Shown here: positions 1 to 41,051 of the stretch, piece by piece
Position numbering within the stretch: position 1 is the first letter of the stretch
Layout: every line of letters starts with the position of its first letter
DNA from: Planctomycetota bacterium
GTDB taxonomy: Bacteria > Planctomycetota > Planctomycetia > JALXBF01
Direction of reading: 5' to 3'
Length of the DNA stretch: 41,051 nt
Assembly: GCA_026991575.1 (NCBI GenBank)
Contig: JALXBF010000138.1
Coordinates: 75,099-116,149 of the forward strand
Made by a program: the position numbers and the translations under genes
Notes under the pieces: generated by a model
Told to the model about the DNA's origin: nothing
The model's database searches: none
Seen by the model: the letters and a program-made list of their open reading frames with translations, nothing else

Positions 1-2
1 CG

Positions 3-533
3 TTCGATCGTCACGTGGCCACGCCGGAGCGCTTGTTCCTTTACCGACGCTACGTGCGCGAACGACATGGCGATGCCGAACGGTTAGTGGCCATGACCGG
101 CTCAGCGGATGAATTCGTCAGCTTCCTGTGCGTTACTGGCGGCAACGAGGATGGGCTGGCGCGATGTGTTGAGTTTCGCAACGGCTCGCATCTGGTGGCC
201 GTGGGGGTCTACGACGAGTTGCCCGAGGCGTATAGTGCTGTGTACTGCTATTTCGATCCGGACGAAGCACGACGTTCGCCCGGCACGTTCAACATCCTTT
301 GGCTACTTGAGCAGGCGCGTCGCACTGGCCGCCGCTACGTGTACCTGGGCTACTACGTGGCACAGTGCCGCAAGATGAACTACAAAGCGCGGTTCCGACC
401 GTGCGAGTTGTGGACGCCGGGGAAGGGCTGGCTGCCGCTGGAGAGAGCCGCGGTTGCTGAGGGCGAGGCAGGCCAGGAGCGGGACTATGGAGCCGACGGA
501 CAAGCCACCGCTGCGAGTGGTCCAGCTCAGTGA
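3..533 (+). CDS. bpt: Arginyl-tRNA-protein transferase family (bacterial Bpt/ATE, Leu-to-Asp/Glu transferase), C-terminal part, 5' truncated by the window edge
   Basis: Frame is open from position 3. ATE_C-type motifs: LYRRY..RH, LVAVGVYD, SAVYCYFDPD, RSPGTFNILW, YVYLGYYV..CRKMNYKARFRP. Confidence 0.85.
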   Translation, partial: FDRHVATPERLFLYRRYVRERHGDAERLVAMTGSADEFVSFLCVTGGNEDGLARCVEFRNGSHLVAVGVYDELPEAYSAVYCYFDPDEARRSPGTFNILWLLEQARRTGRRYVYLGYYVAQCRKMNYKARFRPCELWTPGKGWLPLERAAVAEGEAGQERDYGADGQATAASGPAQ

Positions 534-1332
534 TCCGCACCTGCTGGCGGACCGCCACGGCAGTCTGCGGCGTGTGGTCGTCTACGATCAGCTTCGTGCC
601 AGCGTCAAGTTGATCCAGCGGCTACGACCGGACGTTGTCGTCTGCACCGGGGACATTGCCCACGACTTATCCCGGCAGGCTTACCGCCTGTTTCGCGAAG
701 CGATCGCAGGCCTGAATACCCCGGTGCTGGCTGTGCCCGGAAACCACGACGACAGGGCTCACATGGCCACGGAGCTGACCACGATGTGCCGCGCACTCCC
801 CAGCGGCCACGTGGTGTTCCGGTGGCAATCGGGCCCATGGCTGCTGATCGGCCTGGACAGCCAGATCCCCGGGGAAATAGCCGGTGAGCTGGCGGCCGAA
901 CAGCTGGCGTGGCTGCGGGAGGAGGCGGTAAGCTTTGGGCCGCACGGCAAGCTGGTGCTGTTCATGCACCATCCTCCCGGTTCGGTAGCCTCGCCATGGA
1001 TGGACGCGGTCATCCTACGTAATCGAGACCTGGTAGCGAAGGCACTGGAGCGGACCGGCGTCGTTGCCGTCTTCTGCGGGCATACGCATTTTGAACATCG
1101 CGGCCTCGTGGGCAACGTGCCCTTCTACACGACACCGGCCACGTCGTTCCAGTTCGATCGGTTCCAGCCAGTTGTTTTCAGCCGCGAACCGGCCGTGCGC
1201 GTGATCGACCTGTACGAGCATGACTGGTTCACGCAGGTCTGGACTGTGAGCCATCGCGAACGGCTGTGCCTGAGCGAGGAGGAGCGTATTGAGTTGCCGA
1301 AAGCCGGTGATCCTGATCGTGGCCGGATCTGA
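487..1332 (+). CDS. Metallophosphoesterase, CpdA/Icc-like cyclic nucleotide phosphodiesterase
   Basis: All five calcineurin-like motifs: LSDPH, TGD, PGNHD, MHHPP, CGHTH. ATG at 487 follows AGGAG and overlaps the upstream gene by 47 nt. Confidence 0.85.
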   Translation: MEPTDKPPLRVVQLSDPHLLADRHGSLRRVVVYDQLRASVKLIQRLRPDVVVCTGDIAHDLSRQAYRLFREAIAGLNTPVLAVPGNHDDRAHMATELTTMCRALPSGHVVFRWQSGPWLLIGLDSQIPGEIAGELAAEQLAWLREEAVSFGPHGKLVLFMHHPPGSVASPWMDAVILRNRDLVAKALERTGVVAVFCGHTHFEHRGLVGNVPFYTTPATSFQFDRFQPVVFSREPAVRVIDLYEHDWFTQVWTVSHRERLCLSEEERIELPKAGDPDRGRI

Positions 1333-2089
1333 TCCGTGTGGGGGCGCCGGCCTGCAAGCCGACCTCAAGACCGTGTCGGCTCTCGGAGCCTACGGCATGA
1401 CGGCCGTGACCGCGATCACCGTCCAGAACACCTGTCGGGTCGAGGCCGTGCATCCGCTGGCCCCGGGACTCGTGGCCGACCAGATCCGCATTTGCTGCGA
1501 GGACGTCAAACCCGATGCGGTCAAAGTCGGCATGCTTGCGACCGCCGAAGTGGTGGCCGCAGTAGCGGAAGCGTTACGTGCCCTGGATAACGTCCCCGTA
1601 GTCGTCGATCCGGTACTGAACGCAAGCGTTGGTGCGGAGCTAGCCGACGCCGCAGTTCCCGAAGCGCTGGTCGGGTGCCTCTTCCCGCTAGCCACCGTGG
1701 TCACCCCGAACGTTCCCGAGGCCGAGCGGCTGGTGGGTGTTCGCATCCAATCGGCAGCCGACGCACAAGCGGCAGCGGTGGCGCTTTACCGGAAAGGACC
1801 AAAGGCCGTGGTTGTGACAGGAGGCCACCTGACCGGCCCAGACCGGACCGACGTGCTCTACGACGGCCTGCGGCACTATGAGATCCGTGGCGAGTGGGTG
1901 CAGGGCAAGCATGACCATGGCACCGGCTGCTGCTACAGCGCGGCGTTTGCCGTCGCCCTTGCACGCGGACTGCCGCTCGTATCCGCAGCACGTTTTGCGC
2001 AGCAGTGCGTCCGCAAAGCCCTCCGCCACGGCCTAGCACTCGGCACAGGCCGCGGACCCGTAGACCCAATGGCCTGCTACGGAGACTGA
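1289..2089 (+). CDS. thiD: Hydroxymethylpyrimidine/phosphomethylpyrimidine kinase
   Basis: AGSDPCGGAGLQADLK, TAITVQNT, KVGML, VVDPV, TPNVPEA, GGH, HGTGC. TTG start follows GAGGAGGAG. Confidence 0.93.
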   Translation: MSCRKPVILIVAGSDPCGGAGLQADLKTVSALGAYGMTAVTAITVQNTCRVEAVHPLAPGLVADQIRICCEDVKPDAVKVGMLATAEVVAAVAEALRALDNVPVVVDPVLNASVGAELADAAVPEALVGCLFPLATVVTPNVPEAERLVGVRIQSAADAQAAAVALYRKGPKAVVVTGGHLTGPDRTDVLYDGLRHYEIRGEWVQGKHDHGTGCCYSAAFAVALARGLPLVSAARFAQQCVRKALRHGLALGTGRGPVDPMACYGD

Positions 2090-2113
2090 GTGGCCGTGAC
2101 CGTGACGACGACC

Positions 2114-3988
2114 TTACTCGGGAGCACGCGGTTCGGAAGGCTTATCCTTGGGGAAGCCCGAACCGCCCGGAAATCCCGGTGCTGGCGCGGTCGAGCCCGG
2201 GAAGCCTGACGCAGCACCTCCCGGTGATGGACCGGTTCCCTGGGGGGGGCCGGGTGCAGCCTGACTCTGGCTTGCGGTCGCGGCGCGCTCAGCCGACTGC
2301 TTCATGAGCGCGACGAGTAGGCCGGAAATCGCTTCGGGGGCCAGGTCCATGCTGGCCAGCACCAGCTTGCCTTTGACGGTGATCTCCATCCCATCGATTG
2401 CCTTGCGCAGGGCCTCCAAGGCCGCAACCACGCGCGGGTCGGTGCCCTGCGATCCGTTCCCTGCCGCCTGTTCGCCGGTCGGCGCGCCGTCGGTGGCCGC
2501 CGCTGCTACCGCCTGCTGCGGCTGCCGCAGTTGGGCAAGCTGCTGCTCAAGACCGGGGATCAGCATCTTGATCGAGCCTAGCTGCAGTTGCAGTTGCCCG
2601 GCAACCGCCTCGTCCTTGCAGAACACGGCCAGCTGAAACCCAAAGATATCGGTTGCCTTTGCGGCAAGAACACCCGCTCGGATCGCGTCTGGACTTAGAG
2701 CCAGCTGAGGGCCCACGCCGCCAAGGCCTGGCATTCCGCCAGGTACGCCCTGGCCGGGGAAGACGCCGGACTGGGGCTGCGTCGCGCCGCCGGGCGAACC
2801 GCCAGGCGGGGAGCCCTGTGCGGCCGGGGCTGCGCCTGCTTGCGCCTGAGCCGGTTGGGCCTGCTGACCAGCTTGGCTGAAGAGCTTCAGCATCTCGGGA
2901 CCGAACCGGACTGCAAGCAAAAGGGTCGCTTCGCCAACGCCTTCTGCCCCGCCGAGAGCCATCAGCAGATCGTTGGGCAACGGCTGCTGGGCACGTTTTC
3001 CATTGATCAGCGCCCGGATCCATTCCTCAGAACCACTAACCAGTGTGCTCCCGTCCAAGAGCCACGTTGCCAAGGTTTGCTGCCGGAACATGGCGGCTGC
3101 CGGTCCCACAGCGGCAACGGCATCGTTTGGTACCGGCGTCGCCATCCGATAGTACGTGGTCCCGCCGTACTTAACCGCCTCCGCATTCTCCCGAACCTTC
3201 TCCTCGGGGACAGGGATGTTACTTCGGGTGGCGAGCAGCAGGATATGACCGCTGTTGCTATCGCCTGCTCCGGGTGCCCGAGCAACGGCAACAACAAAGT
3301 CTTGGATTTGGTCGGGCGGTACACCGAGTTCTTGCTGCATCTGCAGCACGAGCGTCTGCCACACGAGGCTCACCGGTGCCAGCGCCTTACGGAACGCCGT
3401 ACTCTTTAGCAGCACGGCGGGTTTGACGGCAAAGAGAAACTCCGTCTGCTCCGGTAAGTACTCGACATACCATCCGAGGGCCTTCGGGGCCAGCGGTTGG
3501 ATGGACGGTTCAGGCTGCCGCTGCGGCTGCTGCGGTGCTGGTGGCTGCGTGGCGGCACTCGCCTGGGCTGCGTGCGTAGGGACCGTCGGCTCCCCGCCGG
3601 ATTCACTCGGCCACAGCAACCAGACGGTTGTGCCAACCAGTAGCAGCAGGGCTACGCCGCCCGTTGCTAACCCGGCGTAGAGCCAAGTCCGGTTTGTAGC
3701 TCCACCTGACCGCGCCGCGCCGCGACTTGCCCGACCTTGCCGCGCGGTCGTTGCCTGCGGCAGCACCGGATGCTCAGGAGCTTGGCCGAAGATTTCCTCC
3801 AGACTCGCACTCCCCGACACCATGGCCTCGGACTCGCCGCTGGCCGACGCAGCTGCACTGGCCGGCTCGCGTGGCACGTACCTGCCGATCGTCTGGCACT
3901 TCGGGCATCGGAATTTGGTCGAACCGGAACGAAGGGGCACACGCAACTTGGCCCCGCAGCCCGGGCAGGTTACCAAGGCGGTTGACAT
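2114..3988 (-). CDS. Membrane-anchored hypothetical protein: N-terminal zinc ribbon (CPGC..CPKC), one TM helix, Pro/Gln linker, large extracytoplasmic domain with Gly/Pro/Gln low-complexity inserts
   Basis: ATG at 3988 follows GGAGAG. The longer ORF-track start runs into the tRNA and is rejected. TM segment WLYAGLATGGVALLLLVGTTVWLLW. Confidence 0.8.
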   Translation of the reverse strand: MSTALVTCPGCGAKLRVPLRSGSTKFRCPKCQTIGRYVPREPASAAASASGESEAMVSGSASLEEIFGQAPEHPVLPQATTARQGRASRGAARSGGATNRTWLYAGLATGGVALLLLVGTTVWLLWPSESGGEPTVPTHAAQASAATQPPAPQQPQRQPEPSIQPLAPKALGWYVEYLPEQTEFLFAVKPAVLLKSTAFRKALAPVSLVWQTLVLQMQQELGVPPDQIQDFVVAVARAPGAGDSNSGHILLLATRSNIPVPEEKVRENAEAVKYGGTTYYRMATPVPNDAVAAVGPAAAMFRQQTLATWLLDGSTLVSGSEEWIRALINGKRAQQPLPNDLLMALGGAEGVGEATLLLAVRFGPEMLKLFSQAGQQAQPAQAQAGAAPAAQGSPPGGSPGGATQPQSGVFPGQGVPGGMPGLGGVGPQLALSPDAIRAGVLAAKATDIFGFQLAVFCKDEAVAGQLQLQLGSIKMLIPGLEQQLAQLRQPQQAVAAAATDGAPTGEQAAGNGSQGTDPRVVAALEALRKAIDGMEITVKGKLVLASMDLAPEAISGLLVALMKQSAERAATASQSQAAPGPPQGTGPSPGGAASGFPGSTAPAPGFPGGSGFPKDKPSEPRAPE

Positions 3989-4039
3989 CGTTCTCTCCGA
4001 CTGTTGCGTGGACGAGATGTATTCGCCGTGCCGAGTGCC

Positions 4040-4045
4040 ATTATA
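4040..4045 (-). promoter_or_regulatory. Perfect TATAAT -10 element upstream of the zinc-ribbon gene
   Basis: TATAAT on the minus strand about 50 nt upstream of ATG 3988, in a GC-rich background. The -35 element is poor. Confidence 0.5.
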
Positions 4046-4059
4046 GATCGGGGGCAATG

Positions 4060-4089
4060 AAAAACGCGAGCAGCCACAGGCTGCTCGCG
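4060..4089 (-). terminator. Intrinsic terminator downstream of tRNA-Met
   Basis: Minus strand CGCGAGCAGCC-TGT-GGCTGCTCGCG-TTTTT: perfect 11-bp stem plus U tract, 13 nt after the tRNA 3' end. Confidence 0.85.
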
Positions 4090-4102
4090 GGGACGCGGAC
4101 AG

Positions 4103-4175
4103 TAGCGGCGGGTGGATTCGAACCACCGACACGCGGCTTATGAAGCCGCTGCTCTAACCCCTGAGCTACGCCGCC
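4103..4175 (-). tRNA. tRNA-Met (CAT), elongator type, CCA not encoded
   Basis: 73-nt cloverleaf GGCGGCG-TA-GCTC-AGGGGTTA-GAGC-A-GCGGC-TTCATAA-GCCGC-GTGTC-GGTGG-TTCGAAT-CCACC-CGCCGCT-A. G1-U72 pair and no three consecutive G-C pairs at 29-31, so not an initiator. Ile2 is less likely but not formally excluded. Confidence 0.93.
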
Positions 4176-4191
4176 GTCTGTTGCTCACTAA

Positions 4192-4221
4192 AGCCTACCG
4201 CGAGGCCCTTGCTCGGGTCAA
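4192..4221 (-). promoter_or_regulatory. Putative sigma70 promoter of tRNA-Met
   Basis: TTGACC (4221-4216), 18-nt spacer, TAGGCT (4197-4192), ending 16 nt before the tRNA 5' end. Confidence 0.55.
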
Positions 4222-4507
4222 GCCGGCGGTCTTAACGACGCCGTGCCGCGAGCCTTATCACCGCAGCCAACGTCCCCAAGGCTAGCGGCTGCGCCGCCAA
4301 GCGCATAAGGCGACTGACCGACGGCGCCGACCCACCAGGGATGGAGATCCGGGACCTGCAAGGGGGGAACGGCCTTCGCGGGTTGCCTAAGACCACGCCC
4401 CCTCGATACCACACGACGACACTTCCCCCCACGGGCCCCGTCGAGGCCTGCGGATTGGTCCTAGCGCATGGCAAAGCTCCGGGTGCAGATCCGGCGGGGA
4501 CACGGAT

Positions 4508-5536
4508 CTACTCGGCGAGTTCAATCTCAGCGAAGTAAATCTTCGACTTGCCCTCGTGGCTCGAATAGTACAGCACATAGAGCCGGCCGTTGTGAAACAC
4601 CATGCCCGGATAGCTGGTGTCGCCGCCGCTGGGCAGCACAAGCAGCTCGGTGAGCTTGGCCGAGGCCGGATCGATCTGCCACAGCACCGTGCGCGGGCCT
4701 TCCTTACCCAGCCGCCGGCCGCAGACGAGCCATGTGCCTTTGGGGGTCCGCAGCAAGTCGGGGCCCCCGATGTACAGTCCCAGGTCCCGCCACTGCCACT
4801 TCGTATACGGAGGGTCGGACACTCCGAAATACGCCGTGTTCGAATACCGTCCGCGACGGTCACGGCGGTGAACGCAATAGGCGCGGCCATCTGGCCCGAA
4901 CCGGACCGTGGCTTCTGTTGGCCAACCCTCGTCCAGTAGGCTGGGCACCACAGGCTTGAAGGCGATGCCGTCGGAGGAAACCAGAAGCTCGGATGCCTTC
5001 TTCGCATCGCCGCGATCAGCGTACGAGACGCCATAGGCTTTGCCACGGAACCAGGTCACGCGCCAGAGCCACCGGTGTGGCCGAGTCACGAACCGCAGCG
5101 GGGTCCAGGTTCGACCGTCGTTGCTAAAGGCTGCCATGGTCTGGACATACAGTCGCCTGCCTTCTGCGACCGAGCACCGCGTGGCACCGCACAGCAGCAT
5201 CAACCGGCCGTCCGGCGTGATGGATAGCTTGGAATCGCGCAGGTCACGATCCGGGTGTACCAGATGGGCCTCATTCCGCCACCGGCGGCCGTCGACGGAA
5301 GAGAGCACACGGATCGTGCCATCAAACGACCCGTGCCCCTTACCCTCACGAAACGTCGCGAAGAACCGTCCCTGCCACCGAACCAGGTCGCCGAAGGCGT
5401 TGTGTGGCGCCTTGTCCCAGATCATGCGACAGTCGATCAAGCGAGCACGAACTTCGGCCGCACCGACATCCGCGGCCGACACCAAGGAGCTGAGCAAACC
5501 TGCGATGAGCAGGCAATGTGCCAAGCGTGCCATCAT
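4508..5536 (-). CDS. Secreted BNR/Asp-box beta-propeller protein (exo-alpha-sialidase-like family)
   Basis: N-terminal signal peptide, Asp-boxes SSVDGRRW, FSNDGRTW and SSDGIAF, C-terminal GDTSYPG..YYSSHEG. SD AGGAG. Confidence 0.8.
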   Translation of the reverse strand: MMARLAHCLLIAGLLSSLVSAADVGAAEVRARLIDCRMIWDKAPHNAFGDLVRWQGRFFATFREGKGHGSFDGTIRVLSSVDGRRWRNEAHLVHPDRDLRDSKLSITPDGRLMLLCGATRCSVAEGRRLYVQTMAAFSNDGRTWTPLRFVTRPHRWLWRVTWFRGKAYGVSYADRGDAKKASELLVSSDGIAFKPVVPSLLDEGWPTEATVRFGPDGRAYCVHRRDRRGRYSNTAYFGVSDPPYTKWQWRDLGLYIGGPDLLRTPKGTWLVCGRRLGKEGPRTVLWQIDPASAKLTELLVLPSGGDTSYPGMVFHNGRLYVLYYSSHEGKSKIYFAEIELAE

Positions 5537-6109
5537 GGATCTCCTAGTTGCCGTCTCGCTCGACGTTCGAGTCGCGCGTGCCTCAAGAACTTTGATGCCA
5601 ATTTCTGCCCAGTTGCCCGGCGTTCAGGCCAGGGCTGCCATGGGGGGGGCATGCTGACCTCCCCTATGATAGCCGCCACACCAGCGTGCTACAACGCACT
5701 GCCAAGAAGATGGGTCCAGTCGAGCTGACGCGCCCGCCGGTACTGCCGAGACGGCATCTGACACTCGTAGGAGGCGCGGGTTCGGTTGAACGGTTTCCCC
5801 CCGGTTGTGCTGCTGCAGCCGATCGCCCTGCCAACACGACAACTCAGCACGCTCGATCATCCTGGATCGACCGCTTCGCGGGATCGGGGCCGATCACGTG
5901 CAAGAGCGTCCGATTCAGCAGATGGCGTCTGCCGATTCCCTGGTGGGCGGCCTGTGCGCCGGGGCAAATAGGAAAGACTACCGGACCCGCACGGAACCCA
6001 TCTGCGCCGGACGACAGCACGAAACGTCAAACGGGCACCGCCGCCGGCTGTCCGGCAGGGTGAACGCTTGCGCAGGGTGAACGCTCGCAGAGGGGAACAG
6101 CAGCCGACG

Positions 6110-7195
6110 TCAACCGCAGCGACAGGGTCCGTCCGTAGCAGGCGACCGGTTCGGGTGTCGATGCAAGGCTGTGATTTCTTCGGCCACCCGCGACAGCTCT
6201 TCTGCGGGCACGTGTTCGTGGCCGTTGTGCCAGTCGGTAACCGGAGTCGGTCTGCGGCGACGTCTCCGCATGGCCCGCTCCTGCTGCGCCTGCTCGCGGT
6301 AGAAGTCCACGATTGCCTGCCAGGCTTCTTCGGCGGTTTCCACGTACGTTACCAGACGGGCGTGCTCGGGATCGATTGTGCCTTCGTCCACCAGGAATTC
6401 CAGGTCTACGGCGCGACGCCAGAACCGTTCGCCGAACAGGATCACTGGAATGCGCGGCATCTTGCGGGTCTGGATCAGTGTGAGAGCGTCGAAGAGTTCG
6501 TCGATGGTGCCGAAGCCTCCCGGGAAGATGGCCACGGCCTTGGCCCGCAGCAGAAAGTGCAGTTTTCGGATTGCGAAGTACCGGAACTGGAAGCAGAGCC
6601 CGGGTGTGATGTACGGGTTCGGTTCTTGCTCCTCGGGCAGCGTGATGTTCAAGCCGATACTCGGGGCGCCTACTTCCCACGCGCCCCGGTTGCCTGCCTC
6701 CATGATTCCCGGGCCGCCGCCGGTGATGACCACGAAGTCGCAGGCACCTTCCAGCGAGCAGGAGCGTGACACGATGCGTGCGAACTTACGTGCTTCGTCG
6801 TAGTAGTGTGCCTTCTCGAGCAGCTTCTTGGCTCCGGCGAGCTTGCGCCGCAGCTCTTCGTTGTCGGGGTCCTTGCGCAGCGCCGCCTCAAGCCGTGCGA
6901 TCCGTTGTCGGATCTTGGGCACCGGCTGGATCCTGGTTCCGCCCCAGAGCACGACCGTCGAGCGGATCCCGTGCTCTTCCAGGATCCGTTCCGGTTTGAG
7001 CATCTCGAGCATCAGCCGGACGGGACGCAGCTCATCGCGATTGAGGAACGAGCGGTCCTCGAAGGCGAGCCGATAGGATGCTGACCGCTTCAGCGCCTCC
7101 ACGCGGGCACGTTCCTCGCGGGCCGACAGTGCTCGGTTGGTCCATTTCTGTGCTGGGCCACGCGTCTTGGTGCGGGCAGGTTTCTTGTTCTTCAT
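6110..7195 (-). CDS. LOG family (TIGR00730-like) nucleotide phosphoribohydrolase with N-terminal extension
   Basis: TGGGPGIMEAGNRGA, SIGLNITLPEEQ.PNPY, FRYFAIRK, FPGGFGTIDELF. Confidence 0.88.
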   Translation of the reverse strand: MKNKKPARTKTRGPAQKWTNRALSAREERARVEALKRSASYRLAFEDRSFLNRDELRPVRLMLEMLKPERILEEHGIRSTVVLWGGTRIQPVPKIRQRIARLEAALRKDPDNEELRRKLAGAKKLLEKAHYYDEARKFARIVSRSCSLEGACDFVVITGGGPGIMEAGNRGAWEVGAPSIGLNITLPEEQEPNPYITPGLCFQFRYFAIRKLHFLLRAKAVAIFPGGFGTIDELFDALTLIQTRKMPRIPVILFGERFWRRAVDLEFLVDEGTIDPEHARLVTYVETAEEAWQAIVDFYREQAQQERAMRRRRRRPTPVTDWHNGHEHVPAEELSRVAEEITALHRHPNRSPATDGPCRCG

Positions 7196-7197
7196 GG

Positions 7198-8439
7198 CTA
7201 TTCGCCGAATGCCGCGATGATCTCATCACGCGACTTGCCCAGTATGCCGTAGGAACGGCCGACTTCTTGAAAGGCTGCCAGGGCACGGTCGATGTGCTCC
7301 GGCTCGTGGGCCGCCGACAACTGCACGCGGATCCTTGCCTGGCCACGCGGGACGACCGGATAGAAGAACCCCACCACGTAAATGCCGCGCTCGTACAGAT
7401 CGCGCGCCATGCGCTGAGCCAGCACGGCATTGTAAAGCATCACGGGCACGATGGGATGGCTACCCGGTTTGATGTCGAAGCCGATCTCCTGGATCCGTTT
7501 GCGGAACCGCTCGGTGTTCTGCCACAGGCGCTGGCGTAGCTCGCCGGCTTGCTCAATGAGGTCCAGGGCCTTCAGTGCCGCGCCGACGATCACCGGTGGC
7601 AGACTGTTGGAGAACAGATAGGGGCGTGAGCGTTGCCGCAGTACGTCGATGATCTCCTGTCGACCTGAGGCGCACCCGCCGGTTGCCCCGCCCAGCGCTT
7701 TGCCCAGGGTGGTAGTGATGACGTCGACGCGGTCCATGACCCCGGCAAGCTCGTGAGTACCTCGCCCTCGAGGGCCGAGGAAACCGGTTGCGTGCGAGTC
7801 GTCGACCATGACCAGTGCGCCGTACTTGTCGGCCAGTTCACAAATGTCTGCCAGCGGTGCGATGTCGCCGTCCATGCTGAAGACACCATCCGTAGCGATC
7901 ATCTTCCGGCGCGCGCCGCGTGCTTCGGCGAGCTTTGTTTCCAGGTCCTTCATGTCCATGTGCTTGAAGACGTACCGCTTCGCTTTGCACAGCCGGATGC
8001 CGTCGATGATGGAGGCGTGGTTCAGCTCATCGCTGAAGACGGCGTCTTCCGGGCCGAGTAGCGCCTCGAACAACCCGCCGTTGGCGTCGAAGCAGGAGTT
8101 GTACAAGATGGTGGCCTCGGTGCCCAGGAACTCGCTCAAGCGGCGCTCGAGCTCGGTGTGAATGTCCTGGGTGCCGCAGATAAACCGTACGCTGGACAGA
8201 CCGTAGCCACGTTCGTCCAGTGCGCGGTGCGCGGCCTGAACGATCTCTGGATGGTTTGCCAGCCCCAGGTAGTTGTTCGCGCAGAAGTTGAGCACTTCAC
8301 GCGGAGGCGTACCCTCCGGGTACACAACCCCGATGCGTGCCCCCTGAGGGGAGACAATCGGTCGTTCCTCTTTGTACAGCCCTTGCTGGCGGATCTGGTC
8401 CAGTTCTGCCCGGAGCTGGTCGCGGATGGCGTACGCCAT
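7198..8439 (-). CDS. kbl: Glycine C-acetyltransferase (2-amino-3-ketobutyrate CoA ligase)
   Basis: [63 protein letters not shown] (PLP Lys), RSRPYLFSN. Confidence 0.96.
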
Positions 8440-8491
8440 GGCACTGTCCTCCGATGCCGACGGTTGCTCGCACGGTGCGCCCCCGGGATGG

Positions 8492-9631
8492 TCAGCGGTG
8501 TACGTCTTTGCCGGTGATGCCCGGGTCAGTGGGCCGCCGTTCCGGTTTGGCCGGCTCGGCCGGGGCCGGCTCGCCGTGGGGCAACAACACCACTTTACAC
8601 GCTTCGCCGCGGCTCATCAGTTGCATGGCTTCTTCGATTTGATCGAAACCGATCCGGTGGCTGACCAATGGGCTCAAGTCGATGACGCCGTGCTCCAGCA
8701 ACCAGCGCGTCTTGTACCAGGTTTCGAAGATCTTGCGGCCGTTCAGCGCGCGGACGGTGAGGTTCTTGAAGATCAGGTTCTGGGCCACCTCAATCTCGAC
8801 CGGCTGCGACGGGATACCGAACAGCACGACCGTACCCCCGTTACGGACCGCGCGGAACGCATTGTTGATGGCAGCCGGTGCGCCACTCATCTCAAGCACC
8901 ACGTCGATCCCGTAGCCTTCGTTGGCGTCGATGAGCTGCTGCACGATGTCGCGGCCCCCTTCGGAGTTGATCGGGTCAAACACGGCGGTTGCCCCCATGC
9001 GCAGTGCCAGCTGTCGCCGGTACGGGATCGGGTCACAGGCATACACGTACGCGGCGCCGGAGGCTCGTGCTACCGCCACGGAGAACAGACCGATCGGTCC
9101 ACAGCCCATGATTGCTACCGACTGTCCGGTGATGTCCTGGTACAGCGTCGCGTAGACTGCGTTCCCGAACGGTTCCTGTAGCGTGGCGATGTGCGGTGGG
9201 ATGCGTTTGCGATCGTTATGCCAGATGACCTTTTCGGGAACGGCCACGTAGTGCGCAAAGGCACCGTCGCGATCGATGCCGAGGATTTCAGTACGCGGGC
9301 AGAGATGTGCTTGTCCGGTGCGGCAGTAGAAGCAGCGACCGCACGTGATGTGCGATTCGGCCGAGACATAGTCACCGACTTCGACATGCTCCACCCGCTC
9401 GCCCACCTCCACCACCGTTCCGGCAAACTCGTGGCCGAGCGTCAAGGGGGGACGCACACGCCCACGTGCCCATTCATCCCACTTCCAGATGTGCAGGTCC
9501 GTGCCACAGAACGAAGCTGCCTCGATGCGCACCAGCACCTCGTCCGGCTTGATCCGCGGCACCGGCACCTCGACAACCGTTAAGCCCGGTTCGTCCGCCA
9601 CTTTCCGCACGGCGAGCATGGTCTCAGGCAT
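8492..9631 (-). CDS. tdh: L-threonine 3-dehydrogenase (Zn-dependent MDR family)
   Basis: [65 protein letters not shown]. Directly upstream of kbl. ATG 9631 follows GAGAGG. Confidence 0.95.
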
Positions 9632-10027
9632 GGCAGCGCCACCTCTCGATACGGTCCGTTCCTGGATCGGCTTCACCGCGGCGGTATACAGCCCCCACGA
9701 CCGGCCGAACCGGAATTATTGGCTACGGGCGGAACGGAGTAAAAGTCGGCGCGCTGCGCTGGCCTGCTGGCAGCATACGAATGCCGAACGTGGCGAGCAG
9801 GAACCAGCCGAAAACCCGACAACTGGACAAATGGTAGGATAGAGTGCGGAGGAGGAACCGCACTGCGGAGGGGACGGTACCAGCAGCGGTGGCCAGCGAC
9901 CCCCCACGGAAACGTGTCAGAGATCGCTGTTCTCACGGGTCAGCTTAAGTAGCAGCCACCATCTTGGCTGGCGGGCCGAGAGGTTGTTGCGTGGCCTGTC
10001 CTGCGTCAACCCGCCCTTACTGCGCCC

Positions 10028-11413
10028 ATGGCCACAAGAAACTGCCCACGGTGTGACAACCCGCTGCCGCAGTCGGCACTGAAGCCGGGCCAGCGCTTCC
10101 GCTGCCCGAAGTGCCGCGCGCGGTTGCGAGTCAAGGCTCGCCGTGGGGCCAGTACCCAATCGGTCAGCGCAACCAGCGACGGTGGCAGCGTGGAGCGGAA
10201 TGGTTCCCCTGTTGCGCCATCGGCGGCCGACACGAGTGAGGTTGCCGAGGCCAGTCGTAGCACAACGGGCCCGGTGCCTGAGCCAATGCGCCGGTTGCCC
10301 AAGGTAGGGCCCTATCGGCTCATCGCCGAACTTGGCCGCGGTGGTATGGGCGTGGTATACAAGGCGTACCATGAGCCCACGGGGGAGATCCGCGCGCTGA
10401 AGGTGTTGCGGGGCGAAGCGGCCCGCAGCAAGAAGGTGATCGCTCGCTTCGAGCGTGAGGCTGCCGCCGCCAGCTCGATTCGACACCCCCACATCGTGCG
10501 CGTTTACGAGTTTGCGCGGGATCCAGCACGGAAGTGCTACTACATGGCCATGGAATACCTCGAGGGAGGTTCCGTGTCGAAACTGATTCGGAGCCATGGC
10601 AGGATCCCGTGGCCGCGAGTTGTTCAGATTGCCAAGCAGGTCGCCAGCGCCCTGGAAGAACTGCAACGCCGTGGCCTGGTCCACCGCGACGTGAAGCCCT
10701 CCAACCTGCTGCTCGACAAGCACGGCAACGTGAAGCTGGCCGACATGGGCCTAGTGCGCCACGAGGCTGGCGAAGAGGACCATCAGCTGACCACCACCGG
10801 TGCCGTCATGGGCACGCTCGACTACATGGCGCCCGAGCAGATCGTTGACCCGCGTAACACCGACATCCGGTCGGATCTCTACGCCTTAGGTTGTACCCTA
10901 TTCCACATGCTCACAGGCCAGCCCCCCTTTCCGGAGGGGAATGCCTACCAGAAGATTCAGCAACACCTGTCGCATCCTCTACCGGAAATCGGCCCGCTCG
11001 TGCCCGACGTGGCCTCCCCCCTGGCACTCATCCTCAACCGACTTACCGCTAAGGATCCGGCCGAGCGGTTCCAGACCCCCGCTCAATTGATCGCTGCCCT
11101 GGAGACGCTCGAAAAGGAAATGCGCCTTGATCCAAGCAGCGGATCGGTAGCTGTGCCTGAGGAGCTTCGCAACGTGGTCGCACAGGCAGCCGAACAGCCG
11201 ACTGCTGCGCAACGCAGGCAGCGGTGGCGCGACTACGTCGTGCCCTGCCTGATCACCGCCGTCATCGCCCTCGCTGCACTTGCCATTCTCGCGGTCGTCT
11301 CTGGCGGCCAACACGGCACCGGCGACGGGGGGGCCAAGCAGAACAGCACGCCGCCGACGCCCGAACCGACGCACCACGAGGTGCGGTTGCCCAGGGCACC
11401 GTTCAGCCGCTAG
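10028..11413 (+). CDS. Hanks-type Ser/Thr protein kinase with N-terminal zinc ribbon and C-terminal TM helix
   Basis: CPRC..CPKC, then LGRGGMGVVY, RALK, RFEREA, HRDVKPSN, DMG, GTLDYMAPE, SDLYALG. TM VVPCLITAVIALAALAILAVV. Confidence 0.93.
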   Translation: MATRNCPRCDNPLPQSALKPGQRFRCPKCRARLRVKARRGASTQSVSATSDGGSVERNGSPVAPSAADTSEVAEASRSTTGPVPEPMRRLPKVGPYRLIAELGRGGMGVVYKAYHEPTGEIRALKVLRGEAARSKKVIARFEREAAAASSIRHPHIVRVYEFARDPARKCYYMAMEYLEGGSVSKLIRSHGRIPWPRVVQIAKQVASALEELQRRGLVHRDVKPSNLLLDKHGNVKLADMGLVRHEAGEEDHQLTTTGAVMGTLDYMAPEQIVDPRNTDIRSDLYALGCTLFHMLTGQPPFPEGNAYQKIQQHLSHPLPEIGPLVPDVASPLALILNRLTAKDPAERFQTPAQLIAALETLEKEMRLDPSSGSVAVPEELRNVVAQAAEQPTAAQRRQRWRDYVVPCLITAVIALAALAILAVVSGGQHGTGDGGAKQNSTPPTPEPTHHEVRLPRAPFSR

Positions 11414-11529
11414 CGGGTATCGTCCAGGATCCAGCGAACCACCCAGACAATGATCAGAACTACCAGCAGCAGGCCCCAGGTGAGGAAGGCCAAATGTCGC
11501 GGCTTCAGGCTTAACGCCAACAGCTCCAT
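11410..11529 (-). CDS. Small single-TM membrane protein (39 aa), not in the ORF track
   Basis: Manual translation MELLALSLKPRHLAFLTWGLLLVVLIIVWVVRWILDDTR*. SD CAGGAG 5 nt upstream. Starts 54 nt after the ATPase stop. Confidence 0.65.
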   Translation of the reverse strand: MELLALSLKPRHLAFLTWGLLLVVLIIVWVVRWILDDTR

Positions 11530-11583
11530 CACTGCTCCTGCCGTCACAGCCAGCCCGAGCAACGCGGCGTTTCGCTGCTGCAG

Positions 11584-13803
11584 TTACCGTACCCGCCTCA
11601 GCCGCAGCGCATTGCTGACGACCGTCACCGAGCTCAGTGCCATGGCAAGTCCTGCCAAAGCCACCGGAACGTAGCCGAACGCAGCTCCCGGGATGAGCAA
11701 CGCGTTGTACGCGAACGCCCAGAACAGGTTCTGAGCGATGATCCGCCGTGCTTTTCGAATCAATCGGAAGCAGGCAAGCACCGGCTCCAGCCCGCGTTTC
11801 AGGACGACCACATCACCCGCTTCCCGCGCAATGTCCGACGCCTCCGCCACAGCTACGCCGACGTCGGCTGCAGCAAGGGCCGGAGCGTCATTAATACCGT
11901 CACCCACCACCGCCAACTGGCGTCCTTCCTTCCGCAAGGATTCGACCCAGGCCGCCTTCTCGTTCGGGGTCATGCCACCACGAGCGTGGTCCTCAGCGAT
12001 GCCAAGCTGCCGAGCAACCTGGCGTACGACCTCAGGGCGATCCCCCGAAGCAATGTAGAGCTCGTAGCCCATCCGCCGGAGTTGCTCGACGGCGCGCGGC
12101 GCCTCGGGGCGCAGCGGATCTTCGAGCAAGAATACCGCCAGCGGCTCCCCATCCAACGCCAGCCAGACCTCCGTGAGCCCGCTGGGCGCTGCGGCGAACG
12201 ATGGCGCCGCGCGGTCGCGGAGCACGAAGGCCCGGCTGCCGAGCTTCACCAGCCGGCCGCCAACCCTCGCCGAGACCCCCTTGCCCGGAAAGTTGATCAG
12301 ATGCTCGGCGCCCGCAGCGTTCGGCTCGACACCCCGCCGGCGGGCGTACGCCACGATGGCCGACGCCAGCGGATGGTTCGCTGCTGCCGCGACAGCCGCC
12401 GCCGACGCAAGCAGCGTGGCCTCGTCCCCCGCCGCGCGCATCTCAACAACCTGCGGCCGCCCCACCGTCAGTGTGCCGGTCTTGTCCAGCACGATGGCCC
12501 GCACGGCGCGCTCCAGCACCGACGGATTCCGTAGCAGGATGCCTAGCTCTGCGCCACGACCGGCGGCTACCTGTACCGCCACCGGTGTTGCCAGCCCCAG
12601 CGCACATGGGCACGCAACCAATAACACGGACCCGGCTGCCAGCAGAGCACGTTCCCAACCGGCAGACCCGACGATCAGGTGCCCGGCCAACGCAGTCAAC
12701 GCGATCGCTAATGTCACCGGTACGAAAATGCCGCTGATGCGATCGGCCATCCGCTCAATCTGGCTCTTGCGCGTCAGCGCTTCCTCAACGGTCTGGGCCA
12801 CTTGATAGATAACCGTCTCGGCACCCACTCGTCGCGTGCGGACGACGATGGCGCCGTCCACGTTCACCGTGCCGGCCAGCACCTGCGAGCCCGGCGCCAC
12901 GGCACGTGGTACCGGCTCCCCGGTAAGCAAAGCCTCCTGGACAGTCGACTGCCCCTCGACTACCTCGCCGTCCACCGGCACCTGTTCGCCCGGTCGGACC
13001 AGCACAAGGTCCCCCGGCTGGAGTTCGAACACCGACACCTCATGTGTCCGACGCCCTTCGTCGAGCCGCAGGGCCGTTTGCGGTGTCAGTTGCAGCAGGT
13101 GCTCGACCGCCTCGCCGGCCCGCAGCGTGGCACGGGCCTCTAGCCAGCGGCCGAAGGCAATCACCGTCAGCAGCAGGCACTGCTCGACAAGGTGTCCCAG
13201 CCCGGCCGGGATGGCTGCATTGCTCAGCATGAACCGGACCGCATGCCAGCTTCCCACGGCAAAGGCCACGCTGGTGCCCAGCGCTACCAGCGTGTCCATG
13301 TTCGCGCGGCGGCGGCGGAGCTGCGCGAACGCACCGCGATAGAACGGCAGCGCAACGTACGCCTGGGCAACTGCCGCGCACGTCAGTGCGAGCGCTACAG
13401 GCCAGATCCCGGTAACGAAGAAACGGCTGGCTACCAAGCACCCGACCACGACAGCCAACAGGGCTGCACCAGTGACGGTGCGCCGCGACCAGGTGCCGGC
13501 CTCCCTGAGGAGCGCGTCCCGGGCGCTGCGGCGCAGTCCATCCGCCACTCGTGCCCGATAGCCAGCTGCCTCCACGGCTCGCACCAACGCCTCGGCAGCC
13601 ACTGGCTTCTGCAGCCGCACGTTCGCCGCACGCGCTGCCAGACTGACGGTAACGTCTTCCACCCCCGGCACATCCCGCAGTGCCCGTTCAATGCGAGCCA
13701 CGCAGCTTGCGCAGTGCATCCCTTCGACGGCTAGGTGCACTTCACGCTCGGCTACCACCGCGGCTGAGTCGGTTTCGTGCCCGTGGCTGGATGTGTCACG
13801 CAT
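11584..13803 (-). CDS. Heavy-metal (Cu+) translocating P1B-type ATPase, CopA/CcoI-like
   Basis: HMA domain GMHCASC, NMDTLVALG, TGE, CPCALGLATP, DKTGT, HP, GDGINDAPAL, YN and MALSS (P1B-1 Cu+ signature). ATG 13803 follows GGAG. Confidence 0.92.
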   Translation of the reverse strand: MRDTSSHGHETDSAAVVAEREVHLAVEGMHCASCVARIERALRDVPGVEDVTVSLAARAANVRLQKPVAAEALVRAVEAAGYRARVADGLRRSARDALLREAGTWSRRTVTGAALLAVVVGCLVASRFFVTGIWPVALALTCAAVAQAYVALPFYRGAFAQLRRRRANMDTLVALGTSVAFAVGSWHAVRFMLSNAAIPAGLGHLVEQCLLLTVIAFGRWLEARATLRAGEAVEHLLQLTPQTALRLDEGRRTHEVSVFELQPGDLVLVRPGEQVPVDGEVVEGQSTVQEALLTGEPVPRAVAPGSQVLAGTVNVDGAIVVRTRRVGAETVIYQVAQTVEEALTRKSQIERMADRISGIFVPVTLAIALTALAGHLIVGSAGWERALLAAGSVLLVACPCALGLATPVAVQVAAGRGAELGILLRNPSVLERAVRAIVLDKTGTLTVGRPQVVEMRAAGDEATLLASAAAVAAAANHPLASAIVAYARRRGVEPNAAGAEHLINFPGKGVSARVGGRLVKLGSRAFVLRDRAAPSFAAAPSGLTEVWLALDGEPLAVFLLEDPLRPEAPRAVEQLRRMGYELYIASGDRPEVVRQVARQLGIAEDHARGGMTPNEKAAWVESLRKEGRQLAVVGDGINDAPALAAADVGVAVAEASDIAREAGDVVVLKRGLEPVLACFRLIRKARRIIAQNLFWAFAYNALLIPGAAFGYVPVALAGLAMALSSVTVVSNALRLRRVR

Positions 13804-14051
13804 TCGTCGTCTCCATACTCGGGAGTGGGACGCAAGCCCTTGCCGCACATGAAGTCTATCGCGACTTGCCCCCATGACGTCGCTGGCCCAGATGCGGTGG
13901 GCCCTGGACAAGAGCGTGCGAAGACTCTATCCTGCCAGTGTCTGTGACGTGGGCAAACGGCTCGGGGTGCGCGGGCAGCACATCCGGGGGCCGAGCGAGT
14001 ATGAGCCCGAAGCACCCAAGTGCCCCACTTGGGGTTCAGGGAGAGCAGGCC

Positions 14052-16307
14052 ATGAGAACGCATGCCTGGTCACGTGCCCTCATGCACGGTGCACTTGCCC
14101 TGCTGGCTGCTGTTGCGACGCTTGCGGCGCTCAGCGGCCTGGCCCGCGGTGCCAAGGAGGCGGGGGGCCCGGATCCGGAGAAGATACAGGAAGCCATTCG
14201 CCGGGGTATCCACTACTTGCGCGCCCAACAACAGGACGACGGTAGTTGGCGGTTTATCCGCGAGGTTCGCAAGAAGAACAAGAAAGAGGTTGAACGGCGG
14301 CACGACGCGGTCTACGACACCGGGCTAACTGCTCTAGCCGCCCTTGCCATGCTTGAGAACGGCGTGCCAGCCAGCGACCCGGCAATCCGCAAGGCTTACC
14401 GGTACGTCCGGCAAAAGGCTCCTCGCGAGACCAGGACCTACAATCTGGCCCTTTCGATCGTGCTTCTAGAACACCTCGGCAACGCCCGCGACCGCGTCCT
14501 CGTCCAGCAGATGGCCTACCGGTTGCTGGCCGGCCAACTGGACAGCGGCGGCTGGACATATGTCTGCCCCGTGAACCAGCGCCTGGAGCGGGACCCACGT
14601 GAGATCGCTCGCGCCAAGCGGCGTAAAGGCATCGGCGACAACTCGAACACTCAGTTCGCAGTGCTTGGTCTGTGGACAGCTCAGCGGATGCGGGCCTCGG
14701 TCCGCAGCGGATTCGAGCTGGTGGAGCAGCGTTTCCGAAACTCGCAGGCTCCCAAAGGGGGGTGGGACTACAAGAGTACTGGTGAATCGGACACCGCGAC
14801 CATGACGGCTGCCGGCTGCTTCGTGCTTGCCGTCACCTACGTTGCCCGCCAGCAGGCGGAGCTAGAAGGAGCCAGCGAGCCGCAAAGCGGGTTGGCCGGT
14901 CTGATGAAGGACGAAGTCTTTAAGAAGGCGTACGATCGCGTTGCCCAGTTTGCCCGTGGCATTCACCCACGCACCTCGCCATACCTGCTCTGGTCTATTG
15001 AGCGACTGGCCGTCGTGTTGGGAAGCCCGAAGCTGGGGGATGTCGACTGGTATGCGAAGGGGGCGGCCGCGCTGCTGGCTTCTCAGGACAGTGACGGAGC
15101 GTGGCGGATTTCGCACAAGGGGGTTGCAGACACCGCGCTGGCGCTGCTGTTCCTGAGCCGTGGTAACCTGGCCCGCGACCTGAGCTACGCTCTCCAAGGT
15201 GACCCGAACAAGCCATTCATGCGGATCCCCCGCAAAGGCAAGCCGGAGAGCTTCAAGGAATTCGGTGAGCTGGCCAGGCGGCTGCAAGACGGGGACATCG
15301 TCGAAATCCAGGGCAACGGACCGTTCGCGATCGCGGGCCAGGTGCTTAAGGCACGCGGTCTGACGATCCGAGCCGGCAAAGGCTATCGGCCGGTCATTGT
15401 GCGACGCGAGGACCCGCTGGACCATCCGGACTTCGTGCCCGAGATGCGCGCGATGTTCGTGGTCCGCGGCGGCCCTGTGGCGTTCGAAGGCCTCGAGTTC
15501 CGGGTCGATCCGGAATCGCCGGCCAAGCTGCCGTATTCGGCGATTGCCGTGGAAGCCGGCCAGGCCTTCATCACGCACTGCCGGTTTGGCAGTGAGCAGA
15601 AAGAGAACGTCATCGGGCTGGAGCTGACCGGCAGCGCTGCCGCGTCGCTTCAGGACAGCTTCTTCCTGGGCTTCGACCCTAGCATCCTGCTGCGCGACAT
15701 CGAGAACGCGCAGCTGGAGCTGTCCAACTGCTTGATCTTTGGCCGCACCGGCATTGCCGTTCGAACCGAAGAGGTCACCGCACGCTGTGCCATCCGCTTC
15801 GAGCACTGCACCGTGCACGTGGCTGACTCGGTCGTCGACTTCGGCGACTACTGGGGCGTTGCGTCGGTTGATGCAACCTGGAACGTGTTCCGCGCCGAGT
15901 GGCTCAGCAGGCGGTACCGGCCCACCGGGCTGCGGGTGCCGAGGCGATGGCGCGGTGAGGGCAACGCTTACGATGTTTTCCGCTGGGTGGGCGTGGAAGG
16001 ACGGGGCATCCGTGGCGTGCGCGATATGGAATCGTGGCGAAGGTACTGCCAGGGAGAGGACAATGAGAAGTATTCAGCCCGCGTCGAAGCGCGGTTCGTT
16101 ACCACACGCCTGCCTGCCGTTTTCCGGTACGAGATCCGACCGACCGATTGGGAGCTCAAGGAGCCGCGCCTCTTACCCGATGCCCCGGCCGATCTGACCG
16201 TCGGCTGCGATGTGTTCCGCATCGGACCGGGGCCATCCTATGAGCGGTTTCGCCTCGGGCAGCGCTACAGCCGCTGGCGCGCCCAAGTCGCGCATCGGCG
16301 GCCCTGA
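14052..16307 (+). CDS. Exported prenyltransferase/squalene-oxidase-repeat (QW-motif alpha/alpha barrel) protein with C-terminal beta-rich, probably beta-helix, domain
   Basis: Signal peptide. QW repeats QQQDDGSW, GQLDSGGW, SQAPKGGW, SQDSDGAW and GDNSNTQFAVLGLW. C-half has beta-helix-like strands (DGDIVEIQGNGPF, LTIRA, ITHCRF, LSNCLI, FEHCTV). Confidence 0.75.
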   Translation: MRTHAWSRALMHGALALLAAVATLAALSGLARGAKEAGGPDPEKIQEAIRRGIHYLRAQQQDDGSWRFIREVRKKNKKEVERRHDAVYDTGLTALAALAMLENGVPASDPAIRKAYRYVRQKAPRETRTYNLALSIVLLEHLGNARDRVLVQQMAYRLLAGQLDSGGWTYVCPVNQRLERDPREIARAKRRKGIGDNSNTQFAVLGLWTAQRMRASVRSGFELVEQRFRNSQAPKGGWDYKSTGESDTATMTAAGCFVLAVTYVARQQAELEGASEPQSGLAGLMKDEVFKKAYDRVAQFARGIHPRTSPYLLWSIERLAVVLGSPKLGDVDWYAKGAAALLASQDSDGAWRISHKGVADTALALLFLSRGNLARDLSYALQGDPNKPFMRIPRKGKPESFKEFGELARRLQDGDIVEIQGNGPFAIAGQVLKARGLTIRAGKGYRPVIVRREDPLDHPDFVPEMRAMFVVRGGPVAFEGLEFRVDPESPAKLPYSAIAVEAGQAFITHCRFGSEQKENVIGLELTGSAAASLQDSFFLGFDPSILLRDIENAQLELSNCLIFGRTGIAVRTEEVTARCAIRFEHCTVHVADSVVDFGDYWGVASVDATWNVFRAEWLSRRYRPTGLRVPRRWRGEGNAYDVFRWVGVEGRGIRGVRDMESWRRYCQGEDNEKYSARVEARFVTTRLPAVFRYEIRPTDWELKEPRLLPDAPADLTVGCDVFRIGPGPSYERFRLGQRYSRWRAQVAHRRP

Positions 16308-16477
16308 TCGATCCCCTGTGGGCCCGTACTCCCTGCACGCCACGTGCTGGCAGAGCAACCTCTTTGTCGCCCGGCCCAGGCCTGGCCAGTCGCTCCGCAG
16401 CGTTCCACGGCGCGCTGCAGTAGTCCGGAACGCCCGGTCAGTCCTCCGGCCTGCTGCCACGCCGGCGGCCGCGCTAC

Positions 16478-17758
16478 CTAGTTCCGCTCGATGGCACGAA
16501 TCCAGATATTGCGGTACTCGAACGGGCCCGCGGCCAGTGCCACCGGACCGGTAGACTTCTCCAACCGCTCGCCCACTTGTGGCCCGACCGGTACGCGATC
16601 ACGGATCAGTACGCCGTTATGCAGCACCGTGATCCGGCCTCTCTTGAGCACCCGTCCGTCAGCTCCCACGCGAGGGGCGCGAAACACAATGTCGTAACTC
16701 TGCCACTGGCCAGGATCGCGCGGTGCCAGCGCAACCGTGCCATTGTCCAGGTGCCTCAGCCAGATGTTGCGGAACTGCACCAGGTTGCCGTGGTCCTGCA
16801 GCATCAACGGACCGGCCTGGCAGACGTTGTGGTCCAGTGCGCCGCCGGTTGGTCCACGCAGCGCCACATCGTCGTGCACAAGCACGCCGTTGTGAAACAC
16901 CGTCATCCGCCCCTGTGCCCGTACGTTCCCGCGATCATCACACTCCGGCGCGGTGAACAGAATGTCGTACGTTTGCCACTGACGCGGAGGCCGGCAGGCA
17001 TTGACCAAAGGCGGGTACTGGCCGTAGATCGCCGCGCACTGCCCGGTGAAATAGGTGCGATTCTTGTACGAATCGAGTACCTGAATCTCGTAGCGCCCCT
17101 GCACGTAGACCCCGCTGTTGCCACGTCCCTGACCGCGAGCTCTCGGCATGTACGGGGTTGCGAACTCAACGTGAAGCTGAACGCTGCCGAACTGCGTCTT
17201 GGTGATGATGTTGCCGCTGCCCGGCCGACAGCGGAGCACGCCGTCAACAAGTTGCCACTGGGCCGGTCGACCATCCGGATGAATCCACTCACTGAGCGTC
17301 GTTCCGTCGAAGAGCGCTACGGCGTCGGCTGGTGGAGCAGTGTCGTCCCTGCCAGGCTTGACCACCTTCCCAGCTCCAGAACCGGGCACTTCGTAGCGAC
17401 CGTGTAACCAGACCGGTGCGTGAGTTGCTGACCCGTCCAGTGCGCGGAACTCCACATGAAGCTGCACGTCGCCGAAGGCAACGCGGCTAACCAGCCGCTC
17501 GCCATCCCTGGGAGCACGCAACACGGCTCCGTCAATCTCCCAGCCATCGCGTGGCTGCCAGGCGTCCAGCGACGGATCTTTCCGATCAAGCAGGACGGTG
17601 GCATCGGACGGCGGGCCACCGGGCGGACCAGGATCCACGTACGGCGGCTCTTTCGCACCCTGGGCCAGCGCGCAGCCAGCCAAAATCATCAGGCCGCAGG
17701 CTAGTTCCCCGCAAATCACCACCAGATTCGCCGCTCGGTGCCAGATGCCTCTGCGCAT
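16478..17758 (-). CDS. Exported DUF1080 (3-keto-disaccharide hydrolase family) protein, one intact domain inserted within a degenerate one
   Basis: PPADAVALFDG, LHVEF, GNSGVY, RYEIQVLDS, WQTYDILF, LQDHGN, FRNIW. ATG 17758 follows GGAGG and an N-terminal signal-like segment follows. Confidence 0.85.
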   Translation of the reverse strand: MRRGIWHRAANLVVICGELACGLMILAGCALAQGAKEPPYVDPGPPGGPPSDATVLLDRKDPSLDAWQPRDGWEIDGAVLRAPRDGERLVSRVAFGDVQLHVEFRALDGSATHAPVWLHGRYEVPGSGAGKVVKPGRDDTAPPADAVALFDGTTLSEWIHPDGRPAQWQLVDGVLRCRPGSGNIITKTQFGSVQLHVEFATPYMPRARGQGRGNSGVYVQGRYEIQVLDSYKNRTYFTGQCAAIYGQYPPLVNACRPPRQWQTYDILFTAPECDDRGNVRAQGRMTVFHNGVLVHDDVALRGPTGGALDHNVCQAGPLMLQDHGNLVQFRNIWLRHLDNGTVALAPRDPGQWQSYDIVFRAPRVGADGRVLKRGRITVLHNGVLIRDRVPVGPQVGERLEKSTGPVALAAGPFEYRNIWIRAIERN

Positions 17759-17905
17759 CACAACTGCCTCCGGTTCGTCAAAAGGGGACAAACCCATTGT
17801 AACCCCGACTGACGTTGTCCCTGCGACATGTTCGAACGCGTGAGGCACCTGACCCCCCTTGCACATACCGACGGCCGGCGGGCGGAATAGTCTCCCAGGG
17901 GCCGA

Positions 17906-18934
17906 CTAAGCCGACGCTCTCAGTTGTTCGGCTGCCTGAGGCGCACCGTAGTCGCGTGGGGCCTGTATCGGACGCGGCAACGACGTGGCATCGCGCAGTA
18001 GGGCCTCGTCCAGGAAGGCGTCGCCCCCATCGCGCCGTTTCGCGCGCGCGCATCGACGCACCGCCTCCAGCCACGCCCGCAGCGTCGGCCATTGGCCGAC
18101 GACCAGAGCTGCGGTGAGTCGTAGCGCGGTGCAGGGGACGTAGCGGCACCAGAAGAGACGGCCGCAGGCATTGCGCAGCATGAACAGATGCGCGTTCCTG
18201 ATGGTCAGGTACTGGAGCTGTCCCCGGTGGTACGCTGCCCGGAATGCCTCGCTGCCGCCGTGATGCACTACGGCGCGCGGCTCGAATAGCGTCGGCCAGC
18301 CCCGCGCCCGCGCTGCCAGGCACAACTCCAGATCTTCATACCGACCTGGAAAGTAGGCGTCACGGTAACCGGACAGAGCCAGGAAGCGGTCCCGCCGGAC
18401 GGCGAGCACAACGCCGGAGGAAACCGTTTCCACAGGTGCATGTTGCAACGGTGGCACCGTGTGCTCGGTTCCCACCAGACCCCACCGAGGACGCAACCGC
18501 GAGCAGCAGCCTTCGTATTCACCGGTCGCCGCGGTGCGCACCAGTGGCCCTACGGCGAAGGCGTCCTGGTGACGAGCCAACGTGCTGACCAGGTGGACGA
18601 AAGCCGTCTGCTCCGGCGCGACGTCGTTATTGCACAGGATCAAGACCGGCTGCGGTACAGAACGAGCTACCGACGCAAAAGAGGCAAGCCCTCGGTTCGG
18701 CCCACGCCATAGGCCTACTCGTGGGTAGCGGCGGGCGAGCCAGTCCGCTGCGGCCGATTCAACTGAGTTATCGACAACCGATACGACGGCCTGTCCTGGG
18801 CCGAGTCGGTCGGCAGCACGCACGACAGCGGGCAGGTAGCGATGCAGCAGTCGTGTGCCACCGTAGTTCAGCACGAGCACGTGGCAGTGCTCATTGCCGC
18901 GGTCTGTTCGGCGTAACCATCGGCCTTGTGCCAT
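17906..18934 (-). CDS. Family 2 glycosyltransferase (WbbL/rhamnosyltransferase-like)
   Basis: VLVLNYGG, VVDNS, NRGLA, LCNNDV, GRYEDLELC, VVHHGGS. Only the C-terminal 342 aa of the 603-aa ORF-track entry are protein-like. Confidence 0.82.
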   Translation of the reverse strand: MAQGRWLRRTDRGNEHCHVLVLNYGGTRLLHRYLPAVVRAADRLGPGQAVVSVVDNSVESAAADWLARRYPRVGLWRGPNRGLASFASVARSVPQPVLILCNNDVAPEQTAFVHLVSTLARHQDAFAVGPLVRTAATGEYEGCCSRLRPRWGLVGTEHTVPPLQHAPVETVSSGVVLAVRRDRFLALSGYRDAYFPGRYEDLELCLAARARGWPTLFEPRAVVHHGGSEAFRAAYHRGQLQYLTIRNAHLFMLRNACGRLFWCRYVPCTALRLTAALVVGQWPTLRAWLEAVRRCARAKRRDGGDAFLDEALLRDATSLPRPIQAPRDYGAPQAAEQLRASA

Positions 18935-21426
18935 CGTTGCCTCATCGCTGCGGCTACTGTCAGTGCCGCCAGAATCGCACCGTTTGCCGAAAGGAACATC
19001 GCGTCGTTGAACAGCAGAGCCAGATGGTAGTTCCACGCAGCGGTGCCGTAAATGGCGAAGGCCGACGCGTTCACCAGGAGCCGCACGGAAACCAGCGTAA
19101 AGAGCCCGGCGAACGGTGCTCGTCCCGGGTGGCCGTGTACCACTGCGCCGGCCAGCGCGCCTGCCGTGACAAGCACAACCACGTAGCGGGTCCACACGGC
19201 CACTGCCGCAAGCAGCATCGAGAACTGCTGATCTGCCAGTTCGACCCCGACGGCGCCGCGGTACAGCGTGTTGATGGGCAGGAACGTGTCGCGGCCGTCG
19301 GAAAAGTGAAACAGGTGAACGGCCAGCAGGGCAGCCAGGATCGTCCCGGTAGCTGTGGTCGTGTCGAGCGTGAGGCTGCCGGGGTCTGTGGCACGAATCC
19401 GGCAGCGGGATAGCCACACCAGACTGCCGAAGATAACCCATTGTTGGGGACACGGCAGCGCCAGGAGCGCGGCCGCGTGCAGCGTAGCCAGTGGCAGGCC
19501 CCCGCCAGCCAGTTCGGCCACGCACAGTGGGCCGAGGCCAACCCATGCGATACGAGCGGCCATCGGATCCACGAAGCGTCCGATGCCGGCCAGAGCCATG
19601 ATCGCGATGCCACCGGCGGCAATCACCGCGCGGCGGTCTCGCGCCAGCTGCACCGCGATGGCCGTGCCAACGGCCAGTGCGCCCAGGGCCGTTGCAGCGG
19701 TTACCACCTCCTGCCACGGCGGGGCCAACGGTTCGTAGGAGAGCTTCTGCCCAACGGTTGCAATGGCTGCCAGCGCGGCAAGGGCACCGGCCTGACGGAT
19801 CGACAGCCTACCGGGTGGGAACCGGGAGTGCCATCGAAGCAAGCTCGACCGCACCGACTGGGCAACCAGGCAACCAGCGGCCCAGTAAAGCAGCAGGTCG
19901 TTGCGTGTCCGCAGCGGGGCAGTGGCCGCGGCAACCCCTGTGGCCACTGCGCCGGGGCGTACCGTGCTCGATCGCCTTGGCCATGCTAACGCTGCCGCCA
20001 GGCACACAACAAACAGGCCGGCGGCGCGAAGCGGATGGCTTCGCCAGGTGGCAAAGCGGAAGGTGGGTAGTGCATCTGCAGCAGCGAATCCATCCACACG
20101 TCCCACCGGTGGTAGGATCCGCTCGAGCGCCACCAGCGCAACGCCGGCACTGAGGGCCAGCAGGACGGAGCGCGGCGATGAGAGGCCAACCGTCCGCACA
20201 TGCCAGCAGCTTAGCGCCACGCCGCACAGAAGCCACAGAACCCATCCGACCCGTGCCCAAAGGCGGGCACGCGCTTCAAGATCATGCAGCAGGGCGGCAA
20301 CGTCGTGGCTATTGGCTGGCGGGAGCGTGCGGCGCTGGCCACGAGCTGCGATGCGTGCAAGCGGGGGGCAGCCTGCGCGTCTGAGGCGAGCTACGTAGAC
20401 GGACAGCAGCTCGCGGCCTCGCTCCGCTGCCGTGCCGGCCAACAGTGCCATGCTCGGCTTACCCGCGTATCCGCCTGGCAAGGGGATATCCAGCCACGCG
20501 GCCATCAGGAAGGGCCAGGCAGACTGCGCGATGCGAACGGACGCTGCCGGTGCGATTGGTACAGGGCCAGCCACGGCGAACGGAGCCCAGCACACCTCGG
20601 GGGGACCGTCGCTGGAATGGCCCCCATCGTCGCGCACGCCATGGTCCGATACCAGGACGGTCAGCGTCTGGGGCAAGCAGAGTTGTAGGAGGTGCGCCAG
20701 TTGTTGGTCTACCGCGGCCGCCGCCGCCACGTACTCTCGGCTTCTGGCGCCGTGGCGATGGGCGATGGCATCGAGTGTAGCCAGGTGGACGACGACGACA
20801 CGTGCCTGCGCCGCCGGCCGCTCCAGCAGGGCTGCTGCTGCGGCTACCGCGCGACGATCGTGCTCGGGGATCCGCGCCATGTCATCCAGCACCCAGACGT
20901 AGGCTGGCCTGGTGACGTCGTGGAGCCATGCGTGGCCGGACGCGGGTCCGGCAAACCACTTGGCCCCCGGCAGCGCATCCAGCCAGGTCTCCAGCGCTCG
21001 TGGTTTGGGGGAAAGGTCGTTGTAGACGTCCCAGAGCGTTGCTGGTCTGCCCGCGAAGAAAGCCTTGTAAAAGGAAGCGCTCACTGGGAATGGCCCAGTC
21101 CGGTGCCAACCGGCGCCGCCCCTGCTCGCGACCTCGTTCCAGGTCGGCATAATGCACCGATCACGGGCGATGTCGGCGCGGAGCGCATCGACGATGAAGA
21201 CCACCAGGCGCTGAACCGTACGCCAGTGATCTCGGTGGCGACGTGTGTGCTCGGCAGACGAAGGTGCCGGTGGTGCTGATGCCCGAGGAACAGGATCCGG
21301 TGAGGCAAGCCGCACGAACAGGCTTGCCCCCGCCGCAAGCCAGACCAGGGTAAGCACAGGCACCAGTGCGTCGTGCACCTTCGGCCAGGCAGCTGACTGT
21401 AGCTCGCGGCGGCGTGCCATGCTCAT
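18868..21426 (-). CDS. Alkaline-phosphatase-superfamily membrane phosphotransferase resembling GPI ethanolamine-phosphate transferases (PIG-G/O/N)
   Basis: One N-terminal TM, then VFIVDALRAD, PFPVS..YKAFFAG, HLATLDAIAHRHG, VSDHGVRDDGGH, then a multi-TM C-terminal half. ATGA overlap with the upstream stop at 21423-21426. Confidence 0.75.
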   Translation of the reverse strand: MSMARRRELQSAAWPKVHDALVPVLTLVWLAAGASLFVRLASPDPVPRASAPPAPSSAEHTRRHRDHWRTVQRLVVFIVDALRADIARDRCIMPTWNEVASRGGAGWHRTGPFPVSASFYKAFFAGRPATLWDVYNDLSPKPRALETWLDALPGAKWFAGPASGHAWLHDVTRPAYVWVLDDMARIPEHDRRAVAAAAALLERPAAQARVVVVHLATLDAIAHRHGARSREYVAAAAAVDQQLAHLLQLCLPQTLTVLVSDHGVRDDGGHSSDGPPEVCWAPFAVAGPVPIAPAASVRIAQSAWPFLMAAWLDIPLPGGYAGKPSMALLAGTAAERGRELLSVYVARLRRAGCPPLARIAARGQRRTLPPANSHDVAALLHDLEARARLWARVGWVLWLLCGVALSCWHVRTVGLSSPRSVLLALSAGVALVALERILPPVGRVDGFAAADALPTFRFATWRSHPLRAAGLFVVCLAAALAWPRRSSTVRPGAVATGVAAATAPLRTRNDLLLYWAAGCLVAQSVRSSLLRWHSRFPPGRLSIRQAGALAALAAIATVGQKLSYEPLAPPWQEVVTAATALGALAVGTAIAVQLARDRRAVIAAGGIAIMALAGIGRFVDPMAARIAWVGLGPLCVAELAGGGLPLATLHAAALLALPCPQQWVIFGSLVWLSRCRIRATDPGSLTLDTTTATGTILAALLAVHLFHFSDGRDTFLPINTLYRGAVGVELADQQFSMLLAAVAVWTRYVVVLVTAGALAGAVVHGHPGRAPFAGLFTLVSVRLLVNASAFAIYGTAAWNYHLALLFNDAMFLSANGAILAALTVAAAMRQRWHKADGYAEQTAAMSTATCSC

Positions 21427-22307
21427 GCCGTCTGACCCCCTGGGTCCACCGCCTGGCACTCGCGCTCGACATGCCCACCACGTGCCCAGCGCAACAGCCT
21501 GGCGCCGCGCGTTATCGGGACGGCGATCGCAAGGGCCAGTAGCCAGCACGTACGAACTGTGCCAAACAGCGGTGGGCACAGCAGCCAGACGCCAGCCACG
21601 GCGGCCAACTGAGGCAACAGGTTTGGTACTTCTGTGATCCACAGCAGCCGTCGTGCCATGCGGCCGGCCGGTTCAGACCGTGACGACATCTGCCTCGATC
21701 GACTCCATGACTGTCTGCTGCCGGTCCTGTGGTAGAGAAATGCCTTGGCCACGGCTGCGCCGTGAGCTTCCGCCAGGAGGCCGCCGAGAAAAAGGGCCGT
21801 CGAGCTAGCCATGGCCACCGGGCCGAACAACCGGGCCAGAGCACCGTGCAGCGATTCGGCCAGGGCCCACCAGAGGGCCACGTGGACGACGAAATGCATG
21901 AGAAAATCGAGGTACGCACCAGTCAGAGACGCTTGCCCGGTGACGCGGGCCACCTGGCCGTCCACGTGGTCCAGCCAGTACCACACCCACAGCAGCAGCA
22001 CACCCAATGAGAAGCTCCATCCACTGCCGTTGGCGATGAAGGGCGCTGCGGCCAACCCAACGACGGCGGCGATCAACGTCACAACTGCCGGAGGTACCCC
22101 TAGCCGGCACAGCAGCCAGCTCAGCGGCAGTGCAGCGGGACGAGCGAACCAGCGTGCCAGGGGATAGCCAATCGACGGATCCTGCGGTTTGTAGGCACGC
22201 TGGCGGAACCGACGCCAACGCTGAAGGCCTGGCATCGGGCGGCGCCGCCGACGGGCGAACGTCTTTGTGGATCGCATGCCGTGTGCTGTCGTTCCTGGCG
22301 ACGCCAT
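21423..22307 (-). CDS. CDP-alcohol phosphatidyltransferase family protein
   Basis: PPAVVTL, then LDHVDGQVAR..GAYLDFLMH (DxxDGxxAR-G-D motif), several TMs. Start uncertain (22307, 22277 or 22235). Confidence 0.85.
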   Translation of the reverse strand: MASPGTTAHGMRSTKTFARRRRRPMPGLQRWRRFRQRAYKPQDPSIGYPLARWFARPAALPLSWLLCRLGVPPAVVTLIAAVVGLAAAPFIANGSGWSFSLGVLLLWVWYWLDHVDGQVARVTGQASLTGAYLDFLMHFVVHVALWWALAESLHGALARLFGPVAMASSTALFLGGLLAEAHGAAVAKAFLYHRTGSRQSWSRSRQMSSRSEPAGRMARRLLWITEVPNLLPQLAAVAGVWLLCPPLFGTVRTCWLLALAIAVPITRGARLLRWARGGHVERECQAVDPGGQTA

Positions 22308-22315
22308 CTGAGGCA

Positions 22316-23863
22316 CTACTCCCGCTCGGCTGCCTGGGTCGCCATCGAAGAGGCACGCCCTGGGCCGAGCCCGGGCTGCCGGGGCTGGCTGTACCAGACC
22401 CACAACAGCGTCACGCCCGGGGGCATGGACGCAATCGTGGCGCCGGTCACAACGTGCCACCAGCTGAAGCCGGCCAGCCAGCTGAGGGCCGCTAGCACAG
22501 CCGCGGCGTACAGGATCGCCAGCACCAGAGCGGCGAAGCTCGGCAGCAGGCGTCGTCTGGACCAAGTCGTGGCGACGCCTAAGAGCAGGCCGGCAGCCAG
22601 CGAGCTGAGTGCTGCCGCCCACCCGATGGCCGGCAGGGAGCCGGGCAGAAGCCGCAAGGCTGCGAAGGTGCCGGATGCGCCAGCGATCGCAGCGAACGCA
22701 TACGCGGCACACATGCGCCAGGAATGGCCCAGCGTGACCAGTGCGTGGCGCAAGGGCAGCGTTCCCCCAACGATGGTTGCTGCCGCAAGGGCCCCCCAGA
22801 CAGCCTCCAGCCCGACGCGGTATCGGGGCAAGAGCCACGCCGTCAGCGGGACACCGACCACTGCTGCTCCCGCCGCGATCGGAACCAAGAGCATCGTCAG
22901 CAGCGTTGCCCCGCGGAGGCCGAGCTCCAGCACCTGATCCGTGTCATTGGTCTCGGCCAGACGGATGCCCATCCGAGGGAAGAGGACGTTCGAAACCAGG
23001 TTCGCCTGGTCGAAGACGCGGCTGGCAATCAACAGCGACGTGGTGTACAGTCCCAGCAGTACTTCCCCATCCGCTGCGCACAGAATGACCATGGCACGCT
23101 CCGCGGAGCGGACGGCCATCAGGGCCAGTGCTCCGGCCGCCAGCGGCGCCCCCTGGCGCACCAGCCTGGCAGCTGTCTGACGGTGCCAGCGTGGCCAGAG
23201 GCTCAACCGTCGCGCCCGTAGCACAAACGTCAGGTTCGCGATCTCGGCCGCAATCGCGCCTGCCAGCAGTCCCACCAGGCCAAAGGCGACCGCACCGCCG
23301 GCCAGAAGGAACAACTCCAGCACCGCTCCGACGATCCGGGACCAGGCCGGCACGGTGAAGTCGAGCGAGGAACGGAGCGTGGTCAGGGCAAGCGTCAGGG
23401 CACGCCGTACGAACAGAAGCACGGCCGTGGCCACGAAGGCCAGTGCCCAATCTGGGCGACCGCGTAGTTGGCTGACCGCCGCAGCAACCAACAGCAGCAC
23501 ACTGACCACGCTGGCGGCCGCAACCTCAATGGCCATGGTGGTGTGCACGGTACGCTCTGCTCGGGTGCGATCGCCGCCGCCGGTCGCCACCGCAATCTCC
23601 ACCGCAGCGGCACGGGCAGCGCCCAGATCGGCGAAGCCCGCATAGTCCAGCACCAGGCGCACCGCCGACCAGATTCCCACCAACCCGGGGGTCAACGTGT
23701 GGCGTACGACATAGCTGGTAACGACGCCCAGGGCCGTCGCCACGTGGGAACTGGTCAGCACGGTCCAGCAATCCCGCAGAAAGCTGCGCCGAGCCGGGCG
23801 AGCGCTGCTGCTCGGTCCGCTCTCCGGCGCGCGTTGTGACGGCTGCTGCAAAGTGGCACTCAC
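22316..23863 (-). CDS. Wzx/PST-like oligosaccharide flippase (MOP superfamily)
   Basis: About 12-14 hydrophobic segments, LTPGLVGIWS, FADLG, LLGLYTTS, VLFPRMG. Heads a glycan-type operon. Confidence 0.8.
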   Translation of the reverse strand: MSATLQQPSQRAPESGPSSSARPARRSFLRDCWTVLTSSHVATALGVVTSYVVRHTLTPGLVGIWSAVRLVLDYAGFADLGAARAAAVEIAVATGGGDRTRAERTVHTTMAIEVAAASVVSVLLLVAAAVSQLRGRPDWALAFVATAVLLFVRRALTLALTTLRSSLDFTVPAWSRIVGAVLELFLLAGGAVAFGLVGLLAGAIAAEIANLTFVLRARRLSLWPRWHRQTAARLVRQGAPLAAGALALMAVRSAERAMVILCAADGEVLLGLYTTSLLIASRVFDQANLVSNVLFPRMGIRLAETNDTDQVLELGLRGATLLTMLLVPIAAGAAVVGVPLTAWLLPRYRVGLEAVWGALAAATIVGGTLPLRHALVTLGHSWRMCAAYAFAAIAGASGTFAALRLLPGSLPAIGWAAALSSLAAGLLLGVATTWSRRRLLPSFAALVLAILYAAAVLAALSWLAGFSWWHVVTGATIASMPPGVTLLWVWYSQPRQPGLGPGRASSMATQAAERE

Positions 23864-24066
23864 GGAAACCTACGTCTGTCTTCCAAGACCACGCCCTCTC
23901 CGCCCTATCTCACCGCCTTCGAATCATCCCGTCAACTTCGATCGTTCGCTGCGGCGTAAGCCAGCATTGGCACCGAACAGAGGACCTGCTCTAATGGACA
24001 GGCTGTCGGCTGAGATGCCACCCGCTCTAAGCACAAACCGCCCACCGAGCACGGGGGAACGCAGCG

Positions 24067-26547
24067 GTGTCGACCACGCCGGGCCTCGGCCACGGTGGCC
24101 TGGGGAGTTCCACAAGCGAACTGTTCCTGCAAGCATGTAGCGGTCGGCTCCGCGCAGCGGCGACCTTCCTCGGGCCATGGCTGCCGGTGGTGGTGGCCGC
24201 TGCCGTTGCCATGGCGCTACTGTCGCCGGCTCTGTTCTGCGGCTATGTGCTGAGCCCGGCGGATGTGATCCTGGTTGGCGAGGGGTTTATCGGACCGACC
24301 CACGAGCCGGCCAACCGGCTGCTGACCGACGTGGCGTTCGCCTTCGAGCCATGGCTGATCGAGGCCCGGCGTCAGCTCCGCGTCGGGCAATGGCCCTGGC
24401 TCAATCCCTACGCAGGGCTCGGTGCCCCCCTATTCGGAAACCTCCAGTCTGCTCTGCTGTGCCCGTTCAACTGGCCGTTCCTGCTGACCGGCAGCCCGCG
24501 AGCGTTCGCGTGGCAAGCGCTTGCGAAGCTGCTCTGCGCCGCCGCGGGGGTCGTGCTCCTGAGCCGACATCTAGCGTTGGGTCGCTCGGCCCAGACGCTA
24601 GCCGCCGTCTGCTACATGCTGGGCGGCTTCATGAGCTGTTGGCTGCTCTACCCGCTTGCCTCGTCGGCTGCCTGGTTCCCGTGGCTGTGCTGGTCCCTAC
24701 TTGGACTGGTACGACGGCCCAGCACCCGTCAAGTGGCAATCGTCGCTGTAACGGTGGCGCTGGCGTGGCTCGGGGGACACCCTGAGACTGTCATGCACAG
24801 CGTCCTCGGCGCAGCCCTGTTTGCGGTCATGGCGTTCCGGCCCCTGCGGCCGCGCACCGCGACGATCGCCGCTGTGAGTGCCGTGTTGCTGGGCACTGCT
24901 GTCGCCGCCGTCCAACTGGTGCCGTTCTTCAGTTACTTGAGCGTGAGCAATGTCTGGGAGCGTGGCTCGGCCACGGGTCGAACGCAGCCTGCCAGACGGC
25001 TGATGATCAGCGCAGCCTCAACGGTCTGTATGCTCGTGCCGTTTGCCTACGGGAGCTACGGCAGGAGAGACGCTCACGTCGAAAAGGCACTGGGATTGGA
25101 GAACTTCAACGAAATCGCTTCCGGCTACTGTGGCGTCCTCATTCCGGCGTTAGCCCTTCTTGCCGTGCTCGGTCGCAACCGGGCGCCACGCTGGGTGCGG
25201 GCGGCCGGCATGCTGGCGGTGCTTGGTTGGTTGGTGGGGTACCGATGGTTTCCCTTTTACGATGCGTTGCATCTTGTGCCTGGTGTTGCGCACGTGCAAC
25301 ACCAACGTCTGCTTCTGTGGCCGACGCTCTTCGCCCCACTGGTGGCTGCGTATGGTCTGCATCAACTTTCGACGGTGACGACTTACCACCGCCCGATCAG
25401 GGTCGTGACGCTGGCCTATGCGGTGCTTTGCACGACGCTAGCTCTCGGCGCTGTGGCGGTCGTCGCTGCCGGGCCGAGGCTCTACGCACATGCCCGTGAG
25501 CATTACGAGAACCTTGTCCGGCAGGGACTGCTGGACAGGCACACCGCACGGCTGAGGCTTGAGCAGCAGGGGAGGCGAGCCCCGCGGGCGCTTGCTGCTC
25601 ACTACCTGCATGCGTCCGCCCTGATGGCACTGGCCGTGAACGTGCTGTGGGCGAGCAGCGCTGCGGCGTCTACGGACGGCAAGAAGCGTTGGGTTCGGAA
25701 ACTAGGCCTGGGACCGTTGTGGCTGCTAGTGGTCATCGACCTGGCCAGCTTCAGTCTGAAGCAGTGGCCGTTCATACGCCCCGGTCAGTGGTTCCCGCCT
25801 CCGGCAGCTTCGCTTTCGGATGCCAGCCCCTTGGACCGCACGCTGTTCCTCCAGGACGTGATGCCCCCGAATGCAGCGACAGTTTACGGTGTCAGTGATC
25901 CGCGACTGTATGACGGCATGGAACATGCTGGGCTGGATCGGCTGTTTCGCTGCCTTGATCCGGCATCGGCCGGTACGGCCGACGTGCGCGGCCAGCAGCT
26001 GCTGCGGCGGCACGACTGGCGGCACAAGCTGCTGGCGGTCCTGGGCGTGAAGTGGATCGTGGCGCGCAGCCCGGCGGAGACGGCACCTTGTCTGAGGCGG
26101 GCTGGCTCGTTTGGCCGGGCCACGGTCTGGCAACTTGCCTGCCAACGTGATACCGGGCTATGGCTGCTGCCCCCCGCAAAGCGCGAGCCGCAGACCGAGC
26201 TTGACTGGCCAGAACTCGTACAACAGCTACGGCCACTGGACGTGGCGGAGCTGCACTGGGTGTCGGCCAACAAGCTTGTGGCCCACTTGGCCCCACAGGC
26301 CGGCGGTATTCCTGAGGGGACCGTTGTTCTGGGCATGTTGTGGCTTCCGGGCTGGCAGGCGCGGGCCGGCGGTGTAGCCGCGGAGTTGAGACCCGTGGCC
26401 GGTACCCTGATCGGCGTAGAAGTTACTCCGGGCACGCAGCAGCTTGAGCTCTCGTATCGGCCTCCCGGTCTGGGCCTGGCAGCAGCCGTGACGCTACTGG
26501 GCTTGGCCGCCTCGTGCGCGCTGTTTCGTTACGATAGGCAACTCTGA
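24067..26547 (+). CDS. YfhO-family membrane protein (GT-C fold glycosyltransferase-like)
   Basis: GQWPWLNPYAGLGAPLFGNLQSALL.PF, LGGHPET, AAVQLVPF, C-terminal PGWQA..G.....GVEV.PG..LELSYRP plus final TM. Confidence 0.82.
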   Translation: MSTTPGLGHGGLGSSTSELFLQACSGRLRAAATFLGPWLPVVVAAAVAMALLSPALFCGYVLSPADVILVGEGFIGPTHEPANRLLTDVAFAFEPWLIEARRQLRVGQWPWLNPYAGLGAPLFGNLQSALLCPFNWPFLLTGSPRAFAWQALAKLLCAAAGVVLLSRHLALGRSAQTLAAVCYMLGGFMSCWLLYPLASSAAWFPWLCWSLLGLVRRPSTRQVAIVAVTVALAWLGGHPETVMHSVLGAALFAVMAFRPLRPRTATIAAVSAVLLGTAVAAVQLVPFFSYLSVSNVWERGSATGRTQPARRLMISAASTVCMLVPFAYGSYGRRDAHVEKALGLENFNEIASGYCGVLIPALALLAVLGRNRAPRWVRAAGMLAVLGWLVGYRWFPFYDALHLVPGVAHVQHQRLLLWPTLFAPLVAAYGLHQLSTVTTYHRPIRVVTLAYAVLCTTLALGAVAVVAAGPRLYAHAREHYENLVRQGLLDRHTARLRLEQQGRRAPRALAAHYLHASALMALAVNVLWASSAAASTDGKKRWVRKLGLGPLWLLVVIDLASFSLKQWPFIRPGQWFPPPAASLSDASPLDRTLFLQDVMPPNAATVYGVSDPRLYDGMEHAGLDRLFRCLDPASAGTADVRGQQLLRRHDWRHKLLAVLGVKWIVARSPAETAPCLRRAGSFGRATVWQLACQRDTGLWLLPPAKREPQTELDWPELVQQLRPLDVAELHWVSANKLVAHLAPQAGGIPEGTVVLGMLWLPGWQARAGGVAAELRPVAGTLIGVEVTPGTQQLELSYRPPGLGLAAAVTLLGLAASCALFRYDRQL

Positions 26548-26576
26548 CAGGCGGGACAGCGGTTCTTACGGGAGGC

Positions 26577-28358
26577 ATGACTTTGCTGGCGTTCATCGCG
26601 CTGTTGCCCATTCTCTCGGTAGGCGTTCTGCTGGTCGGGCTCAGGCTGCCCGCGTCGGTTGCGATGCCGATCTGTTATCTGGTGACTGCAGGGGCAGCGC
26701 TGATGGTATGGCAGGTGCCTCTGGCCCGGGTGGCGGCTGCTAGCCTGCGCGGCGTGCTGATCGCGGTCGACCTGCTCTGGATCATCTTCGGGGCGCTGTT
26801 GCTGCTGGCGACGTTGGACCAGAGCGGTGCGCTGAACGCGATCCGGGGGGGGTTCACACAGCTGACCGGTGATCGACGCCTGCAGGTGTTGATCATCGCC
26901 TGGCTGTTCGGAGCATTCATTGAGGGGGCTGCCGGTTTCGGGACACCAGCGGCCGTGACCGTGCCGCTGATGGCCGGCATCGGCTTCCCACCCATGGGTG
27001 CGGTAACTGCCGGCATGTTGATCCAGAGCACGCCGGTGTCGTTCGGTGCCGTTGGGACTCCGATCCTGGTCGGTGTGAACCGCGGTCTTGGTGAGTCACC
27101 GCTGGTCACCGCGTACATGGCGGAGGTGGGCATTGAGTCGTGGGACAGCTTACTGCGTGCCATTGCCGCACGCGTTGCGGTGCTCCATGCAGCCGTTGGC
27201 TGGTCGATGCCGTTGATCATCCTGATGCTGATGACCAGGCTGTTCGGCAGTCGCCGCAGCGTTGCGGACGGAGTGCGTGCGTGGCCGATGGGCCTGGTGG
27301 CCGCGCTGGCGTTGCTCGTCCCCTATGTGGCTGCCGGTGTGCTGCTTGGCCCGGAGTTCCCGTCGCTAATGGGGGGGCTGTGCGGCCTGGCCGTCATGGT
27401 GCTCATCGTGCGGCTGGTCACCAGAAGGACGACCAGGGGGGCAACCGCGTGGGAGTTCCGGGATCGAACTGACTGGCCAGAGGAGTGGATCGGATCCATC
27501 GATCTGCGGTCGACCGGGGCCGGGCAAAGCATCCGCCCGGCCCTGGCATGGCTTCCCTACGTACTTGTCGCGGCGTTGCTCGTAGTGACGCGCGTGAAGG
27601 CTTTCGGCGTGTACGACCTGCTGCAGAAGGCGACGATTCAGTTCTCGGGCGTGTTCGGCCAGGAAGATATCGTCTTCCGGCACAACCCGCTGTACCTGCC
27701 AGGCACGATATTCGTGGCTGTCGCGCTGGTTACGGCCGTGCTACACGGGATGAGCTGGCAGCAGGTTCGTGCCGCTTGGGCGGCCACGGGGCGGTCCCTG
27801 GTGGGTGCCTCCAAAGCACTGATCTTTACCGTCCCAATGGTCCAGGTGTTCCTTTTCAGCGACCAGGGCGCGATGGGCTATGCGAAGATGCCCACCGTGC
27901 TGGCCGAGGCCACGGCTCGCCTGGCCGGCAGCTACTGGCCCCTGTGCGCGCCGTACATCGGCGGATTCGGCGCATTCGTGGCCGGGTCAAACACGATCAG
28001 CAACATGATGTTCAGCCTGTTCCAGTTCGACGTGGCGCTGCGGATCGGAGCGGACCCACTCTGGGTCGTTGCCCTTCAAGCAGTTGGTGGGGCTGCCGGG
28101 AACGTGATCTGTGTCCACAACGTCGTGGCAGCATGCGCCGTTGTGGGGTTGCTGGGCAGGGAAGGCACCGTCATCCGCAAGACGCTCCTGCCGTTCGTGT
28201 GGTACGCGGGGCTGGCGGGGGCCATAGGCTACGGCGTGATCGCGTACGAACAGGCCGGCCCGGCTAATCTGGGCTTCGTCCTTGCCGTGGTTGCTGTCGC
28301 TGGCTTCGTCGCGTTCGGGTCATGGGCGTTGTGGCGCGACGATGGTGCGCAACGATAG
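26577..28358 (+). CDS. L-lactate/glycolate permease (LctP family)
   Basis: IIFGALLLL, DRRLQVLIIAWLFGAFIEGAAGFGTPAA, PVSFGAVGTP, FVAGSNTISN, QAVGGAAGN. Confidence 0.92.
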   Translation: MTLLAFIALLPILSVGVLLVGLRLPASVAMPICYLVTAGAALMVWQVPLARVAAASLRGVLIAVDLLWIIFGALLLLATLDQSGALNAIRGGFTQLTGDRRLQVLIIAWLFGAFIEGAAGFGTPAAVTVPLMAGIGFPPMGAVTAGMLIQSTPVSFGAVGTPILVGVNRGLGESPLVTAYMAEVGIESWDSLLRAIAARVAVLHAAVGWSMPLIILMLMTRLFGSRRSVADGVRAWPMGLVAALALLVPYVAAGVLLGPEFPSLMGGLCGLAVMVLIVRLVTRRTTRGATAWEFRDRTDWPEEWIGSIDLRSTGAGQSIRPALAWLPYVLVAALLVVTRVKAFGVYDLLQKATIQFSGVFGQEDIVFRHNPLYLPGTIFVAVALVTAVLHGMSWQQVRAAWAATGRSLVGASKALIFTVPMVQVFLFSDQGAMGYAKMPTVLAEATARLAGSYWPLCAPYIGGFGAFVAGSNTISNMMFSLFQFDVALRIGADPLWVVALQAVGGAAGNVICVHNVVAACAVVGLLGREGTVIRKTLLPFVWYAGLAGAIGYGVIAYEQAGPANLGFVLAVVAVAGFVAFGSWALWRDDGAQR

Positions 28359-28550
28359 CCGATTGCCCGGCTACGTGTCGGCCCCCGTACCCGGCAACGC
28401 TTCGGAGTGGCTTGGGCAACACGGTACACTGGATATGGGGAAGGCGGGCGGTCGGTATTGCGGCTGGTGAGCCGACCGGAAGGGCGAGTTGGGCGTGCGT
28501 TCGGTTCTCCAGGTTGTTTCCGGTCTTGCTCAGATCCCGTAACGCTCGCG

Positions 28551-29735
28551 ATGGTGGTGCATGGGATGTCCCACGGTCCGAAGCAAACCGACGCCGGCCA
28601 CAGCGGTGTTCAACAGGAGCAGGCGCCGCAAGGCGCAACGGATCGGGACGCGTTACTTCGCCAACTGGCCGAGCCGGTGCAGGCGCTTGCCAACGCGCTG
28701 GTGACGCGTGGCTACCGCTCGTCCGCGGCTGGTGGGACGCTGGCACTCGTGGAGCAACTGGCTGCGGTCGAGTTGGTTCCTCAGGACCTGGCCGCGCGGT
28801 ACCGGGATCTCTACCACGCGGTGCGGTACGCGCCGACTGCCCCGGACGCTGCCGCCGTGCGCGACATCGCAGAAGCGATCGCCAACGCGCTGCCGTCCGT
28901 TGACACTGCGGTCGCGAAGCTGTGCCGGTCGCAAGCGGTTGCGTCCGAGTCTGGGCCGCCGGCGGCGGAGCATGTTCAGGCGACGCCGCGCCGTGGTGCG
29001 GGCTGGAGCAGGCCCCCATATCAGCCGACGACGTCGACGGACGTGGCGCTGCTGGAAGCGGAAGCGCCGCGGCGGGTGACCGTTGATGCACGCATCTGGC
29101 GCCGCTTCCTGCTCAGCCTGTTGATCTGTGCGCTACTACTCGGTTGGTCGGCTACCGTGGCGGCCGTTACCTTCTACTTCCACGAACCGCTGGCCCGTCT
29201 GGCCTACCGGATCAAGCACGGCCGCTGGCCCAGGCCGGCCGTGGATCGCTACACGCAACAGTTGCTCGAACGGGTCAGTGCTCCGGAGCTTTCCGAGGAG
29301 GAGCGGGCCAGGGTGATGCTGGAGCTCGCACAGCGCTTCTATGAGCTGGGCGAGTGGGTGAAGGCCGAGCACTTCTACCGGGCCGCGCTTGAACGGCGAC
29401 CAAACGACCCGGAGATCATGAACAACCTTGCGTGGCTCCTGTTAACACGCGGCGACCGCTGGTTCCAGGATGTCAAACAAGGATTTCGGCTAGCCAAGCG
29501 CGCCGCAGAGCTCAAGCCGGCCCCACACATTCGGGACACGCTAGCGGAGGCCTACTACTTGATGGGCCAGTATGAGGAGGCGGTGCGGATCGAGGAAGGG
29601 GTGCTCCGTGACGAACCAGGCAATCCGTTCTACAAGGAGCAGCTGAAGAAGTTCCGGCGAGCGTTGGAGGCGGCGCGGGGCAAGAAGGCGAACGGCCAGG
29701 GGGAGCAGCCGGGCCGTGGCCACGAGCCGGTCTGA
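28551..29735 (+). CDS. Bitopic membrane protein: DUF4129-like N-terminal helical domain, TM helix, C-terminal TPR repeats
   Basis: YRDLYHAVRYAP motif, TM FLLSLLICALLLGWSATVAAVTFYF, TPRs (AEHFYRAALERRPNDPEIMNNLAW, DTLAEAYYLMGQYEEAV). Start uncertain (28551 or 28566). Confidence 0.75.
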   Translation: MVVHGMSHGPKQTDAGHSGVQQEQAPQGATDRDALLRQLAEPVQALANALVTRGYRSSAAGGTLALVEQLAAVELVPQDLAARYRDLYHAVRYAPTAPDAAAVRDIAEAIANALPSVDTAVAKLCRSQAVASESGPPAAEHVQATPRRGAGWSRPPYQPTTSTDVALLEAEAPRRVTVDARIWRRFLLSLLICALLLGWSATVAAVTFYFHEPLARLAYRIKHGRWPRPAVDRYTQQLLERVSAPELSEEERARVMLELAQRFYELGEWVKAEHFYRAALERRPNDPEIMNNLAWLLLTRGDRWFQDVKQGFRLAKRAAELKPAPHIRDTLAEAYYLMGQYEEAVRIEEGVLRDEPGNPFYKEQLKKFRRALEAARGKKANGQGEQPGRGHEPV

Positions 29736-29750
29736 CCAGCCCGCGTCCGG

Positions 29751-30476
29751 TCACTCCAGCCATGCCCGCAACTCATACCACAGCGCCCCGATCAGCTCAT
29801 GTGCCAGCCACTCATTGCGTCGAATCGTGGTGCCGTCCGGCAGGAGTTCGTGCCACAGAGGGGATGCCGTGACGAAGTCGCACGCCGCAGGGATGACGCT
29901 CAAGCCTTGCCTGCGGAACGCGCGCGCCGCACGCGGCATATGGTAGACCTGAGTTACCAGGACAATCCGGTGCCACCCTCGCTCTTTCAGCAGTCTGGCC
30001 GAAAAGCGCGCGTTCTGCCACGTGTTCCGCGCCCGCCGCTCAAGAACGATACGGTCGCGCGGCACACCCAGGGCCATCAGCAGATCTGCCATTACCTCTG
30101 CTTCGCCACCACCACCGGTCACCACCACCGGCCTGCCGCGCAGTGTCGCATACAGCCGGGCAGCATGGAGGCAGCGCAGATACGTCTTGTGGCTGGCTTG
30201 CAGTTTCCGCGGCTGGTGCGGCTCCCCCGAGTAGACGCCGCCCCCCAGCACAACGATCGCCTGCGCAGTTGCTGCCTCAGCCGGGAGCGGTTCGTAGAGG
30301 CGCTCAATGGGCCAGACCGCCAGCCAATGCACCGGCGGAAGGGACCAGAGCAGGATGCCGATCACGCCGGCGACAGCCAGACGCATCGCACGCCTGTTAC
30401 CGCGACGGAGCCCGAACCAGGCCCCCAACAAAGCCACGACCAGCAGCGCCGGAAAGACTGGCTGGGTGTAAGTCAA
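29751..30476 (-). CDS. YdcF/ElyC (DUF218) family envelope protein
   Basis: Two N-terminal TMs, AIVVLGGG, VVTGGG, EAEVMA, E.RARNTWQNA, LVTQVYHMPRA, HELIG. TTG start at 30476 lies 7 nt after GGAGAG. Confidence 0.88.
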   Translation of the reverse strand: MTYTQPVFPALLVVALLGAWFGLRRGNRRAMRLAVAGVIGILLWSLPPVHWLAVWPIERLYEPLPAEAATAQAIVVLGGGVYSGEPHQPRKLQASHKTYLRCLHAARLYATLRGRPVVVTGGGGEAEVMADLLMALGVPRDRIVLERRARNTWQNARFSARLLKERGWHRIVLVTQVYHMPRAARAFRRQGLSVIPAACDFVTASPLWHELLPDGTTIRRNEWLAHELIGALWYELRAWLE

Positions 30477-30753
30477 GCGTACACTCTCCCCAGATGTTAC
30501 CGATGCAGGGTGAAACCCACGCTGCCGCCACACGCACGGCCATCGAACCGACACGCGTCGCGCTCGGGCAAGGGTACGTTTGTATGCCTCCGGCCTTGGC
30601 ACGGCCATGCCACCGGCTCGAGGCGAGAGTGCGGGGCTGCATTACGGGCCCGCCGGTGAGCCGGAACGGAGCACCACCTGCGCTACGTCCCGCCGGAAGT
30701 GGTCATCGAGGGCGGCTTCCCGCCGGAACGGCGCCGCCTACGCCATAACCGGA

Positions 30754-32199
30754 CTACCCTGCCTCCTCAAGCTCCTCACGTAACGTTTTCAACCCGCTCA
30801 TGTAGAAGTGCCACTCCTGTTCGAGCTTGCTCAGGTCCTTACCGAAGACTTCTTTGAACACTTTCAGCAGCAGTTCCTCGGGCAGAGGCATATCTGCCGG
30901 GAGTCTGGACAGGGCGTCATAGTATTCCATGAACTTGTCGAACTTCTTGTTCATCAAGAAATGGGTGAGGGCCCAGGATGGTCCGTAAGCTGCGTCCTTG
31001 GCGGCGACCGTTGCAGCACGCGTGAAGATGCGGTCGCTGGTGATGAATTCGAGGGTGCAGATATCCTTGAGCTTCTTGAGAGCGCGATAGGTCTCTATCC
31101 GCCGTTCATTAACGGCACCGATACCCGCCCAAGCAGCGTCACCCGGTGTTTCGAAGAATGCCGCGAGCCCTTCGTGGACCCAGATTGGCGTGGACACCTG
31201 CGGCGGCAGCAGACCGCTGTTTCCGGCAAGCTGATGACACCCTTCGTGGGTTACCACTTCGATTTCATCGCCTTCGAAAATGATATCCAGAAGCAGTTTC
31301 AAGCTGTTGTGCCTGCGGATCAGTTCGCCGGTGCCCGGAGCGCGTTGCCGTTTTGCCTCCTCTATTTCTTTCTCTTGCTCGCGCAGTAACTTGCGCAGCT
31401 CCTTGCGGAATTCCGTCGTGTCCTGGGCGTAGTAGACGGCCACGTTGTGGAACGAAGACCAGAAGCCGGCGGCCATGCGCAGTTCGGGATCCGTGCGGTT
31501 GACCATGAGCATGTAGTTGTCGTAGTCGCCGTACAGAGTTACCATTAGCTTCTGGTCGGGGAAGTCGAGCTCTCGGCCCTTCAAGTAGAACCAAAGATAG
31601 AAGCTCTCGTAGACCTGTTCCATCAACTCCAGGCGAATCTGCGCCCGTTCCTTGCCAGGAGGATCGTGTGCCAGGAGGTAGTGGTCACTGGTGATGAATT
31701 CCATGCCGCTGCCGACAACTTCGATGATGTGCTCGCGCTGGCCGGGTTTTTCAGGAAGCGGCTGCTTGACCTTTTGCCAGAACGCCTTCAGTTTCTGCAC
31801 CCTTTCGTCATCGGGTGCTTTCTCTTCCATGACTGCGAGAACTTCCTCGAAATGTTGCTTCGTGAGTCCGCGCTGCGCCACCCAGAGAGCCAGCTCGAAG
31901 CAATCATCCAGGGTGCCTTTGCGTGCCGCCTTGAGTTTCCGGTTGTAAAGCTGCTTGCGTGACGGCGCCTTGATGATCTCATCGACGTAGGCGGTTTCGC
32001 CCGTGGCATTCAGCTTGAGGATCAGCTTCCGCTTCAGGTCCGGCAGGTCGATCGAGACCATCCGGCCCGGCAGCACGCGGGCTCGTCCTTCGATCCAGTG
32101 CGGGTGCCCCAGAATCATCAGCCGGATGTAGTCGGCCTGAGCTGAACTGACAAATATCAGACACGCTGACAGGGCCAGCGCTAGCGCCCGCCACATCAT
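30754..32199 (-). CDS. Exported DUF1570-like zinc metallopeptidase (gluzincin)
   Basis: Signal peptide ending AQA, VTHEGCHQL..NSGL, PIWVHEGLAAFFE, AYGPSWALTHFL. ATGA coupling to the upstream stop. Confidence 0.82.
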   Translation of the reverse strand: MMWRALALALSACLIFVSSAQADYIRLMILGHPHWIEGRARVLPGRMVSIDLPDLKRKLILKLNATGETAYVDEIIKAPSRKQLYNRKLKAARKGTLDDCFELALWVAQRGLTKQHFEEVLAVMEEKAPDDERVQKLKAFWQKVKQPLPEKPGQREHIIEVVGSGMEFITSDHYLLAHDPPGKERAQIRLELMEQVYESFYLWFYLKGRELDFPDQKLMVTLYGDYDNYMLMVNRTDPELRMAAGFWSSFHNVAVYYAQDTTEFRKELRKLLREQEKEIEEAKRQRAPGTGELIRRHNSLKLLLDIIFEGDEIEVVTHEGCHQLAGNSGLLPPQVSTPIWVHEGLAAFFETPGDAAWAGIGAVNERRIETYRALKKLKDICTLEFITSDRIFTRAATVAAKDAAYGPSWALTHFLMNKKFDKFMEYYDALSRLPADMPLPEELLLKVFKEVFGKDLSKLEQEWHFYMSGLKTLREELEEAG

Positions 32200-34565
32200 T
32201 GCTGACCGCCTCCACCTTGTGGGGTCTGCTTCAGGGTTCCGGTGCTGACCTTGAGCCCGTTGTCCAGCGTTTCGTCCGCAAGCGTCAGTTCCACACGCTC
32301 GCCGCCGGCGATCGTACACAGGGCTTCGAACACTTTGCTATCGATCGACTTGCTCAGGAACCGCACCGATCCGTCGGCCATCAGCACGTAGACTCCCTCG
32401 GGATCACCCGGAGAGCCAAACGCACCGGTGACGCAAATGTATGGTGCCCGCTGGGCGGGCCGCACGGACGCACCGCCGCCGACTGCCCACGGACCATAAA
32501 CGTCATAAACCTCGATGAGCAAGATTGTGTGGCTGGATCCGTCCTTGATATCGCTGGCCTTCGTGGTCCGGTCGTAGCCAAAGATTCCGGCTCGAGGATG
32601 GTCGGCTGGGAGCCGTGGTGCGTCGTAGCCGACACCGGCCATGCCGACGAAGTGGGTAAGGGCCAGACCGAGGTACGGGTCACTCTGGCCACGACGCACA
32701 GGTACGCGCGGATCGAGGAATTCGTCGATAACGGTCATGGCGGCGCGGATGTTAACTGGGTCGCTCCACGGTTTCTGCAGGTCAAGGCTGTCGTGGAGGT
32801 TTTGCCGCCCAATGTACGGCAAGATGTGCACGAACCAGCTGAATCGCCGGAAGTAAAGCTCGCCGTAGCCCTTCAGCCTTGAGGCCTTGACCTTGATCGT
32901 CCCTGCCGGGAAGACCTGTTTATGGTCTGTCAGGTAGTGACCAATCCCGCTGCGAAGCCGGTCCAACGAGCCGGAGTAAGGCCAGCTCAGTGTTACGTCG
33001 CTGGCAAGTGCGGCCGACAGGGGATTGGTGAGCAGTTCCAGGCGGTTGGTGATCCAGTCCTGGCTGGTGGGGACCTTGGTCCGCACAACGACGACGTTCC
33101 CGCTCTGGTGCACGCTGGCATCGCGCCAGATGCCGGCCAGCGCGGCGACAGCCCCGGCAAACTGGCTGCGGCGGTAGCGTGCTGGATCTTCTACCTCGTT
33201 CTTGCGCTGGCCGCGGCGCCTGGCTTGCTCACTCTTGCGCACGTCCTCTTGCAGACGGCGGGCAAAATCGGGCAGGCCACCCATCCACCGGGCGAACGTC
33301 TCGGCTTCGCCTTTGGTCTTGCACTCAAAGAGCAGTTCGAGCGTAGCGTTTCGCTGGGCCACTCTCAGGACCATGCCGGTGTTGACCGGCCGCTGCATGG
33401 CGTCGCGGATCTCCTCCCGCTGCCGCTCCACGACAAACGACAGAGCCTTGGTCAGCTCCGATCGCATCAAGTCTGAGGGCAGCCACAGGAACGCCGGTAC
33501 GGTGGCCAGCTCGTTCTTAAGCATCTGCTGTAGGACCTTCGGCCAGGGAGGATTGCTTGCTGAGCTGGCCGCCTGTAGCGCCTCAGAGACCAACGTTTTC
33601 GAGCCGGCGAGCATCTGGACCGGGGATGGGAACGCGACCGCGTTGGGGGCGCCGTCCGGGGCCCGGCTGGGTAGTACGTAGATCGGCACATCCACCACCG
33701 GCTCGGCCTGCTTGGCCCGCCACTGCGTGACGACGCGCTGGACGGAGATCGGCTTGGCGGTTTCGTAAGCGACGAGGGTGGCTTTGTCCCGGCCGACGAT
33801 CCACAACTCGGTCACCTCACCAATCAGTGGCGTGACCGGCTGTAGAAGCGGGGACAGTGCTGCCTGCAGTTCTTCGTACCAGATCGCCTCCTGTGGCAGG
33901 GCCTTCAGGTTGAAGTGGCCCAGGACCGCAGCATTAGCGGGCGTAAAACGCATGAGGGGACGCTTCTGCGCGGGGGCATGGGGTTGTTGGCCCGCGGGCG
34001 GGCCAGCTTGGGCTGGTGGCTGGTTGGCTGCCGGCGGCTTGGCTTGGGCAGCAGGCGGCTGCCCCTGTGACGGCGGCAGTCCTTGTTGCAGAGCACGCTC
34101 ACCGGGACTTGTTGCACCGGCCACTGGCGAGGGGGACGGCAAGGTTGTCCTCGTCGGTTCATTCCTGCCGCCCGACAGCGCGATGACTGCGATGATCACG
34201 AGCGTCAGAACGGCGACGGCGCCCCCGCCGCCAAGACCGAGCCAGAGGGCTAGGTTGGGTGAGCCCTTTTGCTGTTTTCTCCTCCGCGCGCGCTGCCGCG
34301 TGACCCCTGCGGCTGGAAGTGCCGGACCGGTCGCCGCAGCGGCTGCGTCCATCAGCTCGCTCGGGATGCCGGCCCCAAAGACGTCATCCAGACCGGATGC
34401 CCCTGAGGCTGCATCCGTGGCGGTCTGCTGCGCTGGAGCCGATCCACCGCCAGGGCTGCCCGGAGTAAACACCGTTCGACAAGAGGCAACCGGACAGCGT
34501 ACCGGCCGTCCTACGGCCTGAACCTTAAGCTTCTTGCCGCAGCCGGGGCAGATCACGATCGGCAT
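32196..34565 (-). CDS. Zinc-ribbon / TM / extracytoplasmic domain / DUF1559 fusion protein
   Basis: N-terminal CPGC..CPVASC, TM LWLGLGGGGAVAVLTLVIIAVIAL, C-terminal DUF1559 hallmarks (FPAG, SWFVHILPY, IKDGSSHTILLIE, LMADGSVRFL, ALCTIAGGE). SD GGGAG. Confidence 0.82.
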   Translation of the reverse strand: MPIVICPGCGKKLKVQAVGRPVRCPVASCRTVFTPGSPGGGSAPAQQTATDAASGASGLDDVFGAGIPSELMDAAAAATGPALPAAGVTRQRARRRKQQKGSPNLALWLGLGGGGAVAVLTLVIIAVIALSGGRNEPTRTTLPSPSPVAGATSPGERALQQGLPPSQGQPPAAQAKPPAANQPPAQAGPPAGQQPHAPAQKRPLMRFTPANAAVLGHFNLKALPQEAIWYEELQAALSPLLQPVTPLIGEVTELWIVGRDKATLVAYETAKPISVQRVVTQWRAKQAEPVVDVPIYVLPSRAPDGAPNAVAFPSPVQMLAGSKTLVSEALQAASSASNPPWPKVLQQMLKNELATVPAFLWLPSDLMRSELTKALSFVVERQREEIRDAMQRPVNTGMVLRVAQRNATLELLFECKTKGEAETFARWMGGLPDFARRLQEDVRKSEQARRRGQRKNEVEDPARYRRSQFAGAVAALAGIWRDASVHQSGNVVVVRTKVPTSQDWITNRLELLTNPLSAALASDVTLSWPYSGSLDRLRSGIGHYLTDHKQVFPAGTIKVKASRLKGYGELYFRRFSWFVHILPYIGRQNLHDSLDLQKPWSDPVNIRAAMTVIDEFLDPRVPVRRGQSDPYLGLALTHFVGMAGVGYDAPRLPADHPRAGIFGYDRTTKASDIKDGSSHTILLIEVYDVYGPWAVGGGASVRPAQRAPYICVTGAFGSPGDPEGVYVLMADGSVRFLSKSIDSKVFEALCTIAGGERVELTLADETLDNGLKVSTGTLKQTPQGGGGQQ

Positions 34566-34733
34566 GGCTGACTCCCGTACGCATGAAGCCGTACCGCTGC
34601 CTGCGTCGGGCGCATTGCGCTCTGACCCGGGAACGGCTCAGTCTGAGGTGGGACCCACGCACCAGTCTGCAACCAACCGATGCGTCGAAGCCGTCGTGGC
34701 GGGCGTTGTCCCTTCAACCGCCGCATGCCCGTG

Positions 34734-35555
34734 TCACTCGCGCCGCTGCGAGCCCTTGCACAAGCGCTCGTAGTAATCGTACAGGCCCAGCTCACGCAAT
34801 TCCTCGGCAATCATCTCCTGGGAATCCGTGCCGAGCGACTGGCGAACCTCTGCCACAATATGCATCAACAGCTTGGCCCGTGCGCGTTCCAGGAGCTTGC
34901 GGTAGTACGTTTCATTCACCTCCTTGCCGATGTGCCGGGACAGACGCGCGGCAAGCTCGTTGGATCGGGCACGCGGGTAGCGGTGCTTCAGCCGCAAAGC
35001 CACGAAGTAGATGGGCACCTTCTTCTTGCGTTCCTCGTCGGCGAACCGCTGCCAGGCAGCCTCCAGCAACTGCTTCTTCCACTCGCGCGTGAACCGATCC
35101 TCCAGATCTGCGTCCCGTGCGCCCATTGTGTCGAGCAACTCCGGCGACCGCCAGCGAGCAAACCAGCGCTTGCGCTTGCGGTGGTAGTCGGCAACCAGAT
35201 TGTCCAGGATGCCTTTGATGTAGTACCGGAACGGCCCCCGCGGCTTCTTGGTCCCGATCTTCTTCTCGATGAACTGGATCATGAACTCCTGGAACACGTC
35301 CTGGACCGCATCGGCTGACGGAAGCCGCGAGTGCAGATAGCGGAGGATCGCGCGCCGGTACCGCATGACGACTTCCGTCATCGCCTCCTTGGCCTTGTCG
35401 TCAGAGCCGTAGGCAGCCTTCAACACACTCCAGTGCGTACTGATCTGGCCCAGCTGATCCGGCGGATGGCTCTGCTCCACCTCGGGAGCCAGCTCAAACG
35501 AGGCCCCGTCCAGATGCGCCGGAGCTGGATTGCTGTCGTAGATCTGATCGAGCAT
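34734..35555 (-). CDS. ECF-type RNA polymerase sigma factor (planctomycete TxWS type)
   Basis: ISTHWS, RYRRAILRYL, AVQDVFQEF, GPFRYYIK..NLVADYHR, FTREW, HTH region ELAARL..YRKLLERARAK. Alternative GTG start at 35621. Confidence 0.82.
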   Translation of the reverse strand: MLDQIYDSNPAPAHLDGASFELAPEVEQSHPPDQLGQISTHWSVLKAAYGSDDKAKEAMTEVVMRYRRAILRYLHSRLPSADAVQDVFQEFMIQFIEKKIGTKKPRGPFRYYIKGILDNLVADYHRKRKRWFARWRSPELLDTMGARDADLEDRFTREWKKQLLEAAWQRFADEERKKKVPIYFVALRLKHRYPRARSNELAARLSRHIGKEVNETYYRKLLERARAKLLMHIVAEVRQSLGTDSQEMIAEELRELGLYDYYERLCKGSQRRE

Positions 35556-35669
35556 AGCGCTACGCGCACCCTCGTAACCTCCCGGGTGAAGCTCCGCTTC
35601 CAACCCCGGTGTCAAGTTCACACCCCAGTGCTTCTCCCCAGCACTACCACACTATCCCGCTAAGCTACC

Positions 35670-35697
35670 AGCTTATCCGCTCTGCGATCCCTGTCAA
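35670..35697 (-). promoter_or_regulatory. Putative sigma70 promoter of the ECF sigma gene
   Basis: Perfect TTGACA (35697-35692), 16-nt spacer, TAAGCT (35675-35670). Confidence 0.55.
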
Positions 35698-35938
35698 GGG
35701 GCAAATCCCGTACCACGTACCCACCAGTACCTAACGCCGCTTTCCCCCACCCTCCGGCGGCCCATCCCGGGGTCCCGCTCCCTCTGCCATCGACCCGCCC
35801 CAGGACGCCTCCAAGCAGCGTTTGCCAGCAAGTCGCACCGGGTTGCGTTCAGCCAGGCACCACAGCACTCGGTCGGCTCGCCTGCCGGTGCCAATCGACC
35901 CGAACCGCCCAACGTGTTGCCTGCAGGCAACAGCAGCG

Positions 35939-36571
35939 CTACCCGATGCGCTCGTAGCTACCCCGGAAGATCGGGCGCCCTTCCTTGCGATACTTCCGCT
36001 CAAAGTGCGTCAGGTAATCCAGGTCGTGCGTTGGCTCGTGTGGCGTTGGCGGGGGAAGCCTCCGCAAAGCGTCGGTCTCGTCGAGCAGCGTGAAAATCAC
36101 CTCCGCGTACTCGGCCACGTCCGTTGCCACGTGGAGCTTGCCCCCCGGCTCCAGCACGCGGACCACCTGAGCCACAAACTCAGGGGTGAACAACCTGCGC
36201 TTCTTGTGCCGCTTCTTCCACCACGGGTCCGGGAAATAGACGTGAACGGCCTGCACAGACGAACTCGGAATGCACTCCGCCAGCAAGAACCTTGCATCGG
36301 CTCGTGTCACACGCACGTTCCGCTCTACGCCGGCCTTCAGCACACGCTCTGCCGATGCCCGCGCATAGCGACCGCTCCAGTCGATGCCGAGGAAGTTGAC
36401 CTCCGGCCGCTCGCTGGCCGCCCGCACCAAGAACAGGCCCTTGCCGCAGCCGACATCCAGCTCCACGGGGTTATCGTTGCCGAACAGCAAGGCCCAGTCG
36501 ATCGGCCCGGTCAACTCCACGAGCACTCTCGCCAGTTCTTCGTCCGAGAATCGCGCCCTTCTGCGGCCCAT
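35939..36571 (-). CDS. trmB: tRNA (guanine-N7)-methyltransferase
   Basis: LFGNDNPVELDVGCGKGLF, NFLGID, FPDPWWKKRHKKRRL, ATDVAEYA, THFERKY. ATG 36571 with upstream AAAGGAG. The ORF-track extension overlaps the divergent gene and is rejected. Confidence 0.95.
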   Translation of the reverse strand: MGRRRARFSDEELARVLVELTGPIDWALLFGNDNPVELDVGCGKGLFLVRAASERPEVNFLGIDWSGRYARASAERVLKAGVERNVRVTRADARFLLAECIPSSSVQAVHVYFPDPWWKKRHKKRRLFTPEFVAQVVRVLEPGGKLHVATDVAEYAEVIFTLLDETDALRRLPPPTPHEPTHDLDYLTHFERKYRKEGRPIFRGSYERIG

Positions 36572-36730
36572 CCCGCTAACCGCTCCTTTGGCTATCGCTA
36601 AGCCGGGCCATCGGCCCGAGTTCTTCGCCCGCCACGCCCGGCGCTCGGTGCCCCCACGCATCTCGCTACACTGGGTATGGACCGTGGCATCGGCAGATCC
36701 CGACGGGTGCGTGACCCGAGGAGGTTCACC

Positions 36731-38596
36731 ATGCGAGCGCCGGCCAAGCTTGCTCTGATTGCTGCCTTCCTCTGCGCCGCATGTGCGCCAGGTGCAGCCA
36801 CAGCCCAAAGACCGGATGCCCCCCGCATAACCCCGGACGAGGCACACCGCTACGTCGGGAAGTTCTGCATTGTAGAAGGACGAATCGTTGAGGTGAGCTG
36901 GCAACGGCGGGCTACGTTTCTGAACTACCAGCCATACCGCCGGGGCTCGCGCGATTTCTACCTGGTCATTGTCGGCCGAGATCGCGAGCGGTTCGACCGG
37001 CGGGAGGTCGAGAGTTGGGAGGGGAAGGTGTTGCGCGTGTACGGCCGGATCGAACTGTACCGGGGCCGGCCTCAGATCCGATTGCGGGATCCAGATCAGG
37101 TTGAGGTGATCGACGGACCACGGCCTCGAGGACCTCGTCGTGGTGGCCTGCACGACGAACGGCCGCGACAGCGCAGCCTGAAAGACCACGTGGTCATCAA
37201 GTTCCTGGGCGGGGCTCGCGAGATTGGTTCCTCGGCCATTCTCGTCAGCAATGGCCGCACCACGGTCCTCCTAGACTACGGCGCACCTTACGGCGAGCAG
37301 CAACGGAGGCGAGCGGCTAAGGGGCCCGAATTCGACCCGGACACGCTCGATGCCGTGATCCTCAGCCACGCGCATCTGGACCACATCGGTCGCATTCCGG
37401 AGCTGGTGGCGGCCGGGTATGACGGCAGGTTCTACGCGACCCGGGTTACGGGGAACCTGGCCCGCACCATGCTGGAAATGGCCGCCGACTTCGATGATCG
37501 ACCGGCTCACCAGGTGCCGGTAGCCCACGTGATCCGTCGGTTTGTGCCAGAAGACTACCACGAGGAGTTCCTCGTGGCGGACGACGTGGAGGTAACTTTC
37601 CTGGACGCGGGCCATATTCCCGGCTCAGCGGTGACCGTGTTGGAGATGAGCACGGCGGACGGCCCTGTCCGGATTGCATACACCGGGGACTACGGCAACG
37701 GGCTCAGCCCGTTGTTGCGGCGGCCTGAGAAAGTCCACGAGGCCGATGTGCTGATCATTGAAGCGACCTACGGCGGGCGGGTTCGAAAACGGGCCATTGG
37801 GGGGGTGGACGCCGTGTTTGAGCCGTTTGTTCGGGACCTTGCTGCGGCCGTGCGCGCGGGCAAGCGCGTGATCATTCCGGCGTTCGTGTTGGACCGTACT
37901 CAGAAGTTGCTATGGGTGATCGGGCGTGCACGTCGTCGCGGCATTCTGCCACGCAACGTGCCGGTTTACGTTACGAGCCGCAGGGCGCGGGAGATCACGG
38001 AGCGGTACGCCATGTTTTGGCACCGCCGCGATCAGTTTGCTCAGTATTTCTCGCAGCGCTGGTTGACCCAAGATCATCCGTTCTTTGGGCTCCGCTATCG
38101 CGCGGCGCCGCGCGGTGACGATGGCCCGCCGCCGCGGCCCTCGATCGTGATTGCTTCCTCGGCGGACGGCAGGCATGCGGCCAGTCGGGCGCTGATCGAG
38201 CGGCTGGCCGGCGATCGCCACACGGCGTTTTTCATCGTGGGTTATGCACCGCCCGAGACGCCCGTAGGGCAGCTGGCGGCCATCGCCACCGGACGGCGAC
38301 CGGAGCGTTGGATCAAAGTGGACGGGCGGTCGTTGATGGTGCAGGCTGATGTGAGGAAGTACAGCATGTTCTCCGCGCATGCGGATCGAGAGCAGATGGT
38401 GGAGTTTGTCACGGCGTGTCGGAACTGGAGACATGTCTTTGTCGTACATGGAGAAAAACGCAGTTGTCTGGCGCTGGTTGACCGCATCCGCGAGGAGTTT
38501 CCGCAGCGGGCCGACCGGGTTGTCGCGCCACGCCGCCTTGAGTCGTTCCGTGTCGAACCTGCGCCGGTCCGCCCTCGGGCCGCGTTACGTCCCTGA
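36731..38596 (+). CDS. MBL-fold beta-CASP ribonuclease (CPSF-73/Ysh1/TTHA0252-like) with N-terminal signal peptide and OB-fold domain
   Basis: Strong SD GAGGAGG. Signal MRAPAKLALIAAFLCAACAPGAATA, OB-fold-like residues about 32-127, then FLGGAREIGSS, LLDYG, SHAHLDHIG, AGHIPGS, TGDYG, EATYG, IPAF..DRTQ, FSAHAD, VHGE. Confidence 0.88.
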   Translation: MRAPAKLALIAAFLCAACAPGAATAQRPDAPRITPDEAHRYVGKFCIVEGRIVEVSWQRRATFLNYQPYRRGSRDFYLVIVGRDRERFDRREVESWEGKVLRVYGRIELYRGRPQIRLRDPDQVEVIDGPRPRGPRRGGLHDERPRQRSLKDHVVIKFLGGAREIGSSAILVSNGRTTVLLDYGAPYGEQQRRRAAKGPEFDPDTLDAVILSHAHLDHIGRIPELVAAGYDGRFYATRVTGNLARTMLEMAADFDDRPAHQVPVAHVIRRFVPEDYHEEFLVADDVEVTFLDAGHIPGSAVTVLEMSTADGPVRIAYTGDYGNGLSPLLRRPEKVHEADVLIIEATYGGRVRKRAIGGVDAVFEPFVRDLAAAVRAGKRVIIPAFVLDRTQKLLWVIGRARRRGILPRNVPVYVTSRRAREITERYAMFWHRRDQFAQYFSQRWLTQDHPFFGLRYRAAPRGDDGPPPRPSIVIASSADGRHAASRALIERLAGDRHTAFFIVGYAPPETPVGQLAAIATGRRPERWIKVDGRSLMVQADVRKYSMFSAHADREQMVEFVTACRNWRHVFVVHGEKRSCLALVDRIREEFPQRADRVVAPRRLESFRVEPAPVRPRAALRP

Positions 38597-38616
38597 GCAG
38601 CGTGACTCCAGCGCGA

Positions 38617-39681
38617 ATGATGACGCAGTTCTCCGCGCGCAGCCTGATGGCACAGAACGGCACATGGTCCAACCGACTTCTCCGCTTCGAGCCGGTCTTG
38701 AAAGAACGGATCTGGGGCGGTCGACGGCTCGCGCAGCTTTTTGGCAAGGCAGCCGCGCCGGAGCGGCGCATCGGCGAGAGCTGGGAGCTGTTCGCGTTTG
38801 CGGGCGACAGCGTGCGGGTCAGCGCAGGGGGGGGCGGAGGCGACGGCGCACCGCTCGCCGAACTGATTCGCCGACGCTGTGTTCCAGTCGACGACCACTC
38901 CGTGCAGACGGGCTCGTTCCCCTTGCTGTTCAAGTGGATCGACGCTGCCGAGGACCTTTCGGTACAGGTACACCCCCCTGACGGCCACCCGCTCGTGCCT
39001 GCGGGGCATCGGGGCAAGACAGAGTGCTGGGCAGTGGTCTCTGCGGAGCCCGGTGCCAGCCTGTACGTAGGCCTGAAGCCGGGGGTGAAGCCGGAGGAAG
39101 TTGCCGACGGCGTACGCACGGGCCAGGTGGCGGAGTTGTTGCAGCGGTACCCGGCGGTACCCGGGGAGGTGTTCTTCGTGCCGGCTGGCACGGTGCACGC
39201 CATCGGCCGTGGCGTGACGCTGGCGGAGATTCAGCAGGCCAGCGATGTGACCTTCCGGCTTTACGACTGGGACCGGATCGACCCGAGCACCGGAGTTCGG
39301 CGCCCGTTGCACGTCGAACCGGCGCTGGCATGTCTGGCCGATCACCCGGCGGCAGGGCGAGTGACGCCGCGGTGCACGCTCCGTGCTGACGCGGTGGTGG
39401 TCGAGCAGTTGGTGTCGGCCAGCTGTTGTCACGCATTCGTGCTGGATCGTGTCACGGTGCGTTGCCGTGTGCAAGGTACAATCCCACGACCGTGGAGCGT
39501 GTGGATGGTCACGGAGGGCAGGGCGGTCGTGGCGATCCGCGATCGAAAGGAGTGGCTGCGGCCAGGCGATACGGTACTGGTGCTGGGTGAGGCGGAGCTT
39601 CAGATCGAGCCGATTGCCTCGCCCCTGGTGCTGCTGGAAACCCGCCTACCGAACACCGGCTCAACGGCGTGGCTTGGTTGA
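38617..39681 (+). CDS. manA: Mannose-6-phosphate isomerase, class I
   Basis: RIWGG, IGESW, FPLLFKWIDA, LSVQVHP, GKTECW, PAGTVHAIG, EIQQASDVTFRLYDWDR. Start uncertain (38602, 38617 or 38647). Confidence 0.92.
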   Translation: MMTQFSARSLMAQNGTWSNRLLRFEPVLKERIWGGRRLAQLFGKAAAPERRIGESWELFAFAGDSVRVSAGGGGGDGAPLAELIRRRCVPVDDHSVQTGSFPLLFKWIDAAEDLSVQVHPPDGHPLVPAGHRGKTECWAVVSAEPGASLYVGLKPGVKPEEVADGVRTGQVAELLQRYPAVPGEVFFVPAGTVHAIGRGVTLAEIQQASDVTFRLYDWDRIDPSTGVRRPLHVEPALACLADHPAAGRVTPRCTLRADAVVVEQLVSASCCHAFVLDRVTVRCRVQGTIPRPWSVWMVTEGRAVVAIRDRKEWLRPGDTVLVLGEAELQIEPIASPLVLLETRLPNTGSTAWLG

Positions 39682-39738
39682 GGGGGCTACGCCACGCAGC
39701 ACCGCAACGATCCGCGTGTGACGTCAGCGGGGGAATCG

Positions 39739-40716
39739 ATGCCGATAAGTTTGCACGAGTACGCCGACTGGCTCGACAACCGCACCGATCTCTTCTGGCC
39801 CAAACCACCTCAGGTCCATGCTCCCAAGGTCAAACCACTGTTGCGCCGGTTGCGCGGTATTCGCCTGGTGACGTTCAACACGTACGGCACGCTGATCGCT
39901 ATTCGCGGCGGCGAGCTCAGGCTGGTGGAGCCGAACCGCTTGATCATGGAAACGGCCCTGGAGAAGACGATTCAGGAGTTCAAGATGTGGCCGTCGATGA
40001 CCCGTAAGCCGGGCAAGCCCTCCGAGTACATGATGCAGCAGTACCAGCAGCTGCTCGATGAGGCCAAGCTCCGGCCAGCCGTTGGCGAGCGTTACCCGGA
40101 GATCCGCGTCGAGGAGATCTGGGAGAAGATCATCAACCGCCTGATGAAGAAGGAGTACACCTTTGACGTCAACTTCTACGGGTCGCTCACGCAGTTTGCC
40201 CGCTGCGTTGCGTTCTTCTTCCACGCTAGTCTGCAGGGGTACGGTCCCCAGCCGGGGGCTCTGGCTACGCTGCGTGCGCTGAAGCGGCTCGGCTTCCGCC
40301 TGGGCATCATTGGCGATGGGCAGGCGTTCACGCGGGTGCAGTTACTGAGGGCGTTGCGGCAGGAGGGGGAACTGACGTCGCTCAATGAGCTGTTCGATGA
40401 GGCGTTCATTGCGATTTCTGCGGAGGTCGGAGCACGCCGGCCGTCAGAAACGCTTTTCCGCAAAGTGGTCAGCGCGGCAGCCGAGCGGGGCATTCCGGCC
40501 ACGTCCATCCTGCACGTGGGCAACAGCCTGGAGTTGGATGTGGCCCCGGCCAAGCGATTGCACCTACGCACCGCGCTGTACGCCGGGGACAAGGAAGCGG
40601 TGCAGGCCAATAAGGAGCAGCTAGCGGACAAGGCGACGCGGCCGGACGTGCTACTGGCTGAGCTCCGCCAGCTGGTGCCGTGCCTACGTGAGAACGCCCC
40701 CGCCGCTACCACCTAG
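39739..40716 (+). CDS. HAD-superfamily hydrolase-like protein with degenerate catalytic motifs
   Basis: Motif I-like VTFNTYGTL, LGIIGDGQ, SAEVGARRP, LHVGNSLELDVAPAK..RTALY. Confidence 0.8.
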   Translation: MPISLHEYADWLDNRTDLFWPKPPQVHAPKVKPLLRRLRGIRLVTFNTYGTLIAIRGGELRLVEPNRLIMETALEKTIQEFKMWPSMTRKPGKPSEYMMQQYQQLLDEAKLRPAVGERYPEIRVEEIWEKIINRLMKKEYTFDVNFYGSLTQFARCVAFFFHASLQGYGPQPGALATLRALKRLGFRLGIIGDGQAFTRVQLLRALRQEGELTSLNELFDEAFIAISAEVGARRPSETLFRKVVSAAAERGIPATSILHVGNSLELDVAPAKRLHLRTALYAGDKEAVQANKEQLADKATRPDVLLAELRQLVPCLRENAPAATT

Positions 40717-40804
40717 TCATTGATCGATGCGCTGGAGACTGGTCTAGCGGGTCCGCGCCGTCATAGCATAGACGTTCGCTGGAGGCTCACAGCGGGAAGG
40801 GACA

Positions 40805-41051
40805 ATGCCACCACCAGCCATCATTGACGTCACGCAATTCGATTACGACAACCCGGTGGTTGACCTGGAAGGGATCCGGGCGGTCCTACCGCAGCGTTAC
40901 GAGATGGAACAGCTGACCGGGATCGTGTACCTGGACGAAGAATCCAAGGTCATCGTCGGGTTCAAGGATGTGCGGCATGATGAGTTCTGGGTACGTGGCC
41001 ACATGCCGGATTACCCGCTGATGCCCGGCGTGCTGATGTGCGAAGCGGCTG
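40805..41051 (+). CDS. fabZ: 3-hydroxyacyl-ACP dehydratase (FabZ/FabA hot-dog family), 3' truncated by the window edge
   Basis: Manual translation MPPPAIIDVTQFDYDNPVVDLEGIRAVLPQRYEMEQLTGIVYLDEESKVIVGFKDVRHDEFWVRGHMPDYPLMPGVLMCEAA. Catalytic His (GH) and Glu are present. SD GGAAGGGA. Confidence 0.85.
   Translation, partial: MPPPAIIDVTQFDYDNPVVDLEGIRAVLPQRYEMEQLTGIVYLDEESKVIVGFKDVRHDEFWVRGHMPDYPLMPGVLMCEAA

Follow-up and report, generated by a model that had tools for sequence, protein, structure and literature searches.

A planctomycete operon with a His-variant CDP-alcohol phosphotransferase and its probable role in envelope glycolipid assembly

Four co-directional minus-strand genes in a 41,051-nt stretch of a Planctomycetota bacterium genome (the window; contig JALXBF010000138.1) encode a MOP flippase, a CDP-alcohol phosphotransferase, an AP-superfamily membrane protein and a GT2 glycosyltransferase. 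Their product is probably a phosphate-decorated envelope glycolipid, and the conserved hub of the system is an uncharacterised subfamily of CDP-alcohol phosphotransferases. This reading draws on gene order and coupling, family membership, a conserved His, an AP domain whose catalytic residues are intact, and synteny between genomes. The assembly scheme resembles those of PIM and GPI in its logic, as distinct from demonstrated homology. A first-pass annotation had offered either a phospho-decorated glycolipid or a modified protein or glycan; the former is our best reading, and the latter is weighed below as a rival.

Gene order and family assignments

ORF listing and start-codon analysis confirmed the tight operon and the YfhO gene facing it (Table 1). 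The predicted ATGA coupling was read directly in the sequence (…ACGGCATGAGC…), where the ATG of the AP gene overlaps the TGA of the upstream CDP-alcohol gene. An alternative GTG start at 22316 would give the CDP-alcohol gene a 1-nt overlap with the flippase stop. The 67-nt overlap proposed between the GT2 and AP genes is conditional: it holds if GT2 starts at the ATG at 18934 and shrinks to 13 or 7 nt with a GTG start at 18880 or 18874, and alignment with the orthologue in a sister genus (G001) does not discriminate between these starts. No sigma-70-type consensus was found in the divergent intergenic region.

Table 1. Features of the operon and its divergent neighbor
Feature	Position	Strand	Details
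GT2 glycosyltransferase (soluble GT-A type)	17906..18934	-	342 aa, PF13641, last operon gene
AP-superfamily membrane phosphotransferase (predicted)	18868..21426	-	852 aa, PF01663, operon gene 3
His-variant CDP-alcohol phosphotransferase	21423..22307	-	ATG start, 294 aa, PF01066, operon gene 2
MOP-superfamily flippase (Polysacc_synt_3)	22316..23863	-	515 aa, PF13440, operon gene 1
Divergent intergenic region, flippase start to YfhO start	23864..24066		203 nt
YfhO-family GT-C membrane glycosyltransferase	24067..26547	+	826 aa, PF09586, divergent from operon

All five family assignments of the first-pass annotation were borne out. Pfam scores were 42.8 bits for the flippase (PF13440; E 5.1e-11), 24.6 bits for the CDP-alcohol phosphotransferase (PF01066; cut-off 22), 35.9 bits for the AP protein (PF01663) and 40.1 bits for GT2 (PF13641). 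The divergent gene reached only 22.7 bits with the YfhO model, under the 28.5 cut-off; its assignment was kept because an orthologue in a second relative (G002; E 4.7e-79) scores 52 bits with PF09586 and 30 of 30 Atlas matches are YfhO clusters, at 0.99. The reported absence of Wzy, Wzz, WaaL and an initiating phosphoglycosyltransferase holds among the 26 ORFs of the window that were searched with Pfam. Three Wzy_C genes occur in the source genome, all on contigs other than that of the window. There is no sign that GT2 is a polyprenyl-phosphate sugar synthase, as had been suggested, since it has neither a match to PF00535 at E<=0.01 nor a predicted TM segment.

The CDP-alcohol phosphotransferase and the AP-superfamily protein

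The CDP-alcohol phosphotransferase carries the motif DHVDGQVAR-x8-G-x3-D-x3-H, in which the fourth signature aspartate (D4) is His. This substitution is present in the subfamily in all 13 of 13 genomes and in 20 of 23 database homologues. The best PDB match is the M. tuberculosis PIP synthase PgsA1 (6h53; E 2.8e-4), with the His aligned to D4. Among characterised enzymes its closest relatives belong to class I, namely PIP synthase and archaetidylinositol-P synthase, although these matches are weak and NCBIfam inositol-lipid synthase models give 40-45 bits versus cut-offs of 170-180. In PIP synthases, D4 is the presumed catalytic base and an Mg-2 ligand, and the Arg/Lys that follows binds inositol phosphate (PMC6506517). 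Members of the His-variant subfamily have F, G or H after D4 in place of Arg/Lys. Because the His replaces the presumed catalytic base and metal ligand, the chemistry may differ from that of PIP synthases. Presence of Ino1 does not track the subfamily: it was found in 10 of 14 genomes with the subfamily, leaving four that miss it, versus 16 of 27 without. The proposed identity as a canonical PI/PIP synthase was rejected on the D4 substitution, the lost Arg/Lys and the four genomes missing Ino1; what stands of it is that the best solved and curated relatives are, weakly, (archaetidyl)inositol-phosphate synthases.

The AP protein consists of an N-terminal anchor, an NPP-type AP domain (about residues 70-350; pLDDT 85-95 in the AF2 model) and about 10 C-terminal TM segments. 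Domain residues D80, S116, D219, H223, D261, H262 and H270 are invariant and line up with the catalytic residues of NPP; the metal ligands and the position of the nucleophile, Ser116, correspond to NPP/ENPP6 sites, and the candidate nucleophile is the Ser in FPVSAS. An Arg-rich N-terminal segment followed by a TM helix would, by the positive-inside rule, place the domain outside the membrane. The top Foldseek match is a Xanthomonas NPP, with LtaP and ICR/EptA-type domains also among the matches. Eukaryotic PIG-O/G/N clusters are among the nearest neighbors by language-model features (Atlas; 0.95-0.96) and, together with the layout, agree with the earlier view of a GPI EtN-P-transferase-like protein. 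The membrane domain does not: the PigN and PIGO_PIGG Pfam models gave no match to any of five AP-family members with the threshold relaxed to E<=10, nor to any of 56 sequence relatives scanned at E<=0.001 or a stricter cut-off. This domain is alignable only within the AP family itself, a rare one that comprises 5 clusters, its own included, among 1.84 billion representatives (E<=1e-30). A copy turned up in 2 of 41 relatives, and the gene is missing from 11 of 13 CDP-alcohol clusters, which makes it an accessory and not a core step. A distant AP-domain relative in family f34 sits 3-5 kb from LpxD and LpxB.

Conservation of the cluster and a partner locus

The sister genus G001 encodes, in one run, the flippase, CDP-alcohol phosphotransferase, AP protein, GT2, a second GT2 (GT2'), GT4, GT9, a PMT_2-like GT-C and a 551-aa gene. 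The source genome (G000) carries the last five genes of this run at contig C152, with 44-55% identity. Because the two sets are contiguous in this one other genome, we infer that the window and C152 loci share a function and may serve one product. The five window genes are not the conserved unit that had been supposed. In G001, YfhO and the operon lie on separate contigs, and the G002 locus retains only the flippase and CDP-alcohol genes, divergent from YfhO as in the window, with AP and GT2 not present there. In G004, from another family, GT2, the CDP-alcohol gene, GT2', GT4 and GT9 lie together, and the GT2 orthologue adjoins the CDP-alcohol gene in both G001 (44% identity) and G004 (35%). 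Across 13 genomes, whose cluster ORFs often overlap by 4 nt, the CDP-alcohol gene adjoins a MOP flippase in eight and a GT-C in nine (7 PMT_2-like, 2 YfhO-like), so that most have one or both as neighbors. Clusters of family f5 contain only the flippase, GT-C and CDP-alcohol genes plus sugar-type oxidoreductase/isomerase genes, with no cytoplasmic glycosyltransferases; the accompanying genes include GFO_IDH_MocA, xylose-isomerase-like or ROK members. No cytidylyltransferase gene was found among the ORFs scanned around CDP-alcohol clusters, which favors the housekeeping donor CDP-DAG.

Modelling gives the PMT_2-like protein a GT-C fold, with ArnT, STT3 and AftA as top Foldseek matches; GPI mannosyltransferase I comes 26th and PimE 29th (E about 0.05). 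In the source genome the C152 GT-C and Ino1 are 5.5 kb apart, and C152 also has LPG_synthase_TM; in G001, Ino1 neighbors the LPG_synthase_TM orthologue where a contig ends. The Bacteroides inositol-lipid cluster (MIPS, PIP synthase, PIP phosphatase; BT_1522-1526), for which a BT_1521 homologue is also mentioned (PMC9246714), likewise brings together a CDP-alcohol enzyme, Ino1 and a membrane protein resembling lysylphosphatidylglycerol synthase. It differs in that the source genome has its CDP-alcohol and Ino1 genes on separate contigs, its enzyme is the His variant, and a PIP phosphatase was not identified.

A proposed assembly pathway and its rivals

We tentatively propose, at somewhat less than even probability, that the cell makes a lipid-phosphate-linked head group in the cytoplasm and glycosylates it, and that once flipped it is lengthened by GT-C enzymes and phospho-decorated by the AP enzyme. 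We infer substrates, membrane sidedness and step order as follows. At the cytoplasmic face, the His-variant enzyme would join a lipid phosphate, most likely the phosphatidyl group of CDP-diacylglycerol, to an alcohol X, which may be a head group of the polyol, cyclitol or sugar type, inositol phosphate being one candidate. Soluble or peripheral glycosyltransferases (the window GT2 and C152-encoded GT2', GT4 and GT9) would extend lipid-P-X, and the MOP flippase would carry the product to the periplasmic leaflet, where the YfhO-like (window) and PMT_2-like (C152) GT-C enzymes would act. The periplasmic domain of the AP enzyme would then move a phospho-alcohol from a phospholipid donor to the glycan, freeing diacylglycerol, with chemistry as in GPI ethanolamine-phosphate transferases, EptA, OpgB and LtaS. 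The GT4, GT9 and second GT-C added by the G001 cluster fit such stepwise lipid assembly, flipping and periplasmic extension. Mycobacterial PIM/LM/LAM synthesis employs PgsA1 (PIP synthase), PimA/PimB' (GT4), an unknown flippase and PimE (GT-C, GT87). The planctomycete system is similar in that a class I CDP-alcohol phosphotransferase, with PgsA1 as its best solved relative, clusters with cytoplasmic glycosyltransferases, the product would be flipped and then GT-C-extended, and the C152 GT-C has a weak GT87 match (20 bits). It differs in the His at D4 and the missing inositol-phosphate-binding Arg, in a GT87 score under the cut-off and in the low rank of PimE by fold; to our knowledge, the PIM route uses neither an AP-type phosphotransferase nor a GT9 enzyme or MOP flippase.

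A lipid-linked donor for periplasmic modification is an unlikely but substantial alternative to this glycolipid pathway. The CDP-alcohol enzyme would replace the GT2 of three-component systems (CsbB/GtcA/YfhO, GtrB/GtrA/GtrC, ArnC/ArnEF/ArnT), and its lipid-P-X would be exported by the MOP flippase for transfer of X by GT-C and, in this family, of P-X by the AP enzyme, to a separately built acceptor such as LPS core, peptidoglycan or protein, the GT2/GT4/GT9 set being its builder. Those systems also encode a cytoplasmic lipid-phosphate head-group synthase, flippase and GT-C together, and one contains a YfhO-family member, as does the planctomycete locus. The corresponding triad is our most conserved unit, and since f5 clusters pair it with no cytoplasmic glycosyltransferase, a donor suits them no less well than an anchor would; their accessory enzymes could prepare X. 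The ATGA coupling is what a donor synthase and its user would be expected to have, and the f34 relative near LpxD/LpxB points the same way. GT9 enzymes are familiar elsewhere as LPS-core heptosyltransferases, which makes LPS a possible acceptor with no new lipid needed. However, GT-C enzymes use lipid-P-X as donor only when X is linked through its anomeric carbon, and we know of no CDP-alcohol phosphotransferase that forms such a bond. The flippases of known three-component systems are small and of GtrA or SMR type; ours is a 500-aa MOP protein of a kind that usually carries lipid-linked oligosaccharides; the synthase is no GT2, and the window GT2 has no polyprenyl-phosphate glycosyltransferase features. 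In G001 and G004 the CDP-alcohol gene lies amid four cytoplasmic glycosyltransferase genes, which looks more like assembly on its product. Initiation by this enzyme on undecaprenyl phosphate, with glycan building, Wzx-like export, GT-C ligation and AP phospho-substitution, is improbable. MOP flippases classically carry Und-PP-oligosaccharides, several cytoplasmic glycosyltransferases are present, and no other initiating transferase occurs among scanned window ORFs or in the G001 cluster, but we know of no CDP-alcohol phosphotransferase with a polyprenyl phosphate acceptor. Scanned cluster ORFs also include no gene for CDP-activated-alcohol synthesis, and no Wzy, Wzz or WaaL turned up among the ORFs scanned nearby, the three Wzy_C genes being on other contigs.

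A true counterpart of GPI, in which a PI-type lipid is glycosylated, flipped, mannosylated by GT-C and given an EtN-P-type bridge by a PIG-N/O/G homologue, perhaps to anchor proteins, is very improbable. Like PIG-N/PIG-O/PIG-G (Mcd4, Gpi13, Gpi7), the AP protein has an anchor, a non-cytoplasmic NPP-type (Phosphodiest) domain and about 10+ TM segments within 800-950 aa, although its candidate nucleophile, the Ser in FPVSAS, sets it apart from them; the Atlas neighbors, the inositol-lipid-type best matches of the CDP-alcohol enzyme, Ino1 near C152, and GT4 and GT-C genes in the cluster are all in keeping with it. Against this stand the unmatched PigN/PIGO_PIGG models, sub-cut-off inositol-lipid synthase scores, the lost Arg/Lys, genomes missing Ino1 and a GT-C nearest ArnT, STT3 and AftA. 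PIG-A-specific, PIG-M and PIG-V domains were also not found in the genome, a weak test because controls were silent too. The GPI-like parts list of the first-pass annotation thus survives as similar logic and not as a GPI pathway, and mycobacterial PIM or lipoteichoic acid (LTA) logic fits it equally. Type I LTA machinery comprises a PgsA-type enzyme, an AP-superfamily transferase, YfhO, GT2 and a flippase, a list that the window parallels. An LTA-like polymer, with the AP enzyme, like LtaS acting on phosphatidylglycerol, repeatedly moving head-group phosphate from a CDP-alcohol-derived phospholipid to a glycolipid primer and YfhO adding sugar, is nonetheless highly improbable. The AP enzyme is NPP-type with its catalytic domain at the N-terminus, unlike the LtaS/sulfatase type with five TM helices there, YfhO is unlinked to the AP gene in G001, and we know of no LTA-like polymer from Planctomycetota. 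EptA/MCR-1, OpgB, LtaS, GacH and BcsG, to which the AP enzyme may be likened in moving a phospho-alcohol from phospholipid to periplasmic glycan, belong to the sulfatase type, in which the TM helices come first and the catalytic domain last; the window protein is NPP-like with the reverse domain order. On our best reading, the window encodes half of the machinery that builds an envelope glyco(phospho)lipid in a small family of planctomycetes.

A compact operon and its distribution among planctomycetes

The window, part of G000 contig C138, has a GC content of 65%, and Pfam places DUF1559 and DUF1570 on neighbouring genes. ORF listing and start-codon analysis reveal four minus-strand genes arranged head to tail and tightly packed, encoding a MOP flippase, a CDP-alcohol phosphotransferase, a membrane protein of the alkaline phosphatase superfamily (AP protein) and a GT2 glycosyltransferase. 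Together with the Pfam data, they bear out the first-pass annotation of a dense operon divergent from a YfhO gene. The start codon of the AP gene and the stop codon of the CDP-alcohol phosphotransferase gene upstream overlap as ATGA. Overlap of the GT2 and AP genes is 67 nt with the ATG at 18934, and 13 or 7 nt with a GTG at 18880 or 18874; alignment with the orthologue of G001, a sister genus, left the start undecided. The 462-aa 3-keto-disaccharide hydrolase protein encoded downstream of GT2 has no counterpart in the G001 cluster and therefore probably falls outside the system. Beyond it lie a gene with weak, short domain matches and an ordinary heavy-metal P-type ATPase gene.

Features of the operon, its flanks and related loci (window positions unless a locus is named)
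Feature	Position	Strand	Matches and remarks
MOP flippase	22316..23863	-	PF13440 (Polysacc_synt_3), 42.8 bits, above the cut-off of 23
CDP-alcohol phosphotransferase	21423..22307	-	PF01066, 24.6 bits, above the cut-off of 22
AP protein, 852 aa	18868..21426	-	PF01663, 35.9 bits
GT2	17906..18934	-	PF13641, 40.1 bits
Putative YfhO-family GT-C	24067..26547	+	Divergent; 203 nt upstream of the operon
462-aa protein	16478-17866	-	3-keto-disaccharide hydrolase domains; 39 nt downstream of GT2, same strand
789-aa protein	13938-16307	+	Weak, short matches to squalene-hopene cyclase repeats and A-macroglobulin TED domain
Heavy-metal P-type ATPase	11584-13911	-	HMA, E1-E2 ATPase and HAD domains
GT2', GT4, GT9, PMT_2-like GT-C, 551-aa protein, LPG_synthase_TM	L056 (G000, C152:22000-41900): 4230-12575 and 15800-17056		Second G000 locus
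Cas3-like helicase/nuclease	L003:30-3149 (G001:C109)	+	About 5 kb upstream of the G001 cluster
AP relative, 948 aa	L042:3369-6840 (G200:C7)		Family f34
Tandem CDP-alcohol phosphotransferase, 579 aa	L047:6472-8211 (G004:C51)	+	Two domains

Of 41 relatives searched, 16 had the CDP-alcohol phosphotransferase subfamily at E<=0.001, 14 of them still at E<=1e-17; its neighbourhoods were fetched and annotated in 13 genomes. An orthologous MOP flippase gene lies beside it in 8 of the 13 and a GT-C gene of any kind in 9, either a PMT_2-like protein of 600-720 aa (7/13) or a YfhO-like protein (2/13, this genome, G000, and G002). The stable core is CDP-alcohol phosphotransferase, flippase and GT-C. In several clusters the ORF of the GT-C or flippase and that of the CDP-alcohol phosphotransferase overlap by 4 nt. 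Other partners are sporadic: the AP gene occurs beside the phosphotransferase gene in two genomes (G000 and G001), GT2 of the window type in three (G000, G001 and G004), and a GFO_IDH_MocA oxidoreductase in five, all of family f5, with a xylose-isomerase-like or ROK gene adjoining in four of these. The expectation that all five genes co-occur in relatives is therefore upheld in part, with four syntenic in G001 and three in G002, but the complete set together only in G000.

G001, the sole other genus of the G000 family, carries an unbroken run of flippase, CDP-alcohol phosphotransferase, AP protein, GT2, GT2', GT4, GT9, PMT_2-like GT-C and a 551-aa protein, with the YfhO orthologue on a separate contig. 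Three ORFs without Pfam match separate this cluster from the Cas3-like gene. In G000, genes 44-55% identical to those of G001 reside on contig C152, which we infer to hold a second locus of the same pathway. Following these pathway genes are genes for a DUF7133/cytochrome-c protein, Ino1 and a xylose-isomerase-like TIM-barrel protein. The cluster of G004, from another family, comprises GT2, a tandem CDP-alcohol phosphotransferase fusion, GT2', a methyltransferase, GT4 and GT9. The PMT_2-like protein was modelled as a GT-C (pTM 0.69), with ArnT, STT3, AftA and AglB as top Foldseek matches and GPI mannosyltransferase I and PimE ranking 26th and 29th (E ~0.05).

A histidine-type CDP-alcohol phosphotransferase

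CDP-alcohol phosphotransferases are defined by four metal-binding aspartates. The window enzyme (PF01066, 28.5 bits in the genome search) carries DHVDGQVAR-x8-G-x3-D-x3-H in place of the full D-x2-D-G-x2-A-R-x8-G-x3-D-x3-D. It retains D1, D2, G, A, R, G and D3 but has His for the fourth aspartate, D4. Every one of the 13 planctomycete genomes examined keeps this His, as do 20 of 23 database homologues; the three exceptions are the weakest matches and have canonical Asp. It aligns to D93 of Mycobacterium tuberculosis PgsA1 (6h53, E 2.8e-4). The PgsA1 study describes D93 as a Mg-2 ligand and presumed catalytic base, and the residue after D4 (R94 in PgsA1) as always Lys or Arg and essential for inositol phosphate binding (PMC6506517). 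At this position the window protein has F, G001 has G, the others have H and one homologue has N. The nearest curated NCBIfam models, for archaetidylinositol-phosphate and PIP synthases, score 40-45 bits versus cut-offs of 170-180 (NF040950, 44.8 versus 180; NF045883, 39.6 versus 170); no curated cut-off is exceeded, and homologues carry generic database names. The D4 substitution, the F that follows and these low scores speak against a canonical PI synthase. On signature and profile scores, the His-variant proteins would constitute a distinct, uncharacterised subfamily. G000 holds two further, canonical CDP-alcohol enzymes. In the tandem G004 protein, the first domain ends D-x3-D and the second is the His variant, suggesting that the two types may act on linked steps.

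Downstream of the C152 GT-C gene in G000, at a distance of 5.5 kb, lies Ino1. In G001, Ino1 and the LPG_synthase_TM orthologue sit side by side where contig C292 ends, and contig C109, bearing the operon, breaks off within the 551-aa gene. LPG_synthase_TM follows that gene in G000; a putative join of C109 and C292 would fit the G000 gene order, but the contig ends share no sequence. A study of Bacteroides inositol-lipid clusters places a lysylphosphatidylglycerol-synthase-like gene near them (PMC9246714). Ino1 does not discriminate between genomes with the CDP-alcohol phosphotransferase subfamily (10/14) and those without (16/27), which, along with the missing Arg specific to PIP synthases, counts against an inositol head group. 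Inositol phosphate is simply a candidate head group for this family.

A rare membrane protein of the alkaline phosphatase superfamily

The AP protein begins with an Arg-rich N-terminus and one transmembrane helix; an AP domain (residues ~70-350) comes next, and then some ten hydrophobic segments. In the AF2 model the AP domain has pLDDT of 85-95 and the membrane half drops to under 50, a consequence of an alignment of just 5 sequences. NPP-type enzymes are closest by both sequence and fold, the top match being Xanthomonas NPP (profile E 6.4e-10, Foldseek E 1.5e-7), and PDB sequence searches returned NPP-type matches only. Alignments match the NPP metal ligands to the family-invariant D80, D219, H223, D261 and H262, and Ser116, also invariant and within an invariant FPVSAS motif, occupies the nucleophile position as read from the ENPP6 alignment.

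The family is exceedingly small. A search of 1.84 billion representatives at E<=1e-30 yielded five clusters, the protein's own included. It was found in two of 41 relatives (G000 and G001), G000 gave the sole full-length match in a 401-genome sample of the phylum, and scans of genome and metagenome contig collections recovered the G001 contig only. The remaining three members (P0008-P0010) reside on contigs of 4.8-21 kb. Weaker matches share the AP domain only, yet many of 22 checked have the same layout at 750-970 aa. An HMM built on the C-terminal half and run against the 150 best relatives picked out just the five family members.

GPI ethanolamine-phosphate transferases (PIG-N/O/G) consist of an N-terminal anchor, a Phosphodiest-type AP domain with catalytic residues and a polytopic C-terminal domain, a plan matched by the AP protein, but their membrane-domain models PF04987 (PigN) and PF19316 (PIGO_PIGG) find no match in any of the five family members at a threshold as loose as E<=10. 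Both domains are absent from all 56 AP relatives scanned. PigN gave no match in the G000 genome, with control genomes also silent, and no eukaryotic GPI transferase structure was among the Foldseek matches shown. Eukaryotic GPI ethanolamine-phosphate transferases 3, 2 and 1 are among the Atlas clusters nearest to the AP protein by language-model features (0.95-0.96), with archaeal and Myxococcota clusters of ~820 aa equally close. The first-pass description as "PIG-like" is therefore fair for architecture, and for homology to GPI enzymes it is no more than a lead. Elsewhere, LpxD and LpxB are encoded 3-5 kb away from the f34 AP relative, a hint that lipid A or LPS may be the target of the wider group; no CDP-alcohol phosphotransferase or flippase gene occurs near this relative at that one annotated f34 locus.

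The window GT-C scores 22.7 bits on PF09586, under the cut-off of 28.5; its G002 orthologue scores 52 bits, and all 30 Atlas neighbours of the window protein are YfhO clusters. We take it as a probable YfhO protein through this orthology. A PDB sequence search gave nothing meaningful. Three additional YfhO-like paralogues are encoded on G000 contigs C95, C106 and C65. The window GT2 lacks the features of a polyprenyl-phosphate sugar synthase: GtrB/CsbB/DPM1-like GT2s display a PF00535-type domain and, in bacterial forms, C-terminal transmembrane helices, whereas PF13641 and PF13632 are the sole Pfam matches of the window protein at E<=0.01, it has no detected hydrophobic segment, and a PDB sequence search found no solved relative.

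A proposed assembly line and its alternatives

No cytidylyltransferase was found among ORFs scanned around the CDP-alcohol phosphotransferase clusters; therefore, CDP-diacylglycerol is the likely donor. The reading we tentatively favour is an assembly line. A lipid-P-X, where X is the head-group alcohol, would be synthesized at the cytoplasmic face, extended by soluble glycosyltransferases and flipped by the MOP flippase. GT-C enzymes would then act on the flipped product in the periplasm, with the AP enzyme predicted to phospho-decorate it from a phospholipid donor. All substrate assignments and membrane sides in this scheme are ones we infer. Its main rival, doubtful yet deserving consideration, holds that lipid-P-X is instead the donor in a three-component modification system. 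Minimal clusters of family f5 fit this donor role better, but the glycosyltransferase-rich clusters of f1 and f3 fit it worse.

Other products appear less probable. Wzy, Wzz, WaaL and an initiating phosphoglycosyltransferase are absent from the 26 window ORFs scanned, in agreement with the first-pass annotation, and from the G001 locus L003, where 13 ORFs were scanned; an ordinary Wzy-dependent O-antigen locus was rejected on this basis. Three Wzy_C genes do reside on other G000 contigs (C104, C116 and C118). A polyprenyl-linked glycan is improbable. A true GPI counterpart we consider very unlikely. The PIG-A-specific PF08288, PIG-M PF05007 and PIG-V PF04188 had no matches in G000, a silence shared by control genomes that leaves sensitivity unproven. 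Lowest in our estimation is an LTA-like polymer. LtaS/EptA-type transferases place an N-terminal transmembrane bundle before a sulfatase-type PF00884 domain, whereas the AP protein has the reverse order and Phosphodiest as best family; the Sulfatase model matched one of five family members (E 0.0086).

Each component of the assembly line falls within an established superfamily, and lipid-linked assembly followed by flipping and completion in the periplasm is a logic that PIM, GPI, LTA and LPS already illustrate. The novelty lies in the conserved His-type CDP-alcohol subfamily that serves as hub, in the linkage of its genes to those of MOP flippases and GT-C enzymes across a class of Planctomycetes, and in a rare membrane transferase of AP type, laid out like the GPI transferases, whose translation is coupled to that of the hub enzyme. 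The literature searched, with subscription journals outside its coverage, contained no description of such a cluster, of the His-type subfamily or of prokaryotic relatives of GPI ethanolamine-phosphate transferases. A more ambitious proposal, to which we assign a small chance, is that planctomycetes possess a prokaryotic relative of these transferases, translationally coupled to a new His-type enzyme making an inositol- or cyclitol-phospholipid; with GT4, GT9, GT-C and the MOP flippase, it would generate a phospho-bridged glycophospholipid, a PVC analogue and possibly an evolutionary relative of GPI/PIM anchors.

The CDP-alcohol phosphotransferase would yield either a new lipid head group or one made by a new route. 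Planctomycete envelopes are poorly understood, and the module of head-group synthase, flippase and GT-C provides a concrete gene set for testing an envelope pathway. Proteins of 750-970 aa with the layout of GPI ethanolamine-phosphate transferases, minus their Pfam membrane domains, form an uncharacterised group that includes the AP protein. A characterised prokaryotic member would give a tractable stand-in for the eukaryotic GPI enzymes.

Follow-up and report, generated by a model that had tools for sequence, protein, structure and literature searches.

The window analysed here (the whole stretch of 41,051 nucleotides) encodes a protein that, judging from its sequence, is probably an exported nuclease. 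Its catalytic part is a beta-CASP nuclease resembling TTHA0252/CPSF-73, complete and with every motif of the family present, and the gene belongs, as one branch, to a large, undescribed clade of beta-CASP proteins that are predicted to be exported. To our knowledge, every characterised beta-CASP enzyme (RNase J, CPSF-73/Ysh1, aCPSF1/FttA, Integrator-11, Artemis/SNM1, TTHA0252 and Cas14) is intracellular. A full-text literature search found no description of an exported beta-CASP, in agreement with the preliminary description of this DNA, which knew of no such member. The reading that we favour, and consider fairly likely, is that the protein is exported by the Sec pathway, is processed by signal peptidase I and would act extracytoplasmically, in the periplasm or farther out.

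The gene, its start codon and its neighbours

The nuclease ORF (36731-38596, + strand, as are all features of this gene given below) is one uninterrupted frame of 621 aa with its stop codon at 38594-38596. The single ORF behind a strong Shine-Dalgarno sequence that had been described before is borne out, since the frame is unbroken to 38596 and a GGAGG, read from the sequence at 36720-36724, lies 6 nt ahead of the ATG at 36731. An alternative in-frame ATG upstream at 36677 would add 18 aa and has no Shine-Dalgarno sequence; in the alignment, the start codon of the orthologue P0002 falls at 36731.

We considered whether the gene might have a dual location i.e. yield both an exported form and a cytoplasmic enzyme of ∼468 aa, the canonical length, that would start at codon 154, an internal GTG (37190). 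This GTG falls exactly at the canonical protein start (the ...KFLGGA stretch), and the organism's own genome has no separate cytoplasmic paralogue. However, the GTG has no Shine-Dalgarno sequence, and the equivalent codon in the orthologue DNA of the sister genome is ATC. An internal start near 37190, which had been put forward as a possible objection to export, is therefore disfavoured, and we give dual location hardly any credence.

The adjoining ORFs encode TrmB, mannose-6-P isomerase (PMI), a HAD protein and a sigma factor. The phosphomannose-isomerase ORF starts at 38602, 6 nt after the nuclease stop. The trmB-like tRNA methyltransferase gene (35939-36640, - strand; Pfam Methyltransf_4, E 4e-43) is divergent from the nuclease gene, an arrangement also present in the sister genome, and is regarded as context only, outside the system. 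These neighbours (trmB, mannose-6-P isomerase, HAD) are housekeeping genes and give no hint on function. A scan of 36300-38900, of a kind that is uninformative for this type of organism, returned 0 promoter-like and 0 terminator-like sites.

The catalytic core is a complete beta-CASP nuclease

The beta-CASP core comprises residues 154-610 (37190-38560), as defined by Pfam, phmmer and the structural model. Pfam identified Lactamase_B at residues 166-322 (37226-37696; 53.5 bits, cut-off 22.7), Beta-Casp PF10996 at residues 390-512 (37898-38266; 42.1 bits, cut-off 27.7) and RMMBL PF07521 at residues 535-591 (38333-38503; 51.6 bits, cut-off 21.6). The HxHxDH metal-binding motif (H213, H215, D217 and H218; 37367-37384) is invariant in the alignments and aligns with that of TTHA0252. 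Also invariant are D182, H295, D320, E344, H550 (SAHAD) and H573 (VHGE), and all of these residues line up with the TTHA0252 motifs. D182, HxHxDH, H295 and D320 provide MBL motifs 1-4, the definitions of which reportedly come from Callebaut et al. 2002, and E344, H550 and H573 provide beta-CASP motifs A, B and C. The core is modelled with pLDDT >90. Pfam, the motif alignment and the fold match all uphold the earlier reading of an intact beta-CASP nuclease. Substrate class in this family follows a rule of His versus Val at motif C; the combination of His at motif C (H573) with RMMBL places the protein in the RNA type, as a sequence class only.

The best solved relative is TTHA0252 of Thermus thermophilus (PDB 2dkf, 3iek; phmmer E 1.7e-43 for 2dkf), which is considered to degrade RNA in the cytoplasm. 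The folds match with TMt 0.89-0.90, rmsd 2.6 Å and 28% identity, and the MBL/beta-CASP/RMMBL layout is the same, with all motifs aligned. However, TTHA0252 (431 aa) begins directly with its catalytic domain and has neither a signal peptide nor an OB-fold, whereas the window protein has about 153 extra N-terminal residues. Its catalytic core is also homologous to those of aCPSF1/FttA, RNase J and Cas14, all of which are intracellular enzymes. None of the three is a suitable identity for the window protein: it scores 24.3 bits against a cut-off of 400 for RNase J (TIGR00649), 238 bits against 800 for the type VII CRISPR nuclease Cas14 (NF045584), and 211 bits against 580 for aCPSF1/FttA (TIGR03675), the last over the catalytic part only (profile 172-630). 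The N-terminal RNA-binding domains of aCPSF1 are KH, not OB, and Pfam finds no KH in the window protein.

The N-terminal domain is modelled as an OB-fold of a module family with signal-like N-termini

Residues ∼31-128 (36821-37114) are assigned to an OB-fold of the tRNA_anti-codon-like type by AlphaFold, Foldseek and VIA-align. The OB domain and the full-length protein were folded separately, a combined alignment of OB-only and beta-CASP proteins having been dropped after it misplaced catalytic N-termini onto the OB region. With an alignment of 40 rows (38 family proteins, the window's domain and the sister genome's domain), AlphaFold modelled residues 27-135 with a pLDDT of 91.4; the OB part of the full-length model has a pLDDT <50 because only 4 alignment rows cover it. 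Foldseek returned 126 PDB matches to the OB model at E<=1e-3, the first being class IIb aaRS anticodon-binding OB domains, with a prob of 1.00 to the OB domains of Asp-, Asn- and Lys-tRNA synthetases. The best VIA-align matches were the OB-folds of Teb1, AsnRS/AspRS, PolC, RecG, Stn1/Ten1 and RPA (Z 9.5-7, with Z 9.5-8 for Teb1, AsnRS, PolC, RecG and Stn1), and the ESM Atlas placed the domain in an OB-fold cluster (0.96). The window's own OB sequence gave no Pfam match, even at E<=1; PF01336 was matched at E<=0.01 by 24 of the 40 alignment rows (best E 3e-7), and the ComEC OB model DUF4131 was weakly matched by 3/40 OB family members. The model identifies the domain, which is basic (pI 9.8), as an OB-fold of the nucleic-acid-binding type, as had been proposed from the sequence. 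It is joined to the core by a Pro/Arg-rich basic linker (residues 129-153; 37115-37189) that has low pLDDT in both models and differs in length and sequence between orthologues; residues 129-155 have a net charge of +5.

We used phmmer to search 1.84 billion representatives for the OB module, which gave 1170 matches at E<=1e-3, the best non-self matches having <=45% identity. A hydrophobic N-terminal 10-mer was present in 109 of the best 149 matches. Among the 114 matches scanned with Pfam, the partners of the module were SNase (19), PLDc_2 (6), EEP (1) and protein kinase (5); besides the query's own cluster, the top 150 representatives included no other combination of OB with beta-CASP. The secreted OB + SNase/PLD-type nucleases, which mostly have signal-like N-termini, have the OB module family in common with the window protein and follow the same design i.e. 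export signal, nucleic-acid-binding OB-fold and nuclease, although their catalytic fold is unrelated to that of the window protein. Bacillus subtilis YhcR is an example of a secreted OB-fold nuclease.

Functions vary widely among MBL-fold enzymes and among OB-folds, and the protein could in principle be an exported hydrolase of a substrate other than nucleic acid (another phosphodiester polymer or a small molecule), with the OB-fold binding e.g. an oligosaccharide. The protein kinases that carry the module (5/114 scanned) and a gene context with no link to nucleic acids would fit this. However, all of the beta-CASP motifs and RMMBL are present, the nearest structures are all RNases, the recognisable enzyme partners of the OB module are nucleases of three unrelated folds, and the strong positive charge of the protein (net +24 and pI 10.2 in the mature form) suits nucleic acid. 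We therefore judge a non-nucleic-acid substrate to be very improbable.

The N-terminus resembles a Sec signal peptide

Residues 1-25 (36731-36805) are assigned, on a heuristic reading, to a signal peptide with the sequence MRAPAKLALIAAFLCAACAPGAATA|Q. R2 and K6 form a basic n-region and are followed by LALIAAFLCAACA and then by A23-T24-A25|Q26; the h-region is a 13-residue hydrophobic core, and the P-G and A-T-A|Q that come after it belong to a PGAATA c-region with an A-x-A|Q site. The earlier description of a Sec-like signal with an AxA site is thus sustained at the level of this heuristic, by which the N-terminus has the Sec/SPI features of a basic n-region, an h-region of 7-15 residues and small residues at -3/-1. 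The best Kyte-Doolittle 10-mer in the nuclease scores 2.84 versus <=1.9 in 113 cytoplasmic relatives, and the full-length model has a helix at residues 4-17. Signal-like N-termini are also found in the orthologues P0002-P0004, with putative cleavage sites at IAS|Q in P0002 and VEA|Q in P0004 and a weaker one at VAQ|Q in P0003; Q comes right after the predicted site in 4/4 orthologues.

Two other kinds of export signal were rejected. A lipoprotein signal (SPII) would end its h-region with a lipobox of the pattern [LVI][ASTVI][GAS]C, which fits neither C15 (preceded by A-F-L) nor C18 (preceded by C-A-A); neither Cys is kept in P0002-P0004. A Tat signal would need the twin-arginine RR, which the form starting at 36731 does not have. 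The 36677 start would bring in ...PRRFTMR..., with the RR motif 8 residues from the h-region, and an RR is found in just 1/4 orthologues (P0003, NRRAIA).

The protein might be exported and yet stay tethered, with an uncleaved signal anchor holding the OB-nuclease on the outer face of the cytoplasmic membrane. L7-A25 is a run of 19 mostly apolar residues, the hydrophobic stretch of P0003 is longer and its -1 residue is poor (VAQ|Q), and membrane-attached forms are common in the wider clade, many members of which are lipoproteins. However, the continuous core of the window protein is just 13 residues long and is followed by a helix-breaking P-G and the A-x-A motif, and a lipid attachment is opposed by the missing lipobox and the non-conserved Cys residues. 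An uncleaved anchor is thus unlikely, and we continue to favour cleavage by signal peptidase I.

A large clade of beta-CASP proteins carries predicted export signals

A hydrophobic N-terminus was found in 7 of the 120 nearest homologues, namely P0001-P0006 and P0084. Using P0084 as a query, we collected a clade set of 119 proteins (P0084 and its 118 best relatives). An N-terminal hydrophobic segment is present in 99/119 of these proteins versus 0/113 cytoplasmic controls, and 32/119 have the strict lipobox pattern. In a FastTree phylogeny of 84 rows, the 38 cytoplasmic rows split from the 46 signal-bearing rows with a support of 100; the four OB forms and P0005 are together the sister of the remaining signal-bearing rows. 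The usual cytoplasmic forms have ∼465 aa. Its hosts include Ignavibacteria, Bacteroidota, Calditrichota, Planctomycetota and Lentisphaerae MAGs, and the clade members (among them P0084, P0310 and loci L014-L038) are annotated only as 'MBL fold metallo-hydrolase'.

The signal/lipoprotein clade and the window protein fall together on one side of the split, and both have an N-terminal export signal as well as clade-typical motifs such as LDAGHIPGSA and (F)VLDRTQK. Unlike the window protein, these clade members have no OB-fold and have instead an insert of ∼60-90 residues with a near-invariant H..C...C..C, which is absent from the window protein as well as from its three orthologues; in contrast to the window protein, which lacks a lipobox, many of them are lipoproteins. 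The 25 clade neighbourhoods that we compared have no conserved partner gene, and we therefore drew no operon-based function.

Export of the window protein is favoured because the signal or lipobox is kept clade-wide, and because proteins of the OB module family bear signals and join the module to nucleases of classical secreted families. Both lines of evidence support the exported-nuclease reading of the preliminary description, as a prediction from sequence.

Distribution of the architecture and of beta-CASP genes

A search for homologues of the same SP-OB-beta-CASP architecture, which had been suggested as a check, found four 90%-identity clusters. The three others come from other assemblies and have 54-67% identity, the nearest non-OB relative having 37% identity, and in no close homologue are the OB-fold and the nuclease split into separate genes. 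One of the clusters is from the sister genome, where six genes stand in the same order. A chance fusion or an assembly chimera is ruled out, since the architecture recurs in different assemblies and the sister genome keeps the gene order. The fusion is rare: 0/400 other genomes of the phylum gave a match to P0001 at E<=1e-60. In metagenomes, a single-protein scan gave no match and an alignment scan gave one locus (L070), the protein of which has the same sequence as P0003 from the sister genome and is hence not independent. None of 401 genomes of the phylum matched P0310 at E<=1e-70, a threshold that is maybe too strict, in a search that had no positive control, so that this count is uninformative on the frequency of the clade in the phylum.

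The preliminary description had also proposed a search for a cytoplasmic paralogue, and here the outcome differs between genomes: the sister genome has a cytoplasmic beta-CASP paralogue besides the exported form, whereas a second Beta-Casp match and an RNase J are both missing from the own genome, which is 97.8% complete. Beta-CASP proteins are present in 40/41 genomes compared (own genome counted), nearly all matching only the catalytic part. The window protein, as the sole beta-CASP of its genome, might therefore have to fill a cytoplasmic role. Some bacterial RNases are anchored to the inner face of the membrane, and the protein could likewise be a helix-anchored RNA-decay enzyme on the cytoplasmic side and the cell's only beta-CASP RNase. 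However, the basic residues ahead of the hydrophobic segment predict an N-in/C-out orientation, the lipobox proteins of the clade must be exported, and the great majority of the OB module's relatives bear a signal and are fused to SNase or PLD nucleases. Furthermore, one genome of the same class lacks any beta-CASP at 97% completeness, so that a cytoplasmic copy is dispensable, and the sister genome retains both forms. We consider an inner-face RNase distinctly unlikely, and export by the Sec pathway remains our preferred reading.

Proposed mechanism and significance

The analysis shows the domain layout, the intact motifs, the fold, the signal peptides across the clade and the repeated fusion of the OB module to nucleases of secreted type; actual export, the cleavage site, the substrate, the polarity and the physiological role are what we infer. 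Cleavage near A25|Q26 would release a very basic protein of 596 aa, in which a flexible basic linker joins the OB-fold at the N-terminus to a two-metal, TTHA0252/CPSF-73-type beta-CASP hydrolase. The OB-fold would grip single-stranded nucleic acid and keep it close to the active site, which lies between the MBL and beta-CASP domains and would cleave the phosphodiester backbone. His at motif C and RMMBL, as a sequence class, point to ssRNA as the probable substrate, with ssDNA as a further possibility. The most likely role would be the extracytoplasmic breakdown of RNA or DNA for nutrients or turnover; the preliminary description had suggested that the enzyme could scavenge environmental nucleic acid or destroy what comes in.

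We also incline, by a small degree, towards a broader reading: that the beta-CASP family has an unrecognised extracytoplasmic branch, with hundreds of signal-peptide and lipoprotein forms in Bacteroidota, Ignavibacteria, Calditrichota, Planctomycetota and Lentisphaerae that would act in the periplasm or on the surface of the cell, degrading or processing nucleic acids there. In the window lineage the Cys/His insert would have been replaced by the 'secreted-nuclease' OB module, giving a tethered, processive exonuclease for environmental ssRNA/ssDNA that is the only beta-CASP left in its own genome.

If true, such a branch would extend beta-CASP biology to extracellular nucleic-acid turnover e.g. 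the scavenging of P/N nutrients, the remodelling of eDNA/eRNA and perhaps uptake or defence. Beta-CASP would then be the fourth catalytic fold, beside SNase, PLD and EEP, on the same secreted OB module, and the sharing of this module across unrelated nuclease folds would be a clear case of modular convergence. Targets for experiment are the window protein and, as easier choices, clade members in cultured or complete genomes e.g. locus L025. The clade also gives annotation pipelines a reason to drop the bare 'MBL fold metallo-hydrolase' label for its members.

Comparison with ComEC

ComEC, the DNA channel of competence, resembles the predicted design in that it has an OB-fold and an MBL-fold nuclease, both extracytoplasmic. 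PMC5031224 describes an extracytoplasmic OB-fold and MBL nuclease domain within a polytopic membrane channel, the MBL domain being one without the beta-CASP insert. The OB-fold of ComEC is a substrate-binding module, and its fusion to the MBL nuclease raised the rate of DNA degradation about seven-fold, according to PMC12455585. The window protein itself is not a ComEC, as it has no Competence PF03772 match, and a separate ComEC (842-aa frame) is encoded elsewhere in its own genome.

Gene start and domain composition

P0001, the 621-residue window protein, is encoded by a single uninterrupted ORF on the + strand (36731-38596, stop codon at 38594-38596). Its ATG lies 6 bases downstream of a strong Shine-Dalgarno sequence, GGAGG (36720-36724, +), and this start lines up with the N-terminus of P0002, the nearest orthologue (67% identical). 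The frame is also open from an ATG further upstream, at 36677, but that codon lacks a Shine-Dalgarno sequence and no orthologue start matches it; its use would extend the protein by MDRGIGRSRRVRDPRRFT (window 36677-36730, +), which contains two Arg-Arg pairs.

The product has four parts, the first of which is a putative signal (residues 1-25, MRAPAKLALIAAFLCAACAPGAATA) made up of two basic residues, an apolar core of 13 residues, P-G, and A-T-A followed by Q26, which on a heuristic reading is Sec-like. A Q follows the predicted cleavage site in 4/4 OB-form orthologues, and the best Kyte-Doolittle 10-mer of this N-terminus scores 2.84 compared with at most 1.9 in all 113 canonical relatives. 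Without the putative signal the protein is highly basic (net charge +24, pI 10.2), as is the OB domain by itself (pI 9.8). The OB part, the linker and the catalytic part have GC3 values of 0.71, 0.70 and 0.75, respectively, the 26-codon signal region alone being lower (0.54). P0001 lacks the features of bacterial lipoproteins and of Tat signals; the orthologue P0003 has a Tat-like start, MNRRAIAPP.

Residues ~31-128 gave no Pfam match for their own sequence and were assigned as an OB-fold domain by AlphaFold, Foldseek and a second structure search. The AlphaFold model, built on a 40-sequence alignment, had a pLDDT of 91.4 and gave 126 Foldseek matches to the PDB with E no higher than 1e-3; OB domains that bind the anticodon in Asp-, Asn- and Lys-tRNA synthetases ranked highest, with CST and an OBody next. 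The search independent of Foldseek ranked the OB-folds of Teb1, AsnRS/AspRS, PolC, RecG, Stn1/Ten1 and RPA best (Z 9.5 to 7), 24 of the 40 family sequences in the alignment match PF01336, and the cluster indicated by the ESM Atlas (0.96) is labeled 'OB-fold nucleic acid binding'. A Pro/Arg-rich linker of variable sequence and low model confidence follows (residues 129-153).

The beta-CASP nuclease part (residues 154-610) matches Pfam Lactamase_B, Beta-Casp and RMMBL, with all three scores exceeding the cut-off, and was modeled with pLDDT above 90. Residues D182, H213/H215/D217/H218, H295, D320, E344, H550 and H573 are invariant in our alignments, and the catalytic residues line up with the equivalent motifs in TTHA0252, the Thermus thermophilus RNase that is the closest solved relative both by sequence (E 1.7e-43) and by fold (TMt 0.89-0.90, rmsd 2.6 A). 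P0001 is a member of the beta-CASP family and, within it, of the RNA-type subgroup. A His at motif C together with an RMMBL domain is the mark of the RNA-type class, and these two features of its sequence place P0001 there, with ssDNA also a possible substrate. Narrower assignments were rejected on model scores, i.e. RNase J (24 bits, cut-off 400), aCPSF1 (211 bits, cut-off 580) and Cas14 (238 bits, cut-off 800). The preliminary description of this gene as a signal, an OB-fold and an intact beta-CASP nuclease in one ORF is correct in every element, because the start, the signal-like N-terminus, the OB-fold as well as the motifs of the beta-CASP part were each found.

The fusion recurs in orthologues

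The order of signal, OB-fold and beta-CASP is shared by three further 90%-identity clusters, P0002-P0004 (54-67% identical, 95-99% coverage), which stem from different sources; neither a chance fusion nor an assembly chimera is supported. One of these orthologues lies at locus L003 in G001, the one further genome from this family, and a six-gene order (DUF1559-type protein, sigma-70-like sigma factor, trmB, OB-beta-CASP, phosphomannose isomerase, HAD hydrolase) is common to window 32196-40716, L003 and the metagenomic locus L070. Close homologues do not encode the OB part and the nuclease as separate genes, a possibility that had been raised earlier: none was found to lack the OB part, P0005, the closest relative without it, is 37% identical, and the best non-self OB matches (<=45% identical) are located in other proteins. 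A conserved internal start near 37190, a case also raised earlier, is likewise unsupported, as the GTG at codon 154, the position at which canonical proteins start, has no Shine-Dalgarno sequence and reads ATC in the DNA of the G001 orthologue.

The fusion was found in four clusters. A sample of 400 other genomes of the phylum contained none at E<=1e-60, and the single addition from two metagenome scans was a copy (L070) identical to P0003.

Partners of the OB module

A phmmer search with the OB module against 1.84 billion representatives returned 1170 proteins at E<=1e-3, many of which contain the module in tandem, and 109 of the 149 top matches carry a hydrophobic 10-mer within the first 50 residues. 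We scanned 114 OB-module proteins with Pfam (30 at E<=0.01 plus 84 of >190 aa at E<=1e-9), finding 19 staphylococcal-nuclease, 6 PLD-type nuclease, 1 EEP and 5 Ser/Thr kinase partners. From the signal-like N-termini and the SNase, PLD and EEP partners, the module is predicted to be an extracytoplasmic accessory joined repeatedly to nucleases of unrelated folds; in P0001 its partner is a beta-CASP domain. In the kinases the module is C-terminal and often tandem (P0122, P0150, P0153, P0221, P0262), and these proteins may be sensors of extracellular nucleic acid.

A signal-bearing beta-CASP clade

Export was judged by comparing N-termini across catalytic-domain and OB-module relatives. A hydrophobic N-terminus occurs in only seven of the 120 top-ranking homologues of P0001, namely P0001-P0006 and P0084, the last of which has a textbook lipobox (LFSSC). 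With P0084 as query, a large set of 520-600-aa proteins was recovered, in which an N-terminal hydrophobic segment is present in 99/119 (0/113 in cytoplasmic forms) and 32/119 pass a strict lipobox pattern. Several of the 20 without the segment begin at or inside the first catalytic strand (e.g. P0292, P0333, P0347), and their gene calls may be truncated.

An 84-row FastTree (the four OB forms, P0005, P0006, P0084, and every third of P0272-P0387 and of P0007-P0120) split 38 cytoplasmic from 46 signal-bearing rows with support 100, and placed the OB forms plus P0005 as sister to the remaining signal-bearing rows; since the tree has no outgroup and the sets were collected by similarity, only the match of this split with the signal label is informative. 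Clade members come from MAGs labeled Ignavibacteria, Bacteroidota, Calditrichota, Planctomycetota, Lentisphaerae and Thermodesulfobacteriota and from one complete genome (L025), and are named in databases only as 'MBL fold metallo-hydrolase' or 'metallo-beta-lactamase family protein'. Following the MBL helix, the clade has an insert in which H170, C174, C206 and C209 are nearly invariant (P0084 numbering; P0005, P0006, P0084, alignment A4) and which could be a zinc knuckle or disulphide module; P0001 and its three orthologues lack this insert and have the OB-fold instead.

Proposed function and the cytoplasmic alternative

The best-supported reading is that P0001 is probably an exported OB-fold beta-CASP nuclease, the case for export coming from the comparison of N-termini and from the partners of the OB module; export followed by retention on a membrane tether seems unlikely. 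Some room is left for a cytoplasmic job, with the protein tethered to the membrane or made from an internal start. Such a job would fit the finding that its own genome, G000 (97.8% complete, 191 contigs), contains no second Beta-Casp match and no RNase J, i.e. none of the cytoplasmic paralogues whose presence the preliminary description had left to be checked, a lack that reflects either true loss or an assembly gap. It would also fit the presence of beta-CASP in 40 of 41 genomes (G000 and 40 relatives), nearly all matching residues ~150-610 only, and the retention by G001 of a canonical copy (contig C98) beside the OB form. However, beta-CASP is absent altogether from one genome of the same class that is 97% complete, so a cytoplasmic form is not indispensable, and the charge distribution of P0001 predicts an N-in/C-out orientation.

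The two-metal site of beta-CASP enzymes is built by motifs 2-4 and C. As an exported enzyme, P0001 would pass through Sec with cleavage near A25|Q26, its OB-fold would bind single-stranded nucleic acid, the basic linker would hold the bound strand close to the two-metal site at the MBL/beta-CASP interface, and the phosphodiester backbone would be hydrolysed there. Candidate physiological roles for such an enzyme are nutrient scavenging, eDNA/eRNA turnover, uptake and defence. ComEC also pairs an OB-fold with an MBL nuclease, and PMC12455585 reports that joining the two raised the DNA degradation rate about seven-fold; the ComEC MBL domain has no beta-CASP insert (PMC5031224). Both the enzyme family and the 'signal + OB + nuclease' design were known before. 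A beta-CASP domain in that design and a large, putatively exported beta-CASP clade appear to be undescribed: in agreement with the earlier claim, no description of an exported beta-CASP enzyme was found in the full-text collection searched, from which most subscription journals are missing.

Gene neighbourhoods

The neighbours of the P0001 gene (trmB, mannose-6-phosphate isomerase, HAD hydrolase, FabA/Z-like) are functionally uninformative. Elsewhere G000 encodes a separate ComEC and two small SNase homologues, with no match to Endonuclease_NS or Endonuclease_1. The 789-aa DUF1559 protein (window 32196-34565, - strand) begins with a zinc-ribbon-like CxxC...C, has its DUF1559 (PF07596) domain at the C-terminal end, and also contains a Pro/Ala/Gln stretch of low complexity and a single hydrophobic segment; a homologue occupies the same position at L070.

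No conserved partner was found among the neighbours in 25 wider-clade loci. Six of these loci have defence-type neighbours, which share no common partner and could have arisen by chance: WYL and Cas6b adjoining the clade gene (L027 2200-3969), Csx3-like genes (L031 9371-10321 and L035 9353-10327), AbiEii (L037 8431-9204), DUF499/DUF7744/DUF7680 (L025 9368-13215) and HNH (L015 7746-8555). The count becomes 7/25 if the ParE/nucleotidyltransferase/transposase cluster of L029 is included.
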